Shown here piece after piece: positions 1 through 64,000 of a stretch of DNA of 64,000 nucleotides. Position 1 is the stretch's first letter; the number at the start of each line of letters is the position of its first letter. The notes under the pieces are model-generated. The model was not told the origin of the DNA and ran no database searches. It saw only the letters and a list, made by a program, of their open reading frames with translations. Both the position numbers and the translations under genes were made by a program. The DNA is taken from contig CBDDEL010000014.1 in NCBI GenBank assembly GCA_965226885.1, positions 224,001-288,000 on the forward strand. The letters are read 5' to 3'. The stretch comes from Opitutales bacterium. Its GTDB lineage: Bacteria; Verrucomicrobiota; Verrucomicrobiia; Opitutales; UBA2987.

Positions 1-276
1 CTATCTTCTTAAGCTGTGTGTTCTCGCGCTCCAGCTCCTTCAGCCGCTTGGCGTCACGCAGCTCCATGCGGCCATACTTTTTACGCCAACGATGGTAGCT
101 TTGAGGACTGATATTGTGGGACCGACAGACATCCTGAATGCCTTTGCCTGCGTCTACTTCGCGCAGTATCGTTATGATTTGTTCAGGGGTGTATCTTTTT
201 TGCTTCATAGGTCTTTCCGGTAATTTCTCCAGAAAGACTCTCACTGGCAATGGTAGTGTTTTCGGCGGTCACATCA
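1..276 (-). mobile_element. IS3-family element (IS407-like), left end, cut by window edge
   Basis: Minus strand begins TGATGTGACCGCCGAAAACACTACC at 276. ORF from 208 leftwards, translated by hand, reads MKQKRYTPEQIITILREVDAGKGIQDVCRSHNISPQSYHRWRKKYGRMELRDAKRLKELERENTQLKK, an OrfA-type HTH plus leucine zipper. Confidence 0.85.
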
Positions 277-538
277 GGTGCACGCAATACATATCTTTAA
301 AAGCGTAAGTCACTGGCCTTGAAAGACTTGTTGCCGGTTTGGGGCGAGTTCTCAGCATATCAGGGTTTCAATGTCGGTTTATCAAGCCACCTTGCATAGT
401 GGTGGGTGGTGGTATAGAAACCACATAAAAGCACAACGCCGTTATCTTGGCAAGAAAAAAATTCAAGATTAACTAATTATATAGCAATTTAATTACTGCT
501 CGATGCTTAATCCTTACACCCGAAGCACTTGCAGGTTT

Positions 539-1213
539 TTAATGTTCGTAATCCGCAGCGCCTCCCGCGTCTACCAGTAATTCTTCGAGATAAGTCCAAA
601 CCGTTTTTGCCACGATTTGCTGTCCTTCGGCGTTGGGGTGGATGCCGTCGGACTGGTTGAGGTCCGCTACGGCGGCGACTCCTTCCAGTAAAAATGGAAT
701 CAATTGTACGTTATTATTTTGCGCCAGACGGGGATATATTCTGCGAAAGGAGTTTGTGTATTCTTCGCCCATGTTGGGGGGCAATTGCATCCCGGCCAGG
801 AGGATTTCTACTTTCGGGTTTTCCTCCCGCACACGGTCGATGATGGCTTGCAGGTTTTCCCTCGTGTTTTCGATCTCGATTCCTCTCAACCCGTCGTTAG
901 CCCCCAAGGCCAAAATGAGGATGTCCACCGGCCGGCGCAGCAGCCAGTTGATCCGGCGCAATCCCCCCGCTGTGGTATCGCCGCTGACGCTGCCATTGAT
1001 GCACCAGTAGGGCAGGCCGGACTTTTCGAGCTTGCCCTCTATGATGGCGGGGTAGGCTTCCTCCGGATCGAGGCCATAACCCGCCGTAAGGCTGTCGCCG
1101 AGAAAAAGAATGGTTCCAATCGGGGGCCCGGTTTCCTCCGCCCAAAGGCTCTGTGCAGCCCAAACCATCAGGGCGGCCAGGAAACTCTTGAAGAATTTCG
1201 ATTTTAATCCCAT
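539..1213 (-). CDS. tesA: SGNH/GDSL arylesterase, acyl-CoA thioesterase I-like, with signal peptide
   Basis: GDSLTAGYG, GDTTAGG, LGAND and DGIHPN blocks. Start moved to MGLKSK (1213) because the longer ORF overlaps ybbA antisense. Divergent from ybbA/ybbP as in the known arrangement. Confidence 0.85.
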   Translation of the reverse strand: MGLKSKFFKSFLAALMVWAAQSLWAEETGPPIGTILFLGDSLTAGYGLDPEEAYPAIIEGKLEKSGLPYWCINGSVSGDTTAGGLRRINWLLRRPVDILILALGANDGLRGIEIENTRENLQAIIDRVREENPKVEILLAGMQLPPNMGEEYTNSFRRIYPRLAQNNNVQLIPFLLEGVAAVADLNQSDGIHPNAEGQQIVAKTVWTYLEELLVDAGGAADYEH

Positions 1214-1295
1214 AACCTGTTGTTCGCTCCAACCTGCGAAATAATTAAATTTGTTGCAACCCCTCGCTATCTCTATGGTCTCCGTTATTTGAAAA

Positions 1296-2003
1296 ATGTT
1301 TCCATCAAAAGATAACAAAGAGGATTCCGCCCAGATTTTGCGCGTCCACAACCTGTGCAAGGATTTCACCAGCGCCGGGAGGCCGTTGAACGTGTTGAAA
1401 GACGTCTCTTTCGACCTGCTGGCGGGATCCAGCGTCGCCATTGTGGGTCCCTCCGGCAGCGGCAAGACCACCCTGCTCGGGTTGTGCGCCGGATTGGACG
1501 AGCCGACCTCCGGCTCAGTTGTTCTCAACGGACTCGCCCTGGAGTCTCTGGATGAAGACCGCAGGGCCGGGTTGCGCAATCGTTGGGTGGGTTTTGTTTT
1601 TCAAAATTTTCAACTCATCCCAACGCTTACGGCGCTTGAAAACGTGATGGTTCCCCTTGAGCTGAGGTATGAAAAAGAGATTAAACCCCGGGCCCAGCAA
1701 TTGCTGGCAAAAGTCGGCCTGGCGGAACGGGAGAGCCATTACCCCATCCAGTTGTCGGGCGGAGAACAACAGCGTGTGGCCATCGCGCGGGCTTTTATCA
1801 ACGAGCCGAAAATTTTATTCGTCGATGAGCCCACGGGCAATCTTGACGGCGAAACCAGCGACCATGTGGCCAACCTCCTTTTCGAGTTGAACCGGGAAGC
1901 CCGCACGACCCTCGTTTTGGTGACCCACAACCCGGCCCTGGCCGGGCGAACCGAACGGATATTAAAAATTGAAAATGGCCGGCTCTCCTCCAACCATACC
2001 TGA
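1296..2003 (+). CDS. ybbA: ABC transporter ATP-binding protein, YbbA/LolD-like
   Basis: Walker A GPSGSGKTT, LSGGEQQRV signature, DEPTGNLD, VTH switch. Confidence 0.9.
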   Translation: MFPSKDNKEDSAQILRVHNLCKDFTSAGRPLNVLKDVSFDLLAGSSVAIVGPSGSGKTTLLGLCAGLDEPTSGSVVLNGLALESLDEDRRAGLRNRWVGFVFQNFQLIPTLTALENVMVPLELRYEKEIKPRAQQLLAKVGLAERESHYPIQLSGGEQQRVAIARAFINEPKILFVDEPTGNLDGETSDHVANLLFELNREARTTLVLVTHNPALAGRTERILKIENGRLSSNHT

Positions 2004-4566
2004 AAAAGACGTCCCCGTCCGGTCCGCCTTCTGGCGGTGGATCGCCCTCATGGCCTGGCGGGACAGCCGCGGGGAGCGGCGCAAGCTGTTTCTTTTCACC
2101 CTTTGCATCGTGTTCGGTATCGGGGCGCTGGTGGCCATCCGGTCCTTCCGCCATAATCTCGAAACGGCCATCGACGAACATGCCAAAACCCTTCTCGGTT
2201 CCGATTTGCGTTTCTCATCCCTACGTCCTTTCGATGAGGAAACGGAGAAATTCATCGACTCCCTCCAGGCCGCTCAAACCTCGCGTGAGGTTCGTTTTCG
2301 CTCCATGGTCTTATTTCGGGAGCAGGGCGCTTCGAGACTGGTGCAGGTGCGCGCGGTGGAGGGCGATTTCCCGTTTTATGGAGAAATGGAAACCGACCCG
2401 GCGGGAATCGTTTTTCGGACGGGGGAGAAACCTCTAACCGTGGTCGAGGAAAGCCTCATGCAGCAATACGGGGTGGAAAAAGGCGATATACTCAAGCTCG
2501 GCAAACAGGAATTCACCATCGCCGGAAAATTGCTGCGCATACCCGGTGAGACGGAAATTTACGGAATTTTTGCGCCACGGGTCTTTATCGACCAACGTTA
2601 TTTGGAACAGACCGGTCTCATCCAGAGGGGCAGCCTCACCTCCTATCGGGTCCACTTCCGGTTTGCCAAGGGATTGACGAAAGATTTGCAGAACCGCATC
2701 GAGGAAGCCAGCGAAGGGCAATTCGTCGAGAGCCGGGTGCGCGTCGATACAGTAGAAGATCGCAAACGCCGCATGGGCCGGAGATTGGACAATCTTTACG
2801 ATTTTCTCAACCTGGTCGGTTTTGTCGCCTTATTTCTGGGCGGTCTGGGAGTCGCCGGGGCGGTGCAGGTGTATTTGACGGACAAGCTCAACACGGTGGC
2901 CGTGCTTCGGTGCCTGGGGGCATCCGTCCGGCACGCTTTTGGCATCTACCTCATCCAGGCGCTATCCATCGGCATAGCCGGTTCGTGTATGGGCGCGTTG
3001 CTGGGGGTTTCCGTGCAATTCCTGCTGCCCGCCGTGCTGGGTTCTTTTCTTCCTTTCAAGGTAGAAGTATTCATCTCCTGGGGCAGTGTTTTATTGAGCC
3101 TGGTCTTCGGCCTCGGGGTGACCATGCTTTTCGCTTTCATTCCATTGCTGACAGTTCGTTCGGTCACGCCGCTACGCGCTTTGCGTGTGTCTTTTGAAGA
3201 AAATCATCTGTTGCGCAAGGATCCCTATTTTTGGCTTGTGGCTGGAATTATCGCCATCCTGGCGTTTGTATTCAGCCTCCTCCAGACCAGCAAATTTGTT
3301 TACGGGGCCGCCTTTGCCGGAACCTTGGCGGTCACCCTGTTATTGCTCTGCGGGCTGGCCTGGGGCCTTCGCCATGGTTTGAAAAGATTTTTTCCCAGAA
3401 CCTGGCCTTATTTTTGGCGGCAGGGCCTCTCCAATCTCTTTCGCCCTCAAAATCGAACCCTTTTTCTAACCATCACGCTGGGCATGGGCACTTTTCTTAT
3501 TTACACTATTTACCTTACACAGAACATTCTCTTGCGGCAGGTGGAACTGGATTCGGACGACAAGCGCCCCAACATGGCCTTGTTCGACATCCAGCCCGAT
3601 CAAATCGAGGACGTCAAGCGAATCGTCCAAAATGCCGGCTACAAGGTTTGGGAATCAACCCCTCTGGTCAACATGCGCCTGTCGGAAATTAACGGTCGAA
3701 CGATTCAGGAAATTCACAATGATCCCCATTCCAAGACCGACAACTGGACCCTGCGCTGGGAATACCGCTCGACTTTCCGGAATCATTTGACCGGCACCGA
3801 GAAAATCATTTCCGGCACTTTCACCCCCCGAAGCGACGGCTCCGAACCGGTCCCCGTTTCCATCGAAAAAAGCATTGCCGAAGACCTCGATGTGGCCCTT
3901 GGCGACACCCTCGTTTTCGATGTGCAGGGAATCCCCATTTCCACGGTTATCGACAGTGTGCGTGAGGTGGACTGGGCCCAGTTGCGCCCTAATTTTTATA
4001 TACTCTTCCCTCAAGGCGTTCTGGAGGAGGCGCCCGCTTTTTATGCTCTCGTGACCAAGGTTCCCGACCGCAACGCCCTGGCCGCCCTGCAGCAGAAAAT
4101 CATCGAGTTACACCCTAACGTTTCGGCCATCGATCTTTCCCTCGTGCTGGAAACGTTGACCTCCATTCTCGACCGGGTGGCCTTTGTCATTCGGTTCATG
4201 GCCCTCTTCACGGTGGCCACCGGGCTCTTTGCGCTGGCCGGTTCGGTCATGGCCAGCCGTTATCAACGCATCCAGGAAAGCGTTCTTTTATGCACCCTCG
4301 GAGCCACCAGCGGCATGATCCGCCGCATCATGACGGTGGAATACCTACTGCTCGGCTTTTTGGCCGGGTTGACGGGAGTGATCCTGTCCGTCGGGGCCAC
4401 CTGGGCACTGGCCTTTTTCGTATTTGAAATACCCTTCTCGATCTCCTGGCCAGGATTTCTGGGAGCGATCCTGACCGTCACCCTCCTGACCCTCGCCACC
4501 GGCCTCATCAACAGCCGGGGCATCGCCAGCCACCCGCCCCTGGCCATCCTCCGGGCCGAAGGGTAA
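1969..4566 (+). CDS. ybbP: ABC transporter permease, YbbP/FtsX-like (exact start uncertain)
   Basis: 865 aa with two FtsX-type halves (LRCLGA, LCTLGA), FDIQPDQ motif, and tesA-ybbA context. Confidence 0.85.
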   Translation: MKMAGSPPTIPEKDVPVRSAFWRWIALMAWRDSRGERRKLFLFTLCIVFGIGALVAIRSFRHNLETAIDEHAKTLLGSDLRFSSLRPFDEETEKFIDSLQAAQTSREVRFRSMVLFREQGASRLVQVRAVEGDFPFYGEMETDPAGIVFRTGEKPLTVVEESLMQQYGVEKGDILKLGKQEFTIAGKLLRIPGETEIYGIFAPRVFIDQRYLEQTGLIQRGSLTSYRVHFRFAKGLTKDLQNRIEEASEGQFVESRVRVDTVEDRKRRMGRRLDNLYDFLNLVGFVALFLGGLGVAGAVQVYLTDKLNTVAVLRCLGASVRHAFGIYLIQALSIGIAGSCMGALLGVSVQFLLPAVLGSFLPFKVEVFISWGSVLLSLVFGLGVTMLFAFIPLLTVRSVTPLRALRVSFEENHLLRKDPYFWLVAGIIAILAFVFSLLQTSKFVYGAAFAGTLAVTLLLLCGLAWGLRHGLKRFFPRTWPYFWRQGLSNLFRPQNRTLFLTITLGMGTFLIYTIYLTQNILLRQVELDSDDKRPNMALFDIQPDQIEDVKRIVQNAGYKVWESTPLVNMRLSEINGRTIQEIHNDPHSKTDNWTLRWEYRSTFRNHLTGTEKIISGTFTPRSDGSEPVPVSIEKSIAEDLDVALGDTLVFDVQGIPISTVIDSVREVDWAQLRPNFYILFPQGVLEEAPAFYALVTKVPDRNALAALQQKIIELHPNVSAIDLSLVLETLTSILDRVAFVIRFMALFTVATGLFALAGSVMASRYQRIQESVLLCTLGATSGMIRRIMTVEYLLLGFLAGLTGVILSVGATWALAFFVFEIPFSISWPGFLGAILTVTLLTLATGLINSRGIASHPPLAILRAEG

Positions 4567-4762
4567 AAAGCGCAGCTAGCTTCGGGATAAAGGAAATCCC
4601 TCTAATAAATTCATTCCCTTGCGGAGAAATTTCTCGGATGCCCGATCTGCGAGTATTTCGCTCGTCGATTTCTGATTGTCTTAGGGAGGAACCTTGAATT
4701 AGTTTTTATCTCGATTCCTTGATTCTGGAATTCTTTATTAAAAAATATTAAATTGAAGAACT

Positions 4763-5143
4763 ATGACTGTTTTTTTGCATACTCGTATTCGGGTGAGCGA
4801 CCTTGAGCGCTCCATTCAGTATTATTGTGACAATTTTGAATTTCGGGTCCTTAGCCGGAATGATAAATCGCCCGCGGGCAACGAGATTGTTCATCTCGAG
4901 CTGCCTGGCAACGCCCATACCCTCGAGCTGACTTATTCGCCCGATTATGAGGTCAACGTGCCGGAGGACCTCATGCACTTCGCCCTCGGTGTGCCGGACC
5001 TGATCGCCTATTGCGACCGCCTGGAGAAAAACGGCCTCGATATCTGGCCGGATGGCTGGCGGGAGAAATTTGTCTCGGGCCGGAAAATGGCCTTCGTTGA
5101 CGATCCCGACGGCTACGAAATCGAGCTTCTGGAAAGGAAGTAG
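4763..5143 (+). CDS. VOC/glyoxalase family protein (lactoylglutathione lyase-like)
   Basis: HTRIRVSDLERSIQYY, ELTY, HFALGV, FVDDPDGYEIELL. Confidence 0.85.
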   Translation: MTVFLHTRIRVSDLERSIQYYCDNFEFRVLSRNDKSPAGNEIVHLELPGNAHTLELTYSPDYEVNVPEDLMHFALGVPDLIAYCDRLEKNGLDIWPDGWREKFVSGRKMAFVDDPDGYEIELLERK

Positions 5144-5161
5144 GCAACCCGGAAAGGTTTA

Positions 5162-6331
5162 ATGAAAATCAGTAATTACGAGATATTCGTTCTGGGAACT
5201 CCCTGGCGAAATTTGACTTATTTTCGGCTCGAACTGGAGGACGGCACCTACGGCTGGGGCGAAGCGCGCATCCTGGGCAAAACCCACACCGTGGTCGAAT
5301 ATTTGAAAGAGGTTCGCCGCCATATCGTGGGGCACGACGTTTTCGACATCGAAGACCTCTACCGGCGCTTTATGCTGCTTGATTTCGGGGTGGCTGGCGA
5401 AGTTACCATGAGCGGCCTGGCCCTGGTCGAAATGGCCGCCTGGGACTGCATCGGCAAACTGGCCAATCTGCCCGTTTACAAATTGATCGGCGGAAAACTG
5501 CGCGACCGCATTCCCGCCTACGCCAATGGCTGGTACACGGTCGAGCGCACCCCGGAAGCCTTTGCTCAGGCAGCGGAAAAAGTAGTGGAAAGGGGCTATC
5601 TCGGGTTGAAATTCGATCCCTTTGGCAATGGCGATTTGGAGCTCAGGCGGGAAGAGTACCAACGGTCGATCGAGTTGATCGAGGCTGTCCATTCCGTAAC
5701 CGGCAAGAAGCTTCGAATTTACCTGGAGATGCATGGACGTTTCGCTCCACACCAGGCCATCGAAATCGCTAAAGAGGTGGAAAAATTCAATCCCGCCTGG
5801 ATCGAGGAACCCTGCCGCCCGGAGGATTTGGGGGCTTTGCAAAAAATTGCCCAGCACACTCATCTGCCCATCGCCACAGGGGAGCGCCTTTACACGGCCA
5901 GCCAGTACCGCGACCTTTTCCCCCTGCGCTGTGTGGACATTATCCAACCGGACATCAATCACTGCGGCGGGCTTTTGGAGGTGAAAAAAATCGCTTCCAC
6001 GGCGGAAACTTTCAACGTCATGGTGGCGCCCCACAATGTCGGCGGCATCATTACCACCGTAGCTGCCATCCACCTCATGGCAACCTTGAGAAACGGTAAG
6101 GTGCTCGAGCATTTCAACGATTTTGCCGACGAATACGTCAAAAATGCCGGCCATCCCTACCCGGAAGTGAACGACGGCTATTTTTCGCTGCCAGAGGGAC
6201 CGGGCTGGGGAATCGAAATCGACATCGATTTCCTGCGGGAAAACGCGGCCCCGCTCATCGACGGGGTGATCCAGGATCCGGGCTTGAATCTTTTCGCCAA
6301 TCCCGATTGGAATTTGCGGGATGGCGCATAA
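5162..6331 (+). CDS. Enolase-superfamily (mandelate racemase subgroup) acid-sugar dehydratase, gluconate/galactonate dehydratase-like
   Basis: WDCIGKLANLPVYKLIGG, KFDP, EMHGRF, WIEEP, ATGER, QPDINHCGG, APHN. Confidence 0.85.
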   Translation: MKISNYEIFVLGTPWRNLTYFRLELEDGTYGWGEARILGKTHTVVEYLKEVRRHIVGHDVFDIEDLYRRFMLLDFGVAGEVTMSGLALVEMAAWDCIGKLANLPVYKLIGGKLRDRIPAYANGWYTVERTPEAFAQAAEKVVERGYLGLKFDPFGNGDLELRREEYQRSIELIEAVHSVTGKKLRIYLEMHGRFAPHQAIEIAKEVEKFNPAWIEEPCRPEDLGALQKIAQHTHLPIATGERLYTASQYRDLFPLRCVDIIQPDINHCGGLLEVKKIASTAETFNVMVAPHNVGGIITTVAAIHLMATLRNGKVLEHFNDFADEYVKNAGHPYPEVNDGYFSLPEGPGWGIEIDIDFLRENAAPLIDGVIQDPGLNLFANPDWNLRDGA

Positions 6332-6384
6332 ACCTGATATTTTCATTTCCTTGCCGCGCGTTTTCCCTGCACGCAAACGACTTT

Positions 6385-7308
6385 ATGAAAAAATCCGCTG
6401 AATCTCTCGAACATCTGGGATTGCCTTCCGATGACGGCAAAAAAGTCTCCGAGGTGCGATTTCCCGATGGCGGCCAATACCGCATAGAAATTCCCAGCAC
6501 GGAAGGACCCAAAGCATTGCGAGCGGCTTTTGAGGAGGGCGACCGCCTCGGCTGTCCCCTGCACCGTTTCAGCCAGGGAAGCGGCATCCAGATGCTTTCC
6601 GATGAGGAAATTTCCGAAATGTGCCGGATAGGAGCGGATCGAAAGGTCGAAATTAACCTCTTCGTCACCCCGCGGGCCAATTTCGATATCGGGGGCCAAT
6701 GGGCGGCCCCGGCGGGCAAAGCCATCCAATGGCAAATCCGCGGCGCGGAGCAGTTGCGTTACTGCCTGGACGATATTTACCGGGCCGTCGATCTGGGAAT
6801 CCGCAGCGTCCTCCTCTCCGATTGGGGTTTGATCCAAGTGGTTTCGCAACTTCGCTCGGAGAGTAAATTACCGACGGAACTGGTCATTAAATCTTCCGCC
6901 TTGATGGCCCCGGCCAATCCCGCTTCGGTGCGTTTATTGGAAGATACGGGAGCTAACACCATCAATATCGCAACCGATTTGACTGTGGCCCAGGTGAGCG
7001 CCATCCGGCAGGTTTGCCAGGCGCCGTTGGATATCTACATCGAAGCGCCGGACGGTTTGGGGGGATTCGTCCGCCATCATGAGACGCCGGATTTGATCCG
7101 TTATGCCTCGCCCATTTATGTCAAAGCCGGTCTTCGCAACTCGCCCGACATCTACCCCTCGGGCTACCACATAGAGTCCACCGTTCTGGCCCTCAGCCGT
7201 GAGCGGGTGAGGCGTTCCAAGCTCATTTACGATCTCATCCAAAGAGAATACCCGGAAGCGCAAATGTCGCCCCTAGGCTCAAGCGATCTCGGCATTCCGC
7301 AAATTTAG
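6385..7308 (+). CDS. Uncharacterised U32-peptidase-like (probable TIM-barrel) protein
   Basis: RFPDGGQYRIEIPSTEGP, SQGSGI, PLDIYIEAPD and K.GLRN.PDIYPSG resemble a family usually labelled U32-like. Start chosen at ATG 6385. Confidence 0.55.
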   Translation: MKKSAESLEHLGLPSDDGKKVSEVRFPDGGQYRIEIPSTEGPKALRAAFEEGDRLGCPLHRFSQGSGIQMLSDEEISEMCRIGADRKVEINLFVTPRANFDIGGQWAAPAGKAIQWQIRGAEQLRYCLDDIYRAVDLGIRSVLLSDWGLIQVVSQLRSESKLPTELVIKSSALMAPANPASVRLLEDTGANTINIATDLTVAQVSAIRQVCQAPLDIYIEAPDGLGGFVRHHETPDLIRYASPIYVKAGLRNSPDIYPSGYHIESTVLALSRERVRRSKLIYDLIQREYPEAQMSPLGSSDLGIPQI

Positions 7309-7334
7309 CAGCCAGTTTATAAAATTAAAATATT

Positions 7335-8933
7335 ATGAATAACCCACAACCTGTTTTAATCGCCGGAAAATGGCGGCCATCTGTCGGGACCGATTACTTT
7401 CAATCGGCCAATTCTCAAATTGGGGAAACGCTCCCGGAAAATTACCCGGTCAGCCCCTGGCCGGAAATCGAGGAGGCGATTGAGGCCGCTGCGGAAGCCT
7501 TCCAGCAACTTCGCCAGGTTTCGCCCGATGGTATCGCGGCGTTCCTGGAAAAATTGGCCGACCGGATCGAGAACCGCCGGGAAGAATTTGTGCAATGGGC
7601 CAACCGGGAGACCGCCCTCCCCGCAGAGCCCCGCCTCAACTCGGTGGAGCTTCCCCGCACCACCAACCAATTACGCCTGGCGGCAAAAGCGGCCCGCCAG
7701 CGATCCTGGAGCCAGCCGGTGATCGATACGGCAAACGATGTCCGCGCCTTTTACAAGGCCATCGGGCCGGTTTGCGTTTTCGGTCCCAACAACTTTCCCT
7801 TTGCCTTCAACAGCGCCGCCGGAGGGGATTTCGCTGCCGCCATTGCGGCCGGAAACCCGGTCATTGCCAAAGCCAACACATCCCATCCCGGAACCACCCG
7901 GCTTTTTGCCGAAGAAGCCCTGCACGCGGCAGAGGAAACGGGACTACCACCGGCAATGGTGCAATTGCTCTACCGAACCAGCCATGCCGATGGCGCCCGC
8001 CTGGTCTCGCACCCACTCATGGGAGCCACCGGCTACACCGGCTCGCGACGCGCCGGTCTCGCTCTCAAGGAAGCGGCGGACAAAGCCGGCAATCCCATTT
8101 ACCTGGAACTCAGCAGTATCAACCCGGTGGTTATTTTGCCGGGGGTGCTGGAGGAACGGGCAGAAGCCATGGCGGAAGAATTTGTGGGTTCCGTGCTCAT
8201 GGGTACGGGCCAGTTTTGCACAAATCCCGGACTTATCCTTTTACTGGAGAACGAGCAAACAAGCGCCTTCATGGAGGATTTGCGATCCCGGTTTTCGACC
8301 GCGCCTGCGGGCACCCTTTTGAGCAGCGGGGTGGAGAAATCTTTGCTCGGGGGCATTGAGGCATTGAAAACCGCGGGGGCCGAGGTAGTCGTTGGGGGAA
8401 ACTCGACGGGAGAGGCACGTTGCAGTGTTGAAAACACATTGCTCAAGGTGGATGGCGACCGTTTCCTGGCCAATCCTGAAGCGCTTCAGGAAGAAGCCTT
8501 CGGCAATGCCAGCATCATCGTGACCGCCGCAAACACCGAAAAAATGATCCACATTCTCAATTGCCTGGAAGGAAATTTGACCGGCAGCATATACAGCCAT
8601 TCCGATGGCCGGGACGATCCCATTCACGGAAAAATAGAACCGGTTTTGAGAGGAAAAGTGGGCCGCCTGATGAATGACAAGATGCCGACTGGAGTCCTTG
8701 TTTCACCGGCCATGAACCACGGTGGGCCCTATCCGGCCACCGGGCATCCGGGCTTTACCGCTGTCGGCATCCCCGCCTCGATGATTCGTTTCGCAGCCCT
8801 GCATTGCTACGACAATGTGCGGCCAAACCGCCTTCCACCGGAACTGCAAAACGCCAACCCCACCGGCCAAACCTGGCGCTCCATCGACGGCCAATGGACC
8901 TGCAACGACGTCTCGGAAAAACAGCCGTCATGA
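7335..8933 (+). CDS. NADP+-dependent aldehyde dehydrogenase, alpha-ketoglutarate semialdehyde dehydrogenase type
   Basis: FGPNNFPFAFN..GGD, YTGS, ELSSINP, GQFCTNPG (catalytic Cys), HGGPYPAT. Confidence 0.85.
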   Translation: MNNPQPVLIAGKWRPSVGTDYFQSANSQIGETLPENYPVSPWPEIEEAIEAAAEAFQQLRQVSPDGIAAFLEKLADRIENRREEFVQWANRETALPAEPRLNSVELPRTTNQLRLAAKAARQRSWSQPVIDTANDVRAFYKAIGPVCVFGPNNFPFAFNSAAGGDFAAAIAAGNPVIAKANTSHPGTTRLFAEEALHAAEETGLPPAMVQLLYRTSHADGARLVSHPLMGATGYTGSRRAGLALKEAADKAGNPIYLELSSINPVVILPGVLEERAEAMAEEFVGSVLMGTGQFCTNPGLILLLENEQTSAFMEDLRSRFSTAPAGTLLSSGVEKSLLGGIEALKTAGAEVVVGGNSTGEARCSVENTLLKVDGDRFLANPEALQEEAFGNASIIVTAANTEKMIHILNCLEGNLTGSIYSHSDGRDDPIHGKIEPVLRGKVGRLMNDKMPTGVLVSPAMNHGGPYPATGHPGFTAVGIPASMIRFAALHCYDNVRPNRLPPELQNANPTGQTWRSIDGQWTCNDVSEKQPS

Positions 8934-9883
8934 GCTTGCCCAAGGTATTGACGACTTTTTTGCCCCAGGACGAAGGGGTCGCTCCTCTGCAGGGGTTGGC
9001 GGAAATCGTGCCCGGCCCCGGCGGTGGGTTTCAGATGGCCAGAGAGGAGGCGCTGGAGAAAATCACCGATTGCGTGGGTGTCATCAGCCAAAGCGAATTG
9101 CGCATCGACGCTGAATTGCTCGACCGGGCCCCAAAGCTGAAAATCGCCGCCAACGTAGCCATCGGCACGGACAACTTCGACCTGGATTTGATGGCCTCGC
9201 GCGGCGTTTGGGCGACCAATGCGCACGAGCCGCTGGTCGATCCCACCGCGGATTGCGCCTTGGGGCTCATCATCAGCCTGGCCCGCAGGCTGGGCGAAGC
9301 CGAGCGATTCGTGCGGGCGGACCAGTGGAAACGCACTCAGCACGGTCGCTGGAATGGGGTCCTCCTTTCGGGCAAAACCCTAGGGTTGATCGGCTATGGC
9401 AAAATCGGCCAAGCCGTCGCCAAACGGGCTCGGGCATTCGGCATGAGGGTGATTCACCACCGGCAGAAAATCACCGATGACAGCGAGAGCCGAAGCCTCG
9501 AAGCGCTCCTGGCGGAAGCCGACTTCATCTCATTACATACGCCATTGACCCCCAAAACGCATCATTTAATCAACGCCGAACGCCTCAGGCAGATGAAAAA
9601 GGGCGCCTTCCTGATCAACACCGGACGCGGCCCCGTGGTGGACGAGGAGGCTCTCGTGGAGGCTCTCGAAAGTGGACACCTAGGAGGCGCGGGACTGGAT
9701 GTTTTTGAGCACGAGCCGGCCATCAACCCCGGATTGTTCGGCCGGGAGAATGTCATACTGCTCCCCCACCTGGGAGGAAGCGCCACCGAAAGTCGGCTCG
9801 AAGCCCTCCAAATCTGCTCCAAAAACGTAGCCGCCATCCTCAAAGGAGAAACCCCGCCCAACGCGGTCAATCGGCCGGTTTAG
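8930..9883 (+). CDS. D-isomer-specific 2-hydroxyacid dehydrogenase (glyoxylate/hydroxypyruvate reductase-like)
   Basis: GLIGYGKIG, INTGRGPVVDE, GLDVFEHEP, PHLGG. ATGA overlap with the ALDH stop fixes the start at 8930. Confidence 0.9.
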   Translation: MSLPKVLTTFLPQDEGVAPLQGLAEIVPGPGGGFQMAREEALEKITDCVGVISQSELRIDAELLDRAPKLKIAANVAIGTDNFDLDLMASRGVWATNAHEPLVDPTADCALGLIISLARRLGEAERFVRADQWKRTQHGRWNGVLLSGKTLGLIGYGKIGQAVAKRARAFGMRVIHHRQKITDDSESRSLEALLAEADFISLHTPLTPKTHHLINAERLRQMKKGAFLINTGRGPVVDEEALVEALESGHLGGAGLDVFEHEPAINPGLFGRENVILLPHLGGSATESRLEALQICSKNVAAILKGETPPNAVNRPV

Positions 9884-9900
9884 TATGCTGTCCCAACTTG

Positions 9901-10671
9901 CTACTGCGTCGTCCAGCCGCCATCGATGGAGAAACCGGCTCCGGTGACGTAGCTAGAGGCGTCGCTGGCTAGGAAGATGACGATTCCGCCGATCTCGTGC
10001 AGTTCCCCCCAACGGCCAAGAGGGATTTTGGCCACAAAGGCCCGGTATTTTTCCTTATCGTTGAGGAGGGGCAGATTGATCTCGGTGGCGAAAGGGCCGG
10101 GCAAAATGGCGTTGACCGTGATACCGGTGGCGGCCCATTCCAGGGCCAGCGCGCGTGTCAATTGCAAAACCGCACCTTTGCTGGTGGAATAGGGGGTGCG
10201 TTCGGGCATGGAGGTCACCCCGAACATGGAGCTGATGTTGATTACCCGGCCATATTTATTGGCTTTCATGATGGGCGCCACGGCCCGGCAAGCCAGCCAG
10301 GAACCGGTCACATTGACCTCCTGCACCTGCCGAAAATCCTCCACCGAAAGGTCCTCAATGGCGCCCCGTATATTGATGCCAGCGCTGTTGATTAAAATAT
10401 CGATTTTCCCAAATTCCGCGACCGTTCTCTCAACCGCAGCCTGCACCTGATCCTCGCTCACCACGTCACCATTGAGCGCAATGCATTTTTGCCCGGTGCG
10501 CGCATGAATTTTTTCAGCGGCGGCCAGGGTGCGTTCTTCATCACGGCTCAAAAGGGCCACCGAGGCCCCCGCATCGGCCAGGGCCGAGGCCATTTCAAAA
10601 CCGAGACCGCGGTTCCCGCCGGTGACAAGAGCCACGCGCCCATCCAATTTAAAAAGATTGAGGATATTCAT
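9901..10671 (-). CDS. Short-chain dehydrogenase/reductase (gluconate 5-dehydrogenase-like)
   Basis: TGGNRGLG, NSAG, YSTSK, PGPF.T, DGG. Confidence 0.9.
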   Translation of the reverse strand: MNILNLFKLDGRVALVTGGNRGLGFEMASALADAGASVALLSRDEERTLAAAEKIHARTGQKCIALNGDVVSEDQVQAAVERTVAEFGKIDILINSAGINIRGAIEDLSVEDFRQVQEVNVTGSWLACRAVAPIMKANKYGRVINISSMFGVTSMPERTPYSTSKGAVLQLTRALALEWAATGITVNAILPGPFATEINLPLLNDKEKYRAFVAKIPLGRWGELHEIGGIVIFLASDASSYVTGAGFSIDGGWTTQ

Positions 10672-11211
10672 GTTGGAAAATAAATAACCTCCTCCAATGG
10701 CCGCTGTCTAGCCCGGATATTTCATGAAGGGTAAAGTTTGGCTCGTTATTGCTATTGGAGATGGAGATGGATTTCTTTGTATTTTGAGCAGATCGTCTTG
10801 ATTTTTAGGTGTTTTTCAGGGTGTAGAGACACTGCCCCCTTTCCCCCATTGGTTCGGTAGTGCCGGGGGCAGCACCAATGCACCCTTTAGGTTGGCACCA
10901 ATCGGCGGGCCGCATGGTTGAAAAGACTGGCCCAAGGATAACTCTCACTTAGGTGAAAGTGAATCGTTCGGGTGTTGCGCACGATGACCGCTCCGATCTT
11001 GATTAATTTGAGCCGCAGGGTGTGGCATTGGGCCCGCGTGTAAACGCCGGGATGAAACCGGTACGGGGGTCGGGGTAAAACCGGTACGCTTGGAATAAGG
11101 TTTAGGTTAGTAATTGCAGGTACGTCAAGGTTTAGGGTTTGGGAGTTGGTTTTGGGGATTGGCTTGGGGTCGGTGAGGAGGCCGGAGGCCGACGAGCCGG
11201 GCCCAAGGCGT

Positions 11212-11979
11212 TTATTGTTTTGTGCCACGGCGACGGCGTCGAGCATCGCGCAAGCGGTAGCTTTGCCCGTTGGCTTCGAGGATATGCACCCGATGGGTGA
11301 GTCGGTCCAGCAGAGCTCCGGTGAGCCGTTCGGAACCGAGCACTTCGATCCAGTTCTCAAAGGGCAGGTTGGTGGTGACGATGAGACTGGTGCGCTCGTA
11401 AGCGCGGCTGACCACGTCGAAGAGCAGTTCGGAACCGGTCTTGGAAAAAGGGACGTAACCGAGTTCGTCGAGGATGAGTCGGTCGAGCCTTTCGAGTTGC
11501 TTCATGAAGCGCTGCAGGTCGTGGTTGTCGCGTTGCTCGAGCATATGGGTAACCAGGGCGGTGACCCCGAAGAAACGGATCCGCGGGCCCTGGGCACAGG
11601 CGGCAAAGCCCAGGGCGGTGGCCAGGTGCGTTTTACCGGTACCGGCGTTACCGAGGAGCAGCACGTTTTCGCGCTGGTCGACATACTCCCCGCGCATGAG
11701 CTCTCGGATGAGCGCTTCGTTGATCGAGGGCTGCGCTTCAAAGGCGAAGCTCTCGAGGGTCTTGAGCACGGGGAAACGGGCGTTTTTGATCCGCCGCTGG
11801 GCGGCCCGCTGTTCGCGTTCAATGAGCTCCCGTTCGACCAGATGCAACAAAAAGGCGGCGTAATCGAGCCGGTCCCGGGAACAAGCCGCGGCCACCGCCG
11901 GCCATTCGCGCAGGATGGTGGGCAACTTCAGTTTCTTGAGGTGATGGTGTAACAGCAGCTGGTTTTTTTCTTCCTTCAT
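11212..11979 (-). CDS. istB: IS21 helper ATPase
   Basis: GNAGTGKTHLA, ILDELGY, TTNLPFENW, LDRLTH. Confidence 0.95.
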   Translation of the reverse strand: MKEEKNQLLLHHHLKKLKLPTILREWPAVAAACSRDRLDYAAFLLHLVERELIEREQRAAQRRIKNARFPVLKTLESFAFEAQPSINEALIRELMRGEYVDQRENVLLLGNAGTGKTHLATALGFAACAQGPRIRFFGVTALVTHMLEQRDNHDLQRFMKQLERLDRLILDELGYVPFSKTGSELLFDVVSRAYERTSLIVTTNLPFENWIEVLGSERLTGALLDRLTHRVHILEANGQSYRLRDARRRRRGTKQ

Positions 11980-13481
11980 AAAGCCCCTCCTGGAATCTTG
12001 AGCAGTTCGCTGTAGGCACCGAGGTCAGGGGCGGCCACACGGACGTGACGCAGGTGTGGATGGCCGTCCAGCCGGAAGGTTCTGCTCCCGTAGTCTTCCT
12101 GAGGATAGAGATACTGGGCGATGGCCTCACGAGTCAGTCCCCCCACCCGCAGGGCCGAGACGACGGCCTGCTGCAAGGCCGCCATGGGGTGTTTCTCCAA
12201 CAGCCGCAGCACCCGGATATACTCCCGGGTGCCTTCGCCCCCGCATTGGCTTTCGAGCCGGCGTCTGAGGACCTGCAGGCACTGCGGCAACTGCCAGCCC
12301 GAGAGTGGGCGGGCGAAGTCCAAAGCGCCCGGTTTTTTCTCCAGCAAAGCCAGGTAGTGCACCGGCTCGAAAGAGACTTGCTCTTTATCCCAAATGCGGC
12401 GGTGCCGGGCCACCTCTTGGCCCCCACAGAAGATCACCACCTGCCGACAGGACCCTTCCACCACCACCGGATGGTGGGCGCAGCGCACCGGCACCGAATA
12501 GTCGTTGCACTCGAAGCGCACCAGCGAGAGGCTGCTGACGCAGGTCGAGCGTTTGCGGCTCGCTTCAAAGGGTATGGGCGGCAACGCCAGCATGACGGCG
12601 CGCTCCTCGGCCAGCAGTTCCTTTTTCACCGCCCTTTTCCCGCGTAATTTACGCTCCATGTCCCGCTCACATGCCTCCAACAGCTTTGCGTTGAGTTCCT
12701 CCAGGTCCCGAACCTGCGGTACCGGTACCAGGAAGTTGGCCCGGGCATAACGCACGATCCCCTCGACCACGCCCTTCTCGTTGGGCCGGGCGGGCAGACA
12801 GAAGTGTTCCTCGAACAGGTAATGGCTCTGTAGCTGCAGAAACCCGTCGGTCAGCTTGCGTTCACGCGAACCGATAATCTTACCCACCGCCACCTTCGAG
12901 TTGTCATAGCTGATGCGCCGGGGCACCGCCCCGAAAAACTCAAAAGCTCGCAGGTGCCCCTCCCAGAAGCTCTCCGTGCACTCCCGTTCGAACACCTGCA
13001 CGAAAAAGGCATCGCTGTAGGGCAGGCTCATGGCAAAAAATGGCCGCCTACGCAATTGCCCCGCCTCCTTCACCAGGGCATGACCGAAGTCCACCTGTCC
13101 CTCCCCGGGGCGGTGCTCCAGCGGCACGAACACTTCCCGCCGCCTCGCTCGCAGCTCGGCCACCACCTCCTTGACCGCCGTGTAGCCCCCTTGGTAGCCC
13201 TTCTCCCGACCCAAACGCTGGTAGATCCGTTTGGCCGTATGGCGCTGCTTCTTGGGCACGTTCCGGTCCGCTTTGAGCACCTCCTCGATCCAGCCCACAT
13301 ACGGATCGATCTTGCGCTCTCGCCTCTTCTTGCGCCGGTATCCCGGCGGCTGGGAATAGGCCAGCATCTTTCCCAGGGTCTCCCAGTGCAGTCCCTCTTC
13401 TCGCATTACAGAGCGCTTGCTCTGCTTGTCCCGCAGCACTTTGTGCCGCACTCTTGTCCATTGCTTCATATCTCGATACAC
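11976..13481 (-). CDS. istA: IS21 transposase
   Basis: QVDFG, YDNSK, NEKGVVE DDE motifs; overlaps the istB start. Confidence 0.95.
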   Translation of the reverse strand: MYRDMKQWTRVRHKVLRDKQSKRSVMREEGLHWETLGKMLAYSQPPGYRRKKRRERKIDPYVGWIEEVLKADRNVPKKQRHTAKRIYQRLGREKGYQGGYTAVKEVVAELRARRREVFVPLEHRPGEGQVDFGHALVKEAGQLRRRPFFAMSLPYSDAFFVQVFERECTESFWEGHLRAFEFFGAVPRRISYDNSKVAVGKIIGSRERKLTDGFLQLQSHYLFEEHFCLPARPNEKGVVEGIVRYARANFLVPVPQVRDLEELNAKLLEACERDMERKLRGKRAVKKELLAEERAVMLALPPIPFEASRKRSTCVSSLSLVRFECNDYSVPVRCAHHPVVVEGSCRQVVIFCGGQEVARHRRIWDKEQVSFEPVHYLALLEKKPGALDFARPLSGWQLPQCLQVLRRRLESQCGGEGTREYIRVLRLLEKHPMAALQQAVVSALRVGGLTREAIAQYLYPQEDYGSRTFRLDGHPHLRHVRVAAPDLGAYSELLKIPGGAL

Positions 13482-13992
13482 TCCTCCTTTCTAGGATAAG
13501 CGTACCGGTTTTAAAGCGCCCTCTTTACCGTACCGGTTTTTCCCCGGCGTTTACACCCGCGCCCACTTCGTCCCTTTTAAGGCTAACCGGCGCATGGCTT
13601 CCATCAAGGTGTAGGCCAGCGCCGACGCCGACAAGAGCAATCGCCACTGATTGGCCCACCATTGATGGGCGCTGGTGCGCTCGCTGAACAATTGCATCTG
13701 TTCCTTGATTCGGTTCTCCATTTCACCGCGGCCACAGTATACCTTGTCGTAAAGCTCCTGGGGATCGCCCGGCAGGTTCGTCACCACGAAGCGCGGGTTG
13801 GACCCCTGTGCGGTGTGTTCGGCTTTATGGATGACCAACCGCAGCCATCGCCACGAATCGGCAGCATAGACGAAGTCCTGGAATAACCGTTGTTTTTTAC
13901 CCCTTAGTTCGAACCATTCTTTGGCCTGCTTTTGCAACTGCTGGGCATCTTGCTGCAAGCGTGCATTGCGAGCCATCCCCACGATGTAACTA

Positions 13993-15809
13993 GAGGCTGT
14001 CCCAAAAGGGTGATTTTTGCGAGGGCTTTTGATAGGCGCTCATTCTAGAGGTATTTGCATTTGGGAGAGTATCAACTTTGCTCTCCTATGACGTTAGGAT
14101 ACTGGTTTTGGGGTCCGGTTGCCTGGGTTTCTTTGTATGAGCCGACAGTACGGCTGTGAAAAAGTATTGTCCTTGCTTTTCCGCTCTCTAGGCCGCCGCT
14201 TTGGTTTTTAGTTCGTCTTGCTGGGCCAGCATCTTGGCTACTTTCCATAGGTTGTGCGAGAGTACCGACCAGGCTACGCTGATCGAGCGGTTGGCAAAGC
14301 CTTTGCTGCGCAACCGCCCGGCCTGCCAGCGATTCTTCAATACCCCGATCCGCCCTTCGGTGCTGGCCCGGCGCTTTTGCAATTGTCTGAACAGTGGTTC
14401 CTCCATCCGTTTTTTCAACTGCTTCGGATCGCGTGGACAGAGCGCGTCGTAGATTCCCTCCTGGGCTAACTGCCGGCGGGCCCGCTGGGAGGCAAATCCC
14501 CGGTCCGCGCACATGGCCGCTATGGGTTCTTCCAGGTTGAAGCGGTTCTGTCTTTGCAAACTCTCTTGCATTTGTTCATTTTCGCTTGGAGTTCGGCTGC
14601 CGTAGAGTTTCCAGTCCAGCAGGTACCCTTCAACGCTTTCTCCCAAAAACAGGGTGTTGCCGAACTCGACCTCTTGGCCCGCTTTACCTCGCACAATCAC
14701 CTGCCCATCGAGTTCGTAAACACTCAAGACTTTCTCTGCGTTTTTCACCTGGCGGCCGCCAATGATCCGCTCGTGCGCCTGTTTGATGACCACCGGGATT
14801 TGCTCGCTCATGCGCTCCATCCGGGCGAGGATCTGTTGGACCTGTTTTTCGCTGTAATCGCTTTGCTCCCAGCAGGCTTGCAATAATTCCCGGTGACTGC
14901 GGGCATGCTCCCCGATCCGTTTGAGCAGCTTTTTCATCTGCCTCAAGATACCCTTGCGCTGCCGCGCGCTGTCCTTTCGCCGCCGGCTGTGGGTCATCTG
15001 TATGCACAGCCGATTCATCTGCCGAGCCAAGGGCTCCGGTTCGATCGGCATGCGATGGCGCACACCGGCCTTCTCGCGGATCAGCCGGATCGCTTTGAGC
15101 AACGTGCCGGCTACATCCTTGAGTAATACCCAGTCCGTCGGCCAATGAATGTTAGCCTCCAAACAGGTGCCGTCGATCAGGCAAATGGTGGGGTCAATCG
15201 GCTTGTCCAATCTCACCTGCCGGGCCAGAAGGGCATCGCCCACCACCTCAGTCAAGGTCCGGTGCAAGGCCCTCAACTGCTCTTCGCTGAAAAACTTCGA
15301 GGCCCGCTCCAGGGTGCTTTTGGAGATGCCCCTGATGCCATCGATCTGCCGGACACGGCAAAAGTCGGCCAACAGATCGCTGCTGCCCAGAGCCCGCGAC
15401 AAATGCCGAAACGAAATCCCTCCGAGCAGACGGCCCAGCGTATCCATGCGCAGTGCCTTGATGGCAAAACTGGCCCGCTGCCGCCGGGCCTTTAGACCCA
15501 TTGGCGGCCACCCCTCCAAGGCCAGCTCAATGGCCTGCGATTCCACCTCCGAGTCGATCAGCAGCCGATCGATTCGATCAATGGTGGCGCGGAAGTTATC
15601 GTAATCGAGGCACCGGTCGACCACAGTTAAAGCTGGACGCAGGAGGCATTGGATGGCTATATTTTTCATAGAAAGGGCTATATTGATTTTCGCTAACTCA
15701 ATTATAGAACCCTCTTTTGGCCGGATCGAGCAAAAACTTGCTCTTTCCGGCTCTTTTTATCAACGTCATCCAGTTGACTATAAAATCTTTATATTTTTGG
15801 GACAGCCTC
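13993..15809 (-). mobile_element. IS5/ISNCY-like element, copy 1
   Basis: IRs GAGGCTGTCCCAAAA / TTTTGGGACAGCCTC, 6-bp TSD TAACTA inside the IS1380 transposase gene. Confidence 0.9.
14188..15669 (-). CDS. DDE transposase, IS5/ISNCY-like
   Basis: IDGTCLEANIHWPTD, RGKAGQEVEFG, ADRGF, RASTEGRIG. Confidence 0.85.
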   Translation of the reverse strand: MKNIAIQCLLRPALTVVDRCLDYDNFRATIDRIDRLLIDSEVESQAIELALEGWPPMGLKARRQRASFAIKALRMDTLGRLLGGISFRHLSRALGSSDLLADFCRVRQIDGIRGISKSTLERASKFFSEEQLRALHRTLTEVVGDALLARQVRLDKPIDPTICLIDGTCLEANIHWPTDWVLLKDVAGTLLKAIRLIREKAGVRHRMPIEPEPLARQMNRLCIQMTHSRRRKDSARQRKGILRQMKKLLKRIGEHARSHRELLQACWEQSDYSEKQVQQILARMERMSEQIPVVIKQAHERIIGGRQVKNAEKVLSVYELDGQVIVRGKAGQEVEFGNTLFLGESVEGYLLDWKLYGSRTPSENEQMQESLQRQNRFNLEEPIAAMCADRGFASQRARRQLAQEGIYDALCPRDPKQLKKRMEEPLFRQLQKRRASTEGRIGVLKNRWQAGRLRSKGFANRSISVAWSVLSHNLWKVAKMLAQQDELKTKAAA

Positions 15810-16688
15810 TAACTAACTTCGTTGCGGTCGCACCAAGAGAGTATCCGGTCTCGACAAAATCCACTGTCGGCGCGCCAAATAATCCGCGTACGGGGCCAGC
15901 TTTGGCGAATCCGTTTAACCAGCAATTTGAGGATGGCCCCGGCATGCCTGCTGGCATCGATCTTGCTCGGCCGCAGGTAGGCCACCAGCAGCTGATCACC
16001 GCAAAAAACATATAGCGGCAGAAAACAGTAATGATCATAATAACCGTGGAAAAAACGTCCCTCCTGGAGCCCGTGCACCGGATTGTCGGTGGCGTCAAAG
16101 TCCAGGATGATCTCTTCGGGTTCCTCGGCAAAGGAGCCCATGAACTGTTCGACCAACAGCTCGTTTACCGCAAAGGCCGCCCGCCGATCCTGCCCGTTTT
16201 CAAAACGACACAAAGTCGGCGCGCTGGCCAACGTTTCAATGCGCCCCGTTACCGTTTGCAACAATGGATCGTGGCGCAGGGTATCAAAGTCGTTCAAATC
16301 CTCATAGCCCGCCACCAGCCCGTAAACGCGCTGCCGCAGCATCCCCAATACCTCATGGCGTACTTTGCCCTTCTGCCGTTTGTCCACTAACTGTCGGGCC
16401 GCTCGTTCGGTCAAGCCCAACTGCCGATCCACTTCCCGGATCAAAAGCAGTCCGGCATCCGAAGTAACCTCTCCGCCCTTGAAATCAACCCGCACACGGC
16501 GGCCTTTTACCCTTGTCAACTGTAGCTTTAATTGTTTACCTTTTGTCATCGCTGATATTGCTTTAATTATTGATCTATCCTGCTGTATATCAGCAGTTAA
16601 GCATATCAACGATACTTTTTTTACGAAATATCCGGGCTAGTGTGGAACACTGATTATCCACACTTAAATTTAAATCGAATTCAGCCAT

Positions 16689-17697
16689 TCATTCCGTCGG
16701 CAATCCCGCTGGAACGCTGAACAAGCTGCCGTCGTCGCCCCTCTGAAAAAACCGCATCTCCGGGCTGTTGTCCTCAAAGGTAAAAATCCAGCCAAGGGCG
16801 TCTCCGTAGAGAAATATCCAGCGGTAGGTATTTTCATTGAGGAAGATAAATTCCCCAAGGCCGAGATCGAAGAGGAAGATCGCGTCGGTGGTGCTCCCAT
16901 CAAAAACAAATTGCCAACTGTGTTCTTTGTGGAAAATCCATGGCCAAAACTCGATGTTATAGCTAGAGTACCAGGGAGAATCCCTCCACCCGGGAAAACC
17001 CGCAATAGCGGTTCCACTGAAAATGTCCGAAGGCATGGAGTCCATAGCGTGGATATTATCGATGCCAACCGTGGCCAGAACATGGGGTGCATGTTTACCG
17101 GGGGAAACGGGCTCAATAGCATCATTGCGGATAAGCAGGGTGGTGACGTTGGATAACGTTAGCTCTACGTCATTGATTCCTAGGTCTTCTAGGTCTTTAT
17201 GGACTCCTTCTACAAATACAAGGTCATCCACGGAAAGACCGAAAACATAGTGTTCCCAAAGATTTGCGGCCAAGGGTGGGGTTTGTGATTTTGTCGCAAA
17301 TGTTCCACCCGGACCAAATATCAGCAGCCTGATTCGGACATTGGAGGTGCGAAGGTCGAATCGATTTAAATCCATTTCAATGGCTTTTACGTTATTGGCC
17401 AGGTAATCTCCGGCCCAACGAGAGGTGTTTTTAGTCCCTTAGTCCCTAAATGAAATGCAATGCCATCGCGCCGAATTTCCAGGTAGCCGTCCGTCGATCC
17501 ATTGGCTCCCCCCTCGGTGCGAACTATGGGATTGGCCCCACCACCGGATTGGCCCCACCACCCCAGCCGTTGACGCCGCCCGAGTTAAAATCATCAATTT
17601 GGTCTATTTCAATGGCAAAGACACTCAAATCCGTCAGAAGGAGACATACCGCCAAAGTTCTGACAGGTTGAAAAATGGGCTTCAGAAGATTTCTCAT
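16689..17697 (-). pseudogene. Secreted protein with Trp-rich C-terminal domain, frameshifted by two tandem duplications
   Basis: Removing a 17-bp (17529-17562) and an 8-bp (17431-17446) tandem duplication gives one 328-codon frame: signal peptide ... NTSRWAGDYLANNVKAIEMDLN ... GWRDSPWY..FWPWIFHKEHSW. Confidence 0.75.
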
Positions 17698-17819
17698 CCG
17701 GGATGTCATATAAGAACCCTCAAAGTTGCTGAATATTCCGAGATTTCCCATTTGAACATTCATAATCGCAGGAAATAGCGATTCCCCGATTTCACAGTTT
17801 TAATTTTCCATACCATTTG

Positions 17820-18842
17820 TCAATTTTTACGTTCGCAATTGGTAATCAAACAGGTGGCGTTGAGTATTATGGGGCTACTGCCAGATACTGAATCTGTTAT
17901 TTCAGACCGACTCGGCCTGTTGAACTGATCCAGTATGAAAAGGGTCGCGATATCCTTCAATTCGGACAAATCCGGCGATCTTTCAGGGTAATCCTCAGCA
18001 ACATAGACCGCTTCCCCTGCATTTTTCACTATCAACAGCCGCAAATCGGCTCCCGTTTCCAGGCTTTTGTCCTGTAGTAATTGGGATTGCGGAAAAAGGA
18101 TATCTTCCTCCCCCGTGATCAAAAGGACGGGAGGGGAAGTTTTCCCGATAAAATACACCGGGCTGGCATCAATGTAGTTTTGAGGAACTTCCTCCACCGT
18201 CCCGCCGAGGCCGTATTTCAGTTGGGTGCGCACTTTTTTCTTATCTTTTTCCTCGCTGTCTGCCACCGCCAGGGCGATTTCGTGCAAATCGGTAACCGGG
18301 CCAAAGGCTATGATAAATGAAATCGTCTCGTCCTCAAGACCAGCCATGAGAGCGAGATGCCCACCGCTGGCATTGCCGATCAATCCCACTTTGGAGGCAT
18401 CGATGCCGTATTTGCCAGCATTCTCTATCAACCACACGACGGCGTTCTTGCAATCATCAATCAACGCGCTGAGGGGCGATTTCTTGCCGCCTTTGCTGAA
18501 ATTGATGGAGGCGAGGATAACTTGATAGTCCGCCACAAAATCGAGAAGAAGGTTCCGGAAAAAGGGAATATCCAGGATTTCGGATCGCGTCCCCCTGCGG
18601 TAGCCGCCGCCGTGGATGTAAACGATCAGGGGCAATGCCTCCGGTACATCCGCCTCAGACCGATAGATATCCAGTTGCAATGGTTTGGATGAAACATCCC
18701 GATATACAAGATCGGAAACCACCACCACCCCCTTGGGCAAAGAAGATGGCGAAGGACCTTTCGGACTTTCAATAACCTCGTTTCCTCGAAAGGTCGACAA
18801 GCTGATGGAAAAGATTATTAGAATAAGAAAGCGCGCTTTCAT
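17820..18842 (-). CDS. Alpha/beta-hydrolase fold (HSL/BD-FAE-like) secreted protein with degenerate catalytic residues
   Basis: Signal peptide, LDIY, YIHGGGY, D...AV.WL; GNASGG in place of GxSAGG. Confidence 0.75.
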   Translation of the reverse strand: MKARFLILIIFSISLSTFRGNEVIESPKGPSPSSLPKGVVVVSDLVYRDVSSKPLQLDIYRSEADVPEALPLIVYIHGGGYRRGTRSEILDIPFFRNLLLDFVADYQVILASINFSKGGKKSPLSALIDDCKNAVVWLIENAGKYGIDASKVGLIGNASGGHLALMAGLEDETISFIIAFGPVTDLHEIALAVADSEEKDKKKVRTQLKYGLGGTVEEVPQNYIDASPVYFIGKTSPPVLLITGEEDILFPQSQLLQDKSLETGADLRLLIVKNAGEAVYVAEDYPERSPDLSELKDIATLFILDQFNRPSRSEITDSVSGSSPIILNATCLITNCERKN

Positions 18843-18871
18843 TTTTACGGCAACTCATCTAACATCCGGGG

Positions 18872-19405
18872 ATGCTGTTCAAGTTCAATATTACAAATAT
18901 GAGTAAACACAAAAATCGGTTTTCGATTTTGGGATGCGCCATTTTTCTGGCCTTTTTACCAATTGAAAAGACATTCGGTTTTTCCCTGAGTTCCCTCCAG
19001 AACCTGCCCGGTTTCTCGGTCAATGTTCTCAAGCTGACGCCCGACGCCGAAAAATTAGGTGTCACCCAGGAAAAACTGCGCGAGGTCCTGGTCAAGCATT
19101 TGCAGGAGGCGGGCCTGCCGGTTGTTTCCGAGGAGAAATCATCCTCTCTGCCGGGAAAACCGATCCTCGAACTGACCGTTATCCTGCGCAAAGTGAGGGA
19201 TGGCAGCAGTTATATTTTTTCCATCAACCTGGCCTTGCAGAAAATGGTTTCACTGGAACGACCAACCGATAACCTGGCGGGAATCTATGCACCCACCTGG
19301 GAAAAAACAATCTTGGGAATGACCAACAAGAAATACTATATCGAAGTGGGCACCCGGCAGTTGCTCGACCGCTTTGCCCAGGAATACAAGGTGGAAAACC
19401 TTTGA
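18872..19405 (+). CDS. Hypothetical exported protein (likely start at MSKHK, 18899)
   Basis: Open frame with a hydrophobic N-terminal segment, divergent from the hydrolase; no motif recognised. Confidence 0.6.
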   Translation: MLFKFNITNMSKHKNRFSILGCAIFLAFLPIEKTFGFSLSSLQNLPGFSVNVLKLTPDAEKLGVTQEKLREVLVKHLQEAGLPVVSEEKSSSLPGKPILELTVILRKVRDGSSYIFSINLALQKMVSLERPTDNLAGIYAPTWEKTILGMTNKKYYIEVGTRQLLDRFAQEYKVENL

Positions 19406-19427
19406 TTCCGGCCCCCAATCGATGTTA

Positions 19428-20550
19428 TTAATCCGGCAATTGAATAGTAACAGTTAAGCGGCGTATTGAACATCCCGATGATGGAAGAGTTTTTTAATCA
19501 AAATTGGTTTTCGTTGCCTGCTGCGCAGGTGGGTTCGCAGACTTCCCTGCAACTCAATTTGGCTGCGCGGGGCCGGCAGGTTCTTCAAGTTGGCTTTGAC
19601 CGTGTTATTCAAATACTCATCGGGGTTCAATTCGGGACTGTAAGATGGTAGATAAAAAATCCCGATCCTATCGCGGTGGGCTTCAATCCAACCGGTTACT
19701 TTTTTAGCATGATGCACTCTCAGATTGTCCACAATGAGAAAGATTTTCCGGTTGGCTCCTTTGATTAACTGGCGCAGAAATTTGATAAACAGTTCCACAT
19801 TCAAGGCTCCCTTGTAAACCATGAAACGCAGCTTTCCACGGTTGGTTATAGTCGAGATCATGCTCGTGCTAAAACGACGCGCACTGCGTTTGGCAACTGG
19901 CGTTTTACCGCGCGGAGCATAACCTCTTCCCCGATGATCTTCGCTACTGATGCCGGTGATGCCGGTTTCATCTCCCCAGTGGATTTGGGCCTGTTGCGCT
20001 TTGGCTCTGGCTTCGATGGCCGGGTAAGTTTGATCAAGCCACTTCTTAATCGCCTCAGGCTGCTGCTCATAGGCTTGTCTTCGAGGTTTTTGTGGAGTGA
20101 AACCCCAACGGCGAAGATACTCGCCCACCGTGCGGATCGGCATCTTCAAAGCAAACTGCCTTTCAATCAACTCTTGTACCGCTTGGCGCGTCCACAGGGC
20201 AAAGGGCATCTTAAGCTGGTCGGGTCTCTTATCGGTAATCATTCGGCACACCATGCGCTCTTGTTGGGAGCTCAATCTTCGACATTGGCCCTGCCGACGG
20301 CCCCGTTGTCCAAGCCGCAGGGCTTTTGGCCCTCCATTTCGGTAAAGGGCCCACCATTTGCGCACAGCGCTGATCGATACCTTTAAAACCACGGAAACCT
20401 CTTCATAAGTGCAACCCTCTCTTTTCAGATCCACCGCCCGACACCTCAGCTCATATATAGTCTCTTCGCTTAGTGAACGCGCATCATTCCTATTCATGAA
20501 CCTACTTTAGCATAAGTTATTGATATGTCACTATTTATTTGCCGGATTAA
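19428..20550 (-). mobile_element. IS630-family element (type 1)
   Basis: IRs TTAATCCGGCAA..AATAGT.ACA, flanked by TA on both sides. Confidence 0.9.
19454..20497 (-). CDS. IS630 transposase (carries an in-frame 9-bp duplication next to the first catalytic Asp)
   Basis: WGDETGITGIS, IVDNLRVH, LPSYSPELNPDE. Confidence 0.9.
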   Translation of the reverse strand: MNRNDARSLSEETIYELRCRAVDLKREGCTYEEVSVVLKVSISAVRKWWALYRNGGPKALRLGQRGRRQGQCRRLSSQQERMVCRMITDKRPDQLKMPFALWTRQAVQELIERQFALKMPIRTVGEYLRRWGFTPQKPRRQAYEQQPEAIKKWLDQTYPAIEARAKAQQAQIHWGDETGITGISSEDHRGRGYAPRGKTPVAKRSARRFSTSMISTITNRGKLRFMVYKGALNVELFIKFLRQLIKGANRKIFLIVDNLRVHHAKKVTGWIEAHRDRIGIFYLPSYSPELNPDEYLNNTVKANLKNLPAPRSQIELQGSLRTHLRSRQRKPILIKKLFHHRDVQYAA

Positions 20551-20574
20551 TAGATGGATGTTAGATGAATTCAC

Positions 20575-21672
20575 ATGCAAAAAATAAGGGCAGCCGTTTG
20601 TTACGAATTTGGGAAACCCCTCGTGGTCGAGGAGATCGAGATCGCTCCACCACAGCAGGGAGAAGTCAAGGTGCGGGTGGCCGCGACCGGCATTTGCCAT
20701 AGCGACATTCATTTGATCAAGGGAGAATGGGGCGGCCCCGTTCCCCTCGTTCCGGGGCATGAAGTGGCCGGAGTGGTTGAAGAAATTGGCCCTGATGTTA
20801 TCACAGCCAAAGTGGGGGATCCGGCAGTGGTTTGCCTGGTGCGCAATTGCGGACGCTGCCATTATTGCGCCAAGGGACTGCCCCAAATGTGCTCGGGGGA
20901 TTTTGCCCTCGCCCGGGAAAGCCGTTTAAAGAACTTGCAAGGGGAAACTTTAGCGCCGGGCCTGTTCACGGCCGGTTTTGCCGAATGTGTGGTCGTGGAC
21001 CAATCCCAGGTCGTCCCGGTGCCGGTGGGTTTTTCGCTGGAGCGGGCCGCTTTGCTGGCCTGCGGGGTTGTCACCGGTGTGGGGGCGGTGGTCAATACGG
21101 CCGAAGTTGAAACCGGTTCCAGTGTTGCCGTAATCGGTGCCGGGGGAGTCGGTCTCAATTCCCTCCAGGGAGCAGCCTTGGCAGGGGCTTATCCCGTTAT
21201 AGCCATCGATTTACTGGACAGCAAGCTGGAACAAGCAAAAGAGTTTGGGGCCACCCACTGCCTGCGCGTCGGCGATGGGGACATGGCCGAAGAAATCCGC
21301 AAAATCACATCGGGTCGGGGGGCCGATTATGCCTTTGTCACGGTGGGGACCGTCAAGGCCATAGAGCAGGCCATAGAATTGGTGGGCAAACGGGGGACCG
21401 TTGTCATCGTGGGCCTACCGCCGGTTGACACCCTCGTTTCCTTTTCAGCCATGACCCTGGTGCGCGCCGAGAAGCGCATCATCGGCAGCCGCATGGGCTC
21501 GACCCGGTTGGCAGTGGACGTGCCTCGACTTATCGAACTCCACCAGGGAGGCCGCCTCAAACTCGAGGAATTGATCAGCGGAAGGTATTCCCTTGAACAA
21601 ATCAACGAAGCCATTGAGTCAATGGAACAAGGCAAAGCGCTGCGCAACCTGATTGTTTTTGACCGAAATTAA
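20575..21672 (+). CDS. Zn-dependent alcohol dehydrogenase (MDR family)
   Basis: CHSD, GHEVAG, CGRCHYC..C structural Zn site, ACGVVTG, GAGGVG. Confidence 0.92.
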   Translation: MQKIRAAVCYEFGKPLVVEEIEIAPPQQGEVKVRVAATGICHSDIHLIKGEWGGPVPLVPGHEVAGVVEEIGPDVITAKVGDPAVVCLVRNCGRCHYCAKGLPQMCSGDFALARESRLKNLQGETLAPGLFTAGFAECVVVDQSQVVPVPVGFSLERAALLACGVVTGVGAVVNTAEVETGSSVAVIGAGGVGLNSLQGAALAGAYPVIAIDLLDSKLEQAKEFGATHCLRVGDGDMAEEIRKITSGRGADYAFVTVGTVKAIEQAIELVGKRGTVVIVGLPPVDTLVSFSAMTLVRAEKRIIGSRMGSTRLAVDVPRLIELHQGGRLKLEELISGRYSLEQINEAIESMEQGKALRNLIVFDRN

Positions 21673-21699
21673 CCACGGTTTGTTCATATGTGATAGGTT

Positions 21700-23517
21700 C
21701 TAAAGTGGCCAGATGCGGGGAATCAGGATTATACTGAAGGTGAAATAGAGAAAATTCAGTGGAAGCCCGATTTTGGCAAAATCCCTGAATTTATAGCCTC
21801 CCACGCCATAGACGTAGGTATTTGTCTGGTAGCCGATGGGCGTTGAGAAGCTGGCCGAGGCGGCGATCATGGTGGCAATCAGCAATGGCCGGGGGTCGAT
21901 CCCCATATCGGCCGCTACCCACAGAGTAATGGGGGCCATCAGCACAATGGTGGCGTTGTTGGAGAGCAATTCGGTGAGTATGGCCGTGCAGAGATAAATA
22001 CCGGCCAATATTGCGTAAGGCTTGAGCGCATCCGAAAAAACGTTTTCCACCGCCGATACCATGCCCCCGGCAATCAGGTGTGCCGCGCCAGTATCCTGCA
22101 TGGCCAGGCCGATACCGAGCATTCCGTAAATAAGGAAAATGATGCTCCAGTCGATGGATTCGTAGGCTTCCTTCGTTTTGAGACAGCCGGTCAGGAAGAG
22201 AAAACCGCATCCAATCAAAGATACCGCCACAATGGGAGCCAGGTTCAATGAAACCAGCAGTATGATGGCCGCCAGTGTTCCCACCACCAGTGGCATCTTT
22301 TTTCGCCCGCTCTTGGCCGGGGTGGCCGGCCGGTCGAGCAATAAAATGTCGTCGCTCTTGCGCAATTCCTCGATCGCACGATCCGTTCCCATCAACAGCA
22401 AGATGTCGCCGAAATCAAATTCCATTTGATCGATTTTTTCGCGCACATTGACGCCTCTGCGGTGCATGGCCAATATGATCATGTTGAACCTCTGGCGGAA
22501 ATTGAGGGCTTTGACCTTTTTTCCGGTTAAGGTGGAGCGTGGGCCGATGACCGCTTCAACGATGGAACCCTCATGCGCGGCGATGGCTTCCAGGCCAAGA
22601 TTCATTTCCGCAAACAGTTCCAGGCCGTCAAGGCTGCGAGCATGGGCGAATCCGGAAGGCCGGCAGGAAAGCACCAGCCGGTCTCCTTCCGCCAATGGTA
22701 TGGTTTTGGGGTTGACCCTGAGAACCACCTCACTGCGCACAATTTCCAGAACCCTCAGGCTTTTCCCTTTTAATATGCCGGATTCATCCACCGTTCTGCC
22801 GACCAGTTCCGACCCCTTTTGAACGAACGCTTCGGTCAGAAATTCCTTTCTCTCCTCTTCGCTCAAAATCGAAGTCAGCGTCTCTCTTTTCGGCAGCAAA
22901 CGATTGCTGAACAAAGTCAGGTAAACCGTTGCTACCAGCAGGAGGGGAATCCCCACCCAGGCCAGCTCGAACATGGCCAGCGGAGGTTGCCCGGCCTCTT
23001 CCATAAATTCGCTGGCCAGGATATTGGTACTTGTTCCCACCAGGGTGCAGGTTCCGCCGAAAATGGAAGCATAGGATAAGGGTATCAGCAGTTTCGAGGC
23101 CGGCACGTCCATGGTGCGGGCTAGGCTCAGCACCACAGGCATAAAAACCACCACCACCGGCGTATTGTTGGTGAATGCCGAAATAAAGGCGACGGACAAG
23201 ATCATCAGGGGCAGAAATTTCCTCATGCCAATGCTGGCCACGCGGCTGAGAAAGCCAGCCAGTATATCGATGGCCCCGCATTTTTGCAGCGCCGTGCTAA
23301 CCACAAACATGGCCGCAATCGTGATCGGGGCGGGATTTGAGAAAACCTTTATCAACCTCTCCGGACCGGGCAATTTTTCCGCCCACGGCAGCAACCCGGC
23401 CAGCATGACGGCCCCGAAAAGAGCAATAGCCGTCAGGTCCGTCGGCAGCTTTTCCAGCGTAAAACTTACTACCGCAAACGCCAAAAGGAGGAACATAAAG
23501 GCAATTTCCCAGGTCAT
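21700..23517 (-). CDS. SLC13/CitMHS-type anion permease with TrkA-C domains
   Basis: SAFTNNT, GTCTLVGTSTN, two central TrkA-C-like repeats, SNNA, TPIGYQTN..VYG.GGYKF.DF. Confidence 0.9.
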   Translation of the reverse strand: MTWEIAFMFLLLAFAVVSFTLEKLPTDLTAIALFGAVMLAGLLPWAEKLPGPERLIKVFSNPAPITIAAMFVVSTALQKCGAIDILAGFLSRVASIGMRKFLPLMILSVAFISAFTNNTPVVVVFMPVVLSLARTMDVPASKLLIPLSYASIFGGTCTLVGTSTNILASEFMEEAGQPPLAMFELAWVGIPLLLVATVYLTLFSNRLLPKRETLTSILSEEERKEFLTEAFVQKGSELVGRTVDESGILKGKSLRVLEIVRSEVVLRVNPKTIPLAEGDRLVLSCRPSGFAHARSLDGLELFAEMNLGLEAIAAHEGSIVEAVIGPRSTLTGKKVKALNFRQRFNMIILAMHRRGVNVREKIDQMEFDFGDILLLMGTDRAIEELRKSDDILLLDRPATPAKSGRKKMPLVVGTLAAIILLVSLNLAPIVAVSLIGCGFLFLTGCLKTKEAYESIDWSIIFLIYGMLGIGLAMQDTGAAHLIAGGMVSAVENVFSDALKPYAILAGIYLCTAILTELLSNNATIVLMAPITLWVAADMGIDPRPLLIATMIAASASFSTPIGYQTNTYVYGVGGYKFRDFAKIGLPLNFLYFTFSIILIPRIWPL

Positions 23518-23633
23518 TGTATTTTATTCATTTATTCATTTATTGGGCTGATGGCCGCTCTTTGAGATTGCTTGCCGCAACTTGTGTTTTGTAACATCCT
23601 ATCTTAATAAAAAACCTGAACTTATCAAGAACC

Positions 23634-24167
23634 ATGAACGATAGAATTGAAAACATAAACCGCCGGAACAACGTGCAATACATCTACGATTTTTTAAAAA
23701 TTGTCCTTTTGGCCGCTGTTTTTCCACTGCTCGATTCTTCCCCGCTGGCCGCTGATGAAGTGATGCAATTGAATCCCGATGGAATTATCGAAATCACCGG
23801 CAATGACCAGATGAAATACAATGTTTCCAGCTTTGAAGTTACCGCCGGCCAGGAAGTGACCATTGTATTGAAAAATATCGGAAAACTGCCCAAAGTGGCC
23901 ATGGCCCACAATGTTGTCGTGGTGACAATAGGAACCGATGTGATGCAATTCGCCATGGCTGGGATCGCCGCCAAAGACAACGACTATATATCACCGGGCA
24001 TGCAGGACAAAGTCATTGCCAAAACCTCACTGGCAGGTCCGGGTGAAACCGTCAAAGTCACCTTCACGGCGCCATCGGAACCTGGTAGATATCCCTATTT
24101 ATGCACCTTTCCCGGCCACCTCATGGCTGGAATGAAGGGCTTGATGACCGTCAAAGCCGGCTCCTGA
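23634..24167 (+). CDS. Azurin/auracyanin-like blue copper protein
   Basis: NDQMKY, MAHNVV (His ligand), CTFPGHLMAGMKG (Cys/His/Met ligands), signal peptide. Confidence 0.9.
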   Translation: MNDRIENINRRNNVQYIYDFLKIVLLAAVFPLLDSSPLAADEVMQLNPDGIIEITGNDQMKYNVSSFEVTAGQEVTIVLKNIGKLPKVAMAHNVVVVTIGTDVMQFAMAGIAAKDNDYISPGMQDKVIAKTSLAGPGETVKVTFTAPSEPGRYPYLCTFPGHLMAGMKGLMTVKAGS

Positions 24168-24195
24168 ATCACCTTGGAATTTAAGCAGTTCTCAC

Positions 24196-24645
24196 TCACC
24201 CGGCGGGGGTGGGGAACCACTGGTAGAGGAAGAAATACACCAGAACCCCTGTCAGGGAGACGTAATACCAGAGCGGAAAGGTGACACGTGCCCAACGGCG
24301 GTGTTTTTCGAAATTTCCTTTCACCGCGAGGTAAAGAGTCCGCAGGACCAGGGGCACAATGACCATGGCCAGGATGATGTGGGAAATCAGCATGGGGTAA
24401 TAAATCAGGGGCCAGATTCCCGTGCCTCCGAATTCCGTATGCATACCTTTAACCAGGATTCGGTTCGTCACATAACCGATTAAAAAGAGGCAGGACAGGA
24501 AAAGCGCACCAGTCATGGCTATACGGTGGGCGTCCTTTTTACCCGACCGGATGAGCAGATAGCCAATCGTCAACAGGACTGCGGCGGCGGCATTTAAACT
24601 GGCGTTGACAGCCGGCAAACTGATGGCTGATAAATATTGGCTCAT
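24196..24645 (-). CDS. DUF420 membrane protein
   Basis: LPAVNASLN, HRIAM, FL.GY, LISHIILA, HRRWAR.T.PLWYYVSLTGV.VY. Confidence 0.88.
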   Translation of the reverse strand: MSQYLSAISLPAVNASLNAAAAVLLTIGYLLIRSGKKDAHRIAMTGALFLSCLFLIGYVTNRILVKGMHTEFGGTGIWPLIYYPMLISHIILAMVIVPLVLRTLYLAVKGNFEKHRRWARVTFPLWYYVSLTGVLVYFFLYQWFPTPAG

Positions 24646-26936
24646 TGGGAAGAGGATTCAGGTTCCGCCTGCGATGATGTTTCGAATTGTTTGATTAAGG
24701 CTTTGAGCTTTTTGGCCTGGTGGATTTTTGGGTTCAATTGGAGCGCTTTTTTCATGTGTTCAACACCTTTCTTTGTTTGACCCATCTCATTGTAAAGAAC
24801 AAGGCCCAAGTATTTTTGGGCGTTGTCCCAGTTTTCGTCGGCCTCAACAGCCTTGAGATGCTGTTCCGCCGCTTCCTCGTGAAGCCCGAATTCCGTAGCC
24901 AGGCGCCCATGAAAAAAATGAAACGATCGATTGCCAGGCGTTGACGATGTAGCCAGGCGGTATTCTTCCAGAGCCTCCTCTTTTTTGCCCTTGGCCAGGA
25001 GAACCCGCCCCAGTATGCGGTGCACCCAGCCCTCGTAGGGCACAATTTTGGCTGCGTGGGAAAGGGTGGCAATGGCTTTGTCGTAGGCCCTTAAATTTTC
25101 ATAGCATTGCCCCAGGTAAAACAAGGCCGAGGGGGAGTTCGGAAAATAACCGACATAACGCTCCAGGATTTCCTTGGCCTCCTTATATTTATGGGACTTG
25201 AGGAGGGCTGCGCCACTCGCATTTAGTGTGTCCGCCCGATAGGGATTGTGCTTTCTGACTTTTTCACCGAAGCGTATGGCATTCTTCCAATCCTGCTGAT
25301 CAATGGAAAACCGCTGGTATTCATAAAACCCATCCGCCTTTACCCAGCGGTGTTGCAGTGCCCCCCAGTATATCGCCAAAAGAATCGAAATGGCCGCACA
25401 CCCGACGGCCAGAAGGGTATGACTAAGTGTCCAAAGAGTCTCACCGCCTTTGTCATTGATTTGCTTCTTCCCGGGCCAGGGAGTTAATCGTACCAATAAA
25501 GCGATGTGCACAGCGATTAAATAGGGTGGAGTGGCCCGATAAAATGGAGAGCTGAAACAAGCCACCAGACCTATTCCCAACAGGGCGACCAGATGGTTGA
25601 TGGCCATTAAGCGGCTGGATTTTCCCTCCTCTAGAAAAAACACGCGCCAGCTCATCTTAAATAATAGAAAACCAGACCACAACAATACCAAAAAACCTGG
25701 TATGCCCAGTTCCGCCGCCAGTTGAATAAAATCGTTATGGGCATATCGTGGCGCTTTAAACAGATTCAGTTCATTGTCCTCCCTTTGCGCCTCGTGGTAG
25801 TTGGGATATTGCGCCCGGAAATTTTGCACACCGATCCCGGTTAGAGGATGATCCTCAATCATTTTCAGGGTATTTTCCCAATAGATGAGACGAAACCGCA
25901 TCGACGAAGTGTTGGTCAATTTGGCGAGTCTCTGCTTTTTATCAGGCGCCGGTTTTTCACTTTTCGCCACTGTTTCGGTCTGGGCTCGAACTTTTTTTTC
26001 ATGTTTTAAATTCGGCAGGTAAGCCACGCAAAAGACCGCCATGACAGCTATCGCAAAAGCGCCAATTTTTTTAAAATCCATCCGGTGAACCGAATTGTGC
26101 CTCAAGCGATCCCAAAGAAAATACGCTCCCAGGAAGAAAAATTGACAACTAATCGCCAACCATGCGGCGCGCGTAACCGTAAAATAAACAAATATCAGCA
26201 TAGCGGCCAGAACCGTCGCGCTGATCCAGGTAAAAATTTTGCCTCGGCAGGTCCCGAGTATTAACATAGCCGCCGGGAGCGTGCCCACCACATAATGCGT
26301 GGCCATGTTTCGGTTGGCGAACGTAGCTGCCGGTGAAGCGTTCTGGTGAACCCAATCGAGGCCGATCAAATACTGTAGAATACCCATCGCGGAAACGAGA
26401 AACCCCGATAGCAAAAGGCAGCTCATCAATTGAATATTGCGTTTCGGTCGATGGAGCAACTGGACGGCTAGAAAAAATACAAGACCGCAAGCGAACCAAT
26501 GAATCCACTGCACTAAACTCAAATATGCATAATTAGACAGGAGTATGTTCAGGCCGCCCCAGGCGAAACCAACGCCCAAAGGAAGATACAATGGGCACTT
26601 CAACACGGAAAAGGATTTTTCCCGGCGGCAATGGAGCAGCCAGACCGCCAGCAGGACCAGAACCCCAAGTTGCAGAAAAATGGTTTTCGGGTAATTGGCA
26701 TAATCGAAAGTAGTTTGAAAAATGGGAAAAGGTAGTAGCAGGGCGACGGCTAAAAAGAGCGCCCAGCAAAGTTTTTCCAGCACCGGCACCCTTTCCAGGA
26801 CTGGCCTTCCCGTTTTTTTTTCGATCTCCCGCTTAACCAGTTCCAGGGGCAGCTTTAAATCCCCAGCAATAGTCTCCGCCGGTTTGCGCGTTGCGGACCG
26901 TTCAATGTATTTACGTTTTTTGTTGGACAGCTCCAT
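24642..26936 (-). CDS. HTH-like/O-antigen ligase (Wzy_C)/TPR membrane protein, paralog 1
   Basis: Multiple TM helices, ATFANRN, TRAAW, GIGVQNF, AHNDFIQLAAELG, C-terminal TPRs. Confidence 0.85.
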   Translation of the reverse strand: MELSNKKRKYIERSATRKPAETIAGDLKLPLELVKREIEKKTGRPVLERVPVLEKLCWALFLAVALLLPFPIFQTTFDYANYPKTIFLQLGVLVLLAVWLLHCRREKSFSVLKCPLYLPLGVGFAWGGLNILLSNYAYLSLVQWIHWFACGLVFFLAVQLLHRPKRNIQLMSCLLLSGFLVSAMGILQYLIGLDWVHQNASPAATFANRNMATHYVVGTLPAAMLILGTCRGKIFTWISATVLAAMLIFVYFTVTRAAWLAISCQFFFLGAYFLWDRLRHNSVHRMDFKKIGAFAIAVMAVFCVAYLPNLKHEKKVRAQTETVAKSEKPAPDKKQRLAKLTNTSSMRFRLIYWENTLKMIEDHPLTGIGVQNFRAQYPNYHEAQREDNELNLFKAPRYAHNDFIQLAAELGIPGFLVLLWSGFLLFKMSWRVFFLEEGKSSRLMAINHLVALLGIGLVACFSSPFYRATPPYLIAVHIALLVRLTPWPGKKQINDKGGETLWTLSHTLLAVGCAAISILLAIYWGALQHRWVKADGFYEYQRFSIDQQDWKNAIRFGEKVRKHNPYRADTLNASGAALLKSHKYKEAKEILERYVGYFPNSPSALFYLGQCYENLRAYDKAIATLSHAAKIVPYEGWVHRILGRVLLAKGKKEEALEEYRLATSSTPGNRSFHFFHGRLATEFGLHEEAAEQHLKAVEADENWDNAQKYLGLVLYNEMGQTKKGVEHMKKALQLNPKIHQAKKLKALIKQFETSSQAEPESSSQ

Positions 26937-26961
26937 TAACCGATATGCATTCAGAAATTAA

Positions 26962-29277
26962 TTAACTACCCTCCGCTTTTTGGGAGGTCTTTTCAAATTC
27001 GGCAATGATTTTCCGAAGACTTTCCGCATCTCTCTGTTTCGGATTAACCTCCAGGGAAGCTTTCAGGTGTCGAATGCCTTCCTCTTTCCTTTTCAATCCA
27101 TAATAAAGTGAATAGCCCAAATATTTGTGGGCTAGATCAAAAGCATTGTCTAGTTTGACGGATTCCAGCAGAGCCCTGGCTGCTTCTGCATACTTTTTTT
27201 CTTTGTAGGCATAATAACCGAAGTTGTAATGGTAGAGATTTTTTTCGGGAGTATATTGGGCCGCCATACGAAAGCTTTCCATCGCCTCCCTGTCTTTTCC
27301 TTGCGCTCCCAGGACTTGACCCAACAGGTAGTGGATGCTGCCGTCTCTCAAGGAGTATGCGGCTGCCTTGCGGGCGGATTCAAGGGCTTTGTCCATTTTT
27401 CCCATCTTGTAATAAATGGTGGCCTGATGGTAGAAGTTTCCGGCGTCATGGGGAGAAAGACGACCCACTTTTGTCAGATATTCGATGGCTGCATCCAACT
27501 CCCCAAGGGCCAGGTGCGCCCTTCCAATGTAGTTCAGGGTGTCTTTGCGGTAGGGATTGAAAGAGCGCACTTTCTCTCCATAAACAATCGCGTTTTCCCA
27601 GCTTTGCTTGCTGATCGACCTCCTTTGCAGGCTGATGTAACGATCCGCCCACAACCACTTAATCTGTAGGTAACCGAACCCGCCCAAGGCCATCAGGGCA
27701 ATCGTCAATGCTGCATAAAAACGGGGTCCGGATCGATAAATGCGTGGGAAAGCGGCTCCGGTTGATTTCCCTTCTTTTTCCGTTGGGCCGATGCTGCATA
27801 TCCGTGCCAGCACGGCAGCGTAAAGGCCAAAAATGAGCGGCGGTATGGCGCTATAGAGAGGAAAACTGAAGAGAGCATTGACCGACATCCCGGCCACGGC
27901 CGTCAATCCAGCCGCAGCTATAAGCCGGTCATCCTCCCGGCTGCCGGAACCGAGAAGCCGTTTTGCCATACGGAGAAATTCCCAGGCCATCCAGAGTATT
28001 AAAAAAAATCCCGCCAGCCCCAATTCCGCCGTTAGTTGAAGGTAATCGTTATGGGCCTGGTAGCGGTGCCGGTAGATGACCAATTTGTCTTCGCTCTCAA
28101 CTTCATTCATTGTGGCGGGGAAAAATAATCGATAATTTTGCACCCCCACCCCGATCCAGGGGCGATCCCTGATCATGCGCAGGGAATTGCTCCAGACAAA
28201 AAATCGGTCCTTGATCGATTTATGAGATTTTCGCAGTTGCCCAGTCGCCCTGGTTCCATCTTCGACACTGGTGCCGGAATCCCACATGCCGGAGATGCGG
28301 TAATAGATTTTTTTTTCACGAAATTCCCAACCATTGGGGCCGAGGTGAGTCAATATTGCCAGGAGGGCCAATGCCCCCGCCAAGGCGCAGGATTTGTTTC
28401 TATTCAAAGCTCGTTTGGTTTTCCTCACAAAACGATTGTGCAGCCAATAGAGCGCGAAAAGTCCCGTTTCCATCGTCAGGCAAACCCAGGCGGCTCTCGT
28501 GAATGTGTAAAAAGTGTAGGCCGCCATGATCGTTCCGGCCATCGCCCACACCCACACGGAGGCCGAGGCCGTCCTTGGAGCGGAAAAAAACAGATAGACC
28601 GTGGCCGGAAATGCCATCACGATAAAATGCCCGGCCATGTTGCGATTGGCAAAAGTGGCGGCGGGCTTCGCCGTTTGCCCCACCCAGTCTACCCCCAGCA
28701 AATGCTGCAGGATTCCCAAAAACGATATGAGCATTGCGGACAGGGCCAGGACTTTCAAAAAGCTCTCCCAACGGTCTTTGTTGCGAAACTCCTGCGCCGC
28801 CAAAAAGAACAGCACGGCGCAGGCGGCCCAATTCGACCATTGGGAAAATGCCAGAAACCGGTAGGTGGTCCAGATTTGTGAAATGAGCGACCAACCGATA
28901 AAAAAGGCCAGAGGCAGATAGAGCCGGTTTGAATAAATTTCCACCGTGCGGTTCCGGCCGCAGTTGATGGCCAGCCAGATCGTCAGAAGGAGGAGCGCGC
29001 CCACTCCGATAAAGGCTTTTTTGGGCAAATCGCTGTAATCGGTGATCCCGTTGATAAGGATGAAAGGCGCCAGAAACATGAGGGCCAGGATGAGCCGGAA
29101 AAGCAAGCTTTCACGCAGTGGTTGGCCGACGGCTTTGTCCTTGTTTCCTCCTGCCACCAGATGCAGTTCCGCTTTGACTTCTTCCGGTGACAAGCCCAGG
29201 TCCCGGGCAATCTCGGCCACCGGTTTTCGCCCCGCGTGGCGTTTGATGTATTTTCGTTTTTTATTGGAAATCGCCAT
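26962..29277 (-). CDS. HTH-like/O-antigen ligase/TPR membrane protein, paralog 2
   Basis: Start at MAISNKKRKY by alignment with paralogs. ATFANRN, TRAAW, GVGVQNY, AHNDYLQLTAELG, FSFP, TPRs. Confidence 0.85.
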   Translation of the reverse strand: MAISNKKRKYIKRHAGRKPVAEIARDLGLSPEEVKAELHLVAGGNKDKAVGQPLRESLLFRLILALMFLAPFILINGITDYSDLPKKAFIGVGALLLLTIWLAINCGRNRTVEIYSNRLYLPLAFFIGWSLISQIWTTYRFLAFSQWSNWAACAVLFFLAAQEFRNKDRWESFLKVLALSAMLISFLGILQHLLGVDWVGQTAKPAATFANRNMAGHFIVMAFPATVYLFFSAPRTASASVWVWAMAGTIMAAYTFYTFTRAAWVCLTMETGLFALYWLHNRFVRKTKRALNRNKSCALAGALALLAILTHLGPNGWEFREKKIYYRISGMWDSGTSVEDGTRATGQLRKSHKSIKDRFFVWSNSLRMIRDRPWIGVGVQNYRLFFPATMNEVESEDKLVIYRHRYQAHNDYLQLTAELGLAGFFLILWMAWEFLRMAKRLLGSGSREDDRLIAAAGLTAVAGMSVNALFSFPLYSAIPPLIFGLYAAVLARICSIGPTEKEGKSTGAAFPRIYRSGPRFYAALTIALMALGGFGYLQIKWLWADRYISLQRRSISKQSWENAIVYGEKVRSFNPYRKDTLNYIGRAHLALGELDAAIEYLTKVGRLSPHDAGNFYHQATIYYKMGKMDKALESARKAAAYSLRDGSIHYLLGQVLGAQGKDREAMESFRMAAQYTPEKNLYHYNFGYYAYKEKKYAEAARALLESVKLDNAFDLAHKYLGYSLYYGLKRKEEGIRHLKASLEVNPKQRDAESLRKIIAEFEKTSQKAEGS

Positions 29278-29296
29278 GTCCGTTCGGCGCAAAGCC

Positions 29297-31579
29297 TCAA
29301 CTCTTGGAACTGGATTTATGTGCGGCTATGACCTGCCTGAGCTGCTCGGCGTCTTTTATCCGGGGATTCAACTGAAGGGCTTTGTCCAGATGGATGATGC
29401 CGGAATCCGGTTCATCAAGTTCGTAAAAAAGGATCAGGCCGAGCAGCAAATGCCCTTTATCGAAGGATGGTTTTAAATCGATCGCTTTGCGGAAAGCACT
29501 GGCCGCTTCCTCGAATCGTTTCATTTCTCTGGCCTTGATCCCCAGATTGTATTGGTAGCTGAAGTTCTCAGGTTTCAGTTCCACGGCCATGCGAAATTCC
29601 TTCAGAGCCTCTTCATGCTTGCCCAGGGAAGATTTTACGCTGGCCAGCAAATCGTGCATTCTCTCCACATTGGGGTCGATTTCAATGCCTCTCTGGAGCG
29701 CTTTTTCTGCCTCCTGGTATTCTTTCAGCAACTGGTGGCTTCTCCCCAGGAGCATTAGGCCTTGGGCGTAATAGGGGTTGTGTTTCTGATAGGCGGCCAG
29801 CAAATCCCTCGCTTTTTTCACTTTTCCGAGTTTCAGATAGATCTGGCCCTTCATCTTCATAGTTTCACTGAGCAGCGGGTTGTAACGTTTTGCCATTTCA
29901 AGCTGGGCCAGCGCTTCCTTATACTTTTCCAACCTGATGGCCACATGCATAGAATGATAATGTTCATCCGATTTAATGACGCGGTATTGCGCCATCGACC
30001 AAAGGATCAATCCTGCCAGGGACAGAATGCAGCCCGCTCCGCTCCATCGGGTACCGGCCACGATCCAGGTATCTCCACGCTCCTGATTTTTAACCGCAAC
30101 CCCCTGGTTATGGTATGAGGTGAAGAATATGGCAAAGTAAACAGCCATCAATATCGGCGGTACAGCCCGGTAGAAGGGAAAGCTGAAATTCGCATTGAGC
30201 GCCATTCCGGCCAGGGCAATCAATGCCGCTGCGCCCAATTGGCGGTCATCCGGTGGACATTCTTTTCCCAGCAGCCTGCTCATTCTCTGAACAATAAGGA
30301 CGCAGGTCCAAATGAAAATTATGGCGAATGGCAACCCCAGTTCGGACAGCAATTGCAGGTGGTCGTTGTGTCCATGCACCGCTTGTTTAAGAATGAGGCT
30401 GTTGTTTCCTCTGGGCCGTTTGATGGAGGTTGTCGGGTAGTGGATTTTGAAATTATCCGCCCCGACTCCCAATAGTGGTTTTCTGGCAATCAGCTCAAGC
30501 GTGTTCTCATATAATATAAGGCGTGATTTGACGCTCATGGCGGAATAACCCCGCAGCTTTTGAAATTTCTCATTGGCCACGCGGGTTTCCGCATCCCACA
30601 TCCCAGCAATGTAATTATATGACTCCTCGCCGCGCCAGCGCACGCCCTCCGGTGTTAGGAAGGACATCGCTATGGTCAGGGCAATGGCGGCCCCTAATGC
30701 GGCCGCTTTCTGTTTACCAAAAACGGTTTCGGTTTTGAACCGAATCTTTTCGAAAACGAAAACGGAGATGAAAAGCAGGAACTCGAAAGAAACGCAAACC
30801 CATGCCGCTTTGGTGTGGGTGTAGAATATAAAGGTATTCAAACAGGCCAGGAAGAAGGCAAAGAGCCAGATCGTCCGTTTATTTTTAGCGCTCAGCAGCA
30901 GGTAAAGACCAGCCGGGAAGACCAGCACGAAAAAGTGTCCGGCCATATTTTTATTGGCAAAGGTAATGGCCGGACGAGCCGTTTGAGGAAACCAGTCCAC
31001 TCCGAGCAAATATTGAAAAAATCCCAAAAACGACAGCACCACGGCCGAGGACACGATCGCAATAAAAATAACACGCGCCTGTTGTCTGTTTTTAATGATT
31101 TGCGCGGTCAGGAAAAAGACCAGCCCGCAGGCCGCCCAATGCGTCCATTTGGACAGTCCGGAATAGGTGTTGAAGGACCAGGTTATGGACAACAACACCC
31201 ATAAAAGAAAGGCGGCCAACGGCAGGTAAAGCCGGCATTTGACAATGGTCAGGGTTTTGGAGCGAAACTGCTCGAACAGCCAAACCGTCAGCAGCAGCAG
31301 GGAACCCAACTGGATGAGCGCGGCCTTGGGCAGATAAGAGCTGGCGTAGATTTCCTTGAAGTTCGGGAACGGGGCCAGAAAAACCAAAATCACCAGGATG
31401 TGAAAACTGGTAAAATAAGCAGTTTTTTTTGTTTTCAGTCTTAGCTTTGAGTTGGAAAATTTTTCAATCTCCAGCTGCACTTTGGCCAACGGCAGGCGCA
31501 GTTTTTTGGCCATGTCCTCGGGCGATTGCTTGCCTACAAAGCGGTGGATGTATTTCAGTTTTTTATTGGAAATACTCAT
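29297..31579 (-). CDS. HTH-like/O-antigen ligase/TPR membrane protein, paralog 3
   Basis: Start at MSISNKKLKY. ITFANKN, TKAAW, GVGADNF, GHNDHLQLLSELG, FSFP, TPRs. Confidence 0.85.
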   Translation of the reverse strand: MSISNKKLKYIHRFVGKQSPEDMAKKLRLPLAKVQLEIEKFSNSKLRLKTKKTAYFTSFHILVILVFLAPFPNFKEIYASSYLPKAALIQLGSLLLLTVWLFEQFRSKTLTIVKCRLYLPLAAFLLWVLLSITWSFNTYSGLSKWTHWAACGLVFFLTAQIIKNRQQARVIFIAIVSSAVVLSFLGFFQYLLGVDWFPQTARPAITFANKNMAGHFFVLVFPAGLYLLLSAKNKRTIWLFAFFLACLNTFIFYTHTKAAWVCVSFEFLLFISVFVFEKIRFKTETVFGKQKAAALGAAIALTIAMSFLTPEGVRWRGEESYNYIAGMWDAETRVANEKFQKLRGYSAMSVKSRLILYENTLELIARKPLLGVGADNFKIHYPTTSIKRPRGNNSLILKQAVHGHNDHLQLLSELGLPFAIIFIWTCVLIVQRMSRLLGKECPPDDRQLGAAALIALAGMALNANFSFPFYRAVPPILMAVYFAIFFTSYHNQGVAVKNQERGDTWIVAGTRWSGAGCILSLAGLILWSMAQYRVIKSDEHYHSMHVAIRLEKYKEALAQLEMAKRYNPLLSETMKMKGQIYLKLGKVKKARDLLAAYQKHNPYYAQGLMLLGRSHQLLKEYQEAEKALQRGIEIDPNVERMHDLLASVKSSLGKHEEALKEFRMAVELKPENFSYQYNLGIKAREMKRFEEAASAFRKAIDLKPSFDKGHLLLGLILFYELDEPDSGIIHLDKALQLNPRIKDAEQLRQVIAAHKSSSKS

Positions 31580-32009
31580 TTTAAAAACTGTTCCCAAAAG
31601 CGGTGCAAGTCACAACCCAAAAAGGGCAGGGCAGTTTTGTAATAAATAAGGTAACCTGATTCAATGTTCCGTCCTCTCGATTTGTTTCAGAAGATTTCGC
31701 AACGATTGCGCCTCCTTGCCAACAGGTTTTAGTTCAATGGCCTTTTTCAGGTGAGCGATCCCCTCCTTGGGTTGATCCAGGTGCTGAATGAGGGTCAATC
31801 CCAGGTATTTTCGGGCCGGAAAGTAATCTCCTTTTAAAGAAACGGATGTTTGCAGCGCAACGGCAGCTTCCTCGTAGCGCCCCAATAAAAATGCGGTTAC
31901 TCCCTGGTTGTAATGATAATTGCTTTTCCTGGGAACCAGCCGTGCGGCCAGTCGAAATTCTTCCAGTGCCTTTTTCGATTGGTTCAACCCGGTGTAAGCC
32001 CAGCCCATC

Positions 32010-33334
32010 TGACGTGTACTGGATTTGTTGGACACGGGATTCTCTTATATTCATTGTTTATTGATTAGTGTGTCAGGCGGCTTGTTTTGGTAAAGGGTTT
32101 TGTTTTCTCGTTGCCCCCCATGGGGGGCAAATATTCTCCTCGAATTGGACTGGGCTTTGGTAACTCAGAGAGGAATGTTTGCGATATCGGTTGTAGAAGA
32201 TTTCCACGTATTCGAAGACAGTTGATCGCAGTTCGCGCTCGTCGGCAAAGTGGCGGCCTCGAATCGTGCTGGTCTTGAAGCGGCCGTAGAACGATTCCAT
32301 GGCCGCGTTGTCGTAGCAGTTGCCTTGGGCGCTCATGCTCGGCTTCATGCCTAGTTCAGAGACCAGCCTCTGATAGTCGTCGCTGGCGTAGGGGCTGCCC
32401 CGATCGCTGTGATGAATAATCCCGGTGCGCAGTGTGCCGCGGGTCATGGCCGCGGCTTTGAGGGCCTTGCCAACCAGCTTCGCGTCGTTGTGGTTGGAAA
32501 CGCTCCAGCCCAGCAGGCGTCGGCTGAACAGGTCCATCACCGTGGCCAAGTACATCCAACCGGCCAGGGTCCGTAGGTAGGTCGTGTCCGCCACCCAGAC
32601 CTCGTCGATATGGGTCGGCTGGCCATGCTTTTTAAGCACATTGGGGCTGTAACCATAGGGATGGTTACTGTTGGTTTTTAATGGCTTAAAGCGTTTACTC
32701 TGGGTGCTTTTGATTCCCATTTCACGCATCAGACGCAGAGCCCGGTCACGGCCGCAATCGATGCCCTCATCATCCTTCAGATGGCGGTGCATTGGCCGAT
32801 GCCCATAGCGGCCCTTGGCCTCTTTGTGTACCTTCAGGATCGCCCCCTTGATTCCCTCGTCCTCGATCCGCCGGGCCGAGGGCGCTCGGTGCCTCCAGCA
32901 GTAATAGCCACTGCGACAAATCCCCATCGCCGAGCATATTTCCTCGATCTTGAAGCGCCCCTCGTTGTCTTTGACAAACTGGTACTTCATTGTTCGTCCT
33001 TGGCAAAGTAGCCCACCGTTTTTTTTAGTATCTGGTTGATCCGCTCCGAGCGGCGCAGCTCTTTGCGAAGACGATCTATCTCGGCCGCCATCTCCTTCGG
33101 ACTGCTCTGTCGCTTTGAGGTGGCTTCGCCCTGCTGATCGTCCAGATAGAGCCTCTTCCACCTATACAATTGGTTGGTGTTGACCCCAGGTTTGGTCGAT
33201 ACCTCGGTGGCGCTCAGACCATCGAGTATCATCAGTTGAACTGCCTCATTTTTGAACTCTATACTGCGTCTTCTTCCCATGCTTCGATTCTCCATTTAGG
33301 AGAATCTCGTGTCCACTTTTTCCAGTGCACATCA
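32010..33334 (-). mobile_element. IS3-family element (type 2), copy 1; orfA 32987-33295, orfB ending at 32073
   Basis: TGA.GTG.ACTGGA IRs, 3-bp TSD ATC, A8C slippery site, WVADTTY / HSDRG / DNAAMES DDE motifs. Confidence 0.93.
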
Positions 33335-34202
33335 ATCAAGTCCCGTAATTTGCCATCGGTGGGGAGTATTTTTATAGCTGTTTCCACCAATGGTTTTGCC
33401 TTCGCATATTCATTCAACTCTTTGTAACAAAGGGCCAGGTAATAAAGGCCAGGTAATAAAGGTTGTAGGTGGCATACGGATAAACTTTATGAAATTCCTC
33501 CATATAATCAATAGCTCTTCTTCGTTTATTTATTTCAGCCAAAGCGCGACCCTGGAGATGTTGGACATCCTTTCGAAACGGATTGAATTTTTCCACCTTG
33601 TTTCCCCAATAAATGGATTCCTTAAGATATCCATCCCGTAGTGCTAGGCCTTGTATTTCGAAGCTACTCTCTGCTCGAAAAAAACGGTATTGCCAATAAA
33701 GCCAAGTGACTAAAAATCCAATCGTTAGTGTGATCCCGATAAGGACGAATTTTTTGTGTGTGATAGTCCAAAATTTTTCGTTGCTCTCAGGATCGATAAG
33801 CCGAAATACAGTAGCTCCGTAAATAGATAGAATAAATGGAGGCAATGCTACGTACATCGGAAAACTAAATACCGAATTTATAGAAAGCCCCAGGACTGCG
33901 GCCAGGCATGCAAAAGCCGTATCGCGATTTTCATCTGATAAATTACTTCTGAATAATCTCTGAACCATTCTCACCAGGATTGCCATTGTCCAAAGAATCG
34001 CAAGAAGCCCCGGCATCCCCAATTCCGCAACTATTTGGAGGTAATCGTTATGAGCTTTGGGCTGGACGAAGTTTAGACTTACTTCCTTATCCCTTTTACC
34101 AGTGAAGGCGCTGGTGGGATAGTGGACCACAAAATTATCTAATCCGACACCTATTAAAATATTGTTTTTAATGATTTCCAACGAGTTTCGGTAAAGTCTT
34201 AG

Positions 34203-35769
34203 CCCGGATATTTCGTAAAAAAAGTATCGTTGATATGCTTAACTGCTGATATACAGCAGGATAGATCAATAATTAAAGCAATATCAGCGATGACAAAAGG
34301 TAAACAATTAAAGCTACAGTTGACAAGGGTAAAAGGACGCCGTGTGCGGGTTGATTTCAAGGGCGGAGAGGTTACTTCGGATGCCGGACTGCTTTTGATC
34401 CGGGAAGTGGATCGGCAGTTGGGCTTGACCGAACGAGCGGCCCGACAGTTAGTGGACAAACGGCAGAAGGGCAAAGTACGCCATGAGGTATTGGGGATGC
34501 TGCGGCAGCGCGTTTACGGGCTGGTGGCGGGCTATGAGGATTTGAACGACTTTGATACCCTGCGCCACGATCCATTGTTGCAAACGGTAACGGGGCGCAT
34601 TGAAACGTTGGCCAGCGCGCCGACTTTGTGTCGTTTTGAAAACGGGCAGGATCGGCGGGCGGCCTTTGCGGTAAACGAGCTGTTGGTCGAACAGTTCATG
34701 GGCTCCTTTGCCGAGGAACCCGAAGAGATCATCCTGGACTTTGACGCCACCGACAATCCGGTGCACGGGCTCCAGGAGGGACGTTTTTTCCACGGTTATT
34801 ATGATCATTACTGTTTTCTGCCGCTATATGTTTTTTGCGGTGATCAGCTGCTGGTGGCCTACCTGCGGCCGAGCAAGATCGATGCCAGCAAGCATGCCGG
34901 GGCCATCCTCAAATTGCTGGTTAAACGGATTCGCCAAAGCTGGCCCCGTACGCGGATTATTTGGCGCGCCGACAGTGGATTTTGTCGAGACCGGATACTC
35001 TCTTGGTGCGACCGCAACGAAGTTAGTTACATCGTGGGGATGGCTCGCAATGCACGCTTGCAGCAAGACGCCCAGCAGTTGCAAAAGCAGGCCAAAGAAT
35101 GGTTCGAACTAAGGGGTAAAAAACAACGGTTATTCCAGGACTTCGTCTATGCTGCCGATTCGTGGCGATGGCTGCGGTTGGTCATCCATAAAGCCGAACA
35201 CACCGCACAGGGGTCCAACCCGCGCTTCGTGGTGACGAACCTGCCGGGCGATCCCCAGGAGCTTTACGACAAGGTATACTGTGGCCGCGGTGAAATGGAG
35301 AACCGAATCAAGGAACAGATGCAATTGTTCAGCGAGCGCACCAGCGCCCATCAATGGTGGGCCAATCAGTGGCGATTGCTCTTGTCGGCGCTGGCCTACA
35401 CCTTGATGGAAGCCATGCGCCGGTTAGCCTTAAAAGGGACGAAGTGGGCGCGGGCCCAATGCCACACCCTGCGGCTCAAATTAATCAAGATCGGAGCGGT
35501 CATCGTGCGCAACACCCGAACGATTCACTTTCACCTAAGTGAGAGTTATCCTTGGGCCAGTCTTTTCAACCATGCGGCCCGCCGATTGGTGCCAACCTAA
35601 AGGGTGCATTGGTGCTGCCCCCGGCACTACCGAACCAATGGGGGAAAGGGGGCAGTGTCTCTACACCCTGAAAAACACCTAAAAATCAAGACGATCTGCT
35701 CAAAATACAAAGAAATCCATCTCCAATAGCAATAACGAGCCAAACTTTACCCTTCATGAAATATCCGGG
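34203..35769 (+). mobile_element. IS1380-family element, copy 2 (intact)
   Basis: CCCGGATATTTC IRs, TSD TTAG. Confidence 0.95.
34290..35600 (+). CDS. IS1380 transposase
   Basis: TSDAGLLL, GYEDLND, LDFDATD, RADSGF, Y..RGEMENRIKE. ATG at 34290 preferred over the upstream TTG. Confidence 0.93.
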   Translation: MTKGKQLKLQLTRVKGRRVRVDFKGGEVTSDAGLLLIREVDRQLGLTERAARQLVDKRQKGKVRHEVLGMLRQRVYGLVAGYEDLNDFDTLRHDPLLQTVTGRIETLASAPTLCRFENGQDRRAAFAVNELLVEQFMGSFAEEPEEIILDFDATDNPVHGLQEGRFFHGYYDHYCFLPLYVFCGDQLLVAYLRPSKIDASKHAGAILKLLVKRIRQSWPRTRIIWRADSGFCRDRILSWCDRNEVSYIVGMARNARLQQDAQQLQKQAKEWFELRGKKQRLFQDFVYAADSWRWLRLVIHKAEHTAQGSNPRFVVTNLPGDPQELYDKVYCGRGEMENRIKEQMQLFSERTSAHQWWANQWRLLLSALAYTLMEAMRRLALKGTKWARAQCHTLRLKLIKIGAVIVRNTRTIHFHLSESYPWASLFNHAARRLVPT

Positions 35770-35776
35770 TTAGTTA

Positions 35777-37595
35777 GAGGCTGTCCCAAAAGGGTGATTT
35801 TTGCGAGGGCTTTTGATAGGCGCTCATTTTAGAGGTATTTGCATTTGGGAGAGTATCAACTTTGCTCTCCTATGACGTTAGGATACTGGTTTTGGGGTCC
35901 GGTTGCCTGGTTTTCTTTGTATGAGCCGACAGTACGGCTGTGAAAAAGTATTGTCCTTGCTTTTCCGCTCTCTCTAGGCCGCCGCTTTGGTTTTTAGTTC
36001 GTCTTGCTGGGCCAGCATCTTGGCTACTTTCCATAGGTTGTGCGAGAGTACCGACCAGGCTACGCTGATCGAGCGGTTGGCAAAGCCTTTGCTGCGCAAC
36101 CGCCCGGCCTGCCAGCGATTCTTCAATACCCCGATCCGCCCTTCGGTGCTGGCCCGGCGCTTTTGCAATTGTCTGAACAGTGGTTCCTCCCTCCGTTTTT
36201 TCAACTGCTTCGGATCGCGTGGACAGAGCGCGTCGTAGATTCCCTCCTGGGCTAACTGCCGGCGGGCCCGCTGGGAGGCAAATCCCCGGTCCGCGCACAT
36301 GGCCGCTATGGGTTCTTCCAGGTTGAAGCGGTTCTGTCTTTGCAAACTCTCTAGCATTTGTTCATTTTCGCTTGGAGTTCGGCTGCCGTAGAGTTTCCAG
36401 TCCAGCAGGTACCCTTCAACGCTTTCTCCCAAAAACAGGGTGTTGCCGAACTCGACCTCTTGGCCCGCTTTACCTCGCACAATCACCTGCCCATCGAGTT
36501 CGTAAACACTCAAGACTTTCTCTGCGTTTTTCACCTGCCGGCCGCCAATGATCCGCTCGTGCGCCTGTTTGATGACCACCGGGATTTGCTCGCTCATGCG
36601 CTCCATCCGGGCGAGGATCTGTTGGACCTGTTTTTCGCTGTAATCGCTTTGCTCCCAGCAGGCTTGCAATAATTCCCGGTGACTGCGGGCATGCTCCCCG
36701 ATCCGTTTGAGCAGCTTTTTCATCTGCCTCAAGATACCCTTGCGCTGCCGCGCGCTGTCCTTTCGCCGCCGGCTGTGGGTCATCTGTATGCACAGCCGAT
36801 TCATCTGCCGAGCCAAGGGCTCCGGTTCGATCGGCATGCGATGGCGCAAACCGGCCTTCTCGCGGATCAGCCGGATCGCTTTGAGCAACGTGCCGGCTAC
36901 ATCCTTGAGTAATACCCAGTCCGTCGGCCAATGAATGTTAGCCTCCAAACAGGTGCCGTCGATCAGGCAAATGGTGGTGTCAATCGGCTTGTCCAATCCC
37001 ACCTGCCGGGCCAGAAGGGCATCGGCCACCACCTCAGTCAAGGTCCGGTGCAAGGCCCTCAACTGCTCTTCGCTGAAAAACTTCGAGGCCCGCTCCAGGG
37101 TGCTTTTGGAGATGCCCCTGATGCCATCGATCTGCCGGACACGGCAAAAGTCGGCCAACAGATCGCTGCTGCCCAGAGCCCGCGACAAATGCCGAAACGA
37201 AATCCCTCCGAGCAGACGGCCCAGCGTATCCATGCGCAGTGCCTTGATGGCAAAACTGGCCCGCTGCCGCCGGGCCTTTAGACCCATTGGCGGCCACCCC
37301 TCCAAGGCCAGCTCAATGGCCTGCGATTCCACCTCCGAGTCGATCAGCAGCCGATCGATTCGATCAATGGTGGCGCGGAAGTTATCGTAATCGAGGCACC
37401 GGTCGACCACAGTTAAAGCTGGACGCAGGAGGCATTGGATGGCTATATTTTTCATAGAAAGGGCTATATTGATTTTCGCTAACTCAATTATAGAACCCTT
37501 TTTTGGCCGGATCGAGCAAAAACTTGCTCTTTCCGGCTCTTTTTATCAACGTCATCCAGTTGACTATAAAATCTTTATATTTTTGGGACAGCCTC
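35777..37595 (-). mobile_element. IS5/ISNCY-like element, copy 2 (transposase 35974-37455); flanks not duplicated
   Basis: Same IRs and near-identical 493-aa ORF as copy 1. Left flank TAGTTA, right flank CAACCT. Confidence 0.9.
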
Positions 37596-37772
37596 CAACC
37601 TAAAGGGTGCATTGGTGCTGCCCCCGGCACTACCGAACCAATGGGGGAAAGGGGGCAGTGTCTCTACACCCTGAAAAACACCTAAAAATCAAGACGATCT
37701 GCTCAAAATACAAAGAAATCCATCTCCAATAGCAATAACGAGCCAAACTTTACCCTTCATGAAATATCCGGG
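37596..37772 (+). mobile_element. IS1380 right-end remnant
   Basis: Matches the last ~177 bp of IS1380 from CAACCTAA to the IR, followed by TTAG. Confidence 0.9.
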
Positions 37773-38552
37773 TTAGCCATAAGAAAAAACACAAACCCCA
37801 AGGGAAAACCTAAAACAACATATTGGGATGCGTGATTTCGATTAACAAAAGTGGCCGCGGGAGGAGCAGTTTGACGCACCCAATCTAGTTCGAAATAATA
37901 TTGCGTGAGCCCGAAAAGGGACACCAATGTTGTGGAAATAAAAAATGAGAACAAAATCCTTCTCAAGCTGAGGTTATCAGCCGGAAGATTCAAAATAGTA
38001 ATGAAAATCAGCCCGCATGCGGCCCAGTGCGCCCACTGTGTGAATGCGTTATAACCGTCGTTAGCCCAAAAGACTGAGAGAAGGGACCAAACAATAATAA
38101 TAGCCAGTGGCAGATAAAGAGGGCACTTTCGAATTTCAACCTTACGGGAATTATACAACGCTCGCAACCAAACCCCAAAAATCATCAGGGAACCGATCTG
38201 CACAAAGGTTTTTTTTGGCATGTCCGATAAATCAGTGAATGAAGGGACTACTATAAACGGAGCCAGGAGAACCATTCCACATAGAGTCCAGACAAGGAAT
38301 CCAGTGGATGTGTTCTTCGAAGATAGATTTTTCTTATGGTGGATTTTCTCCAATTCCGCTAAAACTTCTTCTAACGGAATTTTAAGAACATTTGCGATTT
38401 CATCCGGATCCTTCCGATTTGACTGCCTGTGGATGTATTTGCGTTTTTTGTTGGAAAGGCTCATGCTCGAATTCGTTCTGGTTTGTCGAAATGATTGCCA
38501 GTTCAAGTAAAGTCGAAATGTTTTCGGGTAAAAGTAGTTTTTCGATTCAAGG

Positions 38553-40820
38553 TTACGGCTGGTCGAACTTTTCCAGAAGTTTCCTCAATATTTTCGCATC
38601 TTTGCCGGTGGGCTTGAGAGCCAGGGCCTCTTTGAGGTGGATGAGCCCTTCTTCCTGTCGGCCCAGATGCTCAACCAGGGTCAACCCCAAAAATTTGCGG
38701 GCTAAATAGTAATCGCCTTTTAATTCCACCGATTTTCCCAAGGCCTCCGCGGCTTCCGCATATTTACCCATTAAGAATGCCGTTACCCCCTGGTTATAGT
38801 GATAATTACTTTTTTTAGGTATCATTTTTGCCGCTAGGCGAAATTCCTTGAGGCTTTTCTCCGGCTGGTTGAGGCTGCTGTAGACCCAGCCCATGAGGTC
38901 GCGCAGTCTGCCTTCGTGGGGCAGGATTTCGATGGCTCTTTCCACCAACGGTTTGGCCTTCTCGAATTGATTGAGTTCCTTATAACAAAGCGCCATGTAA
39001 TAAAGATTGTAAGTGGCGTAGGGATAGGATTCATGAAATCGCTTAAAATGCTCTATGGCTCTCTTGCGGTCTTCCATATTTAGCAGTGCCCGGGCCAGAT
39101 AATTGTCTACATCTTTGCGCCATGGGTTCATCTCATGAGCCTTTAATCCCCAATGGACGGACTCTTTATAGTACCTGTCGCGAAGGCCGATGCTTTGCAG
39201 GTTGTAATAAAATTCTGAACGCAAAATACGATATTGCCAATAGGTCCCCACGGCCAAAATTACGGTCACCAGGATGACGCCCGCAAAGGCGATTTTACCG
39301 TTGGAAAATACCCACTTGGGCTTTTCCCCAACTTCCCTTTTATCGGTCACGAGGAAAAAAATCGCGGTATAAATCCCCAGCAGAAACGGAGGCATGGCCA
39401 GGTAGAGGGGAAAACTGACGACCGCGTTGACAGATAATCCTAGGATACTGATCAGGCAAGCGCAGCCCGTATCCCGCTTTTCCTGAGAAAGCCGTTTGCC
39501 AATAAAAACCGGTAGTCTGCCGGCCAAGGCAACTAGAAAACACAGGATGGCCGCTACGGCTGGCATGCCCAATTCCGAGGTTATTTGCAGGTAATCATTG
39601 TGTGTGTTGGCCTGTTGTTTATTCAGCGAGATTTCCTTGTCCGGCCATCCGGTGAGAGTGCTTTTCGGGTAATAGACCACGAAATTATTCAGCCCCACGC
39701 CTTTCCATGGATTTCCCTTGATGATTTCCAAAGCATTCCGGTAGAGGGTTTTGCGGGTTGAAACACTGTTCAGTTTTTGGCTCTTTTTTGGAAATTCATC
39801 TTCAGTGGAATGATCCTCTTTGGCATCGCTTTCCACTAAACTGGATAACCGGTCGAAAGCTCTTTGGCCTCGCCAACTCAAACCCTTTTCGGATAGGCTG
39901 GCCAATAGCAGAAACACCAAAATGGCGGCCCCTACAGATGCCAGTTTTTGCCCGCCGTAAAATAACGTAGAATTGAGTCGGAATTGGCGATAGCCCAGAT
40001 AAACCAGGAAAAGAAATGTCTGGCCGCTGACGGTAAGCCACCCCGCTCGTGTGAAGGTATGAAACAAGTAGGAGCCTATAAATGCCAGGGACACGGCGAT
40101 GGCCCAGATCAAGACTCTCCTCCTGGCCATCAGTAATAATATCAATCCCAGAGGGAAAGTTAATACGACATATTGGGAAGCGGCATTTCGATTGGCGAAT
40201 GTGGATGATGGCGGAGCAATTTGTCGAACCCATTCGACCCCGAAGATTTCCTGGGCCAGGCCGAGGAGGGAAATCAGGGTGGCGGTGATGAAGATGAATC
40301 CTAAAATGAGGTTTTGCTTGCGGGTGTCGTTGAGGATCTGAATGGCTACGAAAAATACTAGTCCGCAGGCCGCCCAGTGAATCCAGATTATAAACGCCCT
40401 AAAATGGTCGCTGGCCCAACTGTTGGAGATAAGAGCCCAAAGGAGGAAAAAACCTAATGGTAGATACAAAAAGCATTTGCGAATCTCACCAACCGGCGAT
40501 CGGGAAAGGTTGTGCACCCAAAACCCGAATAAAATCAAGGAACCCAGTTGGATGAATGCTTTTTTGGGAGCATCGGAGAAATTGTATAATTCTTGCAGGA
40601 CCACGAATGGAGCCAAAAAGATAATTCCGGCCAGAATCCAGACCAAATATTTATCCGAATTATGAGGAACTGCAGCGCCTCCATCGGTTTTGCCCGAAAG
40701 CGAATCCAGATGGGCCATGATCTCCTTTAGAGGCACATTCAGATCGCGCGCAAATTCAGCCGGACTCTTGCGCCCGGCGTGCCGTTGCAGGTATTTTAGC
40801 TTCTTTTTGGAAAGCGCCAT
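38553..40820 (-). CDS. HTH-like/O-antigen ligase/TPR membrane protein, paralog 5
   Basis: MALSKKKLKY, STFANRN, TRAGW, GVGLNNF, THNDYLQITSELG, TPRs. Closest relative of paralog 4. Confidence 0.85.
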   Translation of the reverse strand: MALSKKKLKYLQRHAGRKSPAEFARDLNVPLKEIMAHLDSLSGKTDGGAAVPHNSDKYLVWILAGIIFLAPFVVLQELYNFSDAPKKAFIQLGSLILFGFWVHNLSRSPVGEIRKCFLYLPLGFFLLWALISNSWASDHFRAFIIWIHWAACGLVFFVAIQILNDTRKQNLILGFIFITATLISLLGLAQEIFGVEWVRQIAPPSSTFANRNAASQYVVLTFPLGLILLLMARRRVLIWAIAVSLAFIGSYLFHTFTRAGWLTVSGQTFLFLVYLGYRQFRLNSTLFYGGQKLASVGAAILVFLLLASLSEKGLSWRGQRAFDRLSSLVESDAKEDHSTEDEFPKKSQKLNSVSTRKTLYRNALEIIKGNPWKGVGLNNFVVYYPKSTLTGWPDKEISLNKQQANTHNDYLQITSELGMPAVAAILCFLVALAGRLPVFIGKRLSQEKRDTGCACLISILGLSVNAVVSFPLYLAMPPFLLGIYTAIFFLVTDKREVGEKPKWVFSNGKIAFAGVILVTVILAVGTYWQYRILRSEFYYNLQSIGLRDRYYKESVHWGLKAHEMNPWRKDVDNYLARALLNMEDRKRAIEHFKRFHESYPYATYNLYYMALCYKELNQFEKAKPLVERAIEILPHEGRLRDLMGWVYSSLNQPEKSLKEFRLAAKMIPKKSNYHYNQGVTAFLMGKYAEAAEALGKSVELKGDYYLARKFLGLTLVEHLGRQEEGLIHLKEALALKPTGKDAKILRKLLEKFDQP

Positions 40821-41004
40821 GGTTTGTTTTCCACCCGATCCGGTAAATTATCAATCGAAACTCTTCTGCCCAATAATGGATTTCATGATCGTGATTTGGT
40901 AGTGTTAACATGACGAATGTTTGATATTGCTGTTGTATTCCCAGATGAACAAGCACAGGACGCGAAAATGCATGACCAAAGACTTCGAGAATGACAGCGT
41001 TTTA

Positions 41005-44000
41005 TGTAAACGCCGGGATGAAACCGGTACGGGGGTCGGGGTAAAACCGGTACGCTTGGGATAAGGTTTAGGTTAGTAATTGCAGGTACGTCAAGGTTTA
41101 GCCCGGATATTTCATGAAGGGTAAAGTTTGGCTCGTTATTGCTATTGGAGATGGATTTCTTTGTATTTTGAGCAGATCGTCTTGATTTTTAGGTGTTTTT
41201 CAGGGTGTAGAGACACTGCCCCCTTTCCCCCATTGGTTCGGTAGTGCCGGGGGCAGCACCAATGCACCCTTTAGGTTGGCACCAATCGGCGGGCCGCATG
41301 GTTGAAAAGACTGGCCCAAGGATAACTCTCACTTAGGTGAAAGTGAATCGTTCGGGTGTTGCGCACGATGACCGCTCCGATCTTGATTAATTTGAGCCGC
41401 AGGGTGTGGCATTGGGCCCGCGCCCACTTCGTCCCTTTTAAGGCTAACCGGCGCATGGCTTCCATCAAGGTGTAGGCCAGCGCCGACAAGAGCAATCGCC
41501 ACTGATTGGCCCACCATTGATGGGCGCTGGTGCGCTCGCTGAACAATTGCATCTGTTCCTTGATTCGGTTCTCCATTTCACCGCGGCCACAGTATACCTT
41601 GTCGTAAAGCTCCTGGGGATCGCCCGGCAGGTTCGTCACCACGAAGCGCGGGTTGGACCCCTGTGCGGTGTGTTCGGCTTTATGGATGACCAACCGCCGC
41701 CATCGCCACGAATCGGCAGCATAGACGAAGTCCTGGAATAACCGTTGTTTTTTACCCCTTAGTTCGAACCATTCTTTGGCCTGCTTTTGCAACTGCTGGG
41801 CGTCTTGCTGCAAGCGTGCATTGCGAGCCATCCCCACGATGTAACTAACTTCGTTGCGGTCGCACCAAGAGAGTATCCGGTCTCGACAAAATCCACTGTC
41901 GGCGCGCCAAATAATCCGCGTACGGGGCCAGCTTTGGCGAATCCGTTTAACCAGCAATTTGAGGATGGCCCCGGCATGCTTGCTGGCATCGATCTTGCTC
42001 GGCCGCAGGTAGGCCACCAGCAGCTGATCACCGCAAAAAACATATAGCGGCAGAAAACAGTAATGATCATAATAACCGTGGAAAAAACGTCCCTCCTGGA
42101 GCCCGTGCACCGGATTGTCGGTGGCGTCAAAGTCCAGGATGATCTCTTCGGGTTCCTCGGCAAAGGAGCCCATGAACTGTTCGACCAACAGCTCGTTTAC
42201 CGCAAAGGCCGCCCGCCGATCCTGCCCGTTTTCAAAACGACACAAAGTCGGCGCGCTGGCCAACGTTTCAATGCGCCCCGTTACCGTTTGCTAACAATGG
42301 ATCGTGGCGCAGGGTATCAAAGTCGTTCAAATCCTCATAGCCCGCCACCAGCCCGTAAACGCGCTGCAGCAGCATCCCCAATACCTCATGGCGTACTTTG
42401 CCCTTCTGCCGTTTGTCCACTAACTGTCGGGCCGCTCGTTCGGTCAAGCCCAACTGCCGATCCACTTCCCGGATCAAAAGCAGTCCGGCATCCGAAGTAA
42501 CCTCTCCGCCCTTGAAATCAACCCGCACACGGCGGCCTGGCGGCCTTTTACCCTTGTCAACTGTAGCTTTAATTGTTTACCTTTTGTCATCGCTGATATT
42601 GCTTTAATTATTGATCTATCCTGCTGTATATCAGCAGTTAAGCATATCAACGATACTTTTTTTACGAAATATCCGGGTTAGGGTTTGGGAGTTGGTTTTG
42701 GGGATTGGCTTGGGGTCGGTGAGGAGGCCGGAGGCCGACGAGCCGGGCCCAAGGCGTTTATTGTTTTGGGCCACGGCGACGGCGTCGAGCATCGCGCAAG
42801 CGGTAGCTTTGCCCGTTGGCTTCGAGGATATGCACCCGATGGGTGAGTCGGTCCAGCAGAGCTCCGGTGAGCCGTTCGGAACCGAGCACTTCGATCCAGT
42901 TCTCAAAGGGCAGGTTGGTGGTGACGATGAGACTGGTGCGCTCGTAAGCGCGGCTGACCACGTCGAAGAGCAGTTCGGAACCGGTCTTGGAAAAAGGGAC
43001 GTAACCGAGTTCGTCGAGGATGAGTAGGTCGAGCCTTTCGAGTTGCTTCATGAAGCGCTGCAGGTCGTGGTTGTCGCGTTGCTCGAGCATATGGGTAACC
43101 AGGGCGGTGACCCCGAAGAAACGGATCCGCGGGCCCTGGGCACAGGCGGCAAAGCCCAGGGCGGTGGCCAGGTGCGTTTTACCGGTACCGGCGTTACCGA
43201 GGAGCAGCACGTTTTCGCGCTGGTCGACATACTCCCCGCGCATGAGCTCTCGGATGAGCGCTTCGTTGATCGAGGGCTGCGCTTCAAAGGCGAAGCTCTC
43301 GAGGGTCTTGAGCACGGGGAAACGGGCGTTTTTGATCCGCCGCTGGGCGGCCCGCTGTTCGCGTTCAATGAGCTCCCGTTCGACCAGATGCAACAAAAAG
43401 GCGGCGTAATCGAGCCGGTCCCGGGAACAAGCCGCGGCCACCGCCGGCCATTCGCGCAGGATGGTGGGCAACTTCAGTTTCTTGAGGTGATGGTGTAACA
43501 GCAGCTGGTTTTTTTCTTCCTTCATAAAGCCCCTCCTGGAATCTTGAGCAGTTCGCTGTAGGCACCGAGGTCAGGGGCGGCCACACGGACGTGACGCAGG
43601 TGTGGATGGCCGTCCAGCCGGAAGGTTCTGCTCCCGTAGTCTTCCTGAGGATAGAGATACTGGGCGATGGCCTCACGAGTCAGTCCCCCCACCCGCAGGG
43701 CCGAGACGACGGCCTGCTGCAAGGCCGCCATGGGGTGTTTCTCCAACAGCCGCAGCACCCGGATATACTCCCGGGTGCCTTCGCCCCCGCATTGGCTTTC
43801 GAGCCGGCGTCTGAGGACCTGCAGGCACTGCGGCAACTGCCAGCCCGAGAGTGGGCAGGCGAAGTCCAAAGCGCCCGGTTTTTTCTCCAGCAAAGCCAGG
43901 TAGTGCACCGGCTCGAAAGAGACTTGCTCTTTATCCCAAATGCGGCGGTGCCGGGCCACCTCTTGGCCCCCACAGAAGATCACCACCTGCCGACAGGACC

Positions 44001-45101
44001 CTTCCACCACCACCGGATGGTGGGCGCAGCGCACCGGCACCGAATAGTCGTTGCACTCGAAGCGCACCAGCGAGAGGCTGCTGACGCAGGTCGAGCGTTT
44101 GCGGCTCGCTTCAAAGGGTATGGGCGGCAACGCCAGCATGACGGCGCGCTCCTCGGCCAGCAGTTCCTTTTTCACCGCCCTTTTCCCGCGTAATTTACGC
44201 TCCATGTCCCGCTCACATGCCTCCAACAGCTCTGCGTTGAGTTCCTCCAGGTCCCGAACCTGCGGTACCGGTACCAGGAAGTTGGCCCGGGCATAACGCA
44301 CGATCCCCTCGACCACGCCCTTCTCGTTGGGCCGGGCGGGCAGACAGAAGTGTTCCTCGAACAGGTAATGGCTCTGTAGCTGCAGAAACCCGTCGGTCAG
44401 CTTGCGTTCACGCGAACCGATAATCTTACCCACCGCCACCTTCGAGTTGTCATAGCTGATGCGCCGGGGCACCGCCCCGAAAAACTCAAAAGCTCGCAGG
44501 TGCCCCTCCCAGAAGCTCTCCGTGCACTCCCGTTCGAACACCTGCACGAAAAAGGCATCGCTGTAGGGCAGGCTCATGGCAAAAAATGGCCGCCTACGCA
44601 ATTGCCCCGCCTCCTTCACCAGGGCATGACCGAAGTCCACCTGTCCCTCCCCGGGGCGGTGCTCCAGCGGCACGAACACTTCCCGCCGCCTCGCTCGCAG
44701 CTCGGCCACCACCTCCTTGACCGCCGTGTAGCCCCCTTGGTAGCCCTTCTCCCGACCCAAACGCTGGTAGATCCGTTTGGCCGTATGGCGCTGCTTCTTG
44801 GGCACGTTCCGGTCCGCTTTGAGCACCTCCTCGATCCAGCCCACATACGGATCGATCTTGCGCTCTCGCCTCTTCTTGCGCCGGTCTCCCGGCGGCTGGG
44901 AATAGGCCAGCATCTTTCCCAGGGTCTCCCAGTGCAGTCCCTCTTCTCGCATTACAGAGCGCTTGCTCTGCTTGTCCCGCAGCACTTTGTGCCGCACTCT
45001 TGTCCATTGCTTCATATCTCGATACACTCCTCCTTTCTAGGATAAGCGTACCGGTTTTAAAGCGCCCTCTTTACCGTACCGGTTTTTCCCCGGCGTTTAC
45101 A
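41005..45101 (-). mobile_element. IS21-family element, copy 2 (istB 42758-43525, istA 43522-45027)
   Basis: Same ends as copy 1, 5-bp TSD TTTTA. Confidence 0.93.
41102..42677 (-). mobile_element. IS1380-family element, copy 3, transposase frameshifted
   Basis: IRs and TSD TTAG. 8-bp duplication at 42531-42546 and a 1-nt insertion near 42292 relative to other copies. Confidence 0.93.
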
Positions 45102-47269
45102 TTTTACGCACATAGCGTGACAGGGACTGTCGCAAGGTATTGTTCCAGCGTTCGATATGGGCGGTTTGGCCGGATTGTTTCCCGCTGGCGCTGTTGTGAG
45201 GGAAAACCTTGTCGTAGCTTTCCCAGTAATCGCTTACGGTGGCACAGTCGCGATAGGGCTGGGCGATGTTGTGATACAACTGCCAGCACGTTTGATCGCT
45301 ACGATCACCCAGAGAAAACCCGACGACCTGTCGGGTACGTCGACACAAGGCTACCCATAGCCATACCTGCCCCGAACGCTTATCGCCCCAGAATGACCAC
45401 ACCTCGTCCAGTTCCAGCACATCACTACACTGGCGGGCAAGCAGAGTGGACTCCAGCTTCGGCAAACTCAGGACTTTTTTTTAATCCATTCGATGACCGT
45501 CTTTGGGGCTACCCCGAAGGTACGGTAAATGGCACGCAGGCTCATCCGGTTTTGGTGCGCACGGAGCACCTGCTTGACCAGCGCCGGAGGATGCTCACGA
45601 CTTTTGGGGTGAAGCCGAAACTGATAACCACACCCCTTGCATCGATACTTCTGAACCCCTTTCGGATCCTTGCCGTGCTTGATGATGTGATCGCTTCCGC
45701 ATTGAGGACATTTTACTGTGATATGGACCATTCCCAGTTCACAACATAATCACGCTAAAAAGTACAGCTTAAACATTCAAAATGTTAACACTACCCGTGA
45801 TTTTACTATTATTTTTTTCGGCCGGAATTCTTTTTGCATTTCGAAATAATTTTACGATATTTTTTGGCATTTTCGATATTTGGGTCCAATTCCAACGCTC
45901 TTTCCAGGTGCCCAATACCCTCTGGTTTGCGTTCGGGCATGTTGATCAGCAATTTCCCCATGCCTTTATGAGCCCGGGGTGAATTTTCCTTCAAGGCCAG
46001 GGCATTGGAGAAAGCCAATTCCGATTCCGCGAATTTCCCCAGGGATGCAGCCATGCTTCCCACCAAGGTATGATAAAAGCTGTTTTCGGGCATTAATTCG
46101 GTGGCCAGCCGGAATTGCCCCAAAGCCTCCTCTTGGCGGCCTTTGATCTGGTAAACCTGGCCCAGTCCGCCCTGCAAAAATCCGTCTTGTGGCAAAATTT
46201 TGGTTGCATGTTCGAGAACCGTTGTCGCCTTGTCGAACTCATTCAGATCGCCGTATGCCTGGGCCAGGTAAAAGAGGTTAAAGCCATCATGCGGAAAATA
46301 CCGCTCAAATGACTCCAGGTATTCACGCGCCTCATTCGGCCTGCCGGTAACTGCATAGGCCCTGCCGATGAGATGTCTGGCATCTTTGCGCAAGGGATTG
46401 TATTTGAGGACCTTTTCCCCAAGGTTGATGACGATTTGCCAATCCTCCTTGCGGTTCATGGCGTGCCGTTGAGAGCGAAAGTAGCGGTCGGCTTTCATCC
46501 AGCGGTATTGCAGCGATGTCCAAACCACGATAAGGATCAGACCCGCCGCCGCTCCGCCCAGGGCCAATCCCTTTTTTTCCCAACGCCAGGAAGTCTGCTG
46601 CTTTTCACTATTGGACGAATCCAACGAAAAAAGTCCCGCCGCATATAAAGCCAAAGCAAAGGGCGGCATGGCCCGGTAAAAAGGAAAACTGAATAGCGCA
46701 TCCACCCCTAATCCGCATATTCCCGCCAAACAGGCGGTCGCCGCCAGCCAGTCTTTGCTCGAACCGGGAACCCCCGCTACCCTCCACGCTTGTCTGGCCA
46801 TTAAAGTTAGCGACCAGAATAGAAAAATCAGGAAAGGGATCCCCAATTCCGCTGTTGCCTGCAGGTAATCGTTATGGGCTTCGGCCGGTCTCCGGATCAT
46901 AGTCAGTCCCCTCTGCGAACCTCCTTTACTGGCTGCCAATGGATAAGAAACGATAAAATTATACAGACCGACGCCCCTTACCGGATGGTCCTTCACCATT
47001 TCCAGAATATTGCTCCAAAGGGCCAGACGCTCACGACCGCTTCCCCCGTATCTTTTAACCGGAGCGTCTATGTCGCTATCTCTATCATTGGCCACTTTTT
47101 CTTTATCCTGGAGAGCCTCTCTCAAACCTGTTAAATCCCGGACCGCTTCTGCCCATCGCCACGTCATGCCGTCGTTAGTGTAATTTGTGGTCAGGGCGAG
47201 AAGGATTAATGAAATTGCGCCGGGAATAAATAACTGGCGCTTTAGAGAAGGCCGTTTTCTTTTCTTTAG

Positions 47270-48836
47270 CCCGGATATTTCGTAAAAAAAGTATCGTTGA
47301 TATGCTTAACTGCTGATATACAGCAGGATAGATCAATAATTAAAGCAATATCAGCGATGACAAAAGGTAAACAATTAAAGCTACAGTTGACAAGGGTAAA
47401 AGGCCGCCGTGTGCGGGTTGATTTCAAGGGCGGAGAGGTTACTTCGGATGCCGGACTGCTTTTGATCCGGGAAGTGGATCGGCAGTTGGGCTTGACCGAA
47501 CGAGCGGCCCGACAGTTAGTGGACAAACGGCAGAAGGGCAAAGTACGCCATGAGGTATTGGGGATGCTGCGGCAGCGCGTTTACGGGCTGGTGGCGGGCT
47601 ATGAGGATTTGAACGACTTTGATACCCTGCGCCAAGATCCATTGTTGCAAACGGTAACGGGGCGCATTGAAACGTTGGCCAGCGCGCCGACTTTGTGTCG
47701 TTTTGAAAACGGGCAGGATTGGCGGGCGGCCTTTGCGGTAAACGAGCTGTTGGTCGAACAGTTCATGGGCTCCTTTGCCGAGGAACCCGAAGAGATCATC
47801 CTGGACTTTGACGCCACCGACAATCCGGTGCACGGGCTCCAGGAGGGACGTTTTTTCCACGGTTATTATGATCATTACTGTTTTCTGCCGCTATATGTTT
47901 TTTGCGGTGATCAGCTGCTGGTGGCCTACCTGCGGCCGAGCAAGATCGATGCCAGCAAGCATGCCGGGGCCATCCTCAAATTGCTGGTTAAACGGATGCG
48001 CCAAAGCTGGCCCCGTACGCGGATTATTTGGCGCGCCGACAGTGGATTTTGTCGAGACCGGATACTCTCTTGGTGCGACCGCAACGAAGTTAGTTACATC
48101 GTGGGGATGGCTCGCAATGCACGCTTGCAGCAAGACGCCCAGCAGTTGCAAAAGCAGGCCAAAGAATGGTTCGAACTAAGGGGTAAAAAACAACGGTTAT
48201 TCCAGGACTTCGTCTATGCTGCCGATTCGTGGCGATGGCTGCGGTTGGTCATCCATAAAGCCGAACACACCGCACAGGGGTCCAACCCGCGCTTCGTGGT
48301 GACGAACCTGCCGGGCGATCCCCAGGAGCTTTACGACAAGGTATACTGTGGCCGCGGTGAAATGGAGAACCGAATCAAGGAACAGATGCAATTGTTCAGC
48401 GAGCGCACCAGCGCCCATCAATGGTGGGCCAATCAGTGGCGATTGCTCTTGTCGGCGCTGGCCTACACCTTGATGGAAGCCATGCGCCGGTTAGCCTTAA
48501 AAGGGACGAAGTGGGCGCGGGCCCAATGCCACACCCTGCGGCTCAAATTAATCAAGATCGGAGCGGTCATCGTGCGCAACACCCGAACGATTCACTTTCA
48601 CCTAAGTGAGAGTTATCCTTGGGCCAGTCTTTTCAACCATGCGGCCCGCCGATTGGTGCCAACCTAAAGGGTGCATTGGTGCTGCCCCCGGCACTACCGA
48701 ACCAATGGGGGAAAGGGGGCAGTGTCTCTACACCCTGAAAAACACCTAAAAATCAAGACGATCTGCTCAAAATACAAAGAAATCCATCTCCAATAGCAAT
48801 AACGAGCCAAACTTTACCCTTCATGAAATATCCGGG
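47270..48836 (+). mobile_element. IS1380-family element, copy 4 (transposase 47357-48667)
   Basis: IRs, TSD TTAG, open transposase frame. Confidence 0.95.
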
Positions 48837-49371
48837 TTAGCACAAATATGGCGAATATGAGGAGGGCCAGAATGATCTCTGCCATGACGGACAACCAGGC
48901 CGCCCGCGTAAATGTGTAAAACAGATAAGTCGCCATAACGACTGTCGATAAAGAGCCGAACCAGATGGCGAGGGCGGTCCGGGCCGAAAAAATAACGCTG
49001 CTGCGGCTGGCAGGGTTATGATCATCATTTGCGCCCCCATGTTTTTATTGGCAAAAGTAGAGGCGGGTGAAGCGGTTTGTTTTACCAGATCGACATCGTA
49101 TAAATATTGAGTGCACCCCAGCAAGGCGACCAACGTTCCGGAAATAGCGATGGAGACAAACAGACGATAGATTTGGCCGGGCCTGCCCAAGGACTGCAGG
49201 GCGAGGAAAAATACTACCCCGCTGGCGCACCAGCGATTCCAGACGATGAATCCTCCAAATGGCTCACGGGCCCAGAACAACGACAACAGCGCCCAACCCA
49301 CAAATCCGGCCAGGGGAAAATACAAAGGGCATTTTAACACTTCCAAACGACCTTTGCGAACTGCCTTAATG

Positions 49372-50977
49372 GGTAGTGTATAAAAAAAGAATGTTATTTT
49401 GTATTTTTAGCTGTACAAATAGCGTTAGGCAGTTTATTTTTAGTGCATGGTTACTAAAATTATTAATTGTCGGCACTGTGGAAGTGAAAATATCATTAAA
49501 TTTGGCAAGACGCCCAACCATAAACAGCGCTACCGCTGCCATGATTGTGGTAAACAAAGCCGCGAAAACCCCACAGTGAAATACACCGAAGAGCAAAAAG
49601 AAATGGGTAGTGTTAACATTTTGAATGTTTAGGCTGTACTTTTTAGCGTGATTATGTTGTGAACTGGGAATGGTCCATATCACAGTAAAATGTCCTCAAT
49701 GCGGAAGCGATCACATCATCAAGCACGGCAAGGATCCGAAAGGGGTTCAGAAGTATCGATGCAAGGGGTGTGGTTATCAGTTTCGGCTTCACCCCAAAAG
49801 TCGTGAGCATCCTCCGGCGCTGGTCAAGCAGGTGCTCCGTGCGCACCAAAACCGGATGAGCCTGCGTGCCATTTACCGTACCTTCGGGGTAGCCCCAAAG
49901 ACGGTCATCGAATGGATTAAAAAAAAGTCCTGAGTTTGCCGAAGCTGGAGTCCACTCTGCTTGCCCGCCAGTGTAGTGATGTGCTGGAACTGGACGAGGT
50001 GTGGTCATTCTGGGGCGATAAGCGTTCGGGGCAGGTATGGCTATGGGTAGCCTTGTGTCGACGTACCCGACAGGTCGTCGGGTTTTCTCTGGGTGATCGT
50101 AGCGATCAAACGTGCTGGCAGTTGTATCACAACATCGCCCAGCCCTATCGCGACTGTGCCACCGTAAGCGATTACTGGGAAAGCTACGACAAGGTTTTCC
50201 CTCACAACAGCGCCAGCGGGAAACAATCCGGCCAAACCGCCCATATCGAACGCTGGAACAATACCTTGCGACAGTCCCTGTCACGCTATGTGCGTAAAAC
50301 GCTGTCATTCTCGAAGTCTTTGGTCATGCATTTTCGCGTCCTGTGCTTGTTCATCTGGGAATACAACAGCAATATCAAACATTCGTCATGTTAACACTAC
50401 CAAGAAATGATCCTGCGAGTCTATCAGGAACGCAGCAGTCTACGCGGTTTACAGCGCGCCTTCGGGGTGAGTCCCAACACCGTTTTGAGTTGGTTAAAAA
50501 AAACGACAATCGCTGCGACCGCTCAAAAGCACGATTCTTGCGGCCCGCCGCCATGATGTCATTGAACTGGACGAACTGTGGTCTTTTGTGGGGCGCAAGA
50601 GCGATGCCCAATGGGTTTGGATCGCTCTTTGCCGACGCACCCGTCAAATCCTCTCCTATGCCATTGGGCCTCGGGATTGGTATCGTTGCCGGGAACTTTA
50701 CGAGCGTCTGCCACGGGCCTACAAAAGATGTGCCACCTACAGCGACTTTTGGAGCACTTATGATGAAGTCTTTCCTCATAACCGATCCGTGGGAAAAGAA
50801 ACCGGTGAAACGGCCCATGTGGAACGATGGAACAATACCCTGCGCCAACGACTGGGTCGTTTCACACGCAAAACCCTCTCCTTTTCCAAGCTTAAGAGTA
50901 TGCATGAAACCTGTCTGAGACTTTTTATTCATCAATATAATCAAGAATTAGCCACCATTCCTACTTAATACACTACC
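49372..50977 (+). mobile_element. IS1-family element type A, interrupted by IS1 type B
   Basis: GGTAGTGTA / TACACTACC ends, 8-bp TSD CCTTAATG. Confidence 0.92.
49606..50401 (+). mobile_element. IS1-family element type B (intact; InsA 49670-49933, InsB-like 49936-50394)
   Basis: GGTAGTGTTAACA IRs, 8-bp TSD AAGAAATG, A8 slippery run between the ORFs. Confidence 0.93.
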
Positions 50978-51117
50978 CCTTAATGAACCAAAAAGTTAGC
51001 CAGAACAAAGTTCCCAATTGGATAAATACCGCTTTCGGCATATTGGTATAATCCCAATTGCGCTCGAAAATGACAAGCGGAGCAATGACTATAATAATCG
51101 GCAGAATAAGGTTTTCG

Positions 51118-51919
51118 GGTAGTGTATAAAAAAAGAATGTTATTTTGTATTTTTAGCTGTACAAATAGCGTTAGGCAGTTTATTCTTAGTGCATGGTTAC
51201 TAAAATTATTAATTGTCGGCACTGTGGAAGTGAAAATATCATTAAATTTGGCAAGACGCCCAACCATAAACAGCGCTACCGCTGCCATGATTGTGGTAAA
51301 CAAAGCCGCGAAAACCCCACAGTGAAATACACCGAAGAGCAAAAAGAAATGATCCTTCGAGTCTATCAGGAACGCAGCAGTCTACGCGGTTTACAGCGCG
51401 CCTTCGGGGTGAGTCCCAACACCGTATTGAGTTGGTTAAAAAAAACGACAATCGCTGCGACCGCTCAAAAGCACGATTCTTGCGGCCCGCCGCCATGATG
51501 TCATTGAACTGGACGAACTGTGGTCTTTTGTGGGGCGCAAGAGCGATGCCCAATGGGTTTGGATCGCTCTTTGCCGACGCACCCGTCAAATCCTCTCCTA
51601 TGCCATTGGGCCTCGGGATTGGTATCGTTGCCGGGAACTTTACGAGCGTCTGCCACGGGCCTACAAAAGATGTGCCACCTACAGCGACTTTTGGAGCACT
51701 TATGATGAAGTCTTTCCTCATAACCGATCCGTGGGAAAAGAAACCGGTGAAACGGCCCATGTGGAACGATGGAACAATACCCTGCGCCAACGACTGGGTC
51801 GTTTCACACGCAAAACCCTCTCCTTTTCCAAGCTTAAGAGTATGCATGAAACCTGTCTGAGACTTTTCATTCATCAATATAATCAAGAATTAGCCACCAT
51901 TCCTACTTAATACACTACC
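51118..51919 (+). mobile_element. IS1-family element type A (intact; InsA from 51193, InsB-like frame ending 51910)
   Basis: IRs, 8-bp TSD GGTTTTCG, CRHCGS..C..C zinc finger, A8C slippery site, [12 protein letters not shown]. Confidence 0.93.
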
Positions 51920-52060
51920 GGTTTTCGCAGGTTTCCCAAATGTTTCTCTCTTGAATGGCTTTGGCTGCGATGTAGCCTCCCATAACGGCCAACACCTGAT
52001 CCACTGGAATCCTCAATTCACGGGCCATTTGCGATGCCGCTTTTTTACCAGAGAACCGCT

Positions 52061-54577
52061 TGTAAACGCCGGGATGAAACCGGTACGGGGGTCGGGGTAA
52101 AACCGGTACGCTTGGAATAAGGTTTAGGTTAGTAATTGCAGGTACGTCAAGGTTTAGGGTTTGGGAGTTGGTTTTGGGGATTGGCTTGGGGTCGGTGAGG
52201 AGGCCGGAGGCCGACGAGCCGGGCCCAAGGCGTTTATTGTTTTGTGCCACGGCGACGGCGTCGAGCATCGCGCAAGCGGTAGCTTTGCCCGTTGGCTTCG
52301 AGGATATGCACCCGATGGGTGAGTCGGTCCAGCAGAGCTCCGGTGAGCCGTTCGGAACCGAGCACTTCGATCCAGTTCTCAAAGGGCAGGTTGGTGGTGA
52401 CGATGAGACTGGTGCGCTCGTAAGCGCGGCTGACCACGTCGAAGAGCAGTTCGGAACCGGTCTTGGAAAAAGGGACGTAACCGAGTTCGTCGAGGATGAG
52501 TAGGTCGAGCCTTTCGAGTTGCTTCATGAAGCGCTGCAGGTCGTGGTTGTCGCGTTGCTCGAGCATATGGGTAACCAGGGCGGTGACCCCGAAGAAACGG
52601 ATCCGCCGGCCCTGGGCACAGGCGGCAAAGCCCAGGGCGGTGGCCAGGTGCGTTTTACCGGTACCGGCGTTACCGAGGAGCAGCACGTTTTCGCGCTGGT
52701 CGACATACTCCCCGCGCATGAGCTCTCGGATGAGCGCTTCGTTGATCGAGGGCTGCGCTTCAAAGGCGAAGCTCTCGAGGGTCTTGAGCACGGGGAAACG
52801 GGCGTTTTTGATCCGCCGCTGGGCGGCCCGCTGTTCGCGTTCAATGAGCTCCCGTTCGACCAGATGCAACAAAAAGGCGGCGTAATCGAGCCGGTCCCGG
52901 GAACAAGCCGCGGCCACCGCCGGCCATTCGCGCAGGATGGTGGGCAACTTCAGTTTCTTGAGGTGATGGTGTAACAGCAGCTGGTTTTTTTCTTCCTTCA
53001 TAAAGCCCCTCCTGGAATCTTGAGCAGTTCGCTGTAGGCACCGAGGTCAGGGGCGGCCACACGGACGTGACGCAGGTGTGGATGGCCGTCCAGCCGGAAG
53101 GTTCTGCTCCCGTAGTCTTCCTGAGGATAGAGATACTGGGCGATGGCCTCACGAGTCAGTCCCCCCACCCGCAGGGCCGAGACGACGGCCTGCTGCAAGG
53201 CCGCCATGGGGTGTTTCTCCAACAGCCGCAGCACCCGGATATACTCCCGGGTGCCTTCGCCCCCGCATTGGCTTTCGAGCCGGCGTCTGAGGACCTGCAG
53301 GCACTGCGGCAACTGCCAGCCCGAGAGTGGGCGGGCGAAGTCCAAAGCGCCCGGTTTTTTCTCCAGCAAAGCCAGGTAGTGCACCGGCTCGAAAGAGACT
53401 TGCTCTTTATCCCAAATGCGGCGGTGCCGGGCCACCTCTTGGCCCCCACAGAAGATCACCACCTGCCGACAGGACCCTTCCACCACCACCGGATGGTGGG
53501 CGCAGCGCACCGGCACCGAATAGTCGTTGCACTCGAAGCGCACCAGCGAGAGGCTGCTGACGCAGGTCGAGCGTTTGCGGCTCGCTTCAAAGGGTATGGG
53601 CGGCAACGCCAGCATGACGGCGCGCTCCTCGGCCAGCAGTTCCTTTTTCACCGCCCTTTTCCCGCGTAATTTACGCTCCATGTCCCGCTCACATGCCTCC
53701 AACAGCTCTGCGTTGAGTTCCTCCAGGTCCCGAACCTGCGGTACCGGTACCAGGAAGTTGGCCCGGGCATAACGCACGATCCCCTCGACCACGCCCTTCT
53801 CGTTGGGCCGGGCGGGCAGACAGAAGTGTTCCTCGAACAGGTAATGGCTCTGTAGCTGCAGAAACCCGTCGGTCAGCTTGCGTTCACGCGAACCGATAAT
53901 CTTACCCACCGCCACCTTCGAGTTGTCATAGCTGATGCGCCGGGGCACCGCCCCGAAAAACTCAAAAGCTCGCAGGTGCCCCTCCCAGAAGCTCTCCGTG
54001 CACTCCCGTTCGAACACCTGCACGAAAAAGGCATCGCTGTAGGGCAGGCTCATGGCAAAAAATGGCCGCCTACGCAATTGCCCCGCCTCCTTCACCAGGG
54101 CATGACCGAAGTCCACCTGTCCCTCCCCGGGGCGGTGCTCCAGCGGCACGAACACTTCCCGCCGCCTCGCTCGCAGCTCGGCCACCACCTCCTTGACCGC
54201 CGTGTAGCCCCCTTGGTAGCCCTTCTCCCGACCCAAACGCTGGTAGATCCGTTTGGCCGTATGGCGCTGCTTCTTGGGCACGTTCCGGTCCGCTTTGAGC
54301 ACCTCCTCGATCCAGCCCACATACGGATCGATCTTGCGCTCTCGCCTCTTCTTGCGCCGGTATCCCGGCGGCTGGGAATAGGCCAGCATCTTTCCCAGGG
54401 TCTCCCAGTGCAGTCCCTCTTCTCGCATTACAGAGCGCTTGCTCTGCTTGTCCCGCAGCACTTTGTGCCGCACTCTTGTCCATTGCTTCATATCTCGATA
54501 CACTCCTCCTTTCTAGGATAAGCGTACCGGTTTTAAAGCGCCCTCTTTACCGTACCGGTTTTTCCCCGGCGTTTACA
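52061..54577 (-). mobile_element. IS21-family element, copy 3 (istB 52234-53001, istA 52998-54503)
   Basis: Same ends as copy 1, 6-bp TSD ACCGCT. Confidence 0.95.
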
Positions 54578-54744
54578 ACCGCTGAATGTATTTTATCTTT
54601 TTATGGGAGAGCGTCATGGGTGCTGCCTCATTGCCATCGAATAAAATATAACCCTCGTAAATTCAAGCATCTCCTTTATCTCAAGGAGGTGGGGTTTTCC
54701 AGATATTTTCACTATCCAATGGCTAGAATAGAAATCCGGCCGGT

Positions 54745-56112
54745 TTAACGTCCTAGGCCAAATAGGATGACGTATATGGTTTTCAGGCAAATCGACAAAT
54801 CGAGCAAAAGCGAATAGTGGCGGACATAATAGAGGTCGTATTTTAATTTTTCGACGGCGTCGCGATCGTTTTCGCCATAGGGATAATTGACCTGCGCCCA
54901 GCCCGTTATGCCGGGTTTTACCAAATGGCGAAAATGATAAAAGGGAATCTTTCTTTCGTAAATTTCAACGATTTTTTTCCATTCCGCTCTTGGCCCGATG
55001 ACACTCATTTCGCCCCTCAGGACATTCCACAATTGAAGCAGTTCGTCCAATCGGGTAACTCTCAGGAATGAGCCGACACGGGTGATGCGCTTATCTTCGG
55101 ACCGAGTATAAAGATCCTCCTCTTCCGATCCGACGATCATGGTGCGAAATTTATACAAGGTGAATGGTTTTTCATCGCGGCCCACCCGGGTTTGTTTGAA
55201 TACGACCGGGCCGGGGCTGCTCAGTCTGACCATCATGGCGACAATCAGAAGTACCGGCCATAGGATAAGGAATCCTGTCAAAGCGAAAATGATATCGAAA
55301 ATTCGTTTGGCCCTTTCATAAGTCAAACTGCTGTTGAGCCGGAAGCCTTCTTCAAAAGCCCAATAAGGTGATACCTGGGAAACAGGAACCATTTTCCAAT
55401 GGATGGCAAAAAAAGTGTAAAGTGTCTGCACCTGGGCTTTCATGAAATGAATGGACACCAATTTTTCCAGAAGGGATTGAGGCAAATTCTCCGCTTTTTC
55501 AGCAATGACAATGGAATCCACTTCCAGCCCCTCGGTTTCCACAGCCTCGACCAGGTCTCCTTGAATTATGGGCGATGATAAATCCCCGCTGACCAAGTTT
55601 TCCCCTTTTCTTTCCAGGGTGGGATCGAAAAAGACCAGATTTTGGGGCCAGTTATTGGTTTTAAGAACATGAAAAAAATCCACAGCTTGCTCTCCCACGC
55701 CCACAATGTAAAGGGACCGATTGACCAGTGTTTTGCGCGTCATGGTGGCCAGCATATAGCGTCCCCCCAGCGTCCAGAGTGGGAAGACGATCAAAACCAT
55801 AGCCACGTTGGCCCGAGCCGCAATGACGCCTGTTAAAAAGTAGATGAGAAACAAAACGAGAAAAAAATTGATGACCGATGCGATGATATGCTCGCTGGCA
55901 AAGCGCAAACTGCGCATATCGATAGATCGGTTGTAACCGCCGATCACAGCTATCGTCAGGATGGTCGATGGGAGTAAAACAGAGAACACATAAGGATCGA
56001 AATAGGAGGCGAAATTTTCCGAAAACCTCACCCGCAGAGATAACACGTAAAACCCGGTCAGGCATAAAACGTCCAGTAAAAGGAGGAATAGCTTAAAAAA
56101 TATCCTGCTCAT
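54745..56112 (-). CDS. Polyprenyl-phosphate sugar-1-phosphate transferase (WcaJ/WbaP-type initiating glycosyltransferase)
   Basis: N-terminal TM helices, KRIFDI, YKFRTM, D.RITRVG, LDEL.Q..NVL.GEMS.IGPR, KPGITGWAQVN, YDLYY. Confidence 0.9.
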   Translation of the reverse strand: MSRIFFKLFLLLLDVLCLTGFYVLSLRVRFSENFASYFDPYVFSVLLPSTILTIAVIGGYNRSIDMRSLRFASEHIIASVINFFLVLFLIYFLTGVIAARANVAMVLIVFPLWTLGGRYMLATMTRKTLVNRSLYIVGVGEQAVDFFHVLKTNNWPQNLVFFDPTLERKGENLVSGDLSSPIIQGDLVEAVETEGLEVDSIVIAEKAENLPQSLLEKLVSIHFMKAQVQTLYTFFAIHWKMVPVSQVSPYWAFEEGFRLNSSLTYERAKRIFDIIFALTGFLILWPVLLIVAMMVRLSSPGPVVFKQTRVGRDEKPFTLYKFRTMIVGSEEEDLYTRSEDKRITRVGSFLRVTRLDELLQLWNVLRGEMSVIGPRAEWKKIVEIYERKIPFYHFRHLVKPGITGWAQVNYPYGENDRDAVEKLKYDLYYVRHYSLLLDLSICLKTIYVILFGLGR

Positions 56113-56141
56113 GGCAAATAACCGTTTTCTCAGTGCGCCTC

Positions 56142-56696
56142 TTAAAACGGCTTCATTTTGATGATTTTGGCCGGATTTCCCGCGACGACCGCCCCATCCG
56201 GTACATCCTTGACCACCACTGCGCGAGCTCCCACCACTGTCCCCCGGCCGACGGATATACCGGGGCCGATAAAGGCCTCGCTACACACCCAACTGCCATC
56301 GCCGATGGAAATGGGCGGCCTTAGAAGGGGCAGGTGGGGTTTACTAATATCATGCGTACCCGCGCACAGATGCGCCCTATGCGATACCAGCACATTGGCC
56401 CCGATGGAAATTTTGCCCAGGTTGTAAATATCCACCCCCCACCCGATGGTGGACCAATCACCGATTTTGAATTGCCAGGGATAAAAAATATTGGCCGATG
56501 GGTAAATCCGCACCTTCCGCCCGACTTTCGCCCCGAATAAGCGCAGAAGCAAATTTCGCCACCCGTATAAATGGCGCGGACTGAACCTGAATAGCGGCCT
56601 TATCAACGCCCAGGCTACACGGGTCAGCAAAACCCCCTTGTCATAATTGAGGTTCTTCCGGTGGGCGGAAATATCTATCTGTGATTCGTCGCTCAT
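56142..56696 (-). CDS. WcaF-like left-handed beta-helix O-acetyltransferase
   Basis: LLRLFGAKVG, YPW, HLCAGTHD, hexapeptide repeats, AGNPAK. Confidence 0.88.
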   Translation of the reverse strand: MSDESQIDISAHRKNLNYDKGVLLTRVAWALIRPLFRFSPRHLYGWRNLLLRLFGAKVGRKVRIYPSANIFYPWQFKIGDWSTIGWGVDIYNLGKISIGANVLVSHRAHLCAGTHDISKPHLPLLRPPISIGDGSWVCSEAFIGPGISVGRGTVVGARAVVVKDVPDGAVVAGNPAKIIKMKPF

Positions 56697-56800
56697 TTGT
56701 CCATGCCACTCAATCGGCAAAACCCATTAATGACAAAAACCGCCAACTATTCAATCTTTCAAAACAAAACACAATCCGGCTTCGGCCCATTGCCTGGCGC

Positions 56801-57260
56801 TTATTCGTAAACCTCGATCATTGATTGAACCGCATTGAGGTTGGAAAATCGCTCCTCAATTAACTCCCTCCCTCCGATGACCATCGCCGCTCGCTCCGCA
56901 TCGCTCAGTAAAATGGCCTTTGTCAGAGCCCCAGCCAGAGGGTCGACGCCGGTTTCGATCCACCAACCGCAACGATGAGTTGACAAACTACCCCTCTGGG
57001 CTCCTTTGGTCGCGCTTACCGGCATTTCGCAAGCCAGAGTTTCCGCCACGCCAATCCGAAATTCTCCCCGTAATTCGGCAGTACGAACAGATCGCCCTCT
57101 TGTAAAGGGACCACTTGGACTCGTCCTCGACCAGTCCAAGGAAGATAAAATCCTCTTCCAAATGCAAAGTTTCGATCAATTCTTCGAATTAATTAGTAAA
57201 ACGGATTCCTCTTAAACGATTAAATAATCTCCAATACCTATAATGACGCATAAAAAATAA
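56801..57260 (-). pseudogene. GT4 glycosyltransferase C-terminal remnant
   Basis: Across frames it reads FLGLVEDESKWSLYKRA / LFVLP..ENFG / VAETLACEMPV..TKG..CGWW. Frameshifted, and the 5' part is missing at the IS1 end. Confidence 0.7.
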
Positions 57261-59391
57261 GGTAGTGTATTAAGTAGGAATGGTGGCTAATTCTTGATTA
57301 TATTGATGAATGAAAAGTCTCAGACAGGTTTCATGCATACTCTTAAGCTTGGAAAAGGAGAGGGTTTTGCGTGTGAAACGACCCAGTCGTTGGCGCAGGG
57401 TATTGTTCCATCGTTCCACATGGGCCGTTTCACCGGTTTCTTTTCCCACGGATCGGTTATGGAATGACGTGTACTGGATTTGTTGGACACGGGATTCTCT
57501 TATATTCATTGTTTATTGATTAGTGTGTCAGGCGGCTTGTTTTGGTAAAGGGTTTTGTTTTCTCGTTGCCCCCCATGGGGGGCAAATATTTTCCTCGAAT
57601 TGGACTGGGCTTTGGTAACTCAGAGAGGAATGTTTGCGATATCGGTTGTAGAAGATTTCCACGTATTCGAAGACAGTTGATCGCAGTTCGCGCTCGTCGG
57701 CAAAGTGGCGGCCTCGAATCGTGCTGGTCTTGAAGCGGCCGTAGAACGATTCCATGGCCGCGTTGTCGTAGCAGTTGCCTTGGGCGCTCATGCTCGGCTT
57801 CATGCCTAGTTCAGAGACCAGCCTCTGATAGTCGTCGCTGCCGTAGGGGCTGCCCCGATCGCTGTGATGAATAATCCCGGTGCGCAGTGTGCCGCGGGTC
57901 ATGGCCGCGGCTTTGAGGGCCTTGCCAACCAGCTTCGCGTCGTTGTGGTTGGAAACGCTCCAGCCCAGCAGGCGTCGGCTGAACAGGTCCATCACCGTGG
58001 CCAAGTACATCCAACCGGCCAGGGTCCGTAGGTAGGTCGTGTCCGCCACCCAGACCTCGTCGATATGGGTCGGCTGGCCATGCTTTTTAAGCACATTGGG
58101 GCTGTAACCATAGGGATGGTTACTGTTGGTTTTTAATGGCTTAAAGCGTTTACTCTGGGTGCTTTTGATTCCCATTTCACGCATCAGACGCAGAGCCCGG
58201 TCACGGCCGCAATCGATGCCCTCATCATCCTTCAGATGGCGGTGCATTGGCCGATGCCCATAGCGGCCCTTGGCCTCTTTGTGTACCTTCAGGATCGCCC
58301 CCTTGATTCCCTCGTCCTCGATCCGCCGGGCCGAGGGCGCTCGGTGCCTCCAGCAGTAATAGCCACTGCGACAAATCCCCATCGCCGAGCATATTTCCTC
58401 GATCTTGAAGCGCCCCTCGTTGTCTTTGACAAACTGGTACTTCATTGTTCGTCCTTGGCAAAGTAGCCCACCGTTTTTTTTAGTATCTGGTTGATCCGCT
58501 CCGAGCGGCGCAGCTCTTTGCGAAGACGATCTATCTCGGCCGCCATCTCCTTCGGACTGCTCTGTCGCTTTGAGGTGGCTTCGCCCTGCTGATCGTCCAG
58601 ATAGAGCCTCTTCCACCTATACAATTGGTTGGTGTTGACCCCAAGTTTGGTCGATACCTCGGTGGCGCTCAGACCATCGAGTATCATCAGTTGAACTGCC
58701 TCATTTTTGAACTCTATACTAAAGCGTCTTCTTCCCATGCTTCGATTCTCCATTTAGGAGAATCTCGTGTCCACTTTTTCCAGTGCACATCAGAAAGACT
58801 TCATCATAAGTGCTCCAAAAGTCGCTGTAGGTGGCACATCTTTTGTAGGCCCGTGGCAGACGCTCGTAAAGTTCCCGGCAACGATACCAATCCCGAGGCC
58901 CAATGGCATAGGAGAGGATTTGACGGGTGCGTCGGCAAAGAGCGATCCAAACCCATTGGGCATCGCTCTTGCGCCCCACAAAAGACCACAGTTCGTCCAG
59001 TTCAATGACATCATGGCGGCGGGCCGCAAGAATCGTGCTTTTGAGCGGTCGCAGCGGTTGTCGTTTTTTTTAACCAACTCAAAACGGTGTTGGGACTCAC
59101 CCCGAAGGCGCGCTGTAAACCGCGTAGACTGCTGCGTTCCTGATAGACTCGAAGGATCATTTCTTTTTGCTCTTCGGTGTATTTCACTGTGGGGTTTTCG
59201 CGGCTTTGTTTACCACAATCATGGCAGCGGTAGCGCTGTTTATGGTTGGGCGTCTTGCCAAATTTAATGATATTTTCTCTTCCACAGTGCCGACAATTAA
59301 TAATTTTAGTAACCATGCACTAAAAATAAACTGCCTAACGCTATTTGTACAGCTAAAAATACAAAATAACATTCTTTTTTTATACACTACC
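57261..59391 (-). mobile_element. IS1-family element type A, interrupted by IS3; no TSD
   Basis: IRs present; flanks AAAAATAA versus CAGTATGG do not match. Confidence 0.9.
57465..58792 (-). mobile_element. IS3-family element (type 2), copy 2 (orfA 58442-58753, orfB ending 57528)
   Basis: Near-identical to 32010-33334, 3-bp TSD GAA. Confidence 0.93.
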
Positions 59392-60188
59392 CAGTATGGG
59401 CCATGGCGTATTCCCAACCACGCAGACTGGCTGCGAGAAATTTCGCCGTTCGCTCGGGATGGTCCTTCAATTCCCTCTCTGAAGTAATAATGCAGTCGCC
59501 ATAAAAATCGATACCATAATCGGAAGGGCGAAACATGATAAACGGCAGGTCCCTATTTTTCAGGTAATAGGGCAAAGTAGTGATATAGCCCGGAACTACG
59601 TCGGATTTATTAGATACAAAATTACTGAGATATGAGCTGAGAGGAATGATGTTGTTTGTTAGTTGATCATGAGAAATACCCTCCCGTTGGAACATACCCA
59701 GAACATCTGGGTTTCTCCTCATATGCCCCAGTGTCAGACGCTTTCCCACTATGTCATGCAAATATTTTATTCCCGCATCAGTCCTGGCGAACAAGGCCGC
59801 TGGAGAATGCTGGAAAATAGCGGCAAGAACAACAACTGGCTGACCTTTTAAACGGGCTTGAAGCACTTCGGACAGAGCGACACCGTAATTGGCTTCTCCA
59901 TTCAAAACATTTTCAATATACCTACCATCTGCTGGAGTTTCCAATAATTGGACCATAAATCCCGCTTCCCGTTAAAAATCCTTTTTCTTTGGCAGCATAA
60001 TACCCGGCAAACTGGAATTGATGAAACCACCGCAATTGCAGGGAGACAATCTCGAGGCCATCTTTCGTTAAAGCCGGTTCATACTCAACGCCTTCCAACG
60101 GCAAAGAGGAAAGGATCGGAAAGAAACACAAAAAACACGCAATCAGCGCAAAGCTCCCTTGCCTGCGACAATGAATCCCCCATTCCAT
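59392..60188 (-). pseudogene. NMT1/THI5-like substrate-binding domain protein, frameshifted and truncated
   Basis: LQLRWFHQFQFAGYYAAKEKGF, frameshift near 59970, then VLAAIFQHSP..YGIDFYGD..FLAASLRGWEYA. Cut by IS1 at 59391. This domain often heads sensor kinases or GGDEF proteins. Confidence 0.75.
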
Positions 60189-60205
60189 ACCATATTTTAT
60201 AATTA

Positions 60206-62923
60206 GAGGCTGTCCCAAAAGGGTGATTTTTGCGAGGGCTTTTGATAGGCGCTCATTTTAGAGGTATTTGCATTTGGGAGAGTATCAACTTTGCTCTCCT
60301 ATGACGTTAGGATACTGGTTTTGGGGTCCGGTTGCCTGGTATTCTTTGTATGAGCCGACAGTAAGGCTGTGAAAAAGTATTGTCCTTGCTTTTCCGCTCT
60401 CTAGCCCGGATATTTCATGAAGGGTAAAGTTTGGCTCGTGTTTGGCTCGTTATTGCTATTGGAGATGGATTTCTTTGTATTTTGAGCAGATCGTCTTGAT
60501 TTTTAGGTGTTTTTCAGGGTGTAGAGACACTGCCCCCTTTCCCCCATTGGTTCGGTAGTGCCGGGGGCAGCACCAATGCACCCTTTAGGTTGGCACCAAT
60601 CGGCGGGCCGCATGGTTGAAAAGACTGGCCCAAGGATAACTCTCACTTAGGTGAAAGTGAATCGTTCGGGTGTTGCGCACGATGACCGCTCCGATCTTGA
60701 TTAATTTGAGCCGCAGGGTGTGGCATTGGGCCCGCGCCCACTTCGTCCCTTTTAAGGCTAACCGGCGCATGGCTTCCATCAAGGTGTAGGCCAGCGCCGA
60801 CAAGAGCAATCGGCACTGATTGGCCCACCATTGATGGGCGCTGGTGCGCTCGCTGAACAATTGCATCTGTTCCTTGATTCGGTTCTCCATTTCACCGCGG
60901 CCACAGTATACCTTGTCGTAAAGCTCCTGGGGATCGCCCGGCAGGTTCGTCACCACGAAGCGCGGGTTGGACCCCTGTGCGGTGTGTTCGGCTTTATGGA
61001 TGACCAACCGCAGCCATCGCCACGAATCGGCAGCATAGACGAAGTCCTGGAATAACCGTTGTTTTTTACCCCTTAGTTCGAACCATTCTTTGGCCTGCTT
61101 TTGCAACTGCTGGGCGTCTTGCTGCAAGCGTGCATTGCGAGCCATCCCCACGATGTAACTAACTTCGTTGCGGTCGCACCAAGAGAGTATCCGGGCTCGA
61201 CAAAATCCACTGTCGGCGCGCCAAATAATCCGCGTACGGGGCCAGCTTTGGCGCATCCGTTTAACCAGCAATTTGAGGATGACCCCGGCATGCTTGCTGG
61301 CATCGATCTTGCTCGGCCGCAGGTAGGCCACCAGCAGCTGATCACCGCAAAAAACATATAGCGGCAGAAAACAGTAATGATCATAATAACCGTGGAAAAA
61401 ACGTCCCTCCTGGAGCCCGTGCACCGGATTGTCGGTGGCGTCAAAGTCCAGGATGATCTCTTCGGGTTCCTCGGCAAAGGAGCCCATGAACTGTTCGACC
61501 AACAGCTCGTTTACCGCAAAGGCCGCCCGCCGATCCTGCCCGTTTTCAAAACGACACAAAGTCGGCGCGCTGGCCAACGTTTCAATGCGCCCCGTTACCG
61601 TTTGCAACAATGGATCGTGGCGCAGGGTATCAAAGTCGTTCAAATCCTCATAGCCCGCCACCAGCCCGTAAACGCGCTGCCGCAGCATCCCCAATACCTC
61701 ATGGCGTACTTTGCCCTTCTGCCGTTTGTCCACTAACTGTCGGGCCGCTCGTTCGGTCAAGCCCAACTGCCGATCCACTTCCCGGATCAAAAGCAGTCCG
61801 GCATCCGAAGTAACCTCTCCGCCCTTGAAATCAACCCGCACACGGCGGCCTTTTACCCTTGTCAACTGTCGCTTTAATTGTTTACCTTTTGTCATCGCTG
61901 ATATTGCTTTAATTATTGATCTATCCTGCTGTATATCAGCAGTTAAGCATATCAACGATACTTTTTTTACGAAATATCCGGGCTAGGCCGCCGCTTTGGT
62001 TTTTAGTTCGTCTTGCTGGGCCAGCATCTTGGCTACTTTCCATAGGTTGTGCGAGAGTACCGACCAGGCTACGCTGATCGAGCGGTTGGCAAAGCCTCTG
62101 CTGCGCAACCGCCCGGCCTGCCAGCGATTCTTCAATACCCCGATCCGCCCTTCGGTGCTGGCCCGGCGCTTTTGCAATTGTCTGAACAGTGGTTCCTCCA
62201 TCCGTTTTTTCAACTGCTTCGGATCGCGTGGACAGAGCGCGTCGTAGATTCCCTCCTGGGCTAACTGCCGGCGGGCCCGCTGGGAGGCAAATCCCCGGTC
62301 CGCGCACATGGCCGCTATGGGTTCTTCCAGGTTGAAGCGGTTCTGTCTTTGCAAACTCTCTTGCATTTGTTCATTTTCGCTTGGAGTTCGGCTGCCGTAG
62401 AGTTTCCAGTCCAGCAGGTACCCTTCAACGCTTTCTCCCAAAAACAGGGTGTTGCCGAACTCGACCTCTTGGCCCGCTTTACCTCGCACAATCACCTGCC
62501 CATCGAGTTCGTAAACACTCAAGACTTTCTCTGCGTTTTTCACCTGGCGGCGGCCAATGATCCGCTCGTGCGCCTGTTTGATGACCACCGGGATTTGCTC
62601 GCTCATGCGCTCCATCCGGGCGAGGATCTGTTGGACCTGTTTTTCGCTGTAATCGCTTTGCTCCCAGCAGGCTTGCAATAATTCCCGGTGACTGCGGGCA
62701 TGCTCCCCGATCCGTTTGAGCAGCTTTTTCATCTGCCTCAAGATACCCTTGCGCTGCCGCGCGCTGTCCTTTCGCCGCCGGCTGTGGGTCATCTGTATGC
62801 ACAGCCGATTCATCTGCCGAGCCAAGGGCTCCGGTTCGATCGGCATGCGATGGCGCAAACCGGCCTTCTCGCGGATCAGCCGGATCGCTTTGAGCAACGT
62901 GCCGGCTACATCCTTGAGTAATA
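60206..62923 (-). mobile_element. IS5/ISNCY-like element, copy 3, interrupted by IS1380 and IS630
   Basis: IR at 60206 after TAATTA. Transposase 3' part 61983-62923, homology broken at a TA dinucleotide. Confidence 0.9.
60405..61982 (-). mobile_element. IS1380-family element, copy 5 (transposase 60585-61895)
   Basis: IRs, TSD CTAG, which contains the IS5-like transposase stop codon. Confidence 0.95.
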
Positions 62924-64000
62924 CCAAATCGCAAAAGGATTGATAAAGATTAAAAAACAGCTATAAAGGCGGAATGAGAAGATATATGGGAACCGATGAA
63001 GACCGTGAACGTATCAAGAAATTGCTCAACAAAGAGGCTGTCGGCTGGCGTAAAGAGCGTTTGGTGGCATTAAAAATGGGCTTCCAGCCGCACCACAGCA
63101 TTGATGAAATTGGAGCCATCGTGGGCCGAGGCAAAGCGACGATCCAGCGTTGGTTTGACAAATATCGTGCTGCAGGGCTCGGGGCGGTGCTTACACGCGC
63201 CTACAAAGGCGGGATCAAAAGCCGTTGCGACAAAGAGGTGGAGGCCTTCTTGCTCAATGGTTTGAAGGTCGCGCGCTGGAACACAGCCGTTCAGGCGGGG
63301 CAAGAGCTGGAGCGACATTTCGGGCGCTCCTTCGCCTACAAGACGGTGTGGCGATGGCTAAAAAAATGCGCCGGGGTGCTTCGAGTCCCTCGGCCCGTGC
63401 ATGAGAAACGGGACTCGGCAAAAGCGGAAGCGTTCAAGCGAGACTTTTTTAAGATCCTCCAGGAGCTTTCCCTCACCCGAGGCAATCGGGTTCGGGTGTG
63501 GTTTGCCGATGAAAGCCGTTTTGGTTTGCTTCCGGTGTACCGCCGGTGCTGGACGCAAAGAGGGCTTCGGCCGCACAAAAAATATCAGACAAGATACCAG
63601 TGGAGCTACTGTTACGGAGCCCTCGACGTGGTCAACGGCGAGATGGTATGCATCCAAACCCCTAGCACGAATCTACAGTGGACGGAGGCTTTCCTCCAAC
63701 AGATCAAAAAGCAATATCCTGAGGAGGAACATGTGGTTGTATGGGACGGGGCAGGCTTCCATCCGCACGACTCGGAGCACCCCAACGTCCCCCCGGGCAT
63801 ACATATCGTGAATTTGCCGCCGTATAGTCCTGAACTCAACCCGATTGAAAGACTTTGGGATATGATACAGGATCAAACGGCCAACAAACTGTGGCCGAGC
63901 ATTGAGCGACTCGAAGAAGTCGTCGCAACCCATCTCAAAGACTGGTGGGAGGACACTGAAAAAGTCCTCTCTTTAGTTGGCGGAGGCTGGCAGCACATTC
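62924..64000 (+). mobile_element. IS630-family element (type 2), runs off window; transposase from 62974
   Basis: Inserted at TA. Hand translation from ATG 62974 gives MRRYMGTDEDRER...WFADESRFG...VWDGAGFH...LPPYSPELNPIE with no stop before 64000, so it is absent from the ORF track. Confidence 0.9.

What the first reader, a model, noticed from the sequence alone, without database searches (positions are those of the whole stretch)
29160..29277. Conserved ~40-aa tri-helical HTH-like cap fused to the N-terminus of every paralog
Seen in all six: MELSNKKRKYIERSATRKPAETIAGDLKLPLELVKREI; MAISNKKRKYIKRHAGRKPVAEIARDLGLSPEEVKAEL; MSISNKKLKYIHRFVGKQSPEDMAKKLRLPLAKVQLEI; MSLSNKKRKYIHRQSNRKDPDEIANVLKIPLEEVLAEL; MALSKKKLKYLQRHAGRKSPAEFARDLNVPLKEIMAHL; MTLSHKKIKYIQRFSGKKAASQMARELRIPVDQVLAVM. 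The pattern [IMF]A..L.[LIV][PS]...[VI] is the classical helix-turn-helix signature. The cap is better conserved than the linker after it and precedes the first TM helix, so it is probably cytoplasmic. I do not recognise an HTH cap on characterised WaaL/PglL proteins. Inference: a cytoplasmic nucleic-acid-binding or protein-docking module, for example for localisation, hetero-oligomer assembly or translational feedback. The often acidic third helix favours protein docking over DNA recognition.
Basis: partly seen in the sequence, partly recalled or inferred. Interest (0 to 1): 0.7.

Follow-up and report, generated by a model that had tools for sequence, protein, structure and literature searches.

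The report
Portable helix-turn-helix tag on envelope enzymes
A small folded, positively charged protein tag sits inside the cell at the start of several unrelated membrane enzymes that work on the outer face of the membrane, which suggests a shared, so far undescribed way of positioning these enzymes.

Summary
Observation confirmed. The 40-residue cap starts four intact and two IS-broken O-antigen-ligase-like (Wzy_C)+TPR genes in the window. It is predicted as a tri-helical HTH (pLDDT 88) on a disordered linker, on the cytoplasmic side. It is the best-conserved part of the paralogs (47% identity versus 28-35% for the membrane domain) and under purifying selection (dN/dS 0.18).

It is not specific to these genes. 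The same N-terminal cap precedes the first membrane helix of TMTC-like, STT3-like, sulfatase-like and phosphodiesterase-like enzymes in other phyla. One Wzy_C/TMTC pair shares 33 of 40 cap residues with unrelated membrane domains, so the module is shuffled.

Conserved exposed residues are basic and lie on helix 1; the recognition helix is variable and near neutral. No shared upstream operator was found. It matches no Pfam family above threshold.

Best reading: a portable cytoplasmic docking tag binding a common anionic partner (ribosome/export site, acidic scaffold protein or lipid), not a transcription factor. The partner is not shown. Cap-less homologs exist, so it is accessory.

The parts
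29158..29277 (-). HTH cap (codons 1-40) of paralog D, the finding itself
26962..29277 (-). Paralog D, intact, 771 aa: cap, disordered linker (43-53), 13-helix WaaL-fold membrane domain with R358/H409, C-terminal TPRs
26817..26936 (-). HTH cap of paralog E
24642..26936 (-). Paralog E, intact, 764 aa, Wzy_C + TPR
31460..31579 (-). HTH cap of paralog C
29297..31579 (-). Paralog C, intact, 760 aa, Wzy_C + TPR
38345..38464 (-). HTH cap of an extra, IS-broken paralog
31661..38464 (-). Span of that broken paralog: pieces near 37757-38464, 33265-34238 and 31661-32044, separated by IS elements
40701..40820 (-). HTH cap of paralog B
38553..40820 (-). Paralog B, intact, 755 aa, Wzy_C + TPR
54578..54617 (-). 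First 13 codons of the cap of broken paralog A, up to the IS21-like insertion
52061..54577 (.). IS21-like element (istA/istB-like ORFs; family name recalled) inserted in the cap of paralog A, 6-bp target duplication
51975..52060 (-). Remainder of the cap of paralog A (helices 2 and 3)
45809..51065 (-). Further pieces of paralog A (50979-51065, 48837-49397, 45809-47268) between IS elements
54745..56112 (-). Bacterial sugar transferase (PF02397) directly upstream of the array; likely makes the lipid-linked glycan donor (inference)
56142..56720 (-). Hexapeptide-repeat acetyltransferase upstream of the sugar transferase

Best explanation
The cap is a portable cytoplasmic docking tag. It folds as a small tri-helical HTH, hangs on a flexible 10-45-residue linker before the first membrane helix, and sits on the opposite side of the membrane from the active site. 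It has been fused repeatedly to unrelated enzymes whose catalytic domains face the periplasm and modify exported proteins or envelope glycans. It uses a conserved basic face on helix 1 (K6, K7, K9, Y10, R13), not the recognition helix, to grip a widely conserved anionic partner, which places the enzyme where its substrate emerges or is assembled. My single most likely partner is the ribosome or the protein-export site (about 0.2 on its own); an acidic scaffold protein (RodZ-MreB style) and anionic lipid are next (about 0.12 each). Shown by tools: sequence family, predicted fold, mobility, selection and conservation pattern. Inferred: cytoplasmic location, which residues are exposed, binding, and the partner.
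For: Fold: AF2 pLDDT 88 for the cap alone and 87-95 in the full protein, with linker 43-53 under 50. Topology: 13 predicted membrane helices with the N-terminus inside put the R358/H409 loop and the TPRs outside (WaaL match Z 22.4, rmsd 4.7, 370 aligned). Carriers: 133 distinct caps, of which Wzy_C 73, TMTC-like 29, sulfatase-like 7, STT3-like 6, phosphodiesterase-like 2 and 16 unclassified, mostly fragments (Pfam checks on subsets). In 116 of 117 carriers longer than 150 aa a membrane helix follows (median start residue 60). Shuffling: P0105 (TMTC-like) and P0113 (Wzy_C) share 33 of 40 cap residues while only their TPRs align otherwise. Selection: dN/dS 0.18 for the cap, 0.12 for helix 1, 0.21 for helices 2-3 and 0.49 for the linker among syntenic orthologs; lysine codon choice in helix 1 is the same as in the rest of the gene, so the selection is on the protein. 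Charge: arm plus helix 1 is net +4.4 and positive in 60 of 60 representatives; non-core helix-3 positions are poorly conserved (relative entropy 0.9-1.3 bits versus 1.9-3.0 for positions 5-7, 9, 10, 13, 14). The cap stays under selection in an Opitutales genus although it was not found in 300 and 400 other genomes drawn from that phylum and class, so the partner is probably universal. Precedents: the RodZ HTH binds MreB and not DNA (PMC6946637 passage); mammalian OST docks on rRNA through a cytosolic helical bundle of RPN1 (PMC6761772 passage).
Against: No binding partner was identified. Cap-less homologs exist: G014 holds a capped and a cap-less copy, both read from DNA, and P0010, P0012-P0016 and P0127 lack it, so the enzymes probably work without it. 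The distribution is patchy (13 of 13 genomes in one small phylum, 13 of 79 in another after removing one IF2 hit), which is odd for a general export-site tag. Sulfatase-like and phosphodiesterase-like enzymes are not known to act on nascent chains (recalled). Most family members were found with cap profiles seeded on the basic helix 1, which inflates its apparent conservation; only the ortholog dN/dS and the four window paralogs are free of that bias. One member found with the full-length profile (P0128) lacks K6 and K7, and L099 keeps only helix 1. Solvent exposure was inferred from helix periodicity, not measured on coordinates.
Confidence: 0.45

Rival explanations
1. Biogenesis tag. The folded, basic cap fixes the N-terminus inside, keeps the first helix an uncleaved anchor, and protects or stabilises the protein; it binds nothing specific.
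For: The cap always lies at the extreme N-terminus before TM1 and is net positive, which fits the positive-inside rule (established knowledge). Some cap-less homologs carry an unstructured basic tail instead (G014:C170; P0017 and P0019). It would be useful on any N-in membrane protein, which explains the shuffling.
Against: The cap is more conserved than the enzyme's own membrane domain (47% versus 28-35%), more than a charge-only role needs. All classified carriers are envelope-modifying enzymes; no transporter, sensor or other membrane protein appeared among the classified caps.
Confidence: 0.2
2. Nucleic-acid regulator. The HTH binds its own promoter or its own mRNA and gives feedback on expression, as membrane-anchored transcription factors do.
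For: The fold is closest to DNA-binding Myb and GcrA domains (Z 7.4 and 7.1). Sub-threshold Pfam hits are HTH families. In one phylum 14 of 15 capped genes look first in their transcription unit, and 7 of those 14 have a -10-like box 6-10 nt before the ATG versus 6 of 93 background genes.
Against: Z under 8 is common for such a model (tool note). Helix 3 lacks conserved polar residues. No 8-mer or dyad stands out upstream of 45 genes (top count 8, shuffled maximum 8). All five genes of a tight array keep the cap although only the first could have a promoter. The leaderless-like pattern is absent in the Opitutales genes (0 of 14) and rare in the second phylum (2 of 18).
Confidence: 0.15
3. Self-association module. 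Caps bind each other (basic helix 1 on acidic helix 2) and assemble paralogs or different modifying enzymes into one complex.
For: Several genomes carry 2-5 capped enzymes of different classes. Helix 2 is mildly acidic (mean -0.7). In one phylum the caps of different enzyme classes group together (83/89 support). RodZ's HTH also binds RodZ.
Against: The whole cap is net +4.8, which disfavours self-binding. Several genomes show only one capped gene (incomplete assemblies).
Confidence: 0.1
4. Non-specific DNA tether that links the membrane enzyme to the nucleoid.
For: Net positive HTH fold on a flexible cytoplasmic linker.
Against: The basic residues lie on helix 1, which in a canonical HTH faces away from DNA (recalled). 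There is no evident reason for periplasmic enzymes to need DNA.
Confidence: 0.1

Closest known systems
Simple tri-helical HTH domains: Myb repeat (PDB 6kks, 6jui) and GcrA DNA-binding domain (PDB 5yiu)
   Same: Three helices of the same lengths and arrangement; Z 7.0-7.4, rmsd 1.3-1.5 over 43-44 residues.
   Different: 11-19% identity. The conserved basic residues are on helix 1 and the recognition helix is variable. It is fused to membrane enzymes and not to a regulator.
RodZ N-terminal HTH (XRE-type, binds MreB)
   Same: A cytoplasmic HTH before a membrane helix that serves for protein docking and not DNA binding (PMC6946637 passage).
   Different: A different, larger HTH class (84 residues). 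No RodZ or XRE family was among the top 25 Pfam families for the caps. RodZ is a single-pass scaffold, not an enzyme.
WaaL O-antigen ligase and PglL/PglS O-linking oligosaccharyltransferases (Wzy_C, GT-C-B)
   Same: The carrier in this window has the WaaL fold (Z 22.4), passes the Wzy_C cutoff, and has invariant R358 and H409 in 41 of 41 aligned sequences.
   Different: It adds the cap and a C-terminal TPR domain, occurs as a five-paralog array, and does not reach the Wzy_C_2 cutoff in the four intact genes. The acceptor (lipid A or protein) is not shown.
TMTC1-4 O-mannosyltransferases and STT3/AglB/PglB oligosaccharyltransferases (GT-C-A)
   Same: Other carriers of the cap show TMTC-type motifs (DD loop, YRP, SKE, R/H-x-x-Y-x-P) with PMT_2 hits, or pass the STT3 cutoff. 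Prokaryotic TMTC homologs are already noted in print (PMC7801869 passage).
   Different: I found no description of an N-terminal HTH on these enzymes in the searches run.
RPN1 cytosolic four-helix bundle of mammalian OST-A
   Same: Functional analogy only: a cytosolic helical module that docks a lumen-facing glycosyltransferase on the ribosome (PMC6761772 passage).
   Different: Different fold, a separate subunit, and no homology. Ribosome binding by the cap is not shown.

Membership tests
Tri-helical HTH fold | Three helices with a short turn between helices 2 and 3 | tested here: met
   Predicted H5-14, H20-27, H31-42, pLDDT 88; same in the full-length model. A prediction, not a solved structure.
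Tri-helical HTH fold | HTH signature: hydrophobic-small in helix 2, G-type turn, hydrophobic in helix 3, conserved core | tested here: met
   Positions 3, 11, 23, 29, 34 are 100% hydrophobic; A24 88%, L27 90%, G/N at 28 64% in 60 representatives.
Sequence-specific DNA-binding HTH regulator (Myb, GcrA, sigma region 4, AsnC) | Curated family score | tested here: not met
   No Pfam or NCBIfam HTH model reaches its cutoff on the window caps (best 21.9 bits versus cutoff 27). For the other 40 members of A3 only E-values were shown (best 3.5e-6, AsnC-type).
Sequence-specific DNA-binding HTH regulator | Conserved polar residues on the recognition helix | tested here: not met
   Non-core helix-3 positions have relative entropy 0.9-1.3 bits and mixed charge.
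Sequence-specific DNA-binding HTH regulator | Shared operator upstream of own genes | tested here: inconclusive
   No motif above shuffles in 45 upstream regions; exact-word test, low power for diverged operators.
Sequence-specific DNA-binding HTH regulator | Binds DNA | not testable with these tools
   Needs EMSA, SELEX or ChIP.
RodZ-type MreB-binding HTH | XRE-type HTH sequence | tested here: inconclusive
   Not among the listed Pfam or structure matches; unlisted is not excluded.
RodZ-type MreB-binding HTH | Binds MreB | not tested
   No cap-MreB prediction was run.
Wzy_C / WaaL-like GT-C-B (carrier) | PF04932 above cutoff | tested here: met
   51-88 bits versus cutoff 31.7 in 4 of 4 intact genes.
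Wzy_C / WaaL-like GT-C-B (carrier) | WaaL fold with 13 membrane helices and a periplasmic Arg/His site | tested here: met
   Z 22.4 to 7tpg; R358 and H409 invariant in 41 of 41, R/K261 in 40 of 41. Residue equivalence to WaaL is by analogy with the PglS description, not by a residue-level superposition.
PglL/PglS protein O-oligosaccharyltransferase (carrier) | Wzy_C_2 (PF11846) domain | tested here: inconclusive
   Not hit in the 4 intact genes; hit at 29.1 bits versus cutoff 28.5 in the C-terminal piece of broken paralog A.
PglL/PglS protein O-oligosaccharyltransferase (carrier) | Transfers glycan to protein Ser/Thr | not testable with these tools
   Needs glycoproteomics or reconstitution.

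The most novel reading that the evidence does not exclude
The cap is a bacterial ribosome or translocon docking domain that has been recruited independently by O-linking, TMTC-type and STT3-type transferases and by phospho- or sulfo-modifying enzymes. It would let them modify proteins as they are exported: a shuffleable prokaryotic counterpart of the eukaryotic OST-ribosome contact.
Probability: 0.18. Interest if true: 0.85.

Novelty: new variant of a known kind. Interest (0 to 1): 0.62.

Why it matters
How bacterial protein-glycosylating enzymes meet their substrates, and whether they couple to export, is open; a PglS paper raises Sec coupling as a possibility (PMC12800693 passage). A 40-residue module shared by at least three unrelated enzyme folds gives a direct handle: whatever it binds is the common organiser. 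It is small, soluble and easy to test, and one carrier is named from a cultured strain (Desulfatibacillum alkenivorans DSM 16219, P0008). If it targets enzymes to the export site, it could be grafted on engineered oligosaccharyltransferases for glycoconjugate production. Even if it is only a biogenesis tag, it is an unannotated domain family that could be mistaken for a transcription factor.

Tried and rejected
Cap-cap dimer prediction: no answer, score 0.10 against a mark of 0.42; not evidence either way. ESM Atlas: best scores 0.79-0.80, below the lead threshold; a GcrA cluster at 0.79. Foldseek on the cap: no match at E 0.001 or better. PDB sequence searches with cap profiles: only partial matches, mostly to helices 2-3 of generic HTH proteins and a designed repeat. 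The PDB search with the TMTC-like alignment at E 1e-40 returned only TPR proteins, so the TMTC-like call rests on motifs and PMT_2 hits. The profile-profile alignment of Wzy_C and TMTC-like carriers is driven by the cap and the TPRs; the membrane part is at 15% identity overall and was not taken as homology. Upstream operator search: nothing above shuffles except an A/T-run palindrome in 6 of 22 regions versus a shuffled maximum of 5. Nucleotide-level explanation (A-rich start codons): rejected, AAA use in helix 1 equals the rest of the gene. Shared gene neighbours: none across lineages; solitary carriers mostly sit among housekeeping genes (neighbour names partly recognised from sequence, 11 neighbours scanned). 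Viral contigs: 0 matches to the degenerate cap pattern. Transposase-remnant origin: considered because IS21 IstA is among the fold matches, rejected as a present-day explanation because of purifying selection. The cap tree needs 11 label changes against a minimum of 4, but with 40 columns the starred branches force no more than one origin per class, so it is only suggestive. The WaaL structure paper was not held. Earlier findings by sequence and by words: none.
Full report
1. Observation. The finding covers codons 1-39 of a 771-aa minus-strand gene, 26962-29277. The window holds six starts with the motif M-x-(L/I)-S-x-KK-x-KY. Four head intact genes of 755-771 aa with Wzy_C above the Pfam cutoff and C-terminal TPRs. 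One (38464) heads a gene cut into pieces by IS elements. The genome has a second five-gene array on C17, 86-89% identical in DNA, with one frameshifted gene. A sugar transferase and an acetyltransferase lie directly upstream of both arrays. Close relatives are labelled Opitutales.

2. Fold and topology. In the full-length model the cap scores 87-95 and the following linker (43-53) under 50. The best structural matches are Myb repeats and the GcrA DNA-binding domain (Z 7.0-7.4, rmsd 1.3-1.5), a middling score that shows a common arrangement and no function. No curated HTH family reaches its cutoff on the window caps. The membrane part matches WaaL (7tpg, Z 22.4). Counting 13 membrane helices with the N-terminus inside puts the loop with invariant R358 and H409 (41 of 41) and the TPRs outside, as described for PglS (PMC12800693, passages). 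The cap is therefore on the cytoplasmic side, away from the active site. This is inference from the model and the positive-inside rule.

3. Conservation. Among the four intact window paralogs the cap is 47% identical, the linker 7%, the membrane parts 35% and 28%, and the TPRs 32%; in 34 capped sequences of alignment A4 the values are 44%, 6%, 30%, 27% and 26%. Among syntenic orthologs of three genomes dN/dS is 0.18 for the cap (0.12 helix 1, 0.21 helices 2-3), 0.49 for the linker and 0.175 for the first membrane part (pairs pooled, not independent). Each of the five array positions keeps its own cap type across genomes. Lysine codon use in helix 1 equals that of the rest of the gene in the three larger groups.

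4. The cap is a mobile module. A five-sequence profile against 1.84 billion representatives gave 69 hits: 48 single N-terminal matches and 21 multi-stretch matches, 14 of them proteins with HTH families. Wider profiles found it in 13 of 13 genomes of the small phylum of G353 (3 of 29 matches were IF2 or a sigma factor) and in 14 of 79 genomes of the phylum of G351, which holds Candidatus Auribacter (one of these is IF2). Among 60 relatives of the host, strong matches were in 3 (G002, G003, G014). None were found in 300 other genomes of the host's phylum or 400 of its class (these samples overlap). An exact degenerate pattern gave 16 metagenome loci, 13 of them true caps.

Pooling everything gave 139 distinct matches; 6 generic HTH hits were dropped, leaving 133: Wzy_C 73, TMTC-like 29, sulfatase-like 7, STT3-like 6, phosphodiesterase-like 2, unclassified 16. 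Classes were set by motif rules and checked by Pfam on subsets: STT3 above cutoff in 5 of 5 genes tested, Sulfatase in 4 of 4, Phosphodiest in 2 of 2. PMT_2 passed in 3 of the 8 TMTC-like genes scanned apart from L118, which had no hit; the rest were classed by motifs described for TMTCs (PMC7801869, passages). L127 is a further PMT-like carrier with a weak cap score. The STT3-like and phosphodiesterase-like carriers tested at full length have no TPR hit, so TPRs are not the common factor. In 116 of 117 carriers over 150 aa a membrane helix follows, starting at a median of residue 60. The clearest sign of recent shuffling is P0105 (TMTC-like) and P0113 (Wzy_C): 33 of 40 cap residues identical, with no alignment between their membrane domains. 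At least three unrelated folds carry it: GT-C-B, GT-C-A and the alkaline-phosphatase superfamily (fold groupings from established knowledge).

5. Which face matters. In 60 representatives under 60% identity the core positions are hydrophobic (3, 11, 23, 24, 27, 29, 34, 38), with capping residues S4 and S/T19. The conserved non-core positions are on helix 1: K/R at 6 (82%), 7 (70%), 9 (87%) and 13 (77%), Y/F at 10 (78%). Arm plus helix 1 is net +4.4 and positive in all 60. Non-core helix-3 positions are variable and the helix is near neutral. DNA-reading HTH proteins show the reverse pattern (recalled). Caveat: most members were found with profiles seeded on this basic helix; the ortholog dN/dS is the unbiased support. 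No shared upstream motif was found in 45 regions.

6. Results against a vital role. G014 has a capped and a cap-less homolog, the latter with a short basic tail. G001, in the same genus, has one cap-less copy at the syntenic site with no ATG, GTG or TTG in frame before TM1, possibly a 5'-truncated remnant. P0010, P0012-P0016 and P0127 lack the cap. P0121-P0126 appear cap-less, but four of them start at what looks like helix 3, so their starts may be miscalled (DNA not seen).

7. Mechanism. The parts fit a portable docking tag: folded, cytoplasmic, flexibly tethered, exchanged between enzymes, selected on a basic face, and kept after what looks like transfer into a lineage that otherwise lacks it. 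That points to a universal anionic partner. All carriers are predicted to act on the outer face of the membrane on exported proteins or envelope glycans, so I rank the ribosome or export site first (about 0.2), then an acidic scaffold protein or anionic lipid (about 0.12 each); together 0.45. Rivals: biogenesis or topology tag 0.2, DNA or mRNA feedback 0.15, self-association 0.1, nucleoid tether 0.1. Precedents are RodZ, whose HTH binds MreB and not DNA (PMC6946637, one passage), and RPN1, which docks OST on rRNA (PMC6761772, one passage). These are analogies, not tests.

8. Novelty. The fold is old; the family and its spread over unrelated envelope enzymes appear undescribed. Full-text searches for such fusions (listings and abstract starts) returned nothing on it. 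Passages of PMC12419801 describe HTH fusions to other membrane enzymes (Lipocone/VanZ), not these. The library lacks most subscription journals, and I did not look at supplements, where domain-architecture tables could list this fusion. Verdict: real, an apparently new mobile HTH module, function inferred; interest 0.62.

Noticed in passing
L128-L142 and other loci of the G353 phylum: Capped genes often have a -10-like hexamer 5-12 nt before the ATG, suggesting leaderless mRNAs: 7 of 14 versus 6 of 93 background genes; 13 of 24 overall, including all 7 sulfatase-like genes. Kin are not independent and background starts are first-ATG guesses. Not seen in the Opitutales genes.
   Followed up: partly
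G000:C17:813795-825420 (L002, L003) and G000:C15:486800-488480 (L001): The whole locus is duplicated in this genome (86-89% DNA identity), and a third, near-identical partial copy ends after the first cap at an IS element.
   Followed up: partly
window 21700-24645; L003:1446-4364; L027:12533-15383; L159:12372-14765: Conserved downstream block after the arrays: DUF420, a small cupredoxin-like protein in the other loci, and an SLC13-like permease (the last two names recalled, not scanned).
   Followed up: no
L159:9780-11930 (G001:C43): The five-gene array is reduced to one cap-less C-type copy with an open 741-codon frame but no usual start codon before TM1.
   Followed up: partly
L099:1477-3054 (G362): A TMTC-like gene keeps only helix 1 of the cap; helices 2-3 are deleted.
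   Followed up: no
P0044, P0052, P0086: Odd fusions, possibly assembly chimeras: cap plus a short unrelated helical tail (82 aa); cap, TM1 and DD loop joined to an aldose epimerase; cap joined directly to the middle of a Wzy_C domain.
   Followed up: no
L107, L108, L120: The wider cap profile weakly hits the N-terminal domain of translation initiation factor IF2 (17-22 bits), and IF2_N is a sub-threshold Pfam hit for 6 of 41 caps. Probably generic HTH similarity, but IF2 is a ribosome ligand.
   Followed up: no
L128, L130, L131: Capped sulfatase-like and phosphodiesterase-like genes lie beside GT2, GT1/GT4, PMT_2 and LPG-synthase-like genes. The sulfatase-like proteins have T-L-P-S-H in place of the usual C/S-x-P-x-R motif (usual motif recalled), so they may be phosphoryl transferases.
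   Followed up: partly
window 31661-63400: Very high IS density, with several families in multiple near-identical copies; the two 5'-most kinds of damage to the array are all IS insertions.
   Followed up: partly
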